Source: Candidatus Poribacteria bacterium
Lineage (GTDB): Bacteria > Poribacteria > WGA-4E > WGA-3G
Length of the DNA: 64,000 bases
Direction: 5' to 3'
Assembly (NCBI GenBank): GCA_965197475.1
Contig: CBDANF010000003.1
Span: forward strand, 544,001-608,000
Position 1 is the stretch's first letter, and each line of letters starts with the position of its first letter. Under the pieces are notes generated by a model. The model was not told the DNA's origin. It searched no databases and saw only the letters and a list, made by a program, of their open reading frames with translations. The position numbers were made by a program, and so were the translations under genes. Positions 1 to 64,000 of the stretch are shown in pieces.

Positions 1-704
1 AACTGTTCAGTGAGTTTGGCGTTAAAATCTTCAATGACTGTCTTGAGAGCCTCAATCAATTCATCAGTAGCAAGTTTCGCAACACTTTCAGCAACGGTTT
101 TTGAAAATGACTGAAATTCATCTCTCAATTGATCGTGTTTATCAGAAACAGTTGTTGTTAACGTCTCCAATTGTCCGACGGTATCGCTTTGTCCTCCGGT
201 AAGAGTGTTTTCAATGTTGGTTAGTGCGGTTGTAACTTCGTTTAACTTATCGCGAGTTTGTGTTCCCTCCTCTTTAACGGTTGTATTCAACGTCACTAGT
301 TGTGCAAGCAGATTGGTTTCTCCGGACGTTTCAATACCTTTTAAAGCATCAAAAAACTTGTCACGTTCTACTTCACTCGGAACTTTGCCTTTTTGAGATA
401 TTTGAAATAGCGGTGATGCTACCCCTTTTATGAGAATTGCTGATCCAATACCAACCAGCGAGGTCAAGAAAGCAAGTTTGAGTCCTTCTAATAAATTCGG
501 AATACTTGCTTCAATATTATCAATCTCAAATGCCTGAAGCCCAATGTAGATCCCGAGGAAAGTTCCAAAGACTCCAACGATAGTTAAAATTGAAGCCGCA
601 GTATTGGTATATGTATACCAACCTTTATTTCTCCATAAAATATATAACACAACCAATAAAACGACTGCCTGAAAACATACATATCCAATTGTAAACGAAT
701 TCAT
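1..704 (-). CDS. MotA/TolQ/ExbB-family membrane protein with long helical tail (ZorA-like), cut by window edge
   Basis: Not in the ORF track. ATG at 704 with RBS AAGGAGA; reads MNSFTIGY...AASILTIVGVFGTFLGIYIGLQAFEIDNIEASIPNLLEGLKLAFLTSLVGIG, then helical ...LIEALKTVIEDFNAKLTEQ. Confidence 0.75.
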   Translation of the reverse strand, partial: MNSFTIGYVCFQAVVLLVVLYILWRNKGWYTYTNTAASILTIVGVFGTFLGIYIGLQAFEIDNIEASIPNLLEGLKLAFLTSLVGIGSAILIKGVASPLFQISQKGKVPSEVERDKFFDALKGIETSGETNLLAQLVTLNTTVKEEGTQTRDKLNEVTTALTNIENTLTGGQSDTVGQLETLTTTVSDKHDQLRDEFQSFSKTVAESVAKLATDELIEALKTVIEDFNAKLTEQ

Positions 705-780
705 GAAATCTCCTTGCGAATTCTATAATGAAAAATATAACAATAAGAACTAAAAAAGTCAACGAAATTCTGAAATTTCC

Positions 781-1020
781 TCAATCCAACGGAAACAGCG
801 GACGTCTAACATTTTCATACTTAAAATGCAGCGGATTCACCGCTGTCAAACCGTGCGTATCCACCTCAATAATCTTCCCAGCAATCGGTTCGTAGGCAGC
901 GCGGTATGCGATTGCAGCTTTGGCAACAATCATCCGCATTGTCTTCGGATTGATGCCGAGACTCATCAACTGCAGCATCACGCGATTCGCTAATAGCATT
1001 GATATAGTCTTTCACTTTAT
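781..1020 (-). pseudogene. C-terminal remnant of an MlrC/M81 metallopeptidase
   Basis: SLGINPKTMRMIVAKAAIAYRAAYEPIAGKIIEVDT...VRRPLFPLD resembles the MlrC C-terminus; N-terminal domain absent. Confidence 0.6.
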
Positions 1021-1028
1021 CAAGCACT

Positions 1029-2474
1029 TTACCCCGCCCCAATCATTTTCCGTAACGTCATAATCAGTGTTCCCTCCGAAATCCACTTTGCAGCGATACG
1101 CCATACACTGGTAGAAAATGTTGGATACACGTGAATCATTCCGCTCAATTTTCGTAACGGAATCCCTTCTTGCATCGCCAAAACATATTCATGGATGACC
1201 TCCCCTGCATTTGTCCCAACAAGGTGAACACCTAATATCCTCCCACGCCATTTGCTTGCAATCACCTTAGAAAATCCTAGTGTTTCCCCTTCTGCAACCG
1301 CTCTGTCAACATCTGTCTGATCCAGCGTAAACACATCAACATCCCCATATTTCTCGCGTGCTTCTATCTCAGTTAATCCACATCGAGCAACCTCCGGATC
1401 ACAGAATGTTGTCCAAGGCACGACAGAATAGTCTATCTTTTTGGAGAAAGGTAAGAGGAAATTCCGAACGAGTAATTGGGCTTGAAATGCTGCCACATGT
1501 GTAAAAAGATAATGTCCAATTACATCGCCTGCAGCGTATATGTTTTTCACATGTGTTTGGAGTTGGTCATTAACGACGATCCCATTTTTCCCAACTTGTA
1601 CGCCAATTTTGTCGAGTCCTAAGTCTTCAACGTTTGGCGCGCGTCCAGCAGCAATTAGTATTTTATCAAAATTCTGTTCCTGATTTTCATTTTTAGGAGG
1701 AGTTTGTATCTCCGAAAACCTCACACCAATCCCATCTTCATGTTTTTCAACCTTCGCTATGTTCGTATTCAGCCGAATCTCAATACCCTCCGAGCTAAGG
1801 TATTGTAGCATCCGTTCAGAAACATCAACATCCTCTTTTGTTAGGATACGTCCACTCCGTTGTGCTATCGTGACCTCTGCACCGAGACGATGAAAAGCCT
1901 GTCCTAATTCAATGCCGATCGGGCCGGCACCGACTATCAGCAGGCGTTGCGGAAGTTCTTCCAATTCCCATACATTTTCACTGTCCAAATAGCCACATGA
2001 TTCCAATCCGGGTATAGCGGGTGCGAGAGGACGAGAACCGGTACTGATAACAAACTTTTTACTTTTTAGGGTTCGTGTCTGTCCGTTTTCACTGTCTTCT
2101 ACGACAAAAATGTCGCGCGATTCAAAATGTCCATTTCCAAAGATAACCTCAACCCCCATCTCGCGGAACCGTTCAGGATTATCGTGTTCATCTTCAATGA
2201 CATGTTGGGTGCTTCGCACATATTCCATCACTTTCTGCCATTCAGGAGTAGCTTCAGGGGAGGTGATCCCGTATTTATTAGCGTTGCGAATATAGTTTGC
2301 CACCTTCGCTGCTTTTAGCAATGCCTTAGAAGGCACACATCCTGTCCACAAACAGTCGCCACCGATGCGATGTTTCTCTACAAGTGCTGTCTTTTTCCCA
2401 AGTTTAGCACCAGCAACAGCAAGCACAAGCCCGGCACTCCCTCCACCAATAATTGTTATATCGTAAGTATCCAC
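1029..2474 (-). CDS. FAD-dependent pyridine nucleotide-disulfide oxidoreductase (MerA/dihydrolipoamide dehydrogenase-like)
   Basis: GGGSAG, GGDCLWTGCVPSK redox disulfide, GAGPIG, HVYPT; no C-terminal CC pair of true MerA. Confidence 0.9.
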   Translation of the reverse strand: MDTYDITIIGGGSAGLVLAVAGAKLGKKTALVEKHRIGGDCLWTGCVPSKALLKAAKVANYIRNANKYGITSPEATPEWQKVMEYVRSTQHVIEDEHDNPERFREMGVEVIFGNGHFESRDIFVVEDSENGQTRTLKSKKFVISTGSRPLAPAIPGLESCGYLDSENVWELEELPQRLLIVGAGPIGIELGQAFHRLGAEVTIAQRSGRILTKEDVDVSERMLQYLSSEGIEIRLNTNIAKVEKHEDGIGVRFSEIQTPPKNENQEQNFDKILIAAGRAPNVEDLGLDKIGVQVGKNGIVVNDQLQTHVKNIYAAGDVIGHYLFTHVAAFQAQLLVRNFLLPFSKKIDYSVVPWTTFCDPEVARCGLTEIEAREKYGDVDVFTLDQTDVDRAVAEGETLGFSKVIASKWRGRILGVHLVGTNAGEVIHEYVLAMQEGIPLRKLSGMIHVYPTFSTSVWRIAAKWISEGTLIMTLRKMIGAG

Positions 2475-2486
2475 AGATCCACTCCT

Positions 2487-4034
2487 CTATTTTGACTTGC
2501 GCAGGACTTTGCCCGGCAGCTTCCCTGTCACGTCGCCATCTTCAACAACCGGAGTGCCGTTGACGAATACCCAATTCACACCGACAGGTGGTTGTACCGG
2601 ATCAAACCATGTGGAACGGTCTTTGACCGTATCCGGATTGAAAATCACAATATCCGCAGCTAGTCCTTGTGAAATTCTGCCACGATCAGAAAGTCGGAAA
2701 CGTTCTGCGGGGAAGCCGCTCATCTTATAAACGGCTTCTTTCAGGGAGACTAACTGACGTTCACGGACAAATTTCCCAAGATATTGCACGAAGCACCCAT
2801 AACTCCGTGGATGCGGATGCGGGATGTTGTATACGCCATCACTGGCAATCATCATCAGAGGATGGCATGCGGTGCGGTTTAAAACCTGTTCATTTTCTTC
2901 TGGTGATGTTGCCCAAGGCATTACAAAGGTTTCAATCGCAATTTGCTCCCGAACGAAATCAAAGGCGAATTCTTCATGAGACTTCCCTTCACTTTTTGCA
3001 GCTTCAGCGAGCGTCATACCGATATACTTTCCTGATCTGTTGTAGCCAACAATTTGGTTGCCTTCACCTAATTTTTCTCGCAAGTGTTTAATGGATTTTT
3101 CTCGAACATCACTGTTCTCCAGATTGGCTAACATCTCATCAGGTGCACCGGTCTGATATTCCATCGGTAGCATCATTGCAAGATGTGTCATTCCTGCAGG
3201 ATATAGATAAGATTCAAATGTCAAATCTATATCTTCACGTTCAACTCGCTCAAGTATGCTCGCTGCTTCATCGTCAACGCGTTCATGGGAAATATGGACA
3301 GGTATCTCTGCGCGTTGTGCAATCTCAATTGTCTCCTCCCAAGCCGATTTCCTGCCAATAAGTTGGTAGCGGATATGTGCGGCATAAATTGCATCGTAAC
3401 TCGCTGCAACCTTTGAAAGATATACCAACTCGTTCAAGTCGGCATTCGCGGAGGGTTGATAATCCAACCCTAAACAGAGACAGCATGCCCCCGCTTCAAG
3501 CCATTCGCGTGTAGTCTGTTCCATCACTTTCAGTTCATCTGTGGTAGTAGGACGCGCATCCCATCCCATTGCACCGAGACGGACAGCACAATGCGGCACC
3601 TGTGGATAGAGATTTGCAGGGATTTTCCCGTTGAACATGTCAAGATAGTCATCCGGTGTCTGCCAATTGAGTGGGATTTCAGCATCTCCATACGCAAATT
3701 GTGTGTAGTGCCATAGCTCCTGCGCAAGTTTTGAGGTCAATAGTGCCCACCCAAAACCATCAGGGGCAGCAAGATGTGTGGTTACACCTTGCATGACAGC
3801 AGCAAATTGATCGCGCCCTCCGAGCAAGGAAATTTCAGAATGAACGTGGACATCTACAAAGCCAGGACACACAACCTGTCCTTCTGCTGAGATCCGACGT
3901 GGCGTTTCTGCATTTCCAAGATCACCTATTGCAGCAATGCTATCACCTTGAATCCCAATATCTGCAACATAAGGTTCACGTTTACCTGTGCCATCAACGA
4001 TGTTTCCGTCAACAATAATAGTGTTAAACGCCAC
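2487..4034 (-). CDS. N-acyl-D-amino-acid deacylase (amidohydrolase)
   Basis: PGFVDVHVH, AHIR, HISH, SDG..PHPRSYG, RGRISQGLAADIVIF. Confidence 0.85.
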   Translation of the reverse strand: MAFNTIIVDGNIVDGTGKREPYVADIGIQGDSIAAIGDLGNAETPRRISAEGQVVCPGFVDVHVHSEISLLGGRDQFAAVMQGVTTHLAAPDGFGWALLTSKLAQELWHYTQFAYGDAEIPLNWQTPDDYLDMFNGKIPANLYPQVPHCAVRLGAMGWDARPTTTDELKVMEQTTREWLEAGACCLCLGLDYQPSANADLNELVYLSKVAASYDAIYAAHIRYQLIGRKSAWEETIEIAQRAEIPVHISHERVDDEAASILERVEREDIDLTFESYLYPAGMTHLAMMLPMEYQTGAPDEMLANLENSDVREKSIKHLREKLGEGNQIVGYNRSGKYIGMTLAEAAKSEGKSHEEFAFDFVREQIAIETFVMPWATSPEENEQVLNRTACHPLMMIASDGVYNIPHPHPRSYGCFVQYLGKFVRERQLVSLKEAVYKMSGFPAERFRLSDRGRISQGLAADIVIFNPDTVKDRSTWFDPVQPPVGVNWVFVNGTPVVEDGDVTGKLPGKVLRKSK

Positions 4035-4084
4035 AAATTCCTCCTATAGCTCTATTTTTCTATACTGCATCTGCTATATTTCAC

Positions 4085-4180
4085 CTAATACCAAATTAAC
4101 GGGATTGATCTTATATTTCTGGGCAGACAGCGCGCGGACAAAGCGCGCCTACAAGTTGAATCAAGTTAATTTGGTATTAG
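4085..4180. repeat. ~96-bp MITE-like element, family M1, copy 1
   Basis: 16-bp terminal inverted repeat CTAATACCAAATTAAC/GTTAATTTGGTATTAG; internal GTAG-type hairpin; further copies at 50596 and 53796. Confidence 0.85.
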
Positions 4181-4363
4181 AATACATACCACGGTTTTGA
4201 GGTGAACCGTAGCAAAACATCTTCTCGCCACTTGATAGATATGTTAGCACAAATACTGGATCCGCGCAAGATAAAGGCAACGACCAGAGCCATCCAATTA
4301 ACCAATTGACAGAAAGATATAAAAATGCTATAATGCCTTAGACAAATCCTATAGGAGACAAAT

Positions 4364-5176
4364 ATGCTTAACCAAACCCAGGTTGACACGTTTCGTGAGA
4401 AAGGTTTTCTCCTCGGAAACCGTGTCCTAACTGACGAACAAGTCGAAGAATTGCGGTCAGAATTGGCACGCGTTATTGATGATTATGAAAAAACCGATGT
4501 CCAGCAGCCAGTACGAATCGCTAACCTCGGCGGACGGGAAGAGAGTCCTGTCTGGCAAATTGTTAATATCTGGGAGGCAAGTCCAGCCTATCATCAGCTA
4601 ATTTACAATCCAGTTGTTGTAGAAGAAATTGGACAACTGACATCTGCCACAGAGTTGCGCGTATGGCATGACCAAATCCAGTACAAACCGCCTCAAATCG
4701 GTGGTGTCAACAAATGGCATCAGGATTCTCCGTTGTGGGGAATTCTTCTCCCAAAAACGAGTCAAGTAACTGCTTGGGTCGCATTGGACGATGCTAATGA
4801 AGGCAATGGGTGTATGCGTATGGTCCCCGGTTCCTACCAGTGGGGCAATCAGATGCAGTTTTTGCGTACCGTCGGAGACATCCATAAAATGCATGACCGC
4901 TTTGAAGAAAATGAACTGTCTGTGGAACTCTGTCCTGTGCCAAAAGGACATGTCCATTACCATCATTCTTTGACATGGCACGGATCACATGACAACGCCA
5001 GCGGCGCGCCTCGGCGTGCAATCGCAGTCCATTATATGACAAGTGAAACCGTTTATGATGAAAGTGGCAATCACCTCATGAAACCTTTTGTTACGGTCAA
5101 TGGCGGTGAAAAATTGGCAGGCGATCATTTTCCACTTGTAATGGAATCCGGCGTGCCAACAATTCCAACGGCATAA
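4364..5176 (+). CDS. Phytanoyl-CoA dioxygenase family (PhyH-like) Fe/2OG oxygenase
   Basis: WHQD, WVALDD..NGCM..VPGS, WHGS..N...RRA. Confidence 0.9.
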   Translation: MLNQTQVDTFREKGFLLGNRVLTDEQVEELRSELARVIDDYEKTDVQQPVRIANLGGREESPVWQIVNIWEASPAYHQLIYNPVVVEEIGQLTSATELRVWHDQIQYKPPQIGGVNKWHQDSPLWGILLPKTSQVTAWVALDDANEGNGCMRMVPGSYQWGNQMQFLRTVGDIHKMHDRFEENELSVELCPVPKGHVHYHHSLTWHGSHDNASGAPRRAIAVHYMTSETVYDESGNHLMKPFVTVNGGEKLAGDHFPLVMESGVPTIPTA

Positions 5177-5304
5177 TCCTTGTCAATAGACATAAAAAAA
5201 TAGTTGATACTGAAAAGTTAAGGATTAGTAATTAAAATTGAATGCCAAGACATTCAAAATATGCGGACCTTCCCTACAAGAAATTAATGTTATAGGAGAC
5301 AAAT

Positions 5305-6117
5305 ATGCTTAACCATGCTCAAATCGACACATTTCGTGAAAAGGGTTTTCTTCTTGGAAGTCGTGTCTTGAGTGATGAACAGGTTGACGAATTGCGGTCA
5401 GAATTGACACGCGTTATTGATGACTACAAAAAAGAGGATGTCCCGCAACCGGTCCATATTGTCAACCTCGGTAGCAGAGAAGAAACGCCTGTCTGGCAAA
5501 TTGTGAATATCTGGGAGGCGAGTCCTGCGTATAGGAAACTCGTTCACAACCCGATCATCGTCGAAGAAATTGGGCAGCTTACATCGGCGACAGAGGTGCG
5601 CGTGTGGCACGATCAAATCCAATACAAACCGCCACAAGTCGGTGGTGTTAACATGTGGCATCAGGATTCACCTTATTGGCCGATTCTTACGCCGAAGACC
5701 AGTCAAGTAACTGGATGGGTTGCGTTAGACGATGTTGATGAAAGCAATGGGTGTATGCGGATGGTGCCCGGTTCTTACCACTGGGGTAACCAGATTCCGT
5801 TTTTGCATTCTGTCAAAGACATCCATTCAATGCCAGACCAATTCGAAGAACACGAATTGCACGTAGAGCTTTGCTCTGTCCCTAAAGGTTATGTCCATTA
5901 CCATCATTCCTTGACGTGGCATGGATCGCATGCGAACAGCAGCGGTCAACCGAGACGCGCAATTGCTGTGCATTATATGACGAGCGAAACCCTTTACGAT
6001 GCAAGTGGAAACCATGTGATGAAATCTTTTGTCACAGTCAATGATGGCGACAAATTAGCAGGCGACCATTTTCCGCTTGTGATGGATGCTGGGATGCCCA
6101 CAAGCCCCAGTGCATAA
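5305..6117 (+). CDS. PhyH-like Fe/2OG oxygenase, tandem paralogue
   Basis: Same length (270 aa), same motifs and same upstream TATAGGAGACAAATATG as the gene at 4364. Confidence 0.9.
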   Translation: MLNHAQIDTFREKGFLLGSRVLSDEQVDELRSELTRVIDDYKKEDVPQPVHIVNLGSREETPVWQIVNIWEASPAYRKLVHNPIIVEEIGQLTSATEVRVWHDQIQYKPPQVGGVNMWHQDSPYWPILTPKTSQVTGWVALDDVDESNGCMRMVPGSYHWGNQIPFLHSVKDIHSMPDQFEEHELHVELCSVPKGYVHYHHSLTWHGSHANSSGQPRRAIAVHYMTSETLYDASGNHVMKSFVTVNDGDKLAGDHFPLVMDAGMPTSPSA

Positions 6118-6234
6118 ACCTTTTTAGCTAATAGTCTTAAAGCATGTAAGTCCAACCAACGGGAGGGTTGGTATACGCAAAGGATTGCCCTTAACACAAC
6201 TCCCCTAAACGAACCACAAGGGACATTAAAAATT

Positions 6235-7869
6235 ATGAAAGTTGTTGATGCAGTTGCAAAAGTCCTTAAGGCAGAGGGTGTGCAATATCTCTTCGCGTAT
6301 CCTGTTAACCCAATAATTGAAGCAGCGGCGAAGGTGGATATCCGTCCCATTATCGTTCGTCAGGAACGCATCGGACTTCACATGGCAGACGCAGTGAGTC
6401 GAATGACCTCTGGACAACAGATTGGCGTGTTCTGCATGCAAAGCGGTCCAGGTTCTGAAAACGCATTTGGCGGGGTTGCGCAAGCTTATGGTGATTCTGC
6501 TCCGATTGTTGTTCTACCGATGGGATATGCAAGACCATTGACCCAAATTCAACCGAACTTCAATTCTGCGTTGAATTATCGGCACGTGACAAAGTCATGC
6601 GAACAACTCACGGTGCCAGAGGCACTACCTGAGGTAATGCGGCGTGCCTTTACACAAGTCAGGAACGGCAGACCGAGACCCGCACTTGTGGAAATTCCGG
6701 CTGATTTAATGTCCCAGGAAGTCCCCGATCCTTTTGACCCGACACCTGTTCCCACAGTACGTTACGGTCCCGACAGCACAGAGATTGAAGCGGTTGCAGA
6801 TGCTTTGATTAATGCAGCATGCCCTGTTATTTATGCCGGACAAGGTGTTCATTACGCGCAAGCGTGGGATGCGTTGAAAGAACTTGCGGAACTTCTCGCT
6901 GCACCTGTAACAACCAGTTTGGGAGGCAAAAGTGCTTTTCCAGAAGATCATCCATTGGCACTCGGTTCCGGCGGACGATCCATTCCAAAACCGGTGCATC
7001 ACTTCCTCCAAAAGACGGATCTCCTTTTCGGTATCGGTTGTAGTTTCAGCAGAACGCACTTTGGCGTTAAGATTCCGGAAGGAAAACGTGTCATCCACGC
7101 AACCTTAGATCCAGCTGATATTAACAAAGACGTTCCGGTTGACACTGCGCTTGTTGGTGATGCACGCTTGATTTTAGAGGGTTTGGTGGAGGCTGTCCGA
7201 GATCGTTCCAGTGTTGCATCCGAGAGCGAAACTGCTGCAATCGCTGAAGAAATTAGCACAGTGAAAGCAGAATGGCTTGAAGAGTGGATGCCGAAACTTA
7301 CCTCTAAAGAAGTGCCGATGACACCCTATCGCGTTATTTGGGATCTTATGCACACCGTTGATGTCAAAAACACAATCATCACACACGATGCCGGAAGTCC
7401 TCGCGATCAACTATCCCCGTTTTGGCAATGTAAAACACCTCTTTCTTACATCGGTTGGGGAAAAACAACCCAACTTGGCTATGGACTCGGTCTCGCAATG
7501 GGAGCAAAACTCGCGAAACCGGACGCACTCTGTATCAATGTCTGGGGCGATGCTGCTATCGGTTTTACCGGCATGGATTTCGAGACTGCAGTCCGTGAAC
7601 GAATACCGATCCTCTCTGTCCTTTTCAACAATTTCTCTATGGCAATAGAAATTCCGATTATGCCTGTATCTACCGAGAAATATCGCAGTACAGACATCTC
7701 TGGTAACTATGCAGATATGGCGAAAGCCTTCGGTGGATACGGAGAGCGTGTCGAAACACTAGACCAAATTATACCAGCGATTCAACGCGGTATCCAAAAA
7801 ACGCAGGAGGGCCTTCCTGCACTGCTGGAATTTATCACAGCAAAAGAAATTCAGATTTCGAAGTTCTAA
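6235..7869 (+). CDS. Thiamine-pyrophosphate-dependent enzyme (acetolactate synthase-like family)
   Basis: RQE catalytic Glu, GPG, GDAA..(x)..NN TPP-binding motif. Confidence 0.88.
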   Translation: MKVVDAVAKVLKAEGVQYLFAYPVNPIIEAAAKVDIRPIIVRQERIGLHMADAVSRMTSGQQIGVFCMQSGPGSENAFGGVAQAYGDSAPIVVLPMGYARPLTQIQPNFNSALNYRHVTKSCEQLTVPEALPEVMRRAFTQVRNGRPRPALVEIPADLMSQEVPDPFDPTPVPTVRYGPDSTEIEAVADALINAACPVIYAGQGVHYAQAWDALKELAELLAAPVTTSLGGKSAFPEDHPLALGSGGRSIPKPVHHFLQKTDLLFGIGCSFSRTHFGVKIPEGKRVIHATLDPADINKDVPVDTALVGDARLILEGLVEAVRDRSSVASESETAAIAEEISTVKAEWLEEWMPKLTSKEVPMTPYRVIWDLMHTVDVKNTIITHDAGSPRDQLSPFWQCKTPLSYIGWGKTTQLGYGLGLAMGAKLAKPDALCINVWGDAAIGFTGMDFETAVRERIPILSVLFNNFSMAIEIPIMPVSTEKYRSTDISGNYADMAKAFGGYGERVETLDQIIPAIQRGIQKTQEGLPALLEFITAKEIQISKF

Positions 7870-7944
7870 CATGTTCGATCCGGACCAAGTCCAGTTTACC
7901 ACAAAGGAGTTTTTTGAGATGAAACTTATACCATTTCTGAATAA

Positions 7945-8493
7945 TTATATTCCATTTGCGACTTTCGTGAAATATCTAAAATTTGTGATTTGAGCAATAG
8001 CTGCCGTAGTATACTTTCTCAAGATTTGTGTGATTTTGTCCTGCATTTCCTCTATTGACCCCAATGTGTGCTGAAACAATTTGGCTTTGATGTCTTGCCA
8101 GAGTCTTTCGATCGGGTTCAACTCTGGACTATAAGGGGGTAGAAAAATCAAGGCGATGTTGTCAGGAAGTTGTAGCGATTTCGCCTGATGAAAACGACCA
8201 TTATCAAGCACAAGGACATTTAGCGTCTCTGGAAAAGTCTTTGCTAACTCATCAATGCATACTTGGAAACAGACACCATTGAGCCAGGGCATTTCAAGGA
8301 AGAAACTTTCTCCTGTTATCGGTTCCACAGCTCCGTATAGATAAAGGCTCTGGTAAGTGTGATCAACATTGGCAATCGGTTTAACACCGCGTAAGGTGGG
8401 ACGCCGAGACGACACAGGCAAAAGACCACACCTTGACTCGTCTTGGCAAAAAAGTCGGACGCTTTGAAAAGAAGATGCCTTCTCCGAAATCAC
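7945..8493 (-). pseudogene. IS630 transposase DDE domain
   Basis: FCQDESR...LDNGRFH...PYSPELNPIERLW. Confidence 0.9.
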
Positions 8494-8555
8494 CTCCTCA
8501 ACTTTGGTAGCGAAGTTAGCAACGAACGCATCACACGCTACATCGTTTTTTTTTA

Positions 8556-9694
8556 CGGAATAAGTCGTTTTGGACTTGACAAAAGTTGGAAAAGTGCGCT
8601 AAACCCTTGTAAATAAAGGGTTTTCATAGTATAATATCAGTAAGAAAATAGGGGGTATCAACCCCCTATTTGAAACTCAAAAAAGCGAGTTGCTTTTCTG
8701 GTTCACACTTATCTGATATTGTATCAGAAACTATCAGAAAAATGCAACTCCAAAAAACAGGAGTGTTTTCTGATGGATTTAATCAAGGTGATGAAGACGT
8801 TCTCAACGCAAGAGGATTGCATCGAATATCTGGAGCGGCTCCGATGGAAAGAATCGCCAGAATGCCCGCATTGTCCAAGTCTAAACGTCCGAAGGCGGAA
8901 CGAACACGAGGTTGGGCGTGTCGGACGCTGGAACTGCCACGATTGCCGTGCTACATTCAAGGTGACACACGGCACAATATTTCACGGCACGAAGATACCG
9001 CTCCAAAAGTGGTTTCTCGCTATCGCTCTCATGGCAAACGCAAAGAAAAGTTTGTCCTCCCATCAACTTGCGCGCGATTTAGGGATGAAACAGAAAGCTG
9101 CTTGGTGTCTAATGATGGCTATACGCACAGAGATGGGAAAGGATAATGTCCTACTACAAGGGGTCATTGAAGCAGATGAAACCTATATCGGTGGTAAGCG
9201 TCGCAAAGACTATGACCGGGAGGATGGTGAACCCCGTAAACGCGGACGCGGCACCGCTAAAGATGCCGTGCTGGGCGCAGTCGCACGTGGTGGACACGCC
9301 ATCGCACAACTCGTATCCAACGCCACTGGTGAGACGATCTCCGACTTCATCAACAGATTCGTCAATACCGAAGATTCTGAACTCATTACCGATCAGTATA
9401 GAAGCTACAACGAAATCGGTAAGGAAATGAAACATGAGACACTTAACCGTAGTGAGAAATGGGAGGCTGGCGACATCCATACCAATACGATGGAAGGCTT
9501 TTGGTCTTTCGTCAAGAGGGCATGGTATGGACAACAACACCACTACTCAACAAGATACACGCCCCTGTATCTCGCAGAGGCAGGCTATAAATATAACTAC
9601 CGAGAAACCAACATCTTTGAGAAGTTTCTCACCGAAAGTATAACGTGAGAAATCTGAAAAATAAAAACTTCCAAGTCCAAAACGACTTATTGCG
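8556..9694 (+). mobile_element. IS1595-family element (type A)
   Basis: TIR CGGAATAAGTCGTTTTGGACTTG / CAAGTCCAAAACGACTTATTGCG; 8-bp target duplication TTTTTTTA. Confidence 0.92.
8773..9648 (+). CDS. IS1595 transposase
   Basis: CPHC..CHDC zinc ribbon, EADETYIGG, ITD, HTNTMEGFWS; ATG at 8773 after AGGAG. Confidence 0.92.
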   Translation: MDLIKVMKTFSTQEDCIEYLERLRWKESPECPHCPSLNVRRRNEHEVGRVGRWNCHDCRATFKVTHGTIFHGTKIPLQKWFLAIALMANAKKSLSSHQLARDLGMKQKAAWCLMMAIRTEMGKDNVLLQGVIEADETYIGGKRRKDYDREDGEPRKRGRGTAKDAVLGAVARGGHAIAQLVSNATGETISDFINRFVNTEDSELITDQYRSYNEIGKEMKHETLNRSEKWEAGDIHTNTMEGFWSFVKRAWYGQQHHYSTRYTPLYLAEAGYKYNYRETNIFEKFLTESIT

Positions 9695-9699
9695 TTTTT

Positions 9700-10150
9700 T
9701 TATGACTTTTGCGAGGCACTTTGAGTTTCGCATTCCATTTATACCGAACTAACGCATGAACTGTTTTATAGTGCATTTGGACACCGAAGGTTTCTTCAAT
9801 ATAATCTGTTATCTGTTGATAACTGGAAAAACCTTCTGGTTTTTGAAGTTCCGCTCGCAGCAGCTCTTGTTGTTCTTTGGATAACCGAGGGGGACGCCCG
9901 GGGAATAATCACGATCCAAAAGCGCATCAAGTTCTTCAGTCTCATAAGTCGCTATCCAGTGTCCAATCGTTTTTCGGCTGACACCTAACCTCTCAGCGAC
10001 TTGCTTGCGAGTTATTGCTTGACCACTACGAAATAGGTAAAGGGCTGTCAATCTTTGCTTTTGATAACCTACTGATGTCTTTCTCAACAGGCTTTTCAAC
10101 TCTGAAACACTTTCTGTAATCTCTGGAGGCTTTATGTGCATTGGTATCAA
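9700..10150 (-). pseudogene. IS630 transposase N-terminal HTH part
   Basis: QVAERLGVSRKTIGHW; changes frame near 9895 and continues ...KWNAKLKVPRKSHKK into the IS1595 insertion site. Confidence 0.8.
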
Positions 10151-10210
10151 TCCTATGATTTGTATAATTGGAAAAAGTATAGCAGAAATTGAAAACTTTT
10201 AAAAGGATAA

Positions 10211-10993
10211 ATATATACAAGAAATGGTATTATTACCGTTCTTCTCCTTGTTGTCCTAAGTCTCAGTGCCAATGCGTGGGCATTAAACGGCGATAAGGCA
10301 CTTATGTTATATCTCCCGTTTGACGAAGGAAACGGCGATAAATCCATGGATGCAAGCGGGAATGACATTGAAGCCACACTTCACGGTGCAACCTGGTCGA
10401 AAGATGGCAAAATTAGTGGGTGCATTCATTTGGAAAATTCAGAAAATTTTGTAGAAATTGCGTCAGTGCCTGAACTGGATATTACTGATGAACTGACAAT
10501 TCAGACATGGTTTTTCCCAGAACAAGACCAAGGTGACTCTAACCTGATGGGACGTAGGACATCTGGCAACACGGGCGGGTATTGTCTTCAGTGGAGTTCA
10601 GACACTACCGGTGCCCCGCAAATTGAGACATGGATGAATGTTGGAGGTGGATGGCAAGGGTCCCGAGGAAAACAAACTATCAAACCATCACTAAACGAAT
10701 GGTATCACGTATCTTCTACCTTTGATGGTGATATGATCCGTCAATATATTGATGGTGAGTTAGATGTTGAATACACACCACCAGCCGGTAAAATCAACAG
10801 CGTTGATGTTGTCTTCCGTATCGGCAAATCCCAAACGGGACTCGCTGGCACAGTATGCCTTGTTGACGAGGTAGCTATTTACAACCGCGCGCTCTCCGAA
10901 GACGAAATCAATCAGGATATGAACAAAGGTGTGGCTTATGCTGTGTCCCCTGGTGGCAAACTTGCTACTACATGGGCAAATCTTAAAAAGTAA
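10211..10993 (+). CDS. Secreted LamG/concanavalin-A-like domain protein; apparent start codon is ATA
   Basis: YLPFDEGNGD, WYHVSSTFDG, DEVAIYNRALS, C-terminal GKLATTWANLKK; an in-frame signal peptide starts at ATA 10211 after AAGGA. Confidence 0.8.
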   Translation: MYTRNGIITVLLLVVLSLSANAWALNGDKALMLYLPFDEGNGDKSMDASGNDIEATLHGATWSKDGKISGCIHLENSENFVEIASVPELDITDELTIQTWFFPEQDQGDSNLMGRRTSGNTGGYCLQWSSDTTGAPQIETWMNVGGGWQGSRGKQTIKPSLNEWYHVSSTFDGDMIRQYIDGELDVEYTPPAGKINSVDVVFRIGKSQTGLAGTVCLVDEVAIYNRALSEDEINQDMNKGVAYAVSPGGKLATTWANLKK

Positions 10994-11143
10994 GCCAGAT
11001 ATCTGTTATTCAGGATGTTTTTTCCAATTTTCTCGTAGGGGCGGGCATTCTGTCTCGCCCCTTTGCCTCATCTGTTATCGGTCTAACCATTGTTGTCACC
11101 CATCTTCTATAACCTACAATACCTCTTCCAAGGAGGATTCAAT

Positions 11144-11932
11144 ATGAAAACTCAGAAACTTATCATTCTAAGCATTTTGCTGAGCTTATTTCTCAGCCAA
11201 GTTGGGTTTGCTGCTGGCGGAAAGGGCAATGTGGAACAACTTGGGGAGAAGTTATACGTTTGGCATTTCGACGAAGGCTTTGGAAAAGAGACCAAAGATG
11301 CCACTGCTGGGTTAGTCGGCAGATTCAACGGTGATGTTGAGTGGACAGAGGGTATCATCGGCAAAGCCGTGCAAATGTCTGGAGAGGCAGGGAAACCGGC
11401 TTTCATTGAAGTAGCCCAATCCGATGAGATCGATATTGATGAAGCCATTACAATGATGGCGTGGATTTACCCTGATGAACTTCCAGTAGGTCTTCAGGAA
11501 AACAAATTCACAATCTTCTACAAAAACACCTACTATCTACAAATTGAACCGGGAGTAGGTCAACTCGCTTACTACTTCTACAACACAGATAATCCCGGTT
11601 ACCATATTTCCTTTGGCAGCGTGAAAGCGAAAGAATGGTCGCATGTCGCACTTGTGTGAGACGGAACAGAAGCGCGTTATTATATTAACGGTGAACATGA
11701 TGGCAAGGTCATTCCACAAAAGGGGCCGGGCAGAAGTACGCCGATTAAGACGTTGCGATTTGGGGGTGAAAATAATGCGTGCTGTCCTCGCTTCTTTCAA
11801 GGCAGCATGGATGATCTGATGTTAGCCAACTATCCGCTCTCTGAAGCAGACATCCAGAGAATCGTTAACGATACGCTTGCAGTTTCCGCTCGCGGTAAAT
11901 TGGCGACAACATGGGCAAACCTCAAGATGTGA
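11144..11932 (+). pseudogene. LamG domain protein with in-frame TGA at 11657
   Basis: WSHVALV*DGTEARYYINGE (family pattern VWDG); frame stays open to ...RGKLATTWANLKM. Confidence 0.85.
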
Positions 11933-12383
11933 CAGAGATATCTGTTATTTATCTAAGCGTGGTTCTCCACCTGAAAAACCTGGAACCAGCAGCAACTGTA
12001 ACTGTGATTGGACAATTTTATTTTGATATAGAAGATTATGTACTGCCATCGGAAATTTAGACCACTGTCTAAACCAAGATTGTGATATAATAACAATCTG
12101 ATTGAAAGGAGGAACCGATGGCAAAACGAAGAAGATTCACTCCCGAATTTAAGGCTGAAGTTGTAATTGAGGCACTGAGCGGTCAAAGTTCACAAGCGGA
12201 GTTGTATCGCAAACATAACCTCAGTGATGTTCAACTCTCAAAGTGGAAACGCCAATTCCTTGAAAACGCGGCGACCCTCTTTGAACCTGCTGATAAGCAG
12301 ACGAATGCGTCTCAACAGCGGATTTCTCAACTTGAGCAACTCGTTGGCAGGTTGACCCTTGCCTTGGACATTCAAAAAAAAGC

Positions 12384-13369
12384 GGCTCATGTAAAAAGTA
12401 AGTGCTATTTTTTCAAAGTTATGTTAGAGTGTTACCTATGGACTTTCCAATACAATCTCTCCTGGATGAAGAAAAAACTCAAGCGTGGGTGTTGGATCAT
12501 TTCCACCTTCAAGGGCTGTGTTGCCCAAAATGCCAAGCGAGCGTGGCGGAGGCACGCAAGTTCCGTCCGACTGAAACAAGTGGTCTACAAGTGTATCGCT
12601 GCAAACACTGTGAGAGCATCTACAACCTCTATACCGGGACGGTCTTTGCTGGCACGCAGTTTCGTCCCTCACAGGTCGTTCTGCTTTTGCGCGGTGTCTG
12701 TCAAGGTGTTTCAAGTGCACAACTCGGGTGTGAACTGGGTCTAAGTCGTCAAACCGTTCTTTCTATAAGACGTAAACTCCAAACTTCGGCAGAGCAGATA
12801 CAACCCGAAGCTGCTTTACCTGATGCTGAAGTCGAAACAGATGAGATGTTTCAAAACGCCGGTGAAAAAGGCGATAAGCACGTTGATGCTTCGGATCCGC
12901 CGCGTCGGCGTGGCAATAAACGCAGGGGACATGGGACTTATGACAATGATCGTCCGCCTATTGTTGGGACGAAAGGTCGCGAAAGCGGTCTCCTGAGATT
13001 ACGTGTTGTGCGGCACACCGATTCTGCGACGCTTTCAACACACGTTCATCAGTGGACGTTGCCGACTTCAACGGTGTATACGGATGGTTGGCGTGGCTAT
13101 AACCGTATTCAGCGCGCCCGTGAGATTGTTCTCCATAAGGATGGCGAGTGGGCAAGAGACGCAGACGGTGATGGTCTTTACGAGATCCATACAAGGACGA
13201 TTGAAGGTGCCTGGACGACGCTGCGAAACTTCCTTCGTCCCTTTCGTGGCGTTCATAAAAAGTTCCTCGCCGGTTACGTCGCAATCTGTGAGTTCGTCAT
13301 GAATCTAAAAGCTGTCAGTGTTGATTTTATAGCAAAACTCGTCAAAAGCACTTACTCTTGACATGAGCG
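12384..13369 (+). mobile_element. IS1595-family element (type B), transposase 12438-13361
   Basis: TIR GGCTCATGTAAAAAGTAAGTGCT / AGCACTTACTCTTGACATGAGCG; 8-bp target duplication AAAAAAGC; ETDEMF, YTDGW, TIEGAW. Confidence 0.92.
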
Positions 13370-14232
13370 AAAAAAGCCTCAACTTGGCTGAGTTGAATCC
13401 ATCTGAAAAACGAGAAATCGTAGAAACTTTGCGAACCGATTACTCTGTGCGACAGATTTGCGGGACACTTAGTTTCAATCGGAGCAGTCTCTATTATCAA
13501 CCGAAAAAGGACCCTTGTGAAGAGGTGCTCCGACAGGAAATAGAAAAGTTGTCTGTGCGTTATCCGAAATATGGTTATAGGCGTATCACAGAGTTGCTGC
13601 TACGTATGGGATACACCGTCGGATATCAACGTGTCGCACGAGTAATGAAATCAGCTAATCTGTTGGTCGCTGTCAAACGCTCCTGTCAAACTACTAAATC
13701 CCTTGACTGTCCGTGTCAATGGGGCAACCAACTTGATAACCTTGACATTTGTCGGCGGAATCAGGTCTGGGTTGCGGATGTTACATATATCCGGCTCAAA
13801 GGACACTTCGTCTATGTTTCAGTTCTAATGGATGTATTTACTCGAATGATAAGAGGTTGGCAACTGAGCCGACATTTGACACAACCTCTGACATTGAGAC
13901 CATTGCAGCAGGCAGGACGACAAAGTGTTCCAGAGATCCATCATAGTGATCAGGGAGTTCAGTATCTTTCAAGAAACTATATTTCCACTCTCACCGACTA
14001 TGGGATTGAGATTTCGTTAGCTCATAGAGGGTGTCTTTGGGAAAACGGTTATGCGGAACGGCTTATCCGAACTCTCAAGAAGGAAGAGGTCCACCTGAAT
14101 GACTATGATGATATAACGGAGGCTAAAACTCACATCGGGCATTTTATTGAACAAGTGTCCAACCAGAAACGACCTCACTCAGCGTTAGACTATTTGACAC
14201 CTATTGAATTTGAGAAAGAACACTTGTCTTAA
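13370..14232 (+). pseudogene. IS3 orfB integrase core, separated from orfA
   Basis: YGYRRI, DDE motifs, RPHSALDYLTP. Confidence 0.88.
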
Positions 14233-14416
14233 CTTTACGAAATTCTGGTCTAAAAAATCGATGGCACTTCATTGATTATGCAATTTTAGATATACCATAT
14301 CACCGTGAACACCTGTGGGTTTTGTGTTGGTTATCTGTATCGTTATATTCCTTTTAGGTATATTCAAAACCCTATACCCACTGTAAGTGTAAATGAATTT
14401 GGTGTTATAGTTGTTT

Positions 14417-15401
14417 GGCTCATGTTATGAGTGAGTGCGTTGGACGAGTCGTGATATAAACTCAGTAGTAATAGATTTGAGATTAATAACAAATTCACAG
14501 ATAGCGATATATCCCGAAAGGAACTTTTTATGAACACCGCGAAATGGGCGGAGAAAGTTACGAACCGTTGTCCACACACCTTCAATCGTGTTGATGTGGA
14601 TTTCAAAAATACCATCCGCATCGTCATCCCTCGCCCATTCGCCATCACCATGACACACGCTCGCATGAGAACGATCAATACGATTATAGCCTCGCCATCC
14701 ATCTGTATATACAGTAGCAGTGGGGAGCGTGAACTGATGCACGTGTGATGAGAGTGTAGCACTATCGGTATGATGTGCCACACGCAATCGGACACGCTTA
14801 CTTTTGCGCCCGATCGTGCCGACTATAGGTGGACGATCATTCGCATAAGTGCCATGACCTCTGCGTTTATTACCACGCCGACGCGGTGGATCCTTCAGGT
14901 CTTTATGCGGTTCTCCTTTTTCACCTGCGTTTTGAAACATCTCATCTGTTTCTGTTGCAGTGTCCGGCAAAGCTACCTCAGGTTGCATCATCTCGGCAGA
15001 TGCCTGAAGCACACGCCGTATGGAAAGCACCGCTTGACGACTGATATTGAGTTCGCGTGCCAATTGAGCGGAAGAAAAACCTTTGCAAACACCTTGCAAA
15101 AGCAGAACTACCTGTGAAGGACGATACTGTTTTTGAGCAAACACTGTCCCACTATAGAGGTTATATACACCCTTACATACTTTACAGCGGTAAACCTTTA
15201 TGCGACTTGTTTTTGTTGTTCTAAAATAGCGTGCCTCCGCCACGCTCACATCGCAATGTGGACAGTGTAAACCCTGGGGATGGAAATGGTTTAGCAACCA
15301 TTCCGCCGCGCGTTCGTCATCAATTAAAGAAAGTATTGGAAAATCCATATGCTATACTATAGCAGAAAGAAAGAAAAAAGCACTTACTTTTTACATGAGC
15401 C
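14417..15401 (-). mobile_element. IS1595-family element (type B), transposase 14425-15348
   Basis: GGCTCATGT termini like those at 12384; paralogous transposase; flanks AGTTGTTT vs AGGATGTT do not match. Confidence 0.9.
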
Positions 15402-15605
15402 AGGATGTTTAATCTCATTGCCATACAATAGTCATGTTTAGAAATACTGAAACATTTCTTTTGGGAGGCAGCGTTTGTAGTCGCGCAATTCATTGCGCCT
15501 CTTACATACGTAGTAATGTGTTTGGAAACACATAGGAACAAATTGCATCAAAAATTATGAATCTATAATAAACAAATTTTTCAAACATTAAAAGAGGAAT
15601 GCAAT

Positions 15606-17059
15606 ATGACTCATTTTGATTTTACAAAACAAGCAATTTTCTTTTTTACACTTTTTGCCTTGTTTGGTTTCGGTGTCACATACCAAGGTGTCACTGATGA
15701 GGAAGCATCAACGCTGTCTGGACGTATTACCAATGCAGAAGGTGAACCGATTGTTGATGTGTCCGTAGTGCTTCTTTATGTCAAAAAAGATGAAAATGGA
15801 AGCGTATACCCGCTATATGACAGCAAACTGTACCCTTTCCTTGTCCAGGTACCTGCACTGTTTAACAGTGAAAAGGTGCCAAATGAACAGAAAATGCAAA
15901 AACTGCCACCATATTTAAAATCTAATACTAATTCAGATGGACGATTTGCTTTCACCAACATTGTCAAAGGGATGGGGCAATTAATGGTCTTACCTAACTT
16001 GCCATCGGGAAAGGATATACCAACCCCAAAACCAGGAGAAGGTAATTTTAGTTTCATCCCAGAAATTCAATTAATTCAGATCGGAAAAGTGTCATTTTTT
16101 CCACATCAATTCTCATTCTTCCCACCGGTTGGAGCTATAACATTTGTTATCAAACCGGGAACAAACATAGAAAACGTAGAAATCAGGGTCAGCATGGATA
16201 ACCCGCTGAGGATTCGAGGTAGAATTGTTTTTGAGAATGGTAAACCACTTTCTGACACTATCCTTCAAATTGACATAGGACAGCTCAATTTAGATGGAAC
16301 CAGTGATTATCCCTTCAGTTTTCCCGTGCCCATACAGACGGATGAAGATGGATATTTTGGGAGAAATGTTTTTAGTCCAGGAGTCTACGCGCTATCTATC
16401 AATCACCTTGGACTTTTCGCTATCTCTGAACCTTTTATACTGGACGGAGATCGACCGCATAAAGTTGTAGTTTTAACTCTTGACGGTAAGCCTGCCGAAC
16501 TCGCCGATTTACCACCTGAAAACGGGGAAACGGAACAAACATCCCATCTGTATGTTCCTAACGTTCCAGGGATGTGGATAATGAATCCTGCAAATGGACA
16601 CATTTACAAATGGATTACGTGTAATACCAGAGAGAATGCACAAAATCAAGCTTCTCTTGAAGAGGCATATCTCGTTACAATTACAAGTGAAGCAGAACAA
16701 ATATGGCTTGAAACTGTTTTTGGAGCAGGACCGTACTGGATTGGGTTGACCGATGTCCAAAAAGAGGGTGAATGGGTGTGGGACAGTGGGGAACCTTTCA
16801 AATATACGAACTGGAAAGAGAGTGATGACGATTTTTCCAACGACGTCCTGGTATTCTTAAGATCTTCGGAGTCAAAGGTAATAGGCAAACACACGAAGAA
16901 GATAAAAATGATTACGCTATTATGTCCAGCGATGATGGGAATAGGGCAGTTATAAAATGGAAGACAGTTGATTTAAAATACTCCCAACGAGGTTCGGGAC
17001 GAATGGCAGTTATTGAGAAGGACGCAGCGCAACCCGAAATATTGCAGGAGAAAAAATAA
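15606..17059 (+). pseudogene. Secreted protein with carboxypeptidase-regulatory-like repeats and C-type lectin domain, probably frameshifted near 16860
   Basis: LSGRITNAEGEP, NGHIYK..YLVTITSEAEQ..YWIGLTD..EGEWVW; lectin tail (NDYAIM...MAVIEK) continues in another frame to TAA 17059. Confidence 0.7.
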
Positions 17060-17064
17060 TGATT

Positions 17065-17190
17065 TATAGTGAATTATGAAATAAATAAACAGATTGCGAC
17101 CTTACATGCACGGGAATCCCACCCTCGGTAGGCGAGGTTTCCTAACCTCGCCTGTTCAGAGTGTCTTGTTAATTCTAAAATCTACCAAAA
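17065..17190. repeat. Degenerate MITE/REP-like element
   Basis: GTAGGCGAGGTTTCCTAACCTCGCCT hairpin at ~17128 inside AT-rich imperfect inverted ends. Confidence 0.45.
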
Positions 17191-17518
17191 TATGATGCAA
17201 AGCCCTCCATTGAATCTACCTATTGATTTGTGAAGGTCTCTTTTTTGTATGACAAAATGAGTTTAAAGTTCCACTCTGGAAGGAATTTCGAAAACTTAAT
17301 CACCTATCTTTCCTTGAACTTGCACGCCTTGATGTTGATAATTCAGATACACAATTTGACAACAAAAACCTTAATCTGTTAAAATAGTAGATACCGCAGC
17401 AAATAGATATTTTTTCTCGCAACTTTTCTTAATGCCGTTGTATTAACTTCAAACCCTTACTCAACGTAAATCTATGGTAACTGCTTGACAGTGACCATAC
17501 CGACACCGCAGTGTGCTT

Positions 17519-17830
17519 GCCGCGTTTAAAAAACCAGTATGAAAAAAGGCCCCTTGTATTTATATTATTGTTTATTGGCATAGTTTTGACGCATGCACAA
17601 ACACCGGACTGTGCAATTTCTTTCGATTGTCCTGATGATATACCGCCTGCAATGTTTCAGTTCAACCGTGAACTAATAGCACTCATATCAGCTGCTGAAC
17701 CCTTCAACATAGTGAAAATGTATACATCCACACATACGACGTAGAAGCAGGTGTTTATGACAAAATTAGTTCAATATTATAATGAAAAGATGAGGCAGAG
17801 TTCGATTCAGGACAAGACATTCAATTCAAT
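17519..17830 (+). pseudogene. Decayed fragment resembling the N-terminus of the 19042 gene
   Basis: Signal peptide plus ISFD...FQFNRELIA vs MSFN...FDLDRRVIA; broken by frameshifts. Confidence 0.35.
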
Positions 17831-17910
17831 CTTATGTTTTTTATAGCTTTTAGGACATCTGTTCTAAATGGCGTTGGACATGCAACTCTAAACGAATAAT
17901 GAGGTGAATT

Positions 17911-19020
17911 GTGGCAATGAAAAGAAACAAAAGCAAAATATCTTTTATCATCTCTTTTGGGATACATATCATTTTGATGTTAGTTTTATCACCATTTATC
18001 GTGAAACATTTCAACGAAACGGATGACGATCTCTCTCTTGCCATTTTTAGGGTAGGGTCTACTGAGCAGGTGAGACACCGTGTAATGCGCCAACACAAGT
18101 CAGTACAACCCGAACGCAGTACCGATAGCGGATCGCCCTCCCTTTCGCTTGCTGCGCCAAAGCACGCCCCAGAGATGAACCCGCCCAAAGCCTCTATTTT
18201 TGATGATGTGGCACCAGAGATTGTCACTTCTGCGGATATTCCGCAAACAGATGCTTATACACTACCAAATGCGAGCTTTGGCAAAGATGCTGAAGCAGCG
18301 GGACCGATTGTCATTCCAGAGTACCGGGGTGCTGGCGGTAGAGTGCGCGGCCCCGGTCGTGGTAGGGGCACGGGTAGTGGCGGCGGTATGGGTAAAGGTT
18401 TGTCACACATAACCGGAATAGATGACCTCCCTTCAATTGGTTCAGAAAAAAGCAGCATGGGACTCGGTATTTTTGATACTGACGTTAAGCCTGGACACGG
18501 ATTGATCGGTCAGGTCTATATTCTTGGTGTCCCAATTTATAAGATACCTATTTTCGAACGATTAGATCCCGTTTACACTTTTGCAACAGCAAAATTGGAT
18601 GTCGCACCAAGAAATTATACTGAAGGGTTTCCCACACCGCAGAAGCAGAATGTCGTTGAGAATTTCGCAATTCACTTCCGCGGAAAATTGGCAGTAGATA
18701 CGCCTGGAACATATATGTTTGAGCTCTACTCTGATGATGGCGCAAAGTTATATATCAACGGAAAATTAGTTGTTGATAACGATGGCACTCATGGACCACA
18801 AAGTAGAAGGACCCATCTGACACTAACAGCTGGATTTCATCCTGTTGAAATACATTATTTCCAGGGCCCACGATACCAAATTGCGCTACAATGGTATTAT
18901 AAACCGCCAAACCGCCCAAGACAGATTGTTCCACCTGAAGTTATCTTCCATCCCGCTAAACCCGATGTTCCAGATGCGTTGAAAAAGTTAAAGCAACAAC
19001 TGAACAAGATGGATAGATAA
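17911..19020 (+). CDS. Membrane-anchored protein with Gly-rich linker and PA14 domain
   Basis: SFIISFGIH anchor; ENFAIHFRG, YSDDGAKLYING..VDNDGTH, GFHPVEIHYFQ. Confidence 0.85.
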   Translation: MAMKRNKSKISFIISFGIHIILMLVLSPFIVKHFNETDDDLSLAIFRVGSTEQVRHRVMRQHKSVQPERSTDSGSPSLSLAAPKHAPEMNPPKASIFDDVAPEIVTSADIPQTDAYTLPNASFGKDAEAAGPIVIPEYRGAGGRVRGPGRGRGTGSGGGMGKGLSHITGIDDLPSIGSEKSSMGLGIFDTDVKPGHGLIGQVYILGVPIYKIPIFERLDPVYTFATAKLDVAPRNYTEGFPTPQKQNVVENFAIHFRGKLAVDTPGTYMFELYSDDGAKLYINGKLVVDNDGTHGPQSRRTHLTLTAGFHPVEIHYFQGPRYQIALQWYYKPPNRPRQIVPPEVIFHPAKPDVPDALKKLKQQLNKMDR

Positions 19021-19041
19021 AAAGATACGTAGGGATTTTGA

Positions 19042-21429
19042 ATGAGATATGTTGTCGTGATAGTGTGTCTGCTGACTCTCAGCACCACAGCAAACGTACA
19101 AACGAATAGCGGAAAAATGTCTTTCAATTGGCACAATGCACCGTCAGCACAATTCAAATTTGATTTGGATCGCCGCGTCATCGCACAGGTAATGGAAAAT
19201 CCGAATGCGGAGATCGCTTCTTTGTTTCGCACGGTGGATAACTTATATTTGCGCAATTATCATAGAAGGGCTGTCAATTACAAGCAGATGCTTCCGTATT
19301 ATAGAGATCAGTTGACAGCACGCGGATGGAATACCTTTCAAAAAGGGAACAGATTTCATCTTTTCACCCTTAGGGAACAAGAGTTTGTTATCGGCATATT
19401 TGTTATCGTCAACAGTGGAGAGGGTGTGTATCTGATAAACATAATAGGTAAGATTCCGTCGAAACAAGTTGGCGACCTATTGAGAAATCTTAATCAACTC
19501 GGAATTGACATGCCGGAATTGATAAACCTTGGAAGGTTGCCTGATTCGGCTGTCGCGCCACGACCTAAATCTGCTGAGTCAACATGCAACCCATCGGTTA
19601 AAGAGACCTTAATTCCAAAAAGACCTGTCCCTCAGAAAAAGAGTCTTCAGTCTTCTGTTGTGGATACACCAAAATCTTTGGTGGCATCATCGTGGCAGTT
19701 CAAAGGCATTCAAATTCATGATTTCATAATTCAGGATACGCAAAATGCTGAAAGAACTGAAATCTTGAAGTTTCTTGAAAATGGATCGGGGGATCTGGAA
19801 ACTGTGTTACCTATTATCATCAAATCGCTTCGTAATCACAGAAAGATATCTGTCCGAATCACGGAGGAAAAAGGAAAAAGTATCGCGATCCTTACCGTTG
19901 AGAAACGTCAAAGATCAAAATCGTTCTTAGTGCTTAAGTCTCTAACGATAACGCAGTCGGGGACAAACCAAAAAGTAAAAGCAAAATCTTCAAACCTTGA
20001 AATAGATGAGTTGTTTCCACATGCGGCGACACGTTTCAGAGCAGAAGATGCACCTATTCACGAAATACGTATCCGAGGAAATCAGCAAATTTCAGAGGAA
20101 CGTATTCGCCAGACGCTTGAGAACGGTTCTGAGAATATTGAACAGGCACTAAAAACCTTGTTTAAAGTAATGCCTTATTTTAAAGAGATACGTCTACAGG
20201 TTAATGAAGAGGATTTTAGTCGTGTTGCGACGATTACTGTTGTTGAAAAACGTCTCTCTTCAAACGCTTATCTTGGTCTCCGTCCGCCTTTATTTTTGGG
20301 GTTTAACCGTGTTACCGATTGGGAAATCGGCACCGGCTTTCAGATGGGAAAACCGATCGACGTTGGGCCTTTGTGGATGTGGTATGTGCAGGATTCGATG
20401 AACACGCACACCTCTAACCTCTTTGGGAGGATCAGTTACGCTTTTGGAAATCCACATTTTCACTACCGTTTGGGCGGAAGAGCAAACTGGGGTAAACCAT
20501 ATATCTGGAATCTCGGACTGACAGCACAACTACATAGACAATCGGATGCGGCAGCTCCTGAACTTTTTCCTAACTATAAGCAGGGTATATCTGTCTTTCA
20601 AAGAGTCTTAGGTTATCCCGACCTTCAGAATTACTATTTGAAACAGGGTGTTGAAGTAGAATTGCAATGGAGTCCGATAATGCCGACCCACTCTTTCAAA
20701 TTGGGAATACTTGCAGAATCACACAAAAGCCTTGAAAAAAGCACAGATTGGAACACGATAAATTGGGTTGTAAAAGATTTGGAAGCCAGAATAAACCCTT
20801 CAATAGACTCTGGTCGGATGCGAAGTCTTACTTTCCAGTACGATTTTAATACACGAACAGATTTTCTTGGTTGGCATAATACACTCTTCGTTGAACATAG
20901 CAACACTGTTATAGGCTCCGATTTTGATTTTACAAGGGCACAATTGCATTTTCGGTATGCCTTTTCGTTAGACAACAACCGTGTTCGCACGCGGTTGCTC
21001 TTCGGTTTTGCTGACGCAACTTTACCGATTCAAAGACAATTTGCAATTACAGGTTTAGGTGGTTTGAGAGGTTATCCGTTTTATGTTCCCGCAAACGAAA
21101 CTGAAAAGGAAGCATCCACTAAGTCGTGGCTTAGCTACTCACAATACGCATTTATGGGGGATCGCGGGTTTTTGCTTAACGTTGAATTTCATTACCATTT
21201 GGCAAACTTGTCTAATTGGAGTATTTTTAAACACACATATCTCGTCTTTTTCCTTGACGAAGGACAAGTATGGAATGTGTCAGACGAGACATTTTCATTT
21301 TACCCGAAAGCGGATGTCGGTATAGGTTTACAGTTTCAAGAAGGTGGTTCATTCAGAATCAATTTAGCAAAAACTTTAGATTCATGGCGAGGTTTCCAAA
21401 CCTCTTTTGCTTGGTATCACAGTTTTTAG
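19042..21429 (+). CDS. Outer-membrane protein with POTRA-like repeats and BamA/TamA-like beta-barrel
   Basis: IHEIRIRGNQQISEE POTRA motif, GGLRGY, FLDEGQVW, DVGIGL, terminal Phe. Confidence 0.7.
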   Translation: MRYVVVIVCLLTLSTTANVQTNSGKMSFNWHNAPSAQFKFDLDRRVIAQVMENPNAEIASLFRTVDNLYLRNYHRRAVNYKQMLPYYRDQLTARGWNTFQKGNRFHLFTLREQEFVIGIFVIVNSGEGVYLINIIGKIPSKQVGDLLRNLNQLGIDMPELINLGRLPDSAVAPRPKSAESTCNPSVKETLIPKRPVPQKKSLQSSVVDTPKSLVASSWQFKGIQIHDFIIQDTQNAERTEILKFLENGSGDLETVLPIIIKSLRNHRKISVRITEEKGKSIAILTVEKRQRSKSFLVLKSLTITQSGTNQKVKAKSSNLEIDELFPHAATRFRAEDAPIHEIRIRGNQQISEERIRQTLENGSENIEQALKTLFKVMPYFKEIRLQVNEEDFSRVATITVVEKRLSSNAYLGLRPPLFLGFNRVTDWEIGTGFQMGKPIDVGPLWMWYVQDSMNTHTSNLFGRISYAFGNPHFHYRLGGRANWGKPYIWNLGLTAQLHRQSDAAAPELFPNYKQGISVFQRVLGYPDLQNYYLKQGVEVELQWSPIMPTHSFKLGILAESHKSLEKSTDWNTINWVVKDLEARINPSIDSGRMRSLTFQYDFNTRTDFLGWHNTLFVEHSNTVIGSDFDFTRAQLHFRYAFSLDNNRVRTRLLFGFADATLPIQRQFAITGLGGLRGYPFYVPANETEKEASTKSWLSYSQYAFMGDRGFLLNVEFHYHLANLSNWSIFKHTYLVFFLDEGQVWNVSDETFSFYPKADVGIGLQFQEGGSFRINLAKTLDSWRGFQTSFAWYHSF

Positions 21430-21436
21430 GAAAAAT

Positions 21437-22168
21437 ATGCGAATTATTATTGTATTATCCGTTCTCATCACAATGTTCTTCCCTAACGTACTTATGAACT
21501 CAGAGGCAAATCCTGAGCATGAATTCACCTTCGTTCGTCTTCAATATAGAGGCAATCTCACACGACTAAGTAGTTGGGAGGTAGATTATCCCGCTTCCGA
21601 CCGCAATTTTATCTATCAGCTCAGCAAGCAGACCACCATTAATGTTGCCCCCGATAGTAAGAGTATTGCAGTTTGGTCGGAGGATATATTTGATTATCCG
21701 TTTGCATATATGTTGGAAGTGGGAAGTATGAGACTCAACAAAGCAGAAGCAGAAAACTTGCGTGAATATCTCTTACGAGGCGGATTCATCTTTATTGACG
21801 ATTTTCACGGTGGATTGGAATGGAAATGGTTCTATACGGAATTTAAAAAAATCTTTCCGAAACGAGAACCGGTGGACATCCCTATATCGCATCCGATTTT
21901 CAACTGTTTCTATAAAATTGAAAAACTTATTCAGATTCCTGGGCTCCGTGCACTCTTTAGTGGACAAACTTATGAACGCTATGACGGACATCCTGCCCGT
22001 TACCTGGGTGTGTTTGATGACAAGGGAAGGCTTATGATGATGATATGTTTCAATTCAGACCTTGGAGATGCGTGGGAACACGCTGCCGAGAGTTATTATC
22101 CGCGGGAGTATTCAAATTTAGCGTTCAAGATAGGTATCAATGCTGTTATCTATTGTCTGACACATTAG
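21437..22168 (+). CDS. DUF4159-family protein
   Basis: FTFVRLQY, DYPASDRN, LREYLLRGGFIFIDDF, NSDLGDAWE, YCLTH. Confidence 0.8.
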   Translation: MRIIIVLSVLITMFFPNVLMNSEANPEHEFTFVRLQYRGNLTRLSSWEVDYPASDRNFIYQLSKQTTINVAPDSKSIAVWSEDIFDYPFAYMLEVGSMRLNKAEAENLREYLLRGGFIFIDDFHGGLEWKWFYTEFKKIFPKREPVDIPISHPIFNCFYKIEKLIQIPGLRALFSGQTYERYDGHPARYLGVFDDKGRLMMMICFNSDLGDAWEHAAESYYPREYSNLAFKIGINAVIYCLTH

Positions 22169-22248
22169 CAATTGGAAGTCGGCTTTCAGAAGAGGTTTCC
22201 AATTGGCCGCAACCGAATTCTGATAGTTGCTCTCTAAAATTAATGCCA

Positions 22249-23649
22249 CTACTTCTTTGAACTGTTGCATATATCATATACTAACTGTTCCAGAAGAAGT
22301 TCCTTATCAAATGGCGTTGTTTTCAATTGGATGTCCACTTCCAAGGTTTTTTCCAACGCAGTCATCAATTCCTTAGTAGTGAAAGCGTGTAACGTTTGAA
22401 ATACTTTGTAAGCGATAAAAGGATTCCGCTTCATGATGTTATGCGTTGCAGATTCGGGTAAGAGATCCCCAAATTCTTCAGCAAGCGGTTGAAATATATT
22501 TTTTGTGAAATTTTCAAACCGCATCTGTCTTCCTATCGGTTTTAATTCTTTTCTTGTCATTATCAACTTCGCTTGAAGAGTCAATCGGAGATGGCTTGCA
22601 ATTGCTGCGTTAAGTGGGATTGGATTTTGACCACTTGCTAACACTTCACGCAGACTCTTCAACGCCTGCCGAGTCGAACGTTTTCCAATAGCATCGGTGA
22701 GATCAAATATTCTGTCGAAAGTGAGCTGCGTTACCAAATTGCGGACATCAAGTTCATCTATTTGGTGTTTATCACCTACATAATTGATGATTTTGTTTAT
22801 TGCCTCGGCAATTGTGTGCATGTCGCCACCAGTTCGACTTCGAAGTTGTTCAAACGCTCGCGGTGTAATTTTCTTATTGTAGGTTTCGAACTTCTCAACA
22901 ACCTTTCTATAAAGCGGGTCACGATTGAGTGAACCGCCTTTTTCCAAAGGATCAAAAGAAACATATCTACCCACTTCTTGAATCGCTTTAGCATATCGGT
23001 TTCTCGTGCGAACCTCATCCTTTACTGTAAAGATAAGTACACTCGTTTCAGGTAGATCCTCTTGGAGCCATTCCAACAATAGGTTTGCATCGTCGTTACC
23101 GCCGTTACCCTCTGAATGGGTTTCAAGTTGCGCTGCAAGTTGCGGCAAACGTGAAAAAAATGCCCGCACATCTTCGGTTAACCCGCCTCCAAGTGTTTCA
23201 GTTATCTCTTCAACTGCACTACTAAAATCTGAATGCCCATCAACAATATGTTGCGTGGAAACACCGAGAGACTTCGCGATGTCCTTAACACATTTTTGAA
23301 CATCCTCTGATTCTATCTGCATCGCATTATGGATGTTTTTCAACGGTGAAGTAGTCCGTTTTTGAGATGTGAATGCCGGAAAATCATCTACGACAACAAC
23401 CCGCCATTTTGACATCACCGGATAGACCTCAACGTTGCTGAGAATCTCTTTGGCAGAGACAACGTTCCCATCTAAAAAGGTCAAGTTGAAATCGCGGGTT
23501 TCAGGCGACAAAAGTTTATCTAACATCTGTTTGAGAGTCCCTTCAATAAGAAAAGTCTCCTTACCACAAAGTAGATAGACTGGCGCAATTTTGTTTCCTT
23601 CGATTTCACGAAGGATGTTTATGGGTTTAGCATCGGGATTCTGTTTCAT
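22249..23649 (-). CDS. holA: DNA polymerase III delta subunit, with insertion
   Basis: PVYLLCGKETFLI, DFNLTFLDG, IFDLTDAIG, DIQLKT...LLLEQL. Confidence 0.85.
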   Translation of the reverse strand: MKQNPDAKPINILREIEGNKIAPVYLLCGKETFLIEGTLKQMLDKLLSPETRDFNLTFLDGNVVSAKEILSNVEVYPVMSKWRVVVVDDFPAFTSQKRTTSPLKNIHNAMQIESEDVQKCVKDIAKSLGVSTQHIVDGHSDFSSAVEEITETLGGGLTEDVRAFFSRLPQLAAQLETHSEGNGGNDDANLLLEWLQEDLPETSVLIFTVKDEVRTRNRYAKAIQEVGRYVSFDPLEKGGSLNRDPLYRKVVEKFETYNKKITPRAFEQLRSRTGGDMHTIAEAINKIINYVGDKHQIDELDVRNLVTQLTFDRIFDLTDAIGKRSTRQALKSLREVLASGQNPIPLNAAIASHLRLTLQAKLIMTRKELKPIGRQMRFENFTKNIFQPLAEEFGDLLPESATHNIMKRNPFIAYKVFQTLHAFTTKELMTALEKTLEVDIQLKTTPFDKELLLEQLVYDICNSSKK

Positions 23650-23678
23650 AAGGACAAACTGCCACTGTTAGGGATCGC

Positions 23679-23861
23679 TCAGGTTGCACTATCCTTGGCG
23701 GTTTCTTTCTGTGTTCCCATAGCAGCGAATGCTGAGAAACGTTTTCTTGCATCTTGCTTCCCGCAGTTAGGACATTTCAGGGATTTGTTAACATCATTAG
23801 TGCGTTGTAACACTTCAAAATTGGTTTCACAAGCGTTGCAATGGTATTCAAAAATAGGCAT
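23679..23861 (-). CDS. FmdB-family zinc-ribbon protein
   Basis: MPIFEYHCNAC...FE...CPNCG. Confidence 0.85.
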   Translation of the reverse strand: MPIFEYHCNACETNFEVLQRTNDVNKSLKCPNCGKQDARKRFSAFAAMGTQKETAKDSAT

Positions 23862-23913
23862 TATTTTTCCTTACGTGAATTGTAGTTAACGCGTGAGTAC
23901 TTATGTGCTGAAG

Positions 23914-26304
23914 TTATATCGGACGAATAACGACCTTCACCTTTGTGCCTTTTGGTGGAATCACATCGGTATTGACGCGATAGGTACGATCATCAGTGCC
24001 ACCAGGTAATGGGTTATTGATAAGCGAATCTGGGTCGCGATATACTGCAATGATATTATGATAGAGTTGCGTGGTAAGTTGGTTATTGATAAGTCGTCCA
24101 CCAGTAAAAACCCAATGTGTTTTTTGCATCGGTTGTTCAGTCATCACATTCCATACAAACTCTCGTACAGGGCGAGAAACAATTTTTTCCCCTTGCTTCC
24201 ATTCAACCCATATTTGAACGTGTGATCCTTTGGGTTGCCGCGGATCTCCTTCAACTTCAAGATTCATGCCGGGTTTAAGATCTAACATACCGAGTGCTGT
24301 GAAAAGAAAAAGTGGTTCTGCATCAAGAATTAAAATACTCTCATGTGATTTTCCGCGTGTCCCGCAGGCAACGAATTCAATAATTGTATCCTCAGTCGTG
24401 ATGTTAATTTCACCAGGAACAGCAACTTCCTTTTTGTTGATATCAATCACAACAGTACCCATCTGATAAACATTTTCAGAAATTTTCTTGCGTTTCGTCA
24501 ATTTTGTATCCGTAGCAGACGTGGATTTCGGATAGATATTGAGAGTTGCAGATTCCATATTGTCGTTATTATCTGAATCCTCAAAGTCCACACGGACAGA
24601 AATCTCCGTTTCTCCTTCTTTGGTTGGCACCCAGTCAACTGAAACAACTGATTCACTGATGGTGGATGTCCAGAAAACTTCTGCTGTTTGCACCTCAACG
24701 TCATCAGCATAGAACTTGACTTTCAGTGTTTTATCGAGTGAAGTGCCACTATTTCTGAGCGTGGCACTGAGTTTTACTGCTTCGCCTACACGCGGAGAGG
24801 CGGGTGAAAACCGCAAACTTTTCGGCACAACACCGATATTTGGCTCTGTTGGACCAACAAGCGCATGACTTAAAGTCATCACAGCGAAACAGGTCGCCAA
24901 AAAATCGCTCTCCGCCCCATGCCATTTGCCATCGGGATGCTGCTCCGTAACCATCATGCTCGCAATTTCACCGTACCAGTCGTGACCTGCTAACATCTTT
25001 AACTTCGGATGAATCTCACTGAAACGTTGCAGGGAAAGAAGATAATAGTAGAGCCATGAATTCGATCCTGGGTTTCGGGTAAGTGACCAATGCTTTCTAA
25101 GCCAGTCGATGCCTTTTTGCACCTGTACATCATCTATAGAAACACCACAAGCACGAAGTGCCCACAACCCTGTTGCTGTCATACTCCCGTAAACTCCTAT
25201 TGCCCAGGGTGAACCCTCGTCAACTAAATTATAAAGCCATCCGCCTGTTTCAGTTTGGTTTCTACGAATCCATTTCTCGGCACGTGTCCAGGAATTTTGT
25301 GGTATATCAAGTTCCCACTGCTTTGCAGCATAGAGCGCATAGATAACCATGTTCATGTGTGCACCATCGGCAGAGTAGCCGTAACCCCAACCACCGTCAT
25401 CTCTTTCATCAGCAAATTCACTACCGGGCACAGGTAACTGTTTTTTTATTAATTGATTCACAGCGAATTGCGCTCGCTCCCGATAATCCGGGTTTTGTGT
25501 TTCTACTAATACCGGAATGAGTACCGCATATTGGTATACATCAAGGGTATTCCAGTCCTGTTCCAGAAGGTGTGCAAGACCTTGCTGCACAGATAGGTCC
25601 GTAGGGTTCCGTCCCGCCGCGAGTAACGTCTGTAATGCCAAGGATGTCTCCTGTATGTGGTCTTCGCCGATATCCCATGATGTACCCGGAACAAAATTTT
25701 CTGCCAGACCTTTCAGACTCGCACCACAGATGACACAAGATAAAATAACTTGGTTCTCAGTGCCGCATTGTAAACAAGTGCGACTGCTTTTCCCTTGCTG
25801 TGCTTCTATCCACGCGACACCTCGGTCTATAGATGCTTGAATTTGTTCGGTTGTTACTGGTGGAAACGTTTTTGCTGTAGCTGATATCGTTGCATGCGCA
25901 ACGTTGTTTGCTGTGTTGGATTCTTCAATATGTTTTTCGCCTGCGGGGTTGACGACAGCATAGACCTCTGTCTTGCCTGCGGGCGGCTGCCATTGTGCTG
26001 ATACACTATCCGTTTTTCCAGCTTTCAACTCTAAAATGACACCACTACATAAAATTTGGAGCGGTTGTGTTGCCGGATCGCCCTCGTACAGATCAACAAC
26101 TAAATCCTCATTCATCGTTGGGGTACCCGCACCGACATTTTTTACCTTTATCCAAATTTCAATCTCTTCCCCTTCAACGGGTGTTGGGTTGGAGAAGCTT
26201 ATACTCTTAGCATCAATCTGAAAATCTGGGAGCTGTGCGTGCCCATTACTAAAAATAGCTACAACAAAAAACATTCCGATTGCAAAAGCGAATAATTTTC
26301 TCAT
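23914..26304 (-). CDS. Secreted multidomain protein: CARDB, prenyltransferase/squalene-cyclase-like alpha barrel, CARDB, YdjY-like domain
   Basis: Signal peptide; EESNTANN; DGGWGY, QTETGGWLY, GSMTATGL, YYYLLSLQR; KSHESIL...WVFTGG. Confidence 0.7.
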   Translation of the reverse strand: MRKLFAFAIGMFFVVAIFSNGHAQLPDFQIDAKSISFSNPTPVEGEEIEIWIKVKNVGAGTPTMNEDLVVDLYEGDPATQPLQILCSGVILELKAGKTDSVSAQWQPPAGKTEVYAVVNPAGEKHIEESNTANNVAHATISATAKTFPPVTTEQIQASIDRGVAWIEAQQGKSSRTCLQCGTENQVILSCVICGASLKGLAENFVPGTSWDIGEDHIQETSLALQTLLAAGRNPTDLSVQQGLAHLLEQDWNTLDVYQYAVLIPVLVETQNPDYRERAQFAVNQLIKKQLPVPGSEFADERDDGGWGYGYSADGAHMNMVIYALYAAKQWELDIPQNSWTRAEKWIRRNQTETGGWLYNLVDEGSPWAIGVYGSMTATGLWALRACGVSIDDVQVQKGIDWLRKHWSLTRNPGSNSWLYYYLLSLQRFSEIHPKLKMLAGHDWYGEIASMMVTEQHPDGKWHGAESDFLATCFAVMTLSHALVGPTEPNIGVVPKSLRFSPASPRVGEAVKLSATLRNSGTSLDKTLKVKFYADDVEVQTAEVFWTSTISESVVSVDWVPTKEGETEISVRVDFEDSDNNDNMESATLNIYPKSTSATDTKLTKRKKISENVYQMGTVVIDINKKEVAVPGEINITTEDTIIEFVACGTRGKSHESILILDAEPLFLFTALGMLDLKPGMNLEVEGDPRQPKGSHVQIWVEWKQGEKIVSRPVREFVWNVMTEQPMQKTHWVFTGGRLINNQLTTQLYHNIIAVYRDPDSLINNPLPGGTDDRTYRVNTDVIPPKGTKVKVVIRPI

Positions 26305-26376
26305 AATACACCTCCCATATTTCGGCAACTAACAGAATTGAAGCACTTTATTACCATTATGTAGTGATTCCTTGTA

Positions 26377-27336
26377 TCAATTTTCTTCCCAAAATCCGAT
26401 TGAAACGGTAGAGGGTCTTGGAACAGCATTTGCGAAACGCCGCACGCCTTTTGCTGTCCATTTGCTCACTTCTCCAGAGAATGTTTGGCCAAGCAGATCA
26501 GCAACCCAAATTTCACCGTCTGCAGGTGAAAAGGTTACCGCAATAATTGCCATGCCAGCCTCAAATTCTTTGAGTTTTGTGCCTGTCGGTGATAAATTAA
26601 CCAACATATTGTTATTTGATGCAAGCCATACACTACCGTCTTTTGGATTAACACTGGGTGAAACCGGGGTAAGGATACCTTCTACCTTTGCCAATACTGT
26701 GCCATTGGGTGAGAGGCGGACAACGACATCATGCTGCGTATCGGCTACCCATACATTTCCTTGATAGTCTACTGATAAACCACCTTTGGGTTCGTCCATC
26801 GGCGGAGCATTAGCAACCAGATTGCCATTAGCATCGTAACGCGCAATCGGGCCTTTACCATCGGTTATCCAGCAGCTACCATCTTTTGGGTTAACTGCTA
26901 CATTGAATCTACCAGCTTCATCATTTGAGGGGCCATCCGGTGGAATTACTTCGGCAAGGATTTGCTCTCCGTCCGCTGAGATCTTTCGGACACCATCAAG
27001 TCCAGCAATCCAGGCAGTTCCATCAGCAGGGTTAACAGAGATTCCTGTCGGCGTTTTAATTTCCGGGATTGGGGTGAATTTTCCAGTAGATGGATCATAT
27101 CTGAAGACTGTATTAGCCGCTGAAACCGCAATCCAAACGACCCCGTTAACCGGATTAACCTCCACGTCACTCGCGTTTGTTAAACCTTCAATAGCAGAAG
27201 GATCTGCATCACCATTCGCATGTAATTTATAAACGGTATCACCGCCACTGACAACCCAACACTCCCCATTATATTGACCGTGACCAGTAACGACACACAT
27301 TAGAAACAGCATCGCTACCCATATCATTTTTTTCAT
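26377..27336 (-). CDS. Secreted beta-propeller (NHL-like) repeat protein
   Basis: Repeated VNPxDGxxWxA blades after a signal peptide. Confidence 0.75.
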   Translation of the reverse strand: MKKMIWVAMLFLMCVVTGHGQYNGECWVVSGGDTVYKLHANGDADPSAIEGLTNASDVEVNPVNGVVWIAVSAANTVFRYDPSTGKFTPIPEIKTPTGISVNPADGTAWIAGLDGVRKISADGEQILAEVIPPDGPSNDEAGRFNVAVNPKDGSCWITDGKGPIARYDANGNLVANAPPMDEPKGGLSVDYQGNVWVADTQHDVVVRLSPNGTVLAKVEGILTPVSPSVNPKDGSVWLASNNNMLVNLSPTGTKLKEFEAGMAIIAVTFSPADGEIWVADLLGQTFSGEVSKWTAKGVRRFANAVPRPSTVSIGFWEEN

Positions 27337-27567
27337 CGCTCGTTCATCCTCTTTTCCTTAAAATAGGTAATTTAGATTTTACTAATAAAAACTTATAGTT
27401 AAGATTTTAGCATTTTTCAATGTAATTTTCAAGGGATTTTACGTGCCTATGTGCTCGACATTTTCTGCTTGAAATTTTTGTAAAACTATTGTATACTTAA
27501 CAAAAGGTGTTTTAACTTGTTTAAAATCCGCAAGAATGCCTGAATCATAGTCTTATGAACTTTAGAG

Positions 27568-28017
27568 ATGCTCCAAATGATATTTCATTTAGATAGAAAA
27601 AAGATTGTCCTAATCCCTCTGATTTGTTTACTCATCTATTCTGCAATAATCCCGATGCAGTTGTCTAGCTATGTGCTGTGTATTGACGAAGGTAGGCGCA
27701 TCAAATTTGAGTTCGCTATCAATGGATGCTGCGCGGACGCACCTTCACATAATTTGGATCACCCAGAAACTACTACTGCAGATGAAAACCACTGCGGTGA
27801 ATGCGTTGACCTGCCGATCTTTGCCTCTTTAAACACCGAACCAATAATCGTTTCTGCCAAAAACGATATAGCAACGCACGATGTCATTTCCTCAACAGCA
27901 CTACTTTCACATGAGACAACTGTTTCTACCATTCAAATAGATACTTCTTTTTTGGTCATTCCACCGTTAATCAATCCTACGCTTATATCTCTTCGTACTG
28001 TTACGCTCCTCATTTAA
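27568..28017 (+). CDS. Small Cys/His-rich membrane or periplasmic protein upstream of the metal efflux operon
   Basis: TM helix, VLC, GCC, HCGECVD, SLRTVTLLI tail. Confidence 0.55.
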   Translation: MLQMIFHLDRKKIVLIPLICLLIYSAIIPMQLSSYVLCIDEGRRIKFEFAINGCCADAPSHNLDHPETTTADENHCGECVDLPIFASLNTEPIIVSAKNDIATHDVISSTALLSHETTVSTIQIDTSFLVIPPLINPTLISLRTVTLLI

Positions 28018-28247
28018 TCCTTCCTTGTGCTATTACGCGCTCATCTTGTCCCGAATCCTTATAAATTACTTTATCATTGCAAAAGACAGCGACATGTTCT
28101 GGAATTAGTGCCTGTCTAACTACTGTTGAGTAATCCATGTTGTGTGGTTTCACACGGGCAATCCTAATTACTCTTTTGATTAATTGATTGCCAACAACTT
28201 GCGTGTAATCTTTCTATACGATCTAACTTGTGAGGAGCAAAATACTA

Positions 28248-29504
28248 ATGAAAATAAGATTGAGCATTATCATCACAATCATAGGAATATGCTTTTTAAC
28301 CTTCAATGTTTTGCCGATTACCGCCCTCGCTGCTCAAAATGAAGAAATTAATCTTGAGGTTGCTATCCAAACTGCGTTGCGTGAAAATCCAGCACTCAAA
28401 GCGATACGTGAAAAAGTTAAAGTCGCACAAGCGCAACTTGATGGTATCGCTTTGTTAAGCAATCCAGAATTGGAATCCGAATTTATTGGTGGCGACCATG
28501 CTGAACAGACTCTTGAATTAACCAAAACTTTTGAACTTGGCGGACAACGCGGTCATCGAAAACAGATAGCAAAAATAAGTCTTGAAAAGGTCAACCTTGA
28601 ACTTACAGAAGAATCTTGGAAACTTACGAAATCCGTCAAACTCGCTTTTTATCAACTTGTACTCATCCAAGAAAAACTTAAGTTAGCGAAAGAGATTATC
28701 AAACATAATGAGCAGATGCTCAACATGGCACGGATTCAGTTTGAAGCTGGTGACATTTCCGTAACACAAGTAGGTCTGGCGAATATTCAGCTGCAATCAG
28801 CACTGCGCGAATCTGCTACGTTAGAAAGTGATTTGCAGTTGGCACAACTTGAACTGAACGGTTTGATGGGAACACCGCTTGATGCGACATCTACCGCAAT
28901 CGGAGGTTTACCTGAGAAAAAATCTCGGCATTTGAAACTTGATGTTTTGAAGTCGAACGCGCTTGCACATCGTGCTGACCTGAAGTCAATCAGATTAAAC
29001 GTGCAACTCACTGAAAGCACACATCGGCTTGCAAAAGCATCAAACATCCCCGATCTGAGTATCGGTGGCATTGCAGTACGTAGTTCAGGTGAGACCGGAT
29101 TCGGGGTGAAGTTTTCAATACCGTTGCCTCTTTTAGACCGAAATCGTGCTGAGATTAATGCTTCAAAGGCTCAAAAGCAGGTTGATGCGGTAGAAATAAC
29201 CAATTCCGAGAGACAAATTACCCGCGAAGTGATAGCAGCATTTATTTCTCTGAATGCTGCGCAAAAAAATCTTAAGTTTTATGATGGCAATTTACTGAAG
29301 TTGCTCAATGAAAACCTAACGCTCACACGTTCTGCCTACGAACTGGGGGAGGCAGAACTCTTGGAAGTTATCTTAATGCAAAGCGAATTCGCCAAAACTC
29401 GATTTGCTTATCTTGACGCGCTTGAAGCGTACCATAAAGCACTTGCAGAACTTGAAGCCGCTATCGGCACTTCTATCGAATTGATTATTGAAAAAGTACG
29501 ATAG
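28248..29504 (+). CDS. TolC-family outer-membrane efflux protein (CzcC-like)
   Basis: ALRENPAL, ELGGQR, SIPLPLLDRNRAEI, AYELGE. Confidence 0.9.
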   Translation: MKIRLSIIITIIGICFLTFNVLPITALAAQNEEINLEVAIQTALRENPALKAIREKVKVAQAQLDGIALLSNPELESEFIGGDHAEQTLELTKTFELGGQRGHRKQIAKISLEKVNLELTEESWKLTKSVKLAFYQLVLIQEKLKLAKEIIKHNEQMLNMARIQFEAGDISVTQVGLANIQLQSALRESATLESDLQLAQLELNGLMGTPLDATSTAIGGLPEKKSRHLKLDVLKSNALAHRADLKSIRLNVQLTESTHRLAKASNIPDLSIGGIAVRSSGETGFGVKFSIPLPLLDRNRAEINASKAQKQVDAVEITNSERQITREVIAAFISLNAAQKNLKFYDGNLLKLLNENLTLTRSAYELGEAELLEVILMQSEFAKTRFAYLDALEAYHKALAELEAAIGTSIELIIEKVR

Positions 29505-29552
29505 CCAGTTACCACGCACACAACGTGCTACTACATTTAAGGAGACATAAAA

Positions 29553-31508
29553 ATGCAACGCTACCTTCATTTTACACTACTTTTGTTGGGAATTTATGTT
29601 GTTACAATAGGTGGTTTGTTTCCATCAAATCACCACCTCACATTAACTTGGGCAGAAGAAGAACAGGTTAAGAATGAAAAAGGAGAAATTAAACCTGCTG
29701 AGGATGATGCCCATGATCATGGCGAACAGGGAGCTCATACACACACCGCCGAAAACTCGGTAACGCTCACCGATAAAGCAAAAGCCAACATCGGTTTAAA
29801 GACAGATGAGGCAGACCTTCGGGCTATTGAAAGGGTTGTCCAAGTTACCGGTAACATAATTGCCCATCCTGGAAGGCAGGCGATCGTCACACCAAGAATT
29901 GGCGGTATTGTGAAACGCATCCATTTTAACCTTGGCGACTCCGTAAAAAAAGGCGATGTGCTACTCGAATTGGAAAGTCTTGACTTGCAACTGGCAGAAA
30001 TTGATCTGATTGAAGCAGTAGATCAAGAGAAATCGTTAGACTCCAAATTAGCAAAACAGAAATCCGTTTTTGCGAAGCAGATACGATTGGAATTGCAAAC
30101 TCAACAAATTGACTATCTGGAATCGCTTGCTGAACTGCGGGAACAAGAAACGGCTTTTCAGAAGCATCGATCCCTTGCTATTGCAAAGACCCTCTCAGCT
30201 TTAGAAAAGATGCGCGTTGATCTTGTTAAAACTGATGTAGAACGCAAATTACTTGAAAACACGCTGAGGCGTATCGAATCTCTTACCGAAATGCGTATTT
30301 CTGCACAGAAGGAACTTATTACGCAAAAAGCAGGATACACGAAAGCAACGCACGGATTCTCGGGTGTGAAGCGGCAATTTCATATTCTCGGTGTGAGTGA
30401 GCAGACGCTTGAAAAGATTCTTAGCGATGATGGAACAACACCTATCCTGACGCTTCTCGATACAGACAGAAAAACCAAAAGCAAGGAACAAGTAAAATCG
30501 GTGCCGACAAAGCAGAACGAACATCCTGCGTTGCAGTACATTATGCTTATTGAAGAAGCAACGGAATTAATTAATGCAGAAACGGCTTACAAATCCGCTG
30601 CCATCAAAGTTAAAGCAAACAGACAACGCGCCTTGACTGTTGGCTTGACCGAAACCCATCTTGAAACACTTGCTAAAACCGCTTCGATCGTATCGTTCAA
30701 AGATTTGTCCGCCGATAAACTTATCGAAAATTACGCGCCTTTCATGACCAGCTCAGAAGCTTTAGAAGCATTGCTGCAGACGGAAGAAGCACAACGCAAT
30801 GCTAATATTGTGTTAGCAAAGGTCCAGCAGAAACTCAAAGTGTTCGGGATGACCTCTGATGAGATTGATAAGATTGTTGAAACAGGCAAATCTAATTCCC
30901 GATTTTACGTCACGGCACCAACATCAGGACAGATCATCAAGCAACAAGTCACACTCGGCGCAACTGTTGAAAAAAGCGATTCACTGTACTCAATGCTTGA
31001 CACGGATGTCGTTTGGGTTGAAGGTGAGGCTTACGAGGACACGCTTGCACTTTTACAGGACAAGTGGAAGGTAGGCAGCGAGGTTCGAATTCGCGTCCCT
31101 GCTTATCTGGGAAAAGTTTTTACAGGCAAGATTTCTCAAATATCAGCCATTGTGAACCCGGAAAAACGGACAGTCCATTTTTGGACAGTGGTTGATAATT
31201 CCACGCGTCAATTGAAACCGGGAATGTTTGCTGAACAGACACTCGTCATTGAAAAATTAGATGATGTTTTGAGCGTGCCGTTGAGTGCTGTTCTTGAAGA
31301 TGGTGCTACACAGATTGTTTTTGTTGAGTCGGGAAACACTTACGTCAAGCATGAAGTTGAGGTAGGCGCGAAGGATGACCGGTACATTGAAATCAAAGAT
31401 GGTTTGCTTGCGGGTGAACTTGTAGTCGTCCAAGGGACTCATCAACTCATGAGAGCTTCAGCAGGCACGGCAGCTGTTGTTGATCCGCACGCCGGACATT
31501 CGCATTAG
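29553..31508 (+). CDS. RND periplasmic adaptor (CzcB/CusB-like) with extended helical region
   Basis: His-rich N-terminus, LGDSVKKGDVL, APTSG, LKPGMF, C-terminal HAGHSH. Confidence 0.88.
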   Translation: MQRYLHFTLLLLGIYVVTIGGLFPSNHHLTLTWAEEEQVKNEKGEIKPAEDDAHDHGEQGAHTHTAENSVTLTDKAKANIGLKTDEADLRAIERVVQVTGNIIAHPGRQAIVTPRIGGIVKRIHFNLGDSVKKGDVLLELESLDLQLAEIDLIEAVDQEKSLDSKLAKQKSVFAKQIRLELQTQQIDYLESLAELREQETAFQKHRSLAIAKTLSALEKMRVDLVKTDVERKLLENTLRRIESLTEMRISAQKELITQKAGYTKATHGFSGVKRQFHILGVSEQTLEKILSDDGTTPILTLLDTDRKTKSKEQVKSVPTKQNEHPALQYIMLIEEATELINAETAYKSAAIKVKANRQRALTVGLTETHLETLAKTASIVSFKDLSADKLIENYAPFMTSSEALEALLQTEEAQRNANIVLAKVQQKLKVFGMTSDEIDKIVETGKSNSRFYVTAPTSGQIIKQQVTLGATVEKSDSLYSMLDTDVVWVEGEAYEDTLALLQDKWKVGSEVRIRVPAYLGKVFTGKISQISAIVNPEKRTVHFWTVVDNSTRQLKPGMFAEQTLVIEKLDDVLSVPLSAVLEDGATQIVFVESGNTYVKHEVEVGAKDDRYIEIKDGLLAGELVVVQGTHQLMRASAGTAAVVDPHAGHSH

Positions 31509-31533
31509 TAATCAGTACCAAGGAGGAAAATAA

Positions 31534-34500
31534 ATGTGGTCAAAAATCACCGAAGTTTCACTCAGGAATAGGCTCCTTGTTATTTGTGGACTCATCGCTG
31601 CAGTAATTATCGGCTTCAGGATGTTTCAAACAGCACCAATTGACGTTTATCCCGATATCAATCCACCCCGGATTACTGTGCTGACTGAAGCGCATGGGTG
31701 GTCCCCCGAAGAGATGGAGACCCTTGTTACGTTACCGATCGAAAGCTCAATGAACGGTGCGCCCGATGTTACACGGGTTCGTTCATCATCAGCAATCGGT
31801 TTGTCGCTTGTTTTCGTTGAATTTGAATGGGGGATGGATATTTTCCTGGCGCGACAGATGGTCTCTGAACGACTCCAACTCGTTGGACCGAATTTGCCGG
31901 AAGGCGTTGATGCCCCAATAATTCTACCCACCTCTTCCCTGTTAGGGGAAATTCTGGAATATGCACTTATTGATGAATCAGAAGAAAAACAAAAACTTGA
32001 CCCGATGGAGATGCGCGATATAGCAGATTGGGTGATCCGTTATCGGCTGCAATCAAAGGGCGGTATCGCCAATGTGATTAACATCGGTGGTTATATCAAG
32101 CAATTTCAGGTCTTCGTCAATCCTGAACGGTTGGTAAGTTACGGTATTTCACTTGAAGATGTTGCACATGCACTTGAAAAGAGCAATGATAACGCTGCAG
32201 GTGGATTTCTTATTAAGGACACGCGTGAGTTGATGATTAGAGGGTTGGGACGGATTTCTTCGGTTGCTGACATTGAAAATGTTGTGATTGATGTCCGAGA
32301 ACACAACACACCTGTGCTCGTTAATGATGTCGCAACAGTGAGAATCGGGTCGTTACCAGAGATCCGCCGTGGTGCGGGGAGTCGAAATGGTGAAGAAACC
32401 GTTTTAGGCAAGGTAGTTAAGCAACCCGGCATCAATACGCTTACCCTCAGCGATAAAGTGGTTTCAGAACTGGACTCGCTGGAAAAATCGCTGCCAGAAG
32501 GAGTAAAAATTGAAGTTGAGTACGCGCAAGCTAACCTAATTCGGCGTGCTGTGGATACGGTCAAAGAAGCACTGCGGGATGGCGCAATCCTCGTTGTTGT
32601 TGTCCTGATCATCTTTCTTTTTAATATCCGCACCGCGTTGATTACTCTCACTGCTATTCCGTTATCGTTGATTATCGCGATCATCGTGCTGCTTTCACAG
32701 GGAGGCACTCTCAACATCATGACGCTCGCTGGCTTAGCGATTGCTGTCGGAATGGTGGTTGACGATGCGATTGTATACGTTGAAAACATCTTCAGACGAT
32801 TACAAGAGTATTTTCATCTGCGTGATTTAGGGAATGAAACTGACGAAACGCCAACGCAGGTGGTGACACGCGCAAGCGATGAGATGCGTGTATCTATAGT
32901 TTTTGCAACCTTAATTATTATCCTCGTGTTTTTACCGCTGTTCAGTCTCAGTGGGATTGAGGGCAGAATGTTCCGTCCGCTTGGTTGGGCAGTTGTAATT
33001 TCTATGGCAGCATCGCTACTCGTGGCTTTAACAGTGGTTCCTGTTTTAAGTGATCTACTGCTGGGACGCGTTAGAGATATACCGTTGCATGAACTCATTC
33101 CCATGGTTGACCCCTCAGAAAAACGGGGTCCGTTTACGTGGATAAAACGGGCTTATAACGCTTTTCGAAATCTTGTGGTGCGATGGCGGTTGTTTATTGT
33201 CAAATTGGCACCCGACTCGGATGTTGAAACTGCCTTGACACTTCAACCTGTGGTCATGTGGATCAAACGCGCTTATCGTCCTATTCTATCATTGGTGATT
33301 CGTTTACGTTGGGTTGTTGTAGCAGTTGCGCTCTTACTGGTAATATTAACTTGCGCATCGATTCCTCGTTTAGGTAGGGAATTTTTACCCGTGATGGATG
33401 AGGCAACGTTCACAATCAGCGTGTTTTCACCTCCCGGGACCTCGCTGAATGAATCTACACGTATCGGTCGAGAAATGGAAATTAGACTGGACGAAGAAAT
33501 TCCAGAAGTGACAAGCGTCAGCAGTCGAACCGGGCGCGCTGAAGCGGACGAACACGCGCACGATGTGAATACCCATGAAATCGTGGTCAATTTTGATCCG
33601 CCAGATAAACGTGAGAAAACACGTGAAGACCTCCTCGTTGAAGTGCGGGAGTTGCTTTCCACCGAAAACTTTCCGGGGGTCCAGGTATCCGTTGGACAAC
33701 CGATTCAACACCGCCTTGATCATCTTTTGTCCGGTGTTAGCGCGCAAGTGGCATTGAAACTCTTCGGCCCCGATCTTGACATGCTAAGGCAAAAAGCAGA
33801 AGACATTGAAGCAGTTATGTCGGAGATTGATGGTGTTGCGGATTTACAGGTTGAGCAGCAGGTGCAGATTGAACAACTTCAGATTAAAGTCAAGCGTTTT
33901 GAAGCAGCGCGCTACGGCTTAAGCGTCCAAGACATCACGCATTTCGCAGAAGGGGCTTTCAAAGGCGAAACAGTCAGTCAGATCATTCAGGGACAGCGGC
34001 AGTATGACCTCGTCGTCCGCATTGACCCGACACTTGTCACTACCGTTGAATCGTTCGGCAACCTCAAACTTCGAACGCCTTCAGGCGCATTTATTCCATT
34101 GAAACAGGTGGCAGATGTCAGCTTTGGTTTCGGACCTAATACCATCAATCGTGAGAACGTTTCTCGACGTATCGTGATTCAATGCAACGTGCAGGATAGA
34201 GACCTCGGTAACTTTATTGATGAAGTCAAAAAAGAAATTGAGGCACATGTTGATATACCTGAAGAATATTTCCTCACGTATGGTGGACAGTTTGAAAGTC
34301 AACAGCGCGCACAAAGACGTATTCTAATTCAAACCGGTTTCGTTTTTATTGGTATCTTTATTTTACTGTATCTTGCGATGGGTTCAGTCCGGCTTTCGAT
34401 ATTGGTAATCCTGAATTTACCGTTGGCGTTAATAGGTGGTGTTGTCAGTGTCTTTCTTACAGGTGGCGTGTTGAGTATTCCATCTATGGTTGGTTTTATT

Positions 34501-34815
34501 CTATTGTTCGGCATTGCTGTGCGAAATGGCATCATCTTGGTTTCACATATCAATGCGCTTCGTTCAGAAGGCATACCGCTATATGATGCTGTGATGAAGG
34601 GTGCTTCGGAACGGATTAGTCCTGTCTTAATGACAGCTTTAACCACAGGACTTGGGATGCTACCGCTCGCGCTTGCACACGGCTCCGGTGCGGAACTCCA
34701 GAAACCGCTTGCTATTGTCATCAGTGGTGGCATGATTACCGCCACCTTTTTGACGCTGCTTGTTTTACCAGCGTTGTATTACCTTGTTGAAAAACGCGGT
34801 GCTGAAGAATTGTAA
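31534..34815 (+). CDS. czcA: CusA/CzcA heavy-metal RND permease
   Basis: DVYPDI, GMVVDDAIVYVENI, IEGRMFRPL, PVLMTALT, GAELQKPLA. Confidence 0.9.
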   Translation: MWSKITEVSLRNRLLVICGLIAAVIIGFRMFQTAPIDVYPDINPPRITVLTEAHGWSPEEMETLVTLPIESSMNGAPDVTRVRSSSAIGLSLVFVEFEWGMDIFLARQMVSERLQLVGPNLPEGVDAPIILPTSSLLGEILEYALIDESEEKQKLDPMEMRDIADWVIRYRLQSKGGIANVINIGGYIKQFQVFVNPERLVSYGISLEDVAHALEKSNDNAAGGFLIKDTRELMIRGLGRISSVADIENVVIDVREHNTPVLVNDVATVRIGSLPEIRRGAGSRNGEETVLGKVVKQPGINTLTLSDKVVSELDSLEKSLPEGVKIEVEYAQANLIRRAVDTVKEALRDGAILVVVVLIIFLFNIRTALITLTAIPLSLIIAIIVLLSQGGTLNIMTLAGLAIAVGMVVDDAIVYVENIFRRLQEYFHLRDLGNETDETPTQVVTRASDEMRVSIVFATLIIILVFLPLFSLSGIEGRMFRPLGWAVVISMAASLLVALTVVPVLSDLLLGRVRDIPLHELIPMVDPSEKRGPFTWIKRAYNAFRNLVVRWRLFIVKLAPDSDVETALTLQPVVMWIKRAYRPILSLVIRLRWVVVAVALLLVILTCASIPRLGREFLPVMDEATFTISVFSPPGTSLNESTRIGREMEIRLDEEIPEVTSVSSRTGRAEADEHAHDVNTHEIVVNFDPPDKREKTREDLLVEVRELLSTENFPGVQVSVGQPIQHRLDHLLSGVSAQVALKLFGPDLDMLRQKAEDIEAVMSEIDGVADLQVEQQVQIEQLQIKVKRFEAARYGLSVQDITHFAEGAFKGETVSQIIQGQRQYDLVVRIDPTLVTTVESFGNLKLRTPSGAFIPLKQVADVSFGFGPNTINRENVSRRIVIQCNVQDRDLGNFIDEVKKEIEAHVDIPEEYFLTYGGQFESQQRAQRRILIQTGFVFIGIFILLYLAMGSVRLSILVILNLPLALIGGVVSVFLTGGVLSIPSMVGFILLFGIAVRNGIILVSHINALRSEGIPLYDAVMKGASERISPVLMTALTTGLGMLPLALAHGSGAELQKPLAIVISGGMITATFLTLLVLPALYYLVEKRGAEEL

Positions 34816-34837
34816 CCGTTTAATGCTCGCAAAATAT

Positions 34838-34913
34838 TCTTGTGGGAGGGCTTTCTAAGCCCGATGAAGTTGATTTCTCTTGTGGGAGGACTTTCTAAGT
34901 CCTCCCACAAGAA
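34838..34913. repeat. Tandem REP-like palindromes / terminator after czcA
   Basis: TCTTGTGGGAGG..CTTTCTAAG occurs twice; second copy forms hairpin CTTGTGGGAGGACTT..AAGTCCTCCCACAAG. Confidence 0.55.
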
Positions 34914-34936
34914 AATTGGCACTGGCGTTGATTCGT

Positions 34937-34997
34937 AAATCCTGGTTCAGACAATCCGAGAAATCTGTGTAATCTGTAAAATCCGTGATTCAGACAA
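34937..34997. repeat. Orphan copies of the AATCCTGGTTCAGACAA repeat motif
   Basis: AAATCCTGGTTCAGACAA...AAAATCCGTGATTCAGACAA match the units at 59626-60737. Confidence 0.75.
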
Positions 34998-35013
34998 ACC
35001 ACACATCCAACCC

Positions 35014-35137
35014 ACAGAGCCATTCAATTGTCGATTTTTTACACGTTTATCCGAAAAGTCGCGATTCGGAGATCGCTCCTGCAGAGGAAAGACCGTTAGC
35101 AGAAAGTAGCAACTACTTGAGAATTGAATGGCTCTGT
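35014..35137. repeat. 124-bp MITE, family M2, complete copy
   Basis: 16-bp TIR ACAGAGCCATTCAATT / AATTGAATGGCTCTGT; internal GCGATTCGGAGATCGC hairpin; left-truncated copies end at 39579 and 48489. Confidence 0.85.
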
Positions 35138-35363
35138 CTATAAAAAGAAAATTGGTAGATCTGTATCTACGAGTAAATTCAGGGAAATGGTGTAAATACC
35201 TAAAATTTTGCGAATTTTTAGAAAAAAGTTGAAATTTCTGTAACCTATCTTGCAATACATAACGTTGAATAAGGTATATATGGATATCATGCACGTGCAA
35301 CACAAATTTGTAGTGAGGAAGTTACACCGTCGTTAACCATATTTTGCGTAAGGGGATTTAACA

Positions 35364-35513
35364 ATGAAAAACCGAGATATGAATACCACAATCCAGAAAG
35401 TGACCACGCTGGATGCCTGCCACCTGAGCAGGATTTGCTCACGCAGCATACATCGGTTGGCGAATTTTAACTATAAGTTAATACCCCCCCCCCCCCCACT
35501 TCACATTCGTTAA
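35364..35513 (+). CDS. Putative leader peptide containing a C14 tract
   Basis: RBS AAGGGG, ATG 35364, MKNRDMNTTIQ...KLIPPPPPLHIR*; downstream GC hairpin plus T-rich run at ~35572-35628. Confidence 0.4.
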   Translation: MKNRDMNTTIQKVTTLDACHLSRICSRSIHRLANFNYKLIPPPPPLHIR

Positions 35514-35714
35514 TTTCAATCAATTTATTGGACAAGGTCTTATTGCAGACGTTAGCAGCTGCGATATCTTCGCGCCCGCACGCGCGCTCCGTCTCACACG
35601 GAGTGTCTCGTCGCGGGCTTTTGTTGTTTGTGGAAATAGACGCGATTTATGCTGAATCGTGTCTGATAATTGTTTTAGTTTTACTTGAAAAATTTTAACG
35701 GAGGAGATATAATT

Positions 35715-36158
35715 GTGAAAAAGAAATTTTTTACAGCAAATGTTGATGTGGCAGCTATAGCTGCATTCGGTGGACTTACCGCTATCTCGTTCTTCGCACT
35801 CTTTTTTGAGGAACACGGAATCCGCCTCAGTATCGTTGCACTCGCTATCTCGCTTTGGGGATTCTTGTCCTTAAAACAGATGGATACGGAACAGGAGACA
35901 CAGCGTGTTGAAAAAACCTCGTCTGTTTTTCACAAACCGCAACATCGGAAAAACAGGCGGAGACTCATCACTGCAGTGGTTCTCATTTTGATTAGCGGGG
36001 TTATTCTGTCCGGTGCTATTAAAATGACACGCGCAACACAGATGGATAAACTTGACTGCACAGAACAACCCCGATCTGACAGTATCATATTGGAAAAACA
36101 GGAAACGCCTTGTCCAAAATCAACCATACTGCCCTGCTCGCTGGACGCAGCGGAATAA
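35715..36158 (+). CDS. Small membrane protein (three hydrophobic segments), gene X
   Basis: RBS GGAGGAG before GTG 35715; hydrophobic segments. Confidence 0.6.
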   Translation: MKKKFFTANVDVAAIAAFGGLTAISFFALFFEEHGIRLSIVALAISLWGFLSLKQMDTEQETQRVEKTSSVFHKPQHRKNRRRLITAVVLILISGVILSGAIKMTRATQMDKLDCTEQPRSDSIILEKQETPCPKSTILPCSLDAAE

Positions 36159-36193
36159 CAGGGATAAACAATCCTAATTCGGAGGATATTTTG

Positions 36194-37036
36194 ATGAAAC
36201 GCAAACTTTACTGGGGACTCGGTGTCCTCATTATTCTACTGATCGGTGTTAGTGCCGTGTTGGTAATCCGACACGAAATGGCGGTACACAAGCAACTCAA
36301 AGCCAATTTAGATGCAGCGAATAAACTGCTTGAAGCACAGAACAAGCCATCAGAAGTGCCGGCTGAAAAAGGGCATGTTCACGATGATGGCACTTTTCAC
36401 GTAGGCGAACATGGCGATCCGATAGTGGAACAAGACGACCCCACGGGTGAACAAAATGAACCCCTAAAACCACCACCATCACGAGACTTCGAACCCGTCC
36501 AAATACAGATACCAGAAGGTATAACAGACCCCGATGTGTTGGCAGCGTGGGAACGACTTGACTACATCGCCAATAATATTTGGGACTGGGGTGGTGTGCC
36601 ATCGCAAGAGACAGAAGAACTGATCGCACAACTTATGCCACCGCCAGATGGGTTTTCGGGTCCCAGCGGACACAGCGATGCCGAAGAGACCATAAATCTA
36701 CTCGGCAGCTTGGATAGAAACGACCCGCGCTCCGCAGAAGTCATGGTGACTTATTACTGTGAGAATATTATCGGGGGGCTTGGTCCACGAAATGCGATAA
36801 TAGATATAGGACCGCCTGCCGTGCCACTGCTGATACCCTATCTGTTTGAAGATGGAAATGCAGAAGCCGTTGCCGCTTTAGGTGGGATAGTCGTAAAGCA
36901 TCGTAAGGAATTAGGGGGTATTGTAGACCATATCATTATTCCAAAATTGGAAGAATATGCGGCAATAGAAGACCCGCCAGGTAAGATGTATTATCCGAGA
37001 AAGTGGGCGCGAGAAGCCCTTGAACTTTTGAAATAA
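36194..37036 (+). CDS. Membrane-anchored protein A1 (MKRKLYWG leader, His-rich motif, HEAT-like C-terminus)
   Basis: RBS GGAGG, N-terminal TM, GHVHDDGTFH, IGPPAVPLLI. Confidence 0.75.
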   Translation: MKRKLYWGLGVLIILLIGVSAVLVIRHEMAVHKQLKANLDAANKLLEAQNKPSEVPAEKGHVHDDGTFHVGEHGDPIVEQDDPTGEQNEPLKPPPSRDFEPVQIQIPEGITDPDVLAAWERLDYIANNIWDWGGVPSQETEELIAQLMPPPDGFSGPSGHSDAEETINLLGSLDRNDPRSAEVMVTYYCENIIGGLGPRNAIIDIGPPAVPLLIPYLFEDGNAEAVAALGGIVVKHRKELGGIVDHIIIPKLEEYAAIEDPPGKMYYPRKWAREALELLK

Positions 37037-37066
37037 CCGAAATCTATATATGAAAGGAGAAATCCG

Positions 37067-38875
37067 ATGAAAGTTCGTTATGTTTTCTACATGCTATTAC
37101 TTGTTATCTGTGTGTTAATTCCGTTTCATTTGAGTTCCACAGTAATATCGTTTCATTCGCAGACACCTTGTATTCGTATCAAATCGTGGTCTGTCGGACA
37201 AAGTTCGGGTTATTATGGTAAAGAGAAACTCGCAATAAACATTGGGTCGTTCATTACGAATTCAGAACAGACGTGTTGTGTGCATGTATCGGTGGGTTAT
37301 TGTGATGACCAACCTTCGCAGACCAACATAATGTATCCGATTACTTCGTTTGGATATGAGTTGTCTATGAGTCATGGGTTCGTAGTAGAAAAGGCGGTTT
37401 ATAGTGTGAGTGGTCCGGATGCTGCGTTGTTTGACCCGGCCACAAGTTTTTCTGTGAGTGCGAAGTTTAAGGGACCCAAGGATGAGGAGGAGCTTGTCTC
37501 ATCGTGTAACGGAAATAATGGTCGCGATAACAAACCGATGTGGGTCAAGGTGAAGTTTATTGGCTACTACGGGACGGATCTCGATAACCAAAAGTCCGTT
37601 TCAGTTTCGGGACAGTGGGTACAAGATACAAAAGACAGGATACGGCAGGAATATGTGGATATGACACCACCCGATAGTAGAGCCGAATTGCCGGTGCCTG
37701 GCAGATCGTCATTTGTTTCCACAATCTCAACCGACAACGGTGTGGATCGATGGAATACGGGGCATTATAGTAGTTTCATGATAGATGATGGATTGAAAGG
37801 GAAAAAGGCAGATTGGCTCGCGGAAGTTAATAAAGAACGCAAAAGTAACGGTTTATCCGCGTTTACGGATGCTGATTTTCAGGTGAACAGTGCGTATCGC
37901 AATCCGTATCATCAGCGTTTTCATGTCGGCAAGGGGGCACTTGCTTCATTTCATAGTCGTCATCCGTTTGGCGATGCGTTAGATGTTCACACCCCCGATG
38001 TAAATGGCAATGGCACAGAAGAGCAAGTCTATAAGAATTATGCTAACAGTGCCGATGGCGTTGCTATGCAGCGAGCCGCCGAGTCTAAGTCTGTTGGTGC
38101 TTTGTGGACAGCTTCTTATCTATACTATAGTACGCACACGCATGCGGATTGGACGCTGCGCGTGAAAGATGGCGGGAGTTGGCCTCCGCCGAATGGCACT
38201 GTCTATTCTCCACCGTGTAACATAGATGGAACAGCATCAAGTGGTCCGTATGTGACGGGGGCAACAACGGGCAATGCAGAAGAAACGAATGAAGGTCAAA
38301 CGGGACAGGATACCGGTGGTAGTGAACAGACCACAGATGCTCCTGCCATCGGCCCCTGTGGACATACCTATTGGCTAGGTTCATCCTCGGACTACGACCA
38401 TAGATCAGAAACTTGGGGGTGTGGACATACGATCTATGTTTGTCAATCCAGTTCCCATTCGCTGCAAGCGAGTTGTTCCGAAACGAATGCGAATGGCGAT
38501 AGTTGTACGGTGACAAGTTTCTATGCGTGTCAGACGCATACACACGAGTATCCTGCTGCGCCGAGTTTTGCGCCCAGTTTATCCGTCGGTTCAAGCAGCT
38601 ATAGTGCGGGGAGTTCTTTGTCTCCGGTTGTCACATCTGATGCGCCTATTTACGGTGCGCATTTGTTTGTGCGTGCGCCGGGGGATACAAGCACCTATGG
38701 CACAAAAATAGGCTGGTTTCCTGGGGGTCGCACGACACAGACATTGACGTTGCCTTACACGTTTGCTGCTAATGCTGCGAGTGGCAGCTATAAGATCACT
38801 GCGCGTGTGTATCCGTGGAATGGTGATGCGTGGGGCGATCCGGATTATTTATCTGACTACGTGTCGGTTGAGTAG
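37067..38875 (+). CDS. Secreted protein P1 with M15/Hedgehog-type Zn-peptidase domain, Cys/His repeat and beta-rich C-terminus
   Basis: Signal peptide; NSAYRNP..SRHPFGDALD..HTHAD (SxH-x6-D..HxH pattern); CGH..H..CGH..C..H. Confidence 0.7.
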   Translation: MKVRYVFYMLLLVICVLIPFHLSSTVISFHSQTPCIRIKSWSVGQSSGYYGKEKLAINIGSFITNSEQTCCVHVSVGYCDDQPSQTNIMYPITSFGYELSMSHGFVVEKAVYSVSGPDAALFDPATSFSVSAKFKGPKDEEELVSSCNGNNGRDNKPMWVKVKFIGYYGTDLDNQKSVSVSGQWVQDTKDRIRQEYVDMTPPDSRAELPVPGRSSFVSTISTDNGVDRWNTGHYSSFMIDDGLKGKKADWLAEVNKERKSNGLSAFTDADFQVNSAYRNPYHQRFHVGKGALASFHSRHPFGDALDVHTPDVNGNGTEEQVYKNYANSADGVAMQRAAESKSVGALWTASYLYYSTHTHADWTLRVKDGGSWPPPNGTVYSPPCNIDGTASSGPYVTGATTGNAEETNEGQTGQDTGGSEQTTDAPAIGPCGHTYWLGSSSDYDHRSETWGCGHTIYVCQSSSHSLQASCSETNANGDSCTVTSFYACQTHTHEYPAAPSFAPSLSVGSSSYSAGSSLSPVVTSDAPIYGAHLFVRAPGDTSTYGTKIGWFPGGRTTQTLTLPYTFAANAASGSYKITARVYPWNGDAWGDPDYLSDYVSVE

Positions 38876-38913
38876 TTGTCCTTTAGATTAGAAAGGGGCG
38901 TGTCTTGGAACTG

Positions 38914-38951
38914 ACAGGCAGATATTCTTTTGGGTATCTGCCTGTTTTTTG
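38914..38951 (+). terminator. Intrinsic terminator-like hairpin between P and C (also at 45846-45883)
   Basis: ACAGGCAGATA-loop-TATCTGCCTGT followed by T run. Confidence 0.65.
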
Positions 38952-38965
38952 TAAAGGAGCACTTA

Positions 38966-39439
38966 ATGAAAGTAAAATCCTTCATAACAGGTCTTATCAT
39001 CCCGTTACTCCTCACTGCTGGTATCATTCTATATCTGCAACATGCACCAAAATTGGCACCCGCAACTGAAATTCCGCATCAAAAAGATGTAATAGCAAAT
39101 GTGGAACAACCGAAGGTAAACGCTGTCAATTCCAACACAACTGCAGAAAACCCTGACGCGTTCTATCAGTTGATTATTGACAACAACATCTTCCGTCCAC
39201 TCGGTTGGCAACCGCCCAGAAAACAGCCGGACTATACCCTTATCGGCACAACAGTTTCACAGAACGCAGCAGATTCAAAGGCGTTTATATTGGAGCGGCG
39301 TTCAAATCGCATGCATATCGTCAAAGTTGGGGACACCCTTGACGATGCGCGTGTGAAAGAGATTCAATCGAAACGTGTCACACTGCATGAAGCAGGAAAA
39401 GACATAATCCTGCATGGCGGTAGGCTGCAGTTTTTCTAA
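38966..39439 (+). CDS. GspC/PilP-like membrane-anchored protein C1
   Basis: TM, NNIFRP, YTLIGT..AFI..IVKVGDTL..RVKEIQSKRVTL resembles the T2SS GspC homology region. Confidence 0.6.
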   Translation: MKVKSFITGLIIPLLLTAGIILYLQHAPKLAPATEIPHQKDVIANVEQPKVNAVNSNTTAENPDAFYQLIIDNNIFRPLGWQPPRKQPDYTLIGTTVSQNAADSKAFILERRSNRMHIVKVGDTLDDARVKEIQSKRVTLHEAGKDIILHGGRLQFF

Positions 39440-39596
39440 CATCTTCCTCTTCCCACAAGGTTATTTAGTTTTAGACTTTTTGTCCAGTTTATCCGAAAAG
39501 TCGTGATTCGGAGATCGCTCCTACAGCGGAAAGACCGTTATCAGAAAGTAACAACTACTTGAGAATTGAATGGCTCTGTCCAACCCAGAAAAAACC

Positions 39597-39625
39597 TTGA
39601 ATGATAGAAAAAAATATGCTATAAT
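39597..39625 (+). promoter_or_regulatory. Sigma70-like promoter of the regulator, duplicated at 48507
   Basis: TTGAAT-17bp-TATAAT with extended TG. Confidence 0.65.
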
Positions 39626-39664
39626 ACTCTCAAACCTGAAATTTGTAAGAAGAGGGAAAGTCAC

Positions 39665-39877
39665 GTGAATTGCGAAATGAGCGAAACACGCATGCGTATC
39701 CTACAACTTTTGAAGATGCGTTCCAGCATGACGGTCAGTCAACTAATTGAAGCACTCCACATCAGTGACATGGGGGTCAGACAACATCTCACTATCCTTC
39801 AAGAAGAAGGTTTGGTTGAATATCATCAAGAAAAGCATGGACGCATCGAAATAACAGGGATAAACAATCCTAATTAG
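39665..39877 (+). pseudogene. Truncated copy of SufR-like regulator (HTH only)
   Basis: Near-identical to the 48575 gene up to ...EKHGR, then switches sequence at TGGACGC. Confidence 0.92.
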
Positions 39878-39889
39878 GAGGATATTTTG

Positions 39890-41260
39890 ATGAAACGCAA
39901 ACTTTATTGGGGGTTTGCAGCCCTCATTATCCTGATTATCGGCACTGCAGGTGTGTTGTTCATTCAACACAACCGCGCCGAAATGGTGCTCCTTGAAGCG
40001 TTGTCGGATGCCGATAACAGCGATAGTTCACAACAGCAGCCCGCCCAACGTGGCGTTGGTTCTACTGACTACAAAGCCCCCCCGCTCGGTGAAACAGACG
40101 ATACAGGGTATTGGGAAGGAAACACATGGCATCAGAAACCGGCACCCAAACCGAAGAAAAAAGGGTGGTGGAAGACAGGGGATACAAGAAAATATCTTGA
40201 GATGCTTGCCATTACCGGTAACATCCCAAAAGAATTCAGGCCCGACTCCAAAGCTTTTGCCCGGTGGATCATTGCCGAACACCCCTATTCCCAAGCAGCC
40301 CTTGAAGCGAGATTAGTGCTGGGTGGTTGGGGGACATCATATCTAATGGATGCCCTGAAATACCATCCAACATCACCATTACTACACGCAAAAATAGCAG
40401 CCTCTACTTCCAGTCGTCGTTATCCCGAAAAGGTTGTCGCCTTTGCAAAAAAAAAAGCACTCCGCCTGCTTCCCACGACTACCGAAGATACTTCCTATAG
40501 AGGAATATGGAATTCCCCTGCTGTGCTAAGCCACGAATCTTTAGGTCAGGCATATCAGCGATTGGGCGATTACAAATCTGCGTTAGTTCACCTCAAAGCC
40601 GCACAACGTCTTTACAAAACTGGAATTGGGGACGATGACTTAAACATGGACGGATACGAACTGATGTCTAAGTGGATCGCTGGGATAGAAGCGGGGAAGC
40701 CGCTCATAGGACCGAATCCGAAGCCGCATCCGGAGCCGTCCGCCGACTTTCCTTTATCTACTTCACAACCGTCCGCACCTGTGGCCCCTGTAGATGCCGC
40801 CGAACTCCCGCCTGTGCCGTTTGATTTCCCCGCAAGCCCGTCTGATGATATGTTCCGTGCCCCGAACACGTCCTCTTTGTCTCCTTCTGATCAAGGGATG
40901 CGTGAGCGTGAGGCCGCTAAGCAAGCCCATTCAGCGTTTGCCAAACGGCAGCAGCAAGAGTTTGGTGATTTTCTTCGGTGGATGGCGCGTATAGAACAGG
41001 CGAAGTCGCCTGCGGATTTAGAAGATTTTTTGATGCGTGAGATGGCGAAGCACCTGCAAGGTGGTGCTTCCGAGTTCACGCCGGATCGTTTGATCCATGC
41101 GTTTGAAATGGTCAATCGCCACGGAGACGCAGCGGGGATGGTGCATCTGCAAGCGTTGGATCCCGATATTGCGAAAGCGATGTCGCGTCACCCTCAAAGT
41201 AAACGTGTGCCACCGCGCACCGCGCCTGTGCGTCCGAAAACAGTTCATAACCCGAAATAG
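39890..41260 (+). CDS. Membrane-anchored TPR-like protein B1
   Basis: MKRKLYWG leader, PPLGET..GYWEGNTWH, LGQAYQRLGDYKSALVHLK, Pro-rich linker, conserved C-terminal domain. Confidence 0.75.
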   Translation: MKRKLYWGFAALIILIIGTAGVLFIQHNRAEMVLLEALSDADNSDSSQQQPAQRGVGSTDYKAPPLGETDDTGYWEGNTWHQKPAPKPKKKGWWKTGDTRKYLEMLAITGNIPKEFRPDSKAFARWIIAEHPYSQAALEARLVLGGWGTSYLMDALKYHPTSPLLHAKIAASTSSRRYPEKVVAFAKKKALRLLPTTTEDTSYRGIWNSPAVLSHESLGQAYQRLGDYKSALVHLKAAQRLYKTGIGDDDLNMDGYELMSKWIAGIEAGKPLIGPNPKPHPEPSADFPLSTSQPSAPVAPVDAAELPPVPFDFPASPSDDMFRAPNTSSLSPSDQGMREREAAKQAHSAFAKRQQQEFGDFLRWMARIEQAKSPADLEDFLMREMAKHLQGGASEFTPDRLIHAFEMVNRHGDAAGMVHLQALDPDIAKAMSRHPQSKRVPPRTAPVRPKTVHNPK

Positions 41261-41274
41261 AAAGGAGATTTCTC

Positions 41275-42632
41275 ATGAGACATAAAATGTATTGGGGGCT
41301 TGGAGCTCTCATAATCCTGATTATCGGCACAGCCGGTGTGTTGTTCATGCGGCACAATCGCGCTGAAATGGCACGCTTTGAAAAAGCGTTAGCAGATGCC
41401 GATAACCGGCTACAAGAAAGCGATAGTTCACCCCAGCAGCCCGCCCAACGTGGCGTTGGCTCTCCAACGTATAAACCGCCCCCGCTGGGTGAAACAGAAG
41501 ATACAGGTCACTGGGACGGCAACGTGTGGCATCAAACCGCACCCAAACCGAAAAAGAAAAAAGTGTTGGGCTTGTGGTCACGCGAGATGACTCTGCGAGA
41601 TTACTACGCTGCGATGCCTCAGGGAAATCACAACAATAGACAGACAAAGTTTATGGAAAGCGTTGTTCGAAAACAACCCTATTCAGAGGCGGGCTTTGAA
41701 GCGATGTACAATTTAGCATCAATTAACTCACGTTACAGCAGCGCAGATTATATTGAGAACCTAAAGGGAGTGCTGAAATACCATCCGGAGTCGCCACGCG
41801 TACTCTCAAAGTTAGCGTGGTATACTTCTCCATCTGATTCAAAGTTCCCACCTGAAGAGTCAATAGCGTATGCGAAAAAGGCACTTCGTCTGCTTCCCAA
41901 TAGTTCGGAGGATAATACATGGTTTAAGCTATGGCAGTCCCCCGCTGTGAACATTCATGGGGCATTAGGCTTTGCGTATCAGCGGGTAGGCGATTACAAA
42001 GCTGCGTTGGTTCACCTCAAAACGATACAAAGTCTGCTGAACATGCCTACAAAGCGACTTTGAAGCATATAGCTGCAATAGAAGCGGGGAAGCCGCTCAT
42101 AAAACCCGATCCGAAGCCGCAGCCGGATGCTGCCACCGTTTCGTCTCTATTCCCTCCAGTGCCCGAGCCGGTGTCAGCCCCTAAAGATGCGTCAGATTTT
42201 CCTCCCGTGCCTTCTGATCATCCGGGTTTTGACCCTAACAATCCTTCTTTCGTTCCGTCCGATAAATCTGTTCGTTCGAAACAAGCGTCGGCGCAAGCGC
42301 GTGCGGACTTTGCGCGTCATCAGCAGCAAGAGTTTGGTGATTTTCTGCGGTGGATGGAACGGATAGAGCAAGCGAAGTCGCCTGCAGATTTAGAAGATTT
42401 TTTGATGCGTGAGATGGCAAAGCAGCTGCAAGGCGGTCAATCCGAGTTCACACCGGACCGGTTGATCCGTGCGTTTGAAACGGTCAATCGTCATGGTGAA
42501 ACCGCAGGGATGTCACAGCTGCAACAGTTGGATCCCGATATTGCGAAAGCGATGTCGCGTCACCCTCAAAGTAAACGTGTGCCACCGCGCACCGCGCCTG
42601 TGCGTCCGAAAACAGTTCATAACCCGAAATAG
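41275..42632 (+). pseudogene. TPR-like protein B2, frameshifted near 42040
   Basis: ORFs 41275-42063 and 41931-42632 together match B1 end to end. Confidence 0.8.
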
Positions 42633-42646
42633 AAAGGAGATTTCTC

Positions 42647-43084
42647 ATGAGACATAAAATGTATTGGGGGCTTGGAGCTCTCATAATCCTGATTATCGGC
42701 ACAGCCGGTGTGTTGTTCATGCGGCACAATCGCGCTGAAATGGCACGCTTTGAAAAAGCGTTAGCAGATGCCGATAACCGGCTACAAGAAAGCGATAGTT
42801 CACCCCAGCAGCCCGCCCAACGTGGCGTTGGCTCTCCAACGTATAAACCGCCCCCGCTGGGTGAAACAGAAGATACAGGTCACTGGGACGGCAACGTGTG
42901 GCATCAAACCACACCCAAACCGAAAAAGAAAAAAGTGTTTGGCTTGTGGTCACGCGAGATGACTCTGCGAGATTACCGCGCGGCGATGCCCCATGGAAAT
43001 CACGACAATAGACAGACAAAGTTTATGGAAACACCTTGTCCAAGATCAACCACACCACCTTGCCCGCTGGACGCAGCGGAATAA
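42647..43084 (+). pseudogene. B3: 5' copy of B2 fused at GGAAA to an X-type 3' end
   Basis: Near-identical to B2 up to RQTKFME, then TPCPRSTTPPCPLDAAE like the end of gene X. Confidence 0.85.
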
Positions 43085-43119
43085 CAGGGATAAACAATCC
43101 TAATTCGGAGGGTATTTTG

Positions 43120-43968
43120 ATGAAACGCAAACTTTACCGGGGACTCGGTGTCCTCATTATACTACTCATCGGTGTTGGTGCCGTGTTGGTGATCCGGCAC
43201 GAAATGGCGATACACAAGCAACTCAAAGCCAATTTAGATGCAGCGAATAAACTGCTTGAAGAACAGAACAAGCCATCAGAAGTGCCGAATGAAAAAGGGC
43301 ATGTTCACGAAGATGGCACTTTTCACGTAGGCGAACATGGCGATCCGATAGTGGAACAAGACGACCCCACGGGTGAACAAGATGAACCCCTAAAACCACC
43401 ACCATCACGAGACTTTGAACCCGTCCAAATACAGATACCAGAAGGTATAACAGACCCCGATGTGTTAGCAGCGTGGGAACGACTTGACTACATCGCCAAT
43501 AATATTTGGGACTGGGGTGGTGTGCCATCGCAAGAGACAGAAGAACTGATCGCACAACTTATGCCACCGCCAGATGGGTTTTCGGGTCCCAGCGGACACA
43601 GCGATGCCGAAGAGACCATAAATCTACTCGGCAGCTTGGATAGAAACGACCCGCGCTCCGCAGAAGTCATGGCGACTTATTTCTGTGAGAATATTATCGG
43701 GGGACGTGGTCCGATATATGCGTTGGCAGAGATAGGACCCCCAGCCGTGCCACTCCTGATAAATTACCTGTTTTCTACTGATGGAAACGTAGGAAGGGCA
43801 GTTGCCGCTTTAGAAGAAATTAGCGTAAAGCATCGTAAGGAATTAGGGGGTATTGTAGACCACATCATCATTCCAAAATTCGAAGAATATGCGGCAATAG
43901 AAGACCCGCCAGGTAAGATGTATTATCCGAGAAAGTGGGCGCGAGAAGCCCTTGAACTTTTGAAATAA
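43120..43968 (+). CDS. Membrane-anchored protein A2
   Basis: Paralogue of A1 with a divergent patch at ~43670-43885; leader reads LYRG instead of LYWG. Confidence 0.75.
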   Translation: MKRKLYRGLGVLIILLIGVGAVLVIRHEMAIHKQLKANLDAANKLLEEQNKPSEVPNEKGHVHEDGTFHVGEHGDPIVEQDDPTGEQDEPLKPPPSRDFEPVQIQIPEGITDPDVLAAWERLDYIANNIWDWGGVPSQETEELIAQLMPPPDGFSGPSGHSDAEETINLLGSLDRNDPRSAEVMATYFCENIIGGRGPIYALAEIGPPAVPLLINYLFSTDGNVGRAVAALEEISVKHRKELGGIVDHIIIPKFEEYAAIEDPPGKMYYPRKWAREALELLK

Positions 43969-43998
43969 CCGAAATCTATATATGAAAGGAGAAATCCG

Positions 43999-45807
43999 AT
44001 GAAAGTTCGTTATGTTTTCTACATGCTATTACTTGTTATCTGTGTGTTAATTCCGTTTCATTTGAGTTCCACAGTAATATCGTTTCATTCGCAGACACCT
44101 TGTATTCGTATCAAATCGTGGTCTGTCGGACAAAGTTCGGGTTATTATGGTAAAGAGAAACTCGCAATAAACATTGGGTCGTTCATTACGAATTCAGAAC
44201 AGACGTGTTGTGTGCATGTATCGGTGGGTTATTGTGATGACCAACCTTCGCAGACCAACATAATGTATCCGATTACTTCGTTTGGATATGAGTTGTCTAT
44301 GAGTCATGGGTTCGTAGTAGAAAAGGCGGTTTATAGTGTGAGTGGTCCGGATGCTGCGTTGTTTGACCCGGCCACAAGTTTTTCTGTGAGTGCGAAGTTT
44401 AAGGGACCCAAGGATGAGGAGGAGCTTGTCTCATCGTGTAACGGAAATAATGGTCGCGATAACAAACCGATGTGGGTCAAGGTGAAGTTTATTGGCTACT
44501 ACGGGACGGATCTCGATAACCAAAAGTCCGTTTCAGTTTCGGGACAGTGGGTACAAGATACAAAAGACAGGATACGGCAGGAATATGTGGATATGACACC
44601 ACCCGATAGTAGAGCCGAATTGCCGGTGCCTGGCAGATCGTCATTTGTTTCCACAATCTCAACCGACAACGGTGTGGATCGATGGAATACGGGGCATTAT
44701 AGTAGTTTCATGATAGATGATGGATTGAAAGGGAAAAAGGCAGATTGGCTCGCGGAAGTTAATAAAGAACGCAAAAGTAACGGTTTATCCGCGTTTACGG
44801 ATGCTGATTTTCAGGTGAACAGTGCGTATCGCAATCCGTATCATCAGCGTTTTCATGTCGGCAAGGGGGCACTTGCTTCATTTCATAGTCGTCATCCGTT
44901 TGGCGATGCGTTAGATGTTCACACCCCCGATGTAAATGGCAATGGCACAGAAGAGCAAGTCTATAAGAATTATGCTAACAGTGCCGATGGCGTTGCTATG
45001 GAGAATGCTGCCACAGATAAGTCTGTTGGTGCTTTGTGGACAGCTTCTTATCTATACTATGGTACGCACACGCATGCGGATTGGACGCTGCGCGTGAAAG
45101 ATGGCGGGAGTTGGCCTCCGCCGAATGGCACTGTCTATTCTCCACCGTGTAACATAGATGGAACAGCATCAAGTGGTCCGTATGTGACGGGGGCAACAAC
45201 GGGCAATGCAGAAGAGACGAATGAAGGTCAAACGGGACAGGATACCGGTGGTAATGAACAGACCACAGATGCTCCTGCCATCGGCCCCTGTGGACATACC
45301 TATTGGCTAGGTTCATCCTCGGACTACGACCATAGATCAGAAACTTGGGGGTGTGGACATACGATCTATGTTTGTCAATCCAGTTCCCATTCGCTGCAAG
45401 CGAGTTGTTCCGAAACGAATGCGAATGGCGATAGTTGTACGGTGACAAGTTTCTATGCGTGTCAGACGCATACACACGAGTATCCTGCTGCGCCGAGTTT
45501 TGCGCCCAGTTTATCCGTCGGTTCAAGCAGCTATAGTGCGGGGAGTTCTTTGTCTCCGGTTGTCACATCTGATGCGCCTATTTACGGTGCGCATTTGTTT
45601 GTGCGTGCGCCGGGGGATACAAGCACCTATGGCACAAAAATAGGCTGGTTTCCTGGGGGTCGCACGACACAGACATTGACGTTGCCTTACACGTTTGCTG
45701 CTAATGCTGCGAGTGGCAGCTATAAGATCACTGCGCGTGTGTATCCGTGGAATGGTGATGCGTGGGGCGATCCGGATTATTTATCTGACTACGTGTCGGT
45801 TGAGTAG
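43999..45807 (+). CDS. Secreted M15-type peptidase protein P2
   Basis: Identical to P1 except QRAAES>ENAATD, YST>YGT and GSE>GNE. Confidence 0.7.
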   Translation: MKVRYVFYMLLLVICVLIPFHLSSTVISFHSQTPCIRIKSWSVGQSSGYYGKEKLAINIGSFITNSEQTCCVHVSVGYCDDQPSQTNIMYPITSFGYELSMSHGFVVEKAVYSVSGPDAALFDPATSFSVSAKFKGPKDEEELVSSCNGNNGRDNKPMWVKVKFIGYYGTDLDNQKSVSVSGQWVQDTKDRIRQEYVDMTPPDSRAELPVPGRSSFVSTISTDNGVDRWNTGHYSSFMIDDGLKGKKADWLAEVNKERKSNGLSAFTDADFQVNSAYRNPYHQRFHVGKGALASFHSRHPFGDALDVHTPDVNGNGTEEQVYKNYANSADGVAMENAATDKSVGALWTASYLYYGTHTHADWTLRVKDGGSWPPPNGTVYSPPCNIDGTASSGPYVTGATTGNAEETNEGQTGQDTGGNEQTTDAPAIGPCGHTYWLGSSSDYDHRSETWGCGHTIYVCQSSSHSLQASCSETNANGDSCTVTSFYACQTHTHEYPAAPSFAPSLSVGSSSYSAGSSLSPVVTSDAPIYGAHLFVRAPGDTSTYGTKIGWFPGGRTTQTLTLPYTFAANAASGSYKITARVYPWNGDAWGDPDYLSDYVSVE

Positions 45808-45897
45808 TTGTCCTTTAGATTAGAAAGGGGCGTGTCTTGGAACTGACAGGCAGATATTCTTTTGGGTATCTGCCTGTTTTTTGTAAAGGAGCACTTA

Positions 45898-46371
45898 ATG
45901 AAAGTAAAATCCTTCATAACAGGTCTTATCATCCCGTTACTCCTCACTGCTGGTATCATTCTATATCTGCAACATGCACCAAAATTGGCACCCGCAACTG
46001 AAATTCCGCATCAAAAAGATGTAATAGCAAATGTGGAACAACCGAAGGTAAACGCTGTCAATTCCAACACAACTGCAGAAAACCCTGACGCGTTCTATCA
46101 GTTGATTATTGACAACAACATCTTCCGTCCACTCGGTTGGCAACCGCCCAGAAAACAGCCGGACTATACCCTTATCGGCACAACAGTTTCACAGAACGCA
46201 GCAGATTCAAAGGCGTTTATATTGGAGCGGCGTTCAAATCGCATGCATATCGTCAAAGTTGGGGACACCCTTGACGATGCGCGTGTGAAAGAGATTCAAT
46301 CGAAACGTGTCACACTGCATGAAGCAGGAAAAGACATAATCCTGCATGGCGGTAGGCTGCAGTTTTTCTAA
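45898..46371 (+). CDS. GspC/PilP-like protein C2
   Basis: Identical protein to C1. Confidence 0.6.
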   Translation: MKVKSFITGLIIPLLLTAGIILYLQHAPKLAPATEIPHQKDVIANVEQPKVNAVNSNTTAENPDAFYQLIIDNNIFRPLGWQPPRKQPDYTLIGTTVSQNAADSKAFILERRSNRMHIVKVGDTLDDARVKEIQSKRVTLHEAGKDIILHGGRLQFF

Positions 46372-46642
46372 CATCTTTCTCTTCCCACAAGGTTATTTAG
46401 TTTCGCAATAAGTAGTTTTGGACTTGCAACAAACATGTAAAAATCGCTACAAACACAGATGTAGACTACATTTCCACTTGTTTTAATTGTGCAACTATGA
46501 TACAATATAGATAAGAAAGTAGGGGGTTGGTAGCCCCCTAAATGAACACAAAAAGCGAGTTGCTTTTTGACGGTTCTAATCTTATCTGGTATTATATCAG
46601 AAATCCGTCAGAAAAAGCAACTCCTATTTCAAGGAGTATCTG

Positions 46643-47527
46643 ATGGATTTATTGAAGGTAATGGAGCGTTTTCCTGACCAAGAAGCATGTATTGAGCATT
46701 TGGAATATATTCGGTGGCGTGGTGAACCAAGATGTCCGCATTGTGATAGTCTAAACGTTGCGGAACGGACAGAGACGGAATTGGGACGCATCGGACGCTG
46801 GCAATGCCATGATTGCACTGCTACTTTCAAGGTGACGTGTGGCACGGTGTTTCACGGGACAAAGATAGCACTTCAGAAGTGGTTTTTGGCGATCTCGTTG
46901 ATTGTGAATGCGAAGAAGTCGTTATCCAGTTACCAGTTGAGTCGTGATTTAGACTTGAATCAGAAAACTGCATGGTTTATAATGACTCGTATCCGTGCTG
47001 AAATGGCAAAGAAAGGTAGCAACGTGCTATTACAAGGCATCATAGAGGCTGATGAAACTTACATCGGGGGTAAACCTCGCAAGCCGAACAAGAAAGCAGA
47101 TGCGGAGCCTGCCAAGCGTGGTCGTGGCACTGATAAAGACGCAATCATCGGGGCTGTCCAACGCGGTGGGAAAGTTGTAGCACAACTTGCAAGGGATTTG
47201 ACAGGACGGACTATTTTAGACTTTATCCGAAGAGCCGTGAAAGTTCAGGATTCGGAGTTGATGACCGATGAATATAATGCTTATCTCGCACTCGGTAGAG
47301 ATATGAAGCATCATATCATCAATCATCAAGAGCAATTTGTTGACGGTGATGTCCACACAAACACGATTGAGGGGTTTTGGTCGCTTCTCAAACGCGCTTG
47401 GTATGGTTCACATCACCACTATTGGACTGAATATACGCCCCTGTATGTCGCAGAGGCGTGCTACAAGTATAACTATAGGAGCATTGACAGCATCTTTGAT
47501 AAGTTTGTTAATGAGAGTATGAGATGA
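46643..47527 (+). CDS. IS1595 transposase
   Basis: CPHC..CHDC, EADETYIGG, MTDEY, HTNTIEGFWS. Confidence 0.93.
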   Translation: MDLLKVMERFPDQEACIEHLEYIRWRGEPRCPHCDSLNVAERTETELGRIGRWQCHDCTATFKVTCGTVFHGTKIALQKWFLAISLIVNAKKSLSSYQLSRDLDLNQKTAWFIMTRIRAEMAKKGSNVLLQGIIEADETYIGGKPRKPNKKADAEPAKRGRGTDKDAIIGAVQRGGKVVAQLARDLTGRTILDFIRRAVKVQDSELMTDEYNAYLALGRDMKHHIINHQEQFVDGDVHTNTIEGFWSLLKRAWYGSHHHYWTEYTPLYVAEACYKYNYRSIDSIFDKFVNESMR

Positions 47528-47757
47528 GTGAAACTAAAGGTACCCAGGGCGTTTCTTTGCATGATCCGCGGGTTCAGGCGGTGCTTGCAGCACAGATGGC
47601 GGAAGCTCGAATGTCTTTTGATCCGAATTCAAAGCTTCGAGAATATTTTGGAACAATGTATAGCAATCTGACTCGGATTGGAAGATGCCCAAATTGTAGA
47701 GAAAAGTTGATTGGTTCGATCCATGAGCGTCTACATGTTTCAACAGAGTCAGATTGA
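47524..47757 (+). CDS. Hypothetical passenger protein (CPNC motif)
   Basis: ATGA overlap with the transposase stop. Confidence 0.4.
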   Translation: MSETKGTQGVSLHDPRVQAVLAAQMAEARMSFDPNSKLREYFGTMYSNLTRIGRCPNCREKLIGSIHERLHVSTESD

Positions 47758-47917
47758 ACAAGTTTGATTCGTTGTTCTTGATGATCACAATTTCATCATA
47801 AATATTAAGATTTACGGCTAATGGACAAAATCCAGTGATTTGTTCAGGTTTTGGAAATATGATTAACATGATAGTTCCTTTGTGAGTTAGAGGGGACAGG
47901 GGCACCTCGTTGTTGGG

Positions 47918-48154
47918 TTAGTCTGTTTTCTTTCGGTTTACATACCGTTTGATACACCAAGCGGTGAATCTTGCCGACAGAAAAATAATAGGTATGCCGA
48001 CAATTTGGGCTACCAATGCTACTAATGCGTATTCTCGAGCACCGAGAACAGTGACTATAGATCCAATGATAGCGAAAAACAAAAGCCAGTTTTTCAACGT
48101 GTATTTTTGCTTATAGTAAGCAAATACAAGAAGTGGCCACACTAAAAGTACCAT
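47918..48154 (-). CDS. Small hydrophobic passenger membrane protein
   Basis: RBS AAGGG; 2-3 TM segments and a basic tail. Confidence 0.55.
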   Translation of the reverse strand: MVLLVWPLLVFAYYKQKYTLKNWLLFFAIIGSIVTVLGAREYALVALVAQIVGIPIIFLSARFTAWCIKRYVNRKKTD

Positions 48155-48574
48155 GATATTCCCTTATGGTAAGGGTTGTACGTGTTTTGTTTATAGGATC
48201 ACGTTGTTTAACCTTAACGTTGTTCCCGATCTCATTCGGTTTGGTAGGGACTGCCTCAAGCGAGACAGATGAGATTCCCTACCAACAACGTTAGGATAGT
48301 ATAACATGTGGGAGAAAAGAGAGTCAAGTGAAAAATTCAATGGCTTGTTGCAAGTCCAAAACTACTTATTGCGTTTAGTTTTAGACTTTTTGTCCAGTTT
48401 ATCCGAAAAGTCGCGATTCGGAGATCGCTCCTACAGCGGAAAGACCGTTATCAGAAAGTAACAACTACTTGAGAATTGAATGGCTCTGTCCAACCCAGAA
48501 AAAACCTTGAATAATAGAAAAAAATATGCTATAATACTCTCAAACCTGAAATTTGTAAGAAGAGGGAAAGTCAC

Positions 48575-49261
48575 GTGAATTGCGAAATGAGCGAAACACG
48601 CATGCGTATCCTACAACTTTTGAAGATGCGTTCCGGTATGACGGTCAGTCAACTAACTGAAGCACTCCACATCAGTGACATGGGGGTCAGACAACATCTC
48701 ACTATCCTTCAAGAAGAAGGTTTGGTTGAATATCATCAAGAAAAGCATGGACGCGGCCGTCCGCATCATCTCTATACTTTAACTGATGAAGCAAACAGCC
48801 TCTTCCCAACAACCTATGCTAATTTTGCTGTCGGTTTGATGCATGAGGTGGCAAAATTCAACGGCCCCGGATTCATCAATAAAATTTTCCGAAGCCGCAT
48901 GAAATCACAACTTCAGACCTATCAACAGCGACTTAACGGAAAAACTTTGCTTGAACGTATCGTAGAACTTGCACATATTCGCGACGAAGAAGGTTACATG
49001 GCTCGATTTGATGAAAATGACACCGACTACGTTTTAATTGAACACAATTGCCCTATTGCGGCAATCGCTCAGGAATATCCACACGTTTGTGAAATTGAAT
49101 TGGCACTCTTCAGACAATCCTTAGGAACGAAGGTGTATCGAGTAGAACATCTCATGCAGGGCAGCCATAGATGTTGCTACCGCGTTCCCAAAGGCGATTG
49201 CATGAAGCCGGAATTAGAATCCTCGTCAGATGAACAGTCAAGCAAACAAATGGATACCTAA
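48575..49261 (+). CDS. SufR-like HTH transcriptional regulator
   Basis: ILQLLK..VRQHL..GRGRP..Y; EHNCPI..HVCEIE..RCCY Cys ligands. Confidence 0.85.
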   Translation: MNCEMSETRMRILQLLKMRSGMTVSQLTEALHISDMGVRQHLTILQEEGLVEYHQEKHGRGRPHHLYTLTDEANSLFPTTYANFAVGLMHEVAKFNGPGFINKIFRSRMKSQLQTYQQRLNGKTLLERIVELAHIRDEEGYMARFDENDTDYVLIEHNCPIAAIAQEYPHVCEIELALFRQSLGTKVYRVEHLMQGSHRCCYRVPKGDCMKPELESSSDEQSSKQMDT

Positions 49262-49320
49262 AATAGAGCGGTATCCGCACTCATCTCTCAATTACCTAAC
49301 CCAACCTAAAGGTAATTTCA

Positions 49321-49914
49321 ATGTCTGACGAAACAGGAAGGCGGGACTTTTTCAAGGAAGCCTTGAACCAAATCATGAAACCTGTCGCTGAATTTATAGA
49401 CGACAGGATCGGCGATCAATTTCCTATTGATGAGCCGAATCGTGTCATTTTGCGACCACCAGGTGCGCTCCCCGAACCCGAATTCTTGGAAAAATGCCTT
49501 CGGTGCGGCAACTGCGTTAAAAACTGCCCTGCAGATGCTATACAACCGTTACAAAACCAAGACCCTAACCTTACTAACACACCATATATTGATCCCGATG
49601 AGCAACCCTGCGTGATTTGTGATTCGCTGGCATGCATGTATGTCTGCCCAAGCGGTGCGCTACAAACTCTCTTTGCCGAAGATATCAGAATGGGAATCGC
49701 AATCTTTAACGTTGAGACTTGTCTCCGCACAAAATCTGTCGGCTGTTCCTACTGCGTAGATACCTGTCCTATTGGAAAAGATGCGATCAAGTTCTCATCG
49801 GAAGGAATAGTAGAAGTTCTCGATTCAGGATGTACAGGGTGCGGGGTTTGTCAGTACGCATGTCCAACATCTCCAAAATCGATAGTGGTCAAACCTTTGA
49901 CGCTTTCAACATAG
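49321..49914 (+). CDS. NapG/MauM-family 4Fe-4S ferredoxin-type protein
   Basis: RRDFF, LRPPGA, several CxxCxxCxxxCP motifs. Confidence 0.88.
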   Translation: MSDETGRRDFFKEALNQIMKPVAEFIDDRIGDQFPIDEPNRVILRPPGALPEPEFLEKCLRCGNCVKNCPADAIQPLQNQDPNLTNTPYIDPDEQPCVICDSLACMYVCPSGALQTLFAEDIRMGIAIFNVETCLRTKSVGCSYCVDTCPIGKDAIKFSSEGIVEVLDSGCTGCGVCQYACPTSPKSIVVKPLTLST

Positions 49915-49918
49915 CACC

Positions 49919-50458
49919 ATGTCCGTTTTTCCACAATTTCTATTGCAGACACCTTTGAACGCACAAAGTTTACGGGACATCAAACCCCCGTTGGATGTTC
50001 CGCAAAATCTGCTGCCTTATATATTTCTTGGTGGGCTTATAATTGTTGCTATTGGCGGAGCAATATGGATATATCTCCGAAAACGTCATCGGATTGACCA
50101 ACTACCTCCAAACGAGACGGAAATTACACATCCTCCACATCAAATTGCGCTGGAACAGTTGAAAACACTTGAAGCCACATCGTGCGATATGGAAACTTAC
50201 CACACCCGAATTTCTTATATCATTCGTGAATACATAGCAGCGCGCTATCGAATCCCCGCATTAGAGTTAACAACAACCCATCTTCTTCAGCAAATGACAC
50301 GTGAACAGATAGGCGATTTATATGTTGAACGTATTCAGCAATTTCTTGCGAACTGTGATACGGTAAAGTTTGCAATGTGTCAACCTGAACCATCTGAAGC
50401 CGATGCAAGAATGGTAGACGCTCGGTGGTTTGTTGATGTCACAAAATCAACGGCATAA
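49919..50458 (+). CDS. Membrane-anchored protein of the Bat/MoxR-associated type
   Basis: LRDIKPP, TM, PHQIALEQL, IIREYI, ALELTT, DTVKFA. Confidence 0.6.
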   Translation: MSVFPQFLLQTPLNAQSLRDIKPPLDVPQNLLPYIFLGGLIIVAIGGAIWIYLRKRHRIDQLPPNETEITHPPHQIALEQLKTLEATSCDMETYHTRISYIIREYIAARYRIPALELTTTHLLQQMTREQIGDLYVERIQQFLANCDTVKFAMCQPEPSEADARMVDARWFVDVTKSTA

Positions 50459-50595
50459 AAAGCAGCTTCATGTTGAAAATAGAAACCATATTTAGAGACT
50501 CTGTACTGGGATTTCTTCAGTCCCGTTGAATGTCAAATGTGCATTTGTCGTTGATTCGCGCCTGGAAGGTTTGTAGAAACGTGACAACTAACCCT

Positions 50596-50692
50596 CTTAT
50601 ACCAAATTAACTTGATCCCACTCGGTAGGCGCGCTTTGTCCGCGTGCTGTCTACCAAGAAAAATAAGACTAATCCCGTTAATTTGGTATTAG
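50596..50692. repeat. MITE family M1, copy 2 (inverted)
   Basis: TACCAAATTAAC...GTTAATTTGGTA with GTAGGCGCGCTTTGTCCGCG core. Confidence 0.85.
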
Positions 50693-50979
50693 CCCTAAAA
50701 AGGCGGCAGGGAATAGTGATCTTTGACAAAACACACCCTATGGCACTTGTCGTGTGGCATTTGTCGGGTCGCTCCTACAGAAGATGTGTTGCTGTCAACA
50801 AAGGTATCCGAGATATAAACAATTTTATCCACAATTTGAAAGTAGACAAAGCACTACAGAGAATTGAAAGGTTCTGGTTAAGTATAAAAAAATTGACATG
50901 TAACATAGTCTATGATATGGTATTAAAAATTATTTTGCGTATAAAATAGAATTTACTAATATAGTGTGAGGACACCTAA

Positions 50980-53667
50980 ATGTCACGTTTAAAGCAATCA
51001 GAACCTTCCATGATGGAACTTTACAAACAGGTTAAAAAACAGCATGAAGATGCCATTCTCCTCTGTCGGGTAGGTGATTTCTATGAAGCATTCTTTGAAG
51101 ATGCCGAGTTAATTTCTCGCCTCCTTGAGATAGCCCTGACATCAAGAAGCCATAAAAACCAAAAAACACCGCCGCCACCAATGGCAGGAATCCCTCACCA
51201 TGCCCTTGACTCCTACCTCTACAAATTAGTTTCCGCTGGACACAAAGTGGCAATTTTAGATCAGACTGAGGATGCGAAAGTCGCACGAGATGAAAATCGT
51301 CTGGTCAAACGCGATGTCGTCAGAATCGTCACACCTGGCACCGTTACTGACCCAAAAGTACTTGAGCATAAGGCAAACAATTATCTTATCTCAATTTATC
51401 AAGAAAAGGATACATTCGGCATTGCTGTCGCTGATCTCTCTACAGGAGAATTTCAGGTAACTGAACTCACTGATTTCTCCCGACTCTGGGCAGAGATTCA
51501 CCGGTTTTCACCAAAAGAATGTCTTTTTTCAGAGTCTTTTGAGGATCAAAAGATGTTTGATCAACTCAAAATAGAACTGAAAGCAGTGCTGAATTTTCTT
51601 CCCGATTGGCGTTTTGAATTTGATACGGCTCGATCCGAACTTCTTGAACATTTCCGAACGATTTCGCTTGATGGGTTCGGATGTGAACACCTCTCCACTG
51701 CTATCTGCGCCGCTGGCGCACTCATCTATTACCTCCATGAAACGCAGAAACAGGAAGTTGAGCACATCCTTTCTCTTCATACCTACACACTATCAGATTT
51801 TATGGTGCTGGATGCAGATACGCAACGTAATCTTGAATTAACAACCTCTATTCGGGATGGATCCACAAATGGCACATTACTTGAAGTTATTGATCAAACA
51901 GTGACTGCTATGGGAGGAAGGAAGCTGCGTCAGTGTTTGTTGCAACCGTTGCTTGATGAAAATAATATAAAAGAACGTCTCAATGCTGTTGAAGAACTTA
52001 AAGCACAGATTAACTTACAAGAGGAATTACGGGAAGATCTCGGACAAATGTCCGATATGGAGCGTCTCATTACCCGCATTAGTCTCGGTTCAGTAAACGC
52101 GCGCGACTTGCATTCACTCAAAGATTCGCTACTCCTTATTCCAGCAGTTAAGGAACAACTTCAAAGTTGCCAAACACCACTTTTGACTTCTCTGAATGCA
52201 GAATTAAATCCGATGACTGCGTTGGTGGAATTAATAGAGCGTGGGATTCATCCAAACCCTCCCGCAACAATTCGCGAAGGTGGTTTGATTAGCGATGGTT
52301 ATAACGCTGAGCTTGATGAACTTCGACAAATTGTGGGACAAGGTAGAGCGTGGATGGCTACGCTGCAAGAGGAGGAACGAAAACGCAGCGGAATCGCTTC
52401 ACTGAAGATCGGATTCAACCAGGTCTTTGGCTATTACATTGAGGTTACAAAACCAAATCTCAACATGGTGCCGGATCATTATATCCGTAAGCAGACCTTG
52501 CGAAACTCCGAAAGGTTTATCACGCCCGAATTGAAGGAAGAGGAAGCCAAGGTGTTGAACGCTGAAGACCGTATACAAACGCTTGAATACGAACTTTTCT
52601 GTGATATACGGGATGAGGTCGCTAAATCAACAGAGGAAATTCAGAAAATCTCAGCGGCTATCGCTATGGTAGATGTTATTGCAAACTTCGCATATTGTGC
52701 ATCGAAATACAACTATGTGAAACCTGCCGTTGCGGATACTGATGAAATTATTATCCGTGATGGGCGGCATCCGGTAGTAGAACAGATATTCACCCAAGAA
52801 GGTTTTGTGCCAAACGATACTATGCTGAACTGTTCTGACGAACAACTCCATATTATCACAGGCCCCAATATGAGTGGAAAAAGCACCTATCTGCGCCAGA
52901 CAGCACTGATCGTTTTAATGACGCAGGTCGGGTGTTTTGTGCCTGCATCCGCAGCAAAAATTGGATTGGTAGATAGGATTTTCACTCGGGTTGGTGCCTC
53001 AGACAATCTCGTGATGGGACAAAGTACTTTCCTTGTGGAGATGAACGAAACAGCGAATATCCTCAACAATGCCACGCGTAAAAGCCTCGTTATTTTGGAC
53101 GAAGTCGGACGCGGCACAAGCACGTTTGACGGTCTCAGTATTGCGTGGGCAGTTTCAGAGTATCTGTTAGATGAGAAAAAAATGGGTGCTAAAACGCTCT
53201 TCGCAACACATTATCATGAACTTGTAGAACTCGCAAGCAAGTACAAAAGCGCGAAGAACTACAACGTCGCTGTCCATGAAGATGGAGAAAAGGTGACATT
53301 CCTGCGAAAAGTAGTACCTGGCGGTGCCGACCAAAGTTATGGAATTCACGTCGCTCGACTTGCAGGGTTACCACACACTGTGATCTCGCGTGCACAGGAA
53401 ATTCTTGAGGTTCTTGAACAACACAATATCAGTGTTGAGGCAGATGGTGCAGCAGAAAAACCCCAGAAAGCAACCCAAACAATGCCACGACCAAAACGCC
53501 GTGTCACCCGAAAAACGCTACAGAGCGATTCGCTGCAGATGGCACTTTTCACGCCGAAAACACACCCTCTCGTAGAAGATATCCGACAGTTGGAACTTTC
53601 TCAAATGACACCTTTAGATGCAGTGAACATCCTTTACGACCTGAAGGCAAAAGCAGAGGAATCTTGA
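50980..53667 (+). CDS. mutS: DNA mismatch repair protein MutS
   Basis: GDFYEAF, TGPNMSGKST, GQSTFLVEM, DEVGRGTS, FATHYHEL, SYGIHVA. Confidence 0.98.
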   Translation: MSRLKQSEPSMMELYKQVKKQHEDAILLCRVGDFYEAFFEDAELISRLLEIALTSRSHKNQKTPPPPMAGIPHHALDSYLYKLVSAGHKVAILDQTEDAKVARDENRLVKRDVVRIVTPGTVTDPKVLEHKANNYLISIYQEKDTFGIAVADLSTGEFQVTELTDFSRLWAEIHRFSPKECLFSESFEDQKMFDQLKIELKAVLNFLPDWRFEFDTARSELLEHFRTISLDGFGCEHLSTAICAAGALIYYLHETQKQEVEHILSLHTYTLSDFMVLDADTQRNLELTTSIRDGSTNGTLLEVIDQTVTAMGGRKLRQCLLQPLLDENNIKERLNAVEELKAQINLQEELREDLGQMSDMERLITRISLGSVNARDLHSLKDSLLLIPAVKEQLQSCQTPLLTSLNAELNPMTALVELIERGIHPNPPATIREGGLISDGYNAELDELRQIVGQGRAWMATLQEEERKRSGIASLKIGFNQVFGYYIEVTKPNLNMVPDHYIRKQTLRNSERFITPELKEEEAKVLNAEDRIQTLEYELFCDIRDEVAKSTEEIQKISAAIAMVDVIANFAYCASKYNYVKPAVADTDEIIIRDGRHPVVEQIFTQEGFVPNDTMLNCSDEQLHIITGPNMSGKSTYLRQTALIVLMTQVGCFVPASAAKIGLVDRIFTRVGASDNLVMGQSTFLVEMNETANILNNATRKSLVILDEVGRGTSTFDGLSIAWAVSEYLLDEKKMGAKTLFATHYHELVELASKYKSAKNYNVAVHEDGEKVTFLRKVVPGGADQSYGIHVARLAGLPHTVISRAQEILEVLEQHNISVEADGAAEKPQKATQTMPRPKRRVTRKTLQSDSLQMALFTPKTHPLVEDIRQLELSQMTPLDAVNILYDLKAKAEES

Positions 53668-53795
53668 TTTACTTTTGGATTTAGTAAGATAAAATTAGGT
53701 ATATATTCCTTGTAGTTGCCGAATGCCGAAAGTGCATTCGGCATTCATTTTGCCTAATACAAATTTGTTGGGTTTCGCTGTATTTATTTAACGAA

Positions 53796-53890
53796 TAATA
53801 CCAAATTAACGGGATTAGTCTTATTTTTTTGGACAGGCAGCGCGCGGACAAAGCGCGCCTACCGAGTGGGATCAAGTTAATTTGGTATAA
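53796..53890. repeat. MITE family M1, copy 3
   Basis: Same TIR and core as 4085. Confidence 0.85.
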
Positions 53891-53892
53891 GA

Positions 53893-54068
53893 TCAGGACG
53901 GACGCATTTTCTCTTAAAGTCCCCTGATAAGGGGGACTTAGGGGGTTAAAAACACGGAAATAACAACTTTGAACTGCGGGATGGACGCATGAGTGGTAGA
54001 ATCCTTGATGCATCTGCCAGTTTAACCCCCCTAACCCCCCTTATCAAGGGGGAATGCGTAAGTCCTGA
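53893..54068. repeat. MITE-like element, family M3
   Basis: Ends TCAGGACGGACGCATT / AATGCGTAAGTCCTGA; inner inverted CCCC..ATAAGGGGG..TAGGGGGTTAAA motifs. Confidence 0.65.
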
Positions 54069-54159
54069 AGATATCAAAACAGAAGTTTCTTAGAGTTTTG
54101 ATAAAGTTAGATATTTTACTGCTCAACCCAACCTACGATGACAACAGAATACCTCAACG

Positions 54160-55128
54160 CTATAACGTTACGGATTTTCCACTCCGCGCACATTCATAGA
54201 TAGCCATGTTGAGCGCAACAGAACGTCTGCCTTCATATCCATCAACTGCAGGTGCAGCATCATCGTGTATCACTCGTAGCGCGTCTTGAATAACATTACC
54301 GGGATATGATGGAAGTTCAATTTCCGGTTCTTCGCCATCAGAAAACTGCCATATTTCTGGTCCAAGACCAACGATACCTTTCTCGCCATGAATGTGAATC
54401 ATTGAAACGTTACCGCCGGGATATGTAGTTGTTGTCAGGACGTGCCCAAGTGCACCGTTTTCAAATTCTAATATTGCGGAGGTCATATCTTCGGTTTCAC
54501 AATTTTCGTGGTCGTAGACATCAAAGTGTGCACCGATAACGCGTTTGACAGGTCCCATAAACCATAACATCAGGTCAATGTAATGTACACCCTGGTTCAT
54601 GATAGAGCCGCCACCATCAAATTCCCATGTGCCGTGCCACCCCACGTAATAGCTATCCGGTCGTTTCCATTTCATACGCAACTCGCACAGCAGGGGTCTA
54701 CCGAGTGCACCTTGTTCAAGTACATTCTTAATCCGTCTGTTGTGTTTGCCGTACCTTTCTCCAAAGTCAATGAGCAGTTTGACGTTATTGTCTTCACAGG
54801 TTTTGATGAGAGCATCGCAATTTTCAACGCTGACATCCATCGGTTTTGTCGTAATGACGTGTTTACCACGACGCGCAGCTTCTTGTCCGAATTTACCATG
54901 AAGACCACTCGGTGTCATTATCATTGCGACATCAATATCATCTCGGTCAAACATTTCAAGTGCATCGTCGTGACTTTCGCACCCGAACTTTTCTTCAGCA
55001 GCTTTACGTCGATCTTCAACAAGGTCAGCAACAGCGACAAGTTCAGCACCGTCTGTGCTATGAATTACACCAGAACGATTCATGCCCATACCTAAACCTA
55101 CAACGCCGAAACGTAGATTGTTAGCCAT
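54160..55128 (-). CDS. Gfo/Idh/MocA-family oxidoreductase
   Basis: GVVGLG, TPSGLH, GKHVITTKPM, GGGSIMNQGVHYID. Confidence 0.92.
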   Translation of the reverse strand: MANNLRFGVVGLGMGMNRSGVIHSTDGAELVAVADLVEDRRKAAEEKFGCESHDDALEMFDRDDIDVAMIMTPSGLHGKFGQEAARRGKHVITTKPMDVSVENCDALIKTCEDNNVKLLIDFGERYGKHNRRIKNVLEQGALGRPLLCELRMKWKRPDSYYVGWHGTWEFDGGGSIMNQGVHYIDLMLWFMGPVKRVIGAHFDVYDHENCETEDMTSAILEFENGALGHVLTTTTYPGGNVSMIHIHGEKGIVGLGPEIWQFSDGEEPEIELPSYPGNVIQDALRVIHDDAAPAVDGYEGRRSVALNMAIYECARSGKSVTL

Positions 55129-55356
55129 TAAAATTTCTCCTAATAACGCACCTTACTTGGGTCACCCCGATGAAAGTACGCAGATAATTCTTATCGCCAG
55201 ACAGAAGTCAATATAGGTCTGGCAGACTAAGTGAGCGAGTACTTCATTATATCAAAGAGGTTCTCTTTATACCACACTTTTATTGCACTCGCGTTAAAAA
55301 AGTATATCATTTATGTTTTTTCCATTCCAGACATATTATTCCAGACATATTATAGG

Positions 55357-55530
55357 TTACCCACTTTTAGTGGTAATGGATTCGCCGTGTACCATCAAAT
55401 GAATACGAAGCCAATCGCGTTCCCAGTTTTCAGAGCGGTATGGAATATAGTGACATGCCAACCCGTGTCTACGTGTTCTCGGTTTTAGCACCGGTGCGCC
55501 ACCATGAATGAGTTTCCCATCAAACAGCAT
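55357..55530 (-). pseudogene. C-terminal remnant of a PhyH-like dioxygenase
   Basis: MLFDGKLIHGG...TRRHGLACHYIP. Confidence 0.5.
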
Positions 55531-55550
55531 CGCATTGATAGCCAAAAAAG

Positions 55551-55579
55551 TTGACATCTGCGGTGAGATATGATATACT
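55551..55579 (+). promoter_or_regulatory. Sigma70 promoter of rpsU
   Basis: TTGACA-17bp-TATACT. Confidence 0.75.
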
Positions 55580-55614
55580 ACTATAATAATTTTACTTATA
55601 GGAGGGTTGTAAAC

Positions 55615-55836
55615 ATGGTTCAAGTTGAAATTACAGTTGATTCAGGCGAAACATTTGATAGGGCACTCGCTCGTTTTAAAAAGATGTGCGGCAAAGCGGG
55701 TGTTGTGACAGAGATTAAAAAACGAAGTTTTTATGAAAAACCGAGTGAAAAACGGCGCCGAATTGAACTGAAACGCCAGCGGAAAGTCAAACCGAGAACG
55801 ACAGAATATCGCCCACGCTATGATAACAGCAGGTAG
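55615..55836 (+). CDS. rpsU: 30S ribosomal protein S21
   Basis: ETFDRALARFKK..EIKKRSFYEKPSEKR; RBS AGGAGG. Confidence 0.95.
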   Translation: MVQVEITVDSGETFDRALARFKKMCGKAGVVTEIKKRSFYEKPSEKRRRIELKRQRKVKPRTTEYRPRYDNSR

Positions 55837-55856
55837 GCGGTTTCAGGAGGTAGTGT

Positions 55857-56384
55857 ATGGTTGTTCAGGATGTTGCGGAGGTTGATGGGAACTATAAAGG
55901 ACTTTTAATTCAATACTGCCAAGAACGGGGATTGAGCCAACCGCAGTTCACTGAAACAAAACACGGCACGCCGGACGCACCGAGTTGGAAAGTTACAGTA
56001 CATTACGGGGACCGGATCCATGAGATGACGGATCCGATACCGGGAGCGAAAAAAGAGGCTCATCAGCTCGCTGCGAAACAGGTGCTTGACACAATTAGTC
56101 AAAACCGTGAGCGTTTATTGGCAGGTGAAGATGATGCAAAAGACGATATAATATCAGAATTGGTTGAGATGCCAGTGTTCGCTGAACCAGTTGAGGTGGG
56201 ATTGCCGCTTGTTACGAGTGCAATGGCAATTGCAAATGAACGGCTCGGAACATCGCAACCCTCACGATACCGAGGTGTTTCTGATACTGAATTCTCTCGG
56301 AAATTAGCACAGCTGACGATACAGATTATCAAAGATTTGAATAAGGCTGCGGAAGAGGCGAATATGAAGTTTCCTCAAACATAA
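55857..56384 (+). CDS. Stand-alone double-stranded RNA-binding motif protein
   Basis: NYKGLLIQYCQ..PQF..GTPDAPSWKVTV..GAKKEAHQLAAKQVL. Confidence 0.75.
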   Translation: MVVQDVAEVDGNYKGLLIQYCQERGLSQPQFTETKHGTPDAPSWKVTVHYGDRIHEMTDPIPGAKKEAHQLAAKQVLDTISQNRERLLAGEDDAKDDIISELVEMPVFAEPVEVGLPLVTSAMAIANERLGTSQPSRYRGVSDTEFSRKLAQLTIQIIKDLNKAAEEANMKFPQT

Positions 56385-56391
56385 GCAGTGG

Positions 56392-56420
56392 CGGGGTCAG
56401 AGTTCTGACCCCGTTTTTTT
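56392..56420 (+). terminator. Intrinsic terminator
   Basis: CGGGGTCAGA-GT-TCTGACCCCG followed by T7. Confidence 0.85.
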
Positions 56421-56564
56421 ATTGCAGTCGGCTATTTATCGACTATCGGAATTAGAATGTGCTAATTATCAAAAAGTTGGGTTTCGCACGCTCTACCTAA
56501 CCTACGAAGTGTAAGGACGGGCACAGGGTTACGGCACACGGAGTGTGCCTACTACTTTTAAGAT

Positions 56565-57248
56565 ATGATTGAACGGATTAAACGCCGGCTACGGCAAAAC
56601 CGATTTTTGGCACCGCTAATGGGATGTCCGTATCCTGCACCGCGTTGGAATCGATCTGTTAAACGGGTGATCCGAGAACTGGGACCTGATGCACGGATTT
56701 TGGACTTGGGTTCCGGGATGCATCGCCGTGCACCGAATGTGATTAATCTTGAGATTGAGGCGACTCCTGCGGTGGATGTTGTGGCGGATGGGCATTGTCT
56801 GCCGTTTGCAGATGGTGTTTTTGATGCGGTTATTTCTGAGGCGGTGTTGGAGCATGTGCGTGAGCCTGGGCGTGTGGTGGCTGAGATGTCCCGTGTGTTA
56901 AAACCGGGTGGATATGTGTGTGCTGCGGTGCCGTTCTTACAAGGGTATCATGCGTCTCCTCACGATTATCAACGTTGGACGACGACTGGGTTTGTTGCGT
57001 TGTTTTCTCGGTTTAACGAGGTTGAAAGTGGTGCTTGTGCGGGTCCGTCGGCAGCACTGCATTGGGTTTTTCGTGAATATGTCGGGCTTGTGTGTTCTTT
57101 CGGGAGTTTGCTGGTTGCGAAGGCTCTGTCGCTTTTGGTTGGATGGTTGACGTTTCCGTTGGTGTGGGTGGATATGTTGTTGTTATTGCATCCGCATTCG
57201 CATATTTTGGCATCTGCGGTGTATTTTGTGGGGCGGAAAGTGGAGTAG
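56565..57248 (+). CDS. Class I SAM-dependent methyltransferase
   Basis: ILDLGSG, LPFADGVFD, VLEHV, RVLKPGG, PHDYQRWT. Confidence 0.9.
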   Translation: MIERIKRRLRQNRFLAPLMGCPYPAPRWNRSVKRVIRELGPDARILDLGSGMHRRAPNVINLEIEATPAVDVVADGHCLPFADGVFDAVISEAVLEHVREPGRVVAEMSRVLKPGGYVCAAVPFLQGYHASPHDYQRWTTTGFVALFSRFNEVESGACAGPSAALHWVFREYVGLVCSFGSLLVAKALSLLVGWLTFPLVWVDMLLLLHPHSHILASAVYFVGRKVE

Positions 57249-57261
57249 TTTCAACTGCATC

Positions 57262-57337
57262 GTAAAGACAGGTCTCCGTTCTCCGTGCCCGCCCCTATTC
57301 TTAGCACATTGTATGGGCGGGTCTCCGTGCCCGCCCC
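57262..57337. repeat. REP-like palindromes flanking the RAYT (third copy at 57968-57993, opposite strand)
   Basis: GTA.GGGCGGGTCTCCGTGCCCGCCC motif on both sides of the transposase. Confidence 0.75.
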
Positions 57338-57403
57338 TCGTGATTATTAGCTCAAAACGTGTCAAAGCACAGAAGATACCTAATCTACAATGGGATCATC
57401 GTT

Positions 57404-57976
57404 TCATGGAGCAATACCTAAACGTTCCAATTCCCATTTGCGAATGTTGTTGTGGATGTACTCTCGTACAGATCGTAGGGAGGATTCATTTCGGATAACA
57501 TGATCATGAAACGAAAATTCCCACAATTTTTTGCTAAACCTTTGCCAACCGTTTTGTTTGACCCCTTGAATGTATCGGTTTGTTGTTATAGATTTAAAAC
57601 GTTCCATCAGTGTGATTAACGATATCGGGTTTTTTGAATTAACTGGTTGCTGTGAGGTTTCTGTATCTCCCTCTATAACATTGGTAGGTTTCGATTTGAT
57701 GATGAGAATACCATGAAAGTGGTCAGGCATGACTTGGAATGTATCTAATTCAATCTGCCGGAAATATCGTGGTAATTCCTGCCAAGTTTTTTCGATCATG
57801 TAACCCGCGTTTGTTAAGGCAATTTTGTCGTTTTCCAGGTGTCCGAATAGGCAAGATCTATTTCGTGTGGTGAGTGTAATAAAATACCATCCGGGTTGGG
57901 AATAGTCATATCCGGGGAGACGAAGATTTTTGGATTTAGGGTAATACATTTTTATATTTTTTGCATTGCGGGGCAC
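57404..57976 (-). mobile_element. REP-associated tyrosine transposase (RAYT / Y1 HUH)
   Basis: RLPGYDYS..WYFIT, VMPDHFHGI, FKS, LWEFSFHDHVIR, EYIHNN. Confidence 0.9.
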
Positions 57977-58009
57977 GGAGACCCCGCCCTACAGTTTTAT
58001 TATAAACAG

Positions 58010-59257
58010 TTACTCCACTGGCTGATATTCGCTTGCATCAACGTAATAGACGAAGCCGATGCACATCTCATCTGTGGTTTTGTCGCCCCAACCGACGGGG
58101 ATAGGTGGGGTGTGTGGGTTGGCTGGGTTAGTGGCGGAGTTGTCGAAGTGGGCAACGAGTGAGATACGTGTGCCTGCGGGTAGGAAGATCGGTTTGCGGT
58201 AGTGATAGATGTCTTGCCAGTTGAAATCCCAATCTTGTATCCAGATAAGGTCGATCGGGTCGCCTGTTGACGGTTTTGCGATGATCCGCATGTCGCGTCC
58301 GAGCAGATGCATGTGCGGCATTGTGGCTAACAGATAACTATCTTTTTTGAGCTGGTGTGATGCTTTAACAGCATATTTCGCTTCTCCTGCCGGAATTACG
58401 AATTTGTCGTTGATCGCGGAACCGATACGCAGCGGGGTTGTTTTCTCGGTTTTGGAGAAGTAGAGTCCCATTCTCGATTGGTCGCGTTCCGTATGTCCGG
58501 TGCGGTAGTAGTGTACCTGTAGGACGATGTCTGCCCCTTTCAGCAACAGATACCCAACGCCTTCTGGTAGCACAGAAGGTGTTACACCGGGTGCCCATCC
58601 GCCAAGCGTTCCTGCAACATCAATACCGGGACCGGTGCCTTGTGTGACATACCCGGGTTTCGGATCCTGTGCAGCAAGCTCCCGTCCTTGTCCCTTTGTA
58701 TCCAAATAGGCGATGACGTGGTGGACTGTCTTCCGATTGCCGGGTTGGACATCAACGGCTTGGACGTATATGTCTGTATCAAAGTTGGTGGGTATGATGA
58801 AGTGTCGATATTCGTCTTCACCTTCAGGTTCGATTTCGTATTCGACTGGCATTTCAACGATGTGGTCGGGTTCACCGAGTGCCCACCCGTCATGGAATTT
58901 GGGGTTCGGCGGTACTGTGGAGAGGTCGCCTGCGGGTGTGCCTGCTTCTGTCCAGTCGGTGATCATTTGGATTTCTTTGTCGGTGAGGCGGCGTTCGTTT
59001 TTGAAGTTGCCGTAACCGTCTGCTGGTTTCCAAGGCGGCATGAGCCGTGCTTTGGTGTATTCAGCGATTTCAGTTGCCCACGCTTTGGCTTGCCTATAGT
59101 CGGTAAGTGCAAAGGGTGCGACTTCGCCGTGCCGATGGCAACTTTGGCACTGTTTTTGTAGGATGGGTGCGATGTGTTCGCTATAGGTGATTTCGTCTGC
59201 TTGGATATGGGGGGTCAGGATTATAAGTGTGATAAATATGATTAAGAACTTTTTCAT
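58010..59257 (-). CDS. Cytochrome c plus copper type II ascorbate-dependent monooxygenase-like protein
   Basis: CQSCH, MPPW, VHH, LQVHY, PHMH, WDFNWQ, DEMC. Confidence 0.88.
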   Translation of the reverse strand: MKKFLIIFITLIILTPHIQADEITYSEHIAPILQKQCQSCHRHGEVAPFALTDYRQAKAWATEIAEYTKARLMPPWKPADGYGNFKNERRLTDKEIQMITDWTEAGTPAGDLSTVPPNPKFHDGWALGEPDHIVEMPVEYEIEPEGEDEYRHFIIPTNFDTDIYVQAVDVQPGNRKTVHHVIAYLDTKGQGRELAAQDPKPGYVTQGTGPGIDVAGTLGGWAPGVTPSVLPEGVGYLLLKGADIVLQVHYYRTGHTERDQSRMGLYFSKTEKTTPLRIGSAINDKFVIPAGEAKYAVKASHQLKKDSYLLATMPHMHLLGRDMRIIAKPSTGDPIDLIWIQDWDFNWQDIYHYRKPIFLPAGTRISLVAHFDNSATNPANPHTPPIPVGWGDKTTDEMCIGFVYYVDASEYQPVE

Positions 59258-59275
59258 TGGTTCGGGTTTGTCCTC

Positions 59276-59446
59276 CTATTTGTTGGATGTTGTAGACTTT
59301 TGGCTATTGGTTGACGGTTCAACAGGCGGTGGTTCATTGAAGTCCTCACCTTTGCCTTCCTCTTTTGCAATTTGCCTCCGCTTCTCACGTCTTTCTGCGT
59401 ACCAATCTGACAATAACATGATAAGATCAATGCCTCCTATTACCAT
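59276..59446 (-). CDS. Small hypothetical protein, possibly degenerate
   Basis: MVIGGIDLIMLLSDWYAERREKRRQIAKEEGKGEDFNEPPP... Confidence 0.35.
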   Translation of the reverse strand: MVIGGIDLIMLLSDWYAERREKRRQIAKEEGKGEDFNEPPPVEPSTNSQKSTTSNK

Positions 59447-59566
59447 AAATATCTAACAGATGGCCAAAACGCGCCCCATCTTTTCAAAATGTCCTCCACA
59501 AAATTCACTACGGGTACAGAATAGCATATATTGTTTGAAATATCAAATAAAAGTCAGGTTGGTCTG

Positions 59567-59894
59567 AAATGTTTATTCTCAAGAATATCTATAACGATCT
59601 CATTGCAGAAAGCGCGATTGTCTAAGACAAAAACCTTCAGCACTCCCATAATCCTGAAAATCTACTAATCCTGAAAATCCTGGTTCAGACAACGACAAAA
59701 ACCTTCAGCACTCCCATAATCCTGAAAATCTACTAATCCTGAAAATCCTGGTTCAGACAACGACAAGAACCTTCAGCACTCCCATAATCCTGAAAATCTA
59801 CTAATCCTGAAAATCCTGGTTCAGACAACGACAAGAACCTTCAGCACTCCCATAATCCTGAAAATCTACTAATCCTGAAAATCCTGGTTCAGAC
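59567..59894. repeat. 59-bp leader plus four tandem 68-bp repeats (array 1)
   Basis: Units start at 59626, 59694, 59762, 59830. Confidence 0.95.
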
Positions 59895-60266
59895 TTTTTT
59901 GTTCGGATTAAACAGCCTTTTATGTTCTAAACTTTTTCCACCAAAATTTATTAAGAGCCCGATGTCAAAGCGGAATGCCTCCAGATAATTTCTCGCTTGT
60001 GCAATATGGATATCTTCCAACTTAATTAATGCTTTTAATTCAACAACGACCTTTTCTGCGACAATGAAATCAGCTCTTCTCGTACCGATTTCGATTTCAT
60101 CGTAATAGACAGGGTATTCTACCTCACGTTCATAACCGATTCCTGCACGTTCTAACTCAATAGCAAGTGCACGCTGATAAATTACCTCCTGAAACCCTCC
60201 TCCAAGAGTTTTATGAACCTTCATCGCACAACCAATTATTTGATATGTTAATTTTTCTTCTTGCAT
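59889..60266 (-). CDS. GxxExxY protein (PD-(D/E)XK nuclease-like)
   Basis: LGGGFQEVIYQRAL, RADFIV, VVELKA, QARNYL, GLLINFG. Confidence 0.93.
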   Translation of the reverse strand: MQEEKLTYQIIGCAMKVHKTLGGGFQEVIYQRALAIELERAGIGYEREVEYPVYYDEIEIGTRRADFIVAEKVVVELKALIKLEDIHIAQARNYLEAFRFDIGLLINFGGKSLEHKRLFNPNKKV

Positions 60267-60348
60267 TTTGACAGTCCTTGTCTGAATCTAATCGTTTGCA
60301 CCCAAATTTACGAGATTATAGCATTAATTTCGGAGGGATGTCAAGGGT

Positions 60349-60737
60349 GTTGTCTGAACCAGGATTTTCAGGATTACCAGATTTTCAAGATTAGCATTTT
60401 CTCGGCTAAATGTTTATTCTCAAGAATATCTATAACGATCTCATTGCAGAAAGCGCGATTGTCTAAGACAAGAACCTTCAGCACTCCCATAATCCTGAAA
60501 ATCTACTAATCCTGAAAATCCTGGTTCAGACAACGACAAGAACCTTCAGCACCCCCATAATCCTGAAAATCTACTAATCCTGAAAATCCTGGTTCAGACA
60601 ACGACAAGAACCTTCAGCACTCCCATAATCCTGAAAATCTACTAATCCTGAAAATCCTGGTTCAGACAACGACAAGAACCTTCAGCACTCCCATAATCCT
60701 GAAAATCTACTAATCCTGAAAATCCTGGTTCAGACAA
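60349..60737. repeat. Inverted arm, 59-bp leader and four tandem 68-bp repeats (array 2)
   Basis: Inverted arm 60349-60393; units start at 60467, 60535, 60603, 60671. Confidence 0.95.
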
Positions 60738-60776
60738 AAAAAGCGGGCAACGAACCGGAGTTCGTCGCCCGCCTTT
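60737..60776 (-). terminator. Intrinsic terminator of the large secreted-protein gene
   Basis: GCGGGC.ACGAAC..GTTCGT.GCCCGC hairpin followed by a T run on the minus strand. Confidence 0.7.
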
Positions 60777-60805
60777 CGGGGTAGGTTAGTTAGAATATCC
60801 CTGAG

Positions 60806-63800
60806 TTAATCTCGTGATTTCAATTCGCCCCACCGCAAGGTCGCCTTGTTCTTGGCCGAGATCAAGCCTTTCAAGCGGTTTGTAGCAAGCGTTTGACGCT
60901 CACCGGCGAAAGATACATCTTCAATTTGGTAGTAATATACAAAACCGGGTTTCGCTGTAGCATCAACCCATTTATAGGTATTACGTTCACCTGTGGTACC
61001 ATGACCTTGGATCATCTTAGCGTTGACCTGTTTGAACTCACCGTTCCGGCTATCGCTACGGAGGATATTAAATCCTGCGTTGTCAAGTTCAGATTCGGTT
61101 GTCCAACGGATAACGACTTTGCCGTCTTGCACTGATGGACGGAAAGAGGACAATGAAACTGGTAGTGGTGAACGAACGGTTTGACCCGGTGTGCTAATAT
61201 CGTCTTCGTTCCCATAATAGGTTACGTCGATTTTTTGGATTCTGCCATCATCACTGGAGAGCACCCAACCTGCGGCTGTTTTCCCATCAGCGATACCAGT
61301 AGTATTCGGATTAGCACGAGCGACTGAGATACGATCACCATCTGCGGTATGTGCATCCGGCCATGCCCAACGAGGAGCATCATAACGTTCCGTATCCGTT
61401 CTCTCTCCTCGCTCTGCATCTCTCCGATCAGCGAGGTTACTGACTTCGTCAACTAACTGGCTACTCGTGGCATGCAGCGTGATTTTGAAGCCATAGATAT
61501 TGATAACATCACTACCAGGACCTGACATATCGAAAGTGTTTCTATGTGCCGGGAACAGGGTAAAGATATCAGTATTGGGAAGGCGAACGTCAAACCGAGG
61601 TGCTCTGGATGAGGCAATCAGCACAGATGAATTCGGTTTAATTTTCAGATTCTTGAGCTCTATACTTGCATCGGCTTCACCACCCCATTGCGTGCCATCA
61701 GCATCAGTTGAATCGTGATTGATGATCTTAAGCTTCCAGTTGTGTAAGTTTGCACCAACAGTCTTAGACGGGTTACGGAGTTCAATCCACTGTGGGAGTG
61801 AGCCGTTTGGTCCATCAGCATACATAATTTCGCTGATATAGACAGGACGTGTGATAACGCTACCGCTTGACTTCAGAGCACTGTTATCATAACCGGGTGT
61901 TCCCCCATAAACGGCTCCGCCTGTGATGCGACGTTTATAGCCGACACCTGTGAAACCAATATCACGGAATGCTGCCGTACTGTCGGAGGTTGAATTAGTC
62001 GTAGAACCAACACCACTACGACCATCTTTCGTTGTCTTATGCTGGCGATAGTGAACCTTGTTTACTTCAAGCTTGTTATCAGTGAACTCTGGTGCTTTAA
62101 ATTCCCTTAGTGGCCATAAGTCGGTAGATGAAACGTTATTAGAATAGTTGGATTTTTCCAAATCATCGTGCCATCCAGCAATATCCACAATTTTGTCAAG
62201 GTCATCTTTACCAAGTTCAGCGGGATTGTTTCCACTAGCACTGTCTGGTTTGCGCACAATCAGCACGAACTTACCACTGTCTGGTAGACCATTATTCTTA
62301 AACTCAATGACCTTATACCGAACTGGACTGTGCCATTCCCATTGTAAATGTTCTGCTTCACTTTTATTAACGTTGCGTCCAGGGACAAGCGGATGATTCG
62401 GATCAATTGCTGGATCGGATGCAACTAAGAGTAGCACACCACCTGCAGGAATCTTGGCTTTATCATCGTTCGGGAATTCAATAAGGAGTTGGTCAGTATC
62501 ATCATCAATTACCTTAGAGATTCTGTATTTCCGCAGGTTTTTTTCACTGCTAGAGGCATTGTGAAGCTCAATCCACTCGTACTTTTTATCCGTATCAGAA
62601 CGGTTCGCGACCTCGTTGATGATAATCGCATTACTTGGAACATCTGTTCGGCTATTTTTAGTGTACGGCTGTCTCTCAGGGCTAAACGAATTCACCTGTC
62701 CGGGTGTGCCTTTATATTCATAAACCACCTGCACATCACCAACAGACACTGCCTTCCGTACATAAACGTTTGAAGATGTCGTCCAACTCCCTGACGCTCT
62801 ACCATCTCGGTTGCTATACCTTGAACTACTGGCATCGGCATAAGCTGACTTCCCAGATGGTAGAATGCGTGCCATTGAGACGAAATTTGCGCCTGATACG
62901 GTATTACCGTTTGAACCTGGCACATCCCACGCTACGCCACCTGGACGATTGTTAAAGAAGTTCGTCACTACATCAATTGTGGGAGCTGTAAGGCTACCTA
63001 AGAGTTCGTCGTCATCGGTAATATCGCGACCTGTGAGTGAATGTAGTTTGACCATTACATCTTTATCGGAGATGTTGTGAAGTTCAATCCATTGTGAAGC
63101 AGATTGATCTGCTAAACCGAGATTACCTTCATCTATACCCCACATAATTTCGCTAATACCGACTCTACCGACAGAGATATTTGCATCATCAGCAGCATCT
63201 TCCACAACAAGTGCGCCACCACCACCGGGAGCAGTTCTATCAAATAACTCCTGTAGATTTGGCATAGTTGCCCATTCTACTTTCGTTTCCGCAACATCAG
63301 CACGGAATGCTTGACCTTCCGGTATCGGCGAAGCGCCAATGTCTCTAACGACAACGACGAAACTATTTTTGGGAATAGCGATTTCCTCGCTTGTGATCCG
63401 AGAAGTAGTCTCCTCTTCCTCTTCCTCTTCCTCTTCCTCCACCACATCTACGCCGCGGATACTGAAAGACTGACTATACTGACCGACAGATACCTTCAGT
63501 CTATCAGTTTCACCCGCATCTGGAGTATCGGGATCCACTTCCAATGTGTAGGTTGTGTCGTTTTTTTTCGCAAAATCTCCTTTATCGCCGCCTTCAACTG
63601 TAATACTCTCTACAGTAAGGGGAGATGATGGTGCTACATTATACTTAATAGTTACCGTAAACTCCGCACCACCTCTACGATCCTCATCAGAAGAAGTTGA
63701 TGTAATATCAATCCGTTGCGCTAACGGATTGCTATCAACAGTAATTTCTTTCGAGAGGACGAAAGGCCCACCGGCTATTGCTTCTACTTTCATTCTGTAG

Positions 63801-64000
63801 AAAGTGCCAATACCACCTTGAGGGACAACTATTATTGTCCATATCGTATTAGGATCGGTAGTTGCATCGGCGTTTGAATATAACCCATCATCACCATCTG
63901 TGGTAAGATCGTCTGGAAAAATACTTCCTTTCGTAACTATAATGTTAGTGCGAGAAGGGACATCACCACCGGTAGGAGCTTCATCAAACGTCAATGTCAA
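60806..64000 (-). CDS. Large secreted protein with three lamin-tail-like domains, 5' part outside window
   Basis: ISEIM..QWIELHN, INEVA..EWIELHN, ISEIM..QWIELRN; PLPVSLSSF..WTTESELDNAGFN C-terminal domain; poly-Glu tract. Confidence 0.85.
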   Translation of the reverse strand: MTLTFDEAPTGGDVPSRTNIIVTKGSIFPDDLTTDGDDGLYSNADATTDPNTIWTIIVVPQGGIGTFYRMKVEAIAGGPFVLSKEITVDSNPLAQRIDITSTSSDEDRRGGAEFTVTIKYNVAPSSPLTVESITVEGGDKGDFAKKNDTTYTLEVDPDTPDAGETDRLKVSVGQYSQSFSIRGVDVVEEEEEEEEEETTSRITSEEIAIPKNSFVVVVRDIGASPIPEGQAFRADVAETKVEWATMPNLQELFDRTAPGGGGALVVEDAADDANISVGRVGISEIMWGIDEGNLGLADQSASQWIELHNISDKDVMVKLHSLTGRDITDDDELLGSLTAPTIDVVTNFFNNRPGGVAWDVPGSNGNTVSGANFVSMARILPSGKSAYADASSSRYSNRDGRASGSWTTSSNVYVRKAVSVGDVQVVYEYKGTPGQVNSFSPERQPYTKNSRTDVPSNAIIINEVANRSDTDKKYEWIELHNASSSEKNLRKYRISKVIDDDTDQLLIEFPNDDKAKIPAGGVLLLVASDPAIDPNHPLVPGRNVNKSEAEHLQWEWHSPVRYKVIEFKNNGLPDSGKFVLIVRKPDSASGNNPAELGKDDLDKIVDIAGWHDDLEKSNYSNNVSSTDLWPLREFKAPEFTDNKLEVNKVHYRQHKTTKDGRSGVGSTTNSTSDSTAAFRDIGFTGVGYKRRITGGAVYGGTPGYDNSALKSSGSVITRPVYISEIMYADGPNGSLPQWIELRNPSKTVGANLHNWKLKIINHDSTDADGTQWGGEADASIELKNLKIKPNSSVLIASSRAPRFDVRLPNTDIFTLFPAHRNTFDMSGPGSDVINIYGFKITLHATSSQLVDEVSNLADRRDAERGERTDTERYDAPRWAWPDAHTADGDRISVARANPNTTGIADGKTAAGWVLSSDDGRIQKIDVTYYGNEDDISTPGQTVRSPLPVSLSSFRPSVQDGKVVIRWTTESELDNAGFNILRSDSRNGEFKQVNAKMIQGHGTTGERNTYKWVDATAKPGFVYYYQIEDVSFAGERQTLATNRLKGLISAKNKATLRWGELKSRD

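Follow-up and report, generated by a model that had tools for sequence, protein, structure and literature searches.

The window, a 64,000-nucleotide stretch of DNA, comes from a sponge-symbiont Poribacteria genome in which the gene pair A-P is present as two near-identical copies. A-P is a Poribacteria-specific pair, and its distribution across related genomes resembles that of a bacterial toxin and its antidote. P is a secreted putative Zn peptidase and A its predicted periplasmic helical partner; neither family has a named member, all source names seen being 'hypothetical protein'. We favour, with a probability of roughly 0.55, the reading that P is a secreted peptidoglycan peptidase effector and A its cognate periplasmic immunity protein, the two having been diversified by mosaic recombination. 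The features of the region are the following.

U, 35685..36158, + strand: ORF for a small membrane protein with a Cys-Pro motif at its end (PCSLDAAE)
A1, 36194..37036, + strand: N-in/C-out anchored partner; ORF 36110-37036, probable start 36194
A1 patch, 36747..36949, + strand: codons 186-255
P1, 37067..38875, + strand: 602 aa; signal peptide, Ig-like domain, LAS/M15-type Zn-peptidase domain, C-terminal modules
P1 patch, 38069..38085, + strand: residues 335-340, QRAAES
C1, 38930..39439, + strand: TM-anchored, GspC-HR-like domain; probable start 38966
ArsR 5' copy, 39464..39844, + strand: intergenic region and first ~90 codons of an ArsR-type gene
T1, 39887..41260, + strand: TM-anchored TPR-like protein, sharing its type of N-terminal anchor with A
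T2, 41275..42632, + strand: T1 paralog in two overlapping frames (41275-42063, 41931-42632)
T3', 42647..43084, + strand: truncated duplicate of the 5' part of T2, fused to the final codons of a U-like frame
A2, 43120..43968, + strand: second copy of A; ORF 43036-43968, probable start 43120; patch 43673-43881
P2, 43999..45807, + strand: second copy of P, 602 aa; patch 45001-45017, ENAATD
C2, 45862..46371, + strand: identical to C1 by local alignment
IS1595-family element, 46404..48373, + strand: inserted after C2; transposase 46643-47527

The peptidase P and its anchored partner A

In P1 an Ig-like beta-sandwich (residues 31-186) precedes the LAS/M15 Zn-peptidase domain (about 208-371, with H299, D306 and H357/H359), which is followed by a Cys/His-rich module (401-498) and a beta domain (499-602). 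The earlier note had assigned P to the M15-type Zn peptidases on the strength of its SRH-x6-D and HTH motifs. Both motifs are conserved among 21 relatives: H299 and D306 do not vary in any of the 21 aligned sequences, and H357, H359 and D361 of HTHADW are conserved at 90% or more. The SAYRNP stretch behaves alike in these 21 sequences, R278 being invariant and S275 and Y277 at least 90% conserved; an upstream S-x-Y-R substrate-carboxylate motif is a hallmark of PF08291-type sequences. Profile searches at E<=0.1 give no Pfam match for the window's own P, and match PF08291 in 15 of 21 relatives (best E 2.7e-6) and PF13539 in 11 of 21; PF08291 also stands in the precomputed annotation of four of 20 database homologs. 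With all structural Z scores of P below 8 and a mean pLDDT of 74 for its model, the top match of residues 208-371 is the Zn DD-peptidase 1lbu (Z 6.6, rmsd 3.2 over 110 residues), then come ShhN (6.5), Hedgehog (6.4) and VldE (6.2) and, lower, DacB (5.3), Ply500 (5.2), VanX (4.9) and MepA (4.8); a Foldseek search with the P model returned no match at E<=1e-3. Conserved motifs, PF08291 in the relatives and 1lbu-type structural matches together support the assignment to M15/LAS-type Zn peptidases, and peptidoglycan peptides are the most likely target to be cut by P.

A1 is laid out as a TM helix, a disordered His-rich linker (GHVHDDGTFHVGEH) and a HEAT/ARM-like solenoid at residues about 100-281. 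The model reaches a pLDDT of 85, with 10 helices across residues 114-280 at pLDDT >90. A has no Pfam match; every one of its top structural matches is a HEAT/ARM/TOG protein, at Z 9.3-8.0, which is below the tool's safe level for repeats, and Foldseek finds designed ARM proteins at E 0.04. Model and matches agree with the HEAT-like helical protein seen by the earlier note. According to the positive-inside rule the basic flank of a TM helix stays cytoplasmic; since basic residues precede the TM helix of A, the solenoid should lie in the periplasm, making A a predicted inner-membrane-anchored periplasmic protein.

Linkage, distribution and the gene C

In the 23 Poribacteria loci that carry P, A is its neighbour 22 times: 20 loci have A immediately before P and two have it immediately after, with three A copies each; the remaining P locus ends at a contig edge. 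Beside P in non-Poribacteria loci A is found in 0 of 10. Among 151 genomes of the phylum 33 hold P and 42 hold A, and all 33 P-holders have A. Nine of the 151 have A without P, in up to 11 copies: G017 has eight, G109 has 11, and G079 has five A domains in one 1134-aa ORF. On a re-check of five such genomes at E<=1e-3, four still had no P and the fifth had a 56-residue P remnant directly after A. In many genomes A has more copies than P, the A:P ratios including 10:2 (G027), 6:1 (G025), 7:3 (G074) and 11:4 (G008). P has a patchy distribution (19 of 38 genomes of the window's genus), occurs in multiple copies and is in some cases interrupted by stop codons, and IS elements lie near the A-P module, all of which amounts to accessory behaviour. 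The effector and cognate immunity or partner protein proposed earlier thus find backing in genomic behaviour, namely linkage, A in 33 of 33 P-holders and A-only genomes.

Upstream of A, many related loci carry a small Cys-rich membrane protein related to U. L029 has a homolog 48% identical to U in this position, and an upstream-ORF family ending in PPCPLDA occurs at L017, L021-L024, L027, L030 and L037.

The third gene, C, is weakly GspC-like. C1 scores 22.7 bits against PF11356 (E 9.6e-5; cut-off 27) and 34.6 bits against NF041515 (E 1.7e-8; cut-off 150); the genome has at least 12 C paralogs, PF11356 being matched in 7 of 12 at E<=0.01. At 169 aa, C ends at the HR-like domain and has no PDZ or coiled-coil part, and a profile search of PDB sequences with C returned neither GspC nor PilP. 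No T2SS genes were found within the window; a single secretin, accompanied by T2SS J/K/L-like genes, is encoded in an operon on another contig of the genome. C accompanies A-P in 2 of 23 loci and is absent from 21, and elsewhere in this genome it comes after the genes of several other secreted Zn-peptidases, metzincin-like cargo included. With sub-cut-off scores, this absence and this other company, the 'private secretion adaptor' of the earlier note finds no support in that form.

Another account of A draws partly on gene order elsewhere in this genome. At L061, L062, L064 and L065 a TM-anchored TPR-type protein is followed by metzincin-like cargo (HEIGHCVNLGH) and a GspC-like gene. By analogy, such cassettes allow that anchored helical proteins may be generic chaperones or inhibitors of secreted peptidases, which counts against conflict immunity. 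A, like T, would then be a tethered periplasmic inhibitor or chaperone for self-protection or export, keeping a T2SS-bound Zn peptidase silent or export-competent during periplasmic folding, and P would act on something other than rival bacteria, e.g. host matrix, food bacteria or detrital cell wall. Secreted serralysins have periplasmic inhibitors. The recurrence in this genome of the order anchored helical protein, secreted Zn peptidase, GspC-like gene speaks for such a role, as do the N-terminal anchor common to A and T, the single secretin with T2SS J/K/L-like genes and the fact that the P fold matches Hedgehog N-domains no worse than a DD-peptidase. However, C is missing from 21 of 23 A-P loci, and a helper is useless without its cargo, so that the nine A-only genomes, which include an array of 11 A copies and a fusion of five A domains, weigh against it. 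The matched diversification of tandem paralogs described below is likewise unexpected under simple self-protection, and we regard a helper role as possible but unlikely.

Duplication, hypervariable patches and mosaicism

Local alignment within the window defines a 3.37-kb repeat, 36101-39471 versus 43027-46403, so that the start given by the earlier note, 35364, has to be corrected to 36101 for the repeat. In 3377 alignment columns 79 positions differ (73 substitutions and two 3-nt indels), concentrated in two patches, one of 17 nt in P and one of roughly 200 nt in A; the near-identical A-P-C duplication with clustered differences described earlier is therefore real at the level of the assembled sequence. 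Three TPR-type paralogs (39887-43084) separate the copies. The right end of duplication unit 1 is the ArsR 5' copy, 98.7% identical to 48374-48754 and including a dispersed ~100-nt repeat, and the left junction of unit 2 is T3', whose source is visible in a 98% match of 41228-41659 to 42600-43031. The IS1595-family element has 29-bp perfect terminal inverted repeats and an 8-bp target duplication, TTTAGTTT.

Two strain alleles of one A-P-C locus could have been placed serially by the assembler, which would make the tandem arrangement an artefact. The source genome is a MAG with 6.97% contamination, run contigs mix variants (X2 record 9 joins the P1 patch to the three downstream SNPs of P2, X1 record 6 the P2 patch to three A1 variants), and P0122 shows a third mosaic allele in another assembly. 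However, contigs from short-word graphs can mix variants and therefore cannot phase both copies; the unit junctions are distinct (truncated ArsR 5' copy, T3' fusion, IS with target duplication), one contig (X2, record 14) bridges 43026/43027, and tandem A-P A-P occurs elsewhere, including L030 on a single-contig 4.25-Mb chromosome. An artefact is, on balance, quite unlikely. The question bears on the arrangement and not on the function of A-P.

Both patches proposed by the earlier note, six codons of P together with an S>G change and a stretch of substitutions and indels in the HEAT-like domain of A, are present. P1 and P2 differ at 13 nt, 10 of them within 38069-38085 (QRAAES to ENAATD; four non-synonymous codons and one synonymous). 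This patch sits on a predicted helix (329-339) that follows the H-x6-D motif and precedes the H-x-H motif. The other differences are S355G, S419N and a single synonymous change. A1 and A2 differ by 51 substituted nt within the gene, 34 of which fall inside 36747-36891. In codons 186-255 of A, 16 codon changes are non-synonymous and 11 are synonymous, and two one-codon indels occur; codons 1-117 carry seven non-synonymous and six synonymous changes. Random placement never reproduced this clustering (0 of 200,000 trials put at least 10 of the 13 P differences into 17 nt, and 0 of 50,000 put at least 34 of the 51 A differences into 145 nt), which puts it far beyond chance. Because 11 synonymous changes accompany the 16 non-synonymous ones, the A patch looks like an imported diverged allele and not like demonstrable positive selection. 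We read both window copies as alleles of one module, with recombination keeping them almost identical outside the patches.

The same positions vary elsewhere. In a test that left the window rows out, the positions differing between the window copies are the most variable ones of their families (A, p=0.001; P, p=0.023). In the tandem pairs of L030 the P copies share 93.8% identity and differ mostly between H-x6-D and H-x-H, and the A copies begin with 100 identical residues but diverge in the solenoid; L032 has a diverged P catalytic domain and A solenoid and a near-identical P C-terminus and A N-terminus. L025, from another genome, couples an A1-type patch with a P1-type patch (RAAES). 'Patch exchange', as the earlier note put it, is an apt description: mosaicism is visible in the five A paralogs of L019, in P0122 and in tandem pairs of other genomes. 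Co-variation of the A and P patches over homologous loci, in contrast, stands for the close clade only: a partial Mantel test, of a kind known to over-call on related sequences, gave r=0.64 there (reached by 0 of 2000 permutations), with no co-variation in the distant clade (r=-0.25, p=0.87) or overall (r=0.02, p=0.43).

The effector reading and comparison with known systems

As an effector, P, with its Ig-like domain and LAS (M15-type) zinc peptidase, would leave the cytoplasm by Sec; its C-terminal modules, which vary across relatives between Cys/His-rich and Ig-like, may have a role in targeting or export. From its anchor in the inner membrane, A would bind the peptidase domain of its cognate P with its solenoid and neutralise it, which would shield the producer and A-only cells from P; the patch regions, a short helix on the surface of P and two or three helices of A, may form the specificity-determining contacts. 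Counting against the effector reading, the A gene lies upstream of P and the variable parts of P include non-enzymatic C-terminal modules; no contact-dependent delivery genes were found beside the module, and no domain for passage across a target's outer membrane was recognised in P. Although LAS/M15 includes the cellular murein peptidases MepA, DacB and VanY, among the structural matches, and A is membrane-anchored and periplasmic, it is very doubtful that P works on the cell's own sacculus, as a murein peptidase with a housekeeping or niche-specific task and with A as its membrane-bound regulator, given that P was found in no more than 33 of 151 genomes and in 19 of 38 of the genus, often multicopy or disrupted, and given its IS association, hypervariable patches and variable C-terminal modules, and A existing without P.

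The preferred pairing of effector and immunity protein can be set beside several known arrangements. Bacteriolysins and cell-wall bacteriocins with producer immunity (lysostaphin, zoocin A; pesticin/Pim; colicin M/Cmi) likewise combine a secreted LAS-superfamily or other murein hydrolase, an added targeting domain and a dedicated immunity gene, and Cmi-type immunity is membrane-anchored and periplasmic like A. They differ in catalytic family (M23, lysozyme-like, phosphatase) and immunity mechanism, no uptake domain was recognised in P, and no such system is known in Poribacteria. AprA/AprI and serralysin/Inh resemble A-P in placing an export-bound Zn peptidase and a small periplasmic inhibitor in one operon, but their inhibitors are soluble beta-barrels and are not known to be polymorphic or to form orphan arrays. 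C resembles the type II secretion protein GspC in its N-terminal membrane anchor and, by matches below the curated cut-offs, in the HR-like beta domain behind it; in contrast to GspC it has no PDZ or coiled-coil part, lies outside a T2SS operon and has at least 12 dispersed paralogs, several of them after cargo genes.

In the available text of Zhang et al. 2012 (PMC3482391), polymorphic toxins keep their N-terminal trafficking region conserved, exchange their C-terminal toxin domains and are followed by an immunity gene, and HEAT-repeat immunity proteins (Imm-HEAT) are described as well as peptidoglycan-directed toxins. Recombination mosaicism, immunity arrays and fusions and helical-repeat immunity are points of likeness with A-P, in which variation instead falls in short patches and non-enzymatic C-terminal modules. 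A-P was considered as a classical polymorphic toxin and rejected: a constant enzyme domain occupies the middle of P, and A precedes P in 20 of 23 loci.

Among T6SS effectors, to go by the accessible part of PMC12135965, M15-like as well as MepA-like domains occur. A-P differs from the peptidoglycan-hydrolase effector/immunity pairs of interbacterial antagonism (T6SS Tae/Tai type) in that no T6SS or other contact-dependent delivery marker was found next to it, that P has a Sec signal peptide and that its partner, a TM-anchored and HEAT/ARM-like protein, is encoded upstream of it. The two are alike in that a cell-wall peptidase gene adjoins that of a periplasmic neutraliser, functions that we infer for A-P, and in that the partner is kept wherever the enzyme gene occurs, with extra or orphan partner genes besides.

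The duplicated A-P-C unit and its clustered differences

The window carries two near-identical copies of a unit made up of A, an inner-membrane-anchored HEAT/ARM-like protein, P, a secreted candidate Zn peptidase of the LAS/M15 type, and C, a GspC-like protein. Local alignment resolves a single repeat, 36101-39471 versus 43027-46403, with 79 differing positions in 3377 columns. The features of the region are the following:

36110-37036, A1 open reading frame (probable ATG start 36194)
37067-38875, P1, 602 aa
38930-39439, C of unit 1, 169 aa
39887-41260, T1, TM-anchored TPR-like paralog, one 457-aa frame
41275-42632, T2, paralog of T1, two overlapping frames (41275-42063 and 41931-42632)
43036-43968, A2 open reading frame (probable ATG start 43120)
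43999-45807, P2, 602 aa
45862-46371, C of unit 2, 169 aa
46404-48373, IS1595-family element that looks intact; its inverted ends match perfectly over 29 bp, and the target duplication is 8 bp long

The two C genes are identical. P1 and P2 differ at 13 nt, 10 of them within 38069-38085, where residues 335-340 read QRAAES versus ENAATD; the remaining changes are S355G, S419N and one synonymous substitution. A1 and A2 are separated by 51 nt substitutions and two 3-nt indels. Both indels lie in codons 186-255 of A, where 16 codons changed non-synonymously and 11 synonymously; for the first 117 codons the corresponding figures are seven and six. The earlier note had claimed that the differences cluster, and we confirm this: random placement never matched the clustering (0/200,000 placements for P, 0/50,000 for A), which is real and non-random. 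Import of diverged sequence, that is, mosaic recombination, is indicated by the many synonymous changes of the A patch and by P codons that changed at several bases, and the same pattern argues against point mutation following a recent duplication. Mutagenesis by a diversity-generating retroelement is not indicated and was rejected, because the changes in the P patch are not adenine-specific.

The two units have distinct junctions, as their flanks differ. After unit 1 comes a 381-nt duplicate (98.7%) of the stretch that precedes and starts an ArsR-type gene at 48575. A truncated third T paralog, T3', is fused to the sequence immediately 5' of A2, and unit 2 is followed by the IS1595-family element, beyond which the ArsR gene resumes. 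The tandem arrangement could be an artefact of assembly, which we consider decidedly unlikely. Among short-word contigs built from the reads of three runs of one study, one spans the T3'/A2 junction, and both patch variants are seen. Some of these contigs mix variants of both copies, so they are unable to phase the two. The source genome comprises 5.7 Mb in three contigs, with 92.7% completeness and 6.97% contamination; the related loci are from Candidatus Poribacteria MAGs. The split of T2 into two frames is due to a frameshift or else to an error of sequencing.

The left edge of the duplication cuts the last codons of U (35685-36158), which encodes a small membrane protein. Upstream of A, many loci keep a U-type gene (L017, L021-L024, L027, L029, L030 and L037 among the compared loci), the family being marked by a Cys-rich periplasmic tail with the ending PPCPLDA. 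The IS1595-family element also has an unassigned 123-aa ORF on the minus strand (47534-47905). A dispersed intergenic repeat of ~100 nt occurs at 35045-35138, 39487-39580 and 48397-48490, has at least 42 matches in the genome, including a copy just 3' of a C paralog on contig 2, and shows very high word depth in the runs. Directly 5' of the module (28230-34815) lies a three-gene RND efflux set: an outer-membrane factor, an HlyD-type adaptor that includes a CusB-like domain, and a pump of the AcrB family. Further upstream, a transposase cluster (7945-15345; DDE_3, three IS1595-type, and IS3-type HTH plus rve) is interleaved with two Laminin_G_3 proteins, and 4364-5173 and 5305-6114 encode tandem PhyH-family dioxygenase paralogs of 270 aa each.

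P as a candidate peptidase and A as its proposed tethered partner

The window's P matches no Pfam or NCBIfam family. At E<=0.1, however, 15 of the 21 aligned members of its family have a hit to Peptidase_M15_3 and 11 have one to Peptidase_M15_4, and the motifs SAYR(278), H299-x6-D306 and H357-x-H359 are invariant or nearly so in the family. A model built from the 21-sequence alignment (pLDDT 74) predicts a signal-peptide helix, an Ig-like sandwich (31-186) and an alpha/beta domain (about 208-371). Searched against 48,161 chains, the alpha/beta domain best matches Streptomyces Zn DD-peptidase (Z 6.6) and Hedgehog N-domains (6.5 and 6.4), with VldE, DacB, Ply500, VanX, MepA and VanY as further best matches; the Z scores are modest, yet the list is coherent and fits the motifs. 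Foldseek found nothing in the PDB at E<=1e-3, and a profile search of PDB sequences gave weak matches only, among them the M15C L-Ala-D-Glu endopeptidase 8q2g (E 0.17). In the predicted structure the variable patch of P lies on helix 329-339, between both metal-binding motifs. The C-terminal modules of P, residues 401-498 (Cys/His-rich) and 499-602 (a beta domain), are also present in further proteins encoded by this genome and vary freely across P homologs; ESM Atlas leads for the C-terminus, all under 0.9, are Ig-like or sorting-domain-like.

A has no Pfam family match. In its predicted structure (pLDDT 85), basic residues come before a long N-terminal TM helix; the model further has a linker of low confidence that carries the conserved His-rich motif GHxHxDGTxHxGxH in most members, and ten helices at residues 114-280 (pLDDT >90). 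The first ~60 residues after the start are common to the T proteins and others. The top structural matches of A are all HEAT/ARM/TOG solenoids, with Z up to 9.3, a level that is not decisive for repeats; ESM Atlas leads, all under 0.9, are HEAT-like, and Foldseek against the PDB gave nothing at E<=1e-3. Co-folding of P(30-395) with A(55-281), using both alignments, scored 0.00 against a mark of 0.32, which is uninformative on binding either way.

Linkage, distribution and diversification

Poribacteria are uncultivated and abundant sponge symbionts, and to our knowledge little is known of their competition and interaction. The A and P families are almost confined to this phylum. The P family is small, with 86 representatives at E<=1e-3 among 1.84 billion proteins. 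A lies directly upstream of P in 20 of the 23 Poribacteria P loci; one locus ends at a contig edge, and at L028 and L039 three A-like genes lie directly downstream of P. Two loci (L030, L032) have a tandem A-P A-P arrangement, and at L019 four additional A paralogs follow P. Outside the phylum, A was found at none of 10 loci, which match the catalytic core of P only.

We surveyed 151 genomes of the phylum (P at E<=1e-10, A at E<=1e-15). P is present in 33 and A in 42, including every one of the 33 with P, so nine genomes have A only. Among the nine, G017 carries 8 A copies and G109 carries 11, the latter scattered among unrelated genes. The survey makes roughly 45 A-P pairs locatable. When P was searched again at E<=1e-3 in five of the nine, none was found in four, and the fifth has a 56-residue P remnant adjoining A. 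In many genomes A copies outnumber P copies, and several P copies are broken by stop codons. Genome G079, which has no P, encodes an 1134-aa open frame of five tandem A-type solenoid domains (L075:4805-8209, contig G079:C129). A partner present wherever the enzyme is, partners in excess or without an enzyme, partner arrays and fusions, and decaying enzyme genes together make up the pattern of toxin/immunity systems.

The window's pattern of patch divergence recurs elsewhere. The P of L030 is only ~28% identical to the window's; its own two P copies are 93.8% identical, with nearly all differences between H-x6-D and H-x-H, and its A copies share identical first 100 residues and then diverge throughout the solenoid. 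At L032 divergence affects the catalytic domains of P and the solenoids of A (61% and 70% overall), with the Cys-rich C-terminus of P and the N-terminus of A almost identical between copies. The five A paralogs of L019 are block mosaics inside the same A patch; in P0122, a third mosaic A allele found in a different assembly, an A2-like N-terminus is joined to an A1-type patch and to a C-terminal variant of a third kind; and L025 pairs an A1-type A patch with a P1-type P patch. Sites at which the window copies differ rank among the family's most variable, window rows excluded (A p=0.001, P p=0.023). When distances in the A patch were compared with those in the P patch by a partial Mantel test, the close clade gave r=0.64 (n=10, 0/2000 permutations), which we count as weak support since the test tends to over-call on related sequences; no positive relation emerged for the distant clade (n=11, r=-0.25, p=0.87) or for all sequences together (n=21, r=0.02, p=0.43).

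Proposed mechanism, GspC-like cassettes and known systems

From the folds and motifs, linkage, phyletic pattern and mosaicism of A and P we infer, at a probability of roughly 0.55, a secreted effector that would be toxic by cleaving peptidoglycan, paired with a periplasmic immunity protein. An effector with a cognate partner was the core idea of the earlier note, and the support for it comes from comparative genomics. P would be exported by Sec, fold in the periplasm and perhaps exit the cell via the T2SS. The cognate A, tethered to the inner membrane, would bind and block the peptidase domain, possibly patch to patch, thereby protecting the producer's sacculus and conferring immunity to incoming P of the same type. 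Recombination would shuffle short blocks of the contact surface into new P/A specificities, and cells may gather additional A genes against foreign P.

The earlier note had also cast C as a private secretion adaptor. An HMM of the C family finds C in 2 of 23 related A-P loci, which places C outside the conserved module and leaves that role, as a conserved part of it, unsupported. Scores of C against GspC models are below cut-offs, a profile search of PDB sequences gave nothing relevant for C, and seven of 12 C paralogs match PF11356 at E<=0.01. The genome has at least 12 C paralogs. The closer ones lie directly 3' of other secreted proteins, themselves preceded by T-type genes (L061, L062, L064, L065); these cargos are mutually homologous, carry a metzincin-like HEIGHCVNLGH motif and share the C-terminal modules of P at 80-84% identity. 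In the window's own genome (G000), cassettes L061 (C3:3660000-3672000), L062 (C2:356000-368000), L064, L065 and L070 share one gene order: one or two TM-anchored TPR-like genes (T1 homologs), a 650-750-aa secreted protein bearing the metzincin-like motif and P-type C-terminal modules, and a C paralog. The genome's only secretin (G000:C2:565000-580000, L071) has 996 aa and six Secretin_N repeats. Its operon, on another contig, holds T2SS J and K genes, a PilM/GspL-like gene and, upstream of the secretin, a gene of 419 aa that belongs to no family. Inspection of this stretch revealed no C-like gene, and a canonical GspC in the operon was rejected, as the 419-aa product does not resemble C.

The order that recurs overall, an anchored helical protein, a secreted Zn peptidase and a GspC-like gene, is the basis of two other readings. 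In one, the anchored partner would be an export helper for the peptidase; the pattern of co-occurrence, orphan partners and enzyme decay is not expected of a chaperone or housekeeping regulator. The other, a 'bacteriolysin' reading that we regard as rather unlikely, takes the GspC-like genes as cargo-linked adaptors in a previously undescribed Sec/T2SS-fed Poribacteria system of exchangeable parts. Its secreted Zn peptidases, LAS-type P and the metzincin-type cargo, represent two catalytic types that are unrelated, and each would be paired with a helical-repeat neutraliser tethered to the inner membrane (HEAT-like A or TPR-like T) and built on one common anchor module; cargo-linked GspC-like paralogs would plug each peptidase into the single secretin, and short matched hypervariable patches, carried by peptidase and neutraliser alike, would set strain-specific immunity, giving kin discrimination within the sponge microbiome. 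The many cargo-linked GspC-like genes bear on the question of T2SS substrate selection.

Effectors that are cell-wall peptidases and come with a periplasmic immunity protein are well known. One list of T6SS effectors includes M15-like and MepA-like domains (PMC12135965), table entries place M15 domains in T6SS loci (PMC10210955), and one account of polymorphic toxins includes HEAT-repeat immunity proteins and immunity arrays (PMC3482391). In an architecture test, A-P did not conform to a classical polymorphic toxin system, and no contact-dependent delivery genes were found in the window. Our literature search found no paper tying Poribacteria to M15 peptidases or polymorphic toxins. Unlike described effector/immunity systems, both families of A-P are unnamed, every source name found being 'hypothetical protein'. 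If the effector/immunity reading is true, A-P would be a first candidate antagonism/immunity system in Poribacteria and A would represent a new type of LAS peptidase inhibitor, tethered and HEAT-like. The loci would then also offer a natural set of cognate pairs, nearly identical and distinguished by only a few residues, making specificity directly testable.
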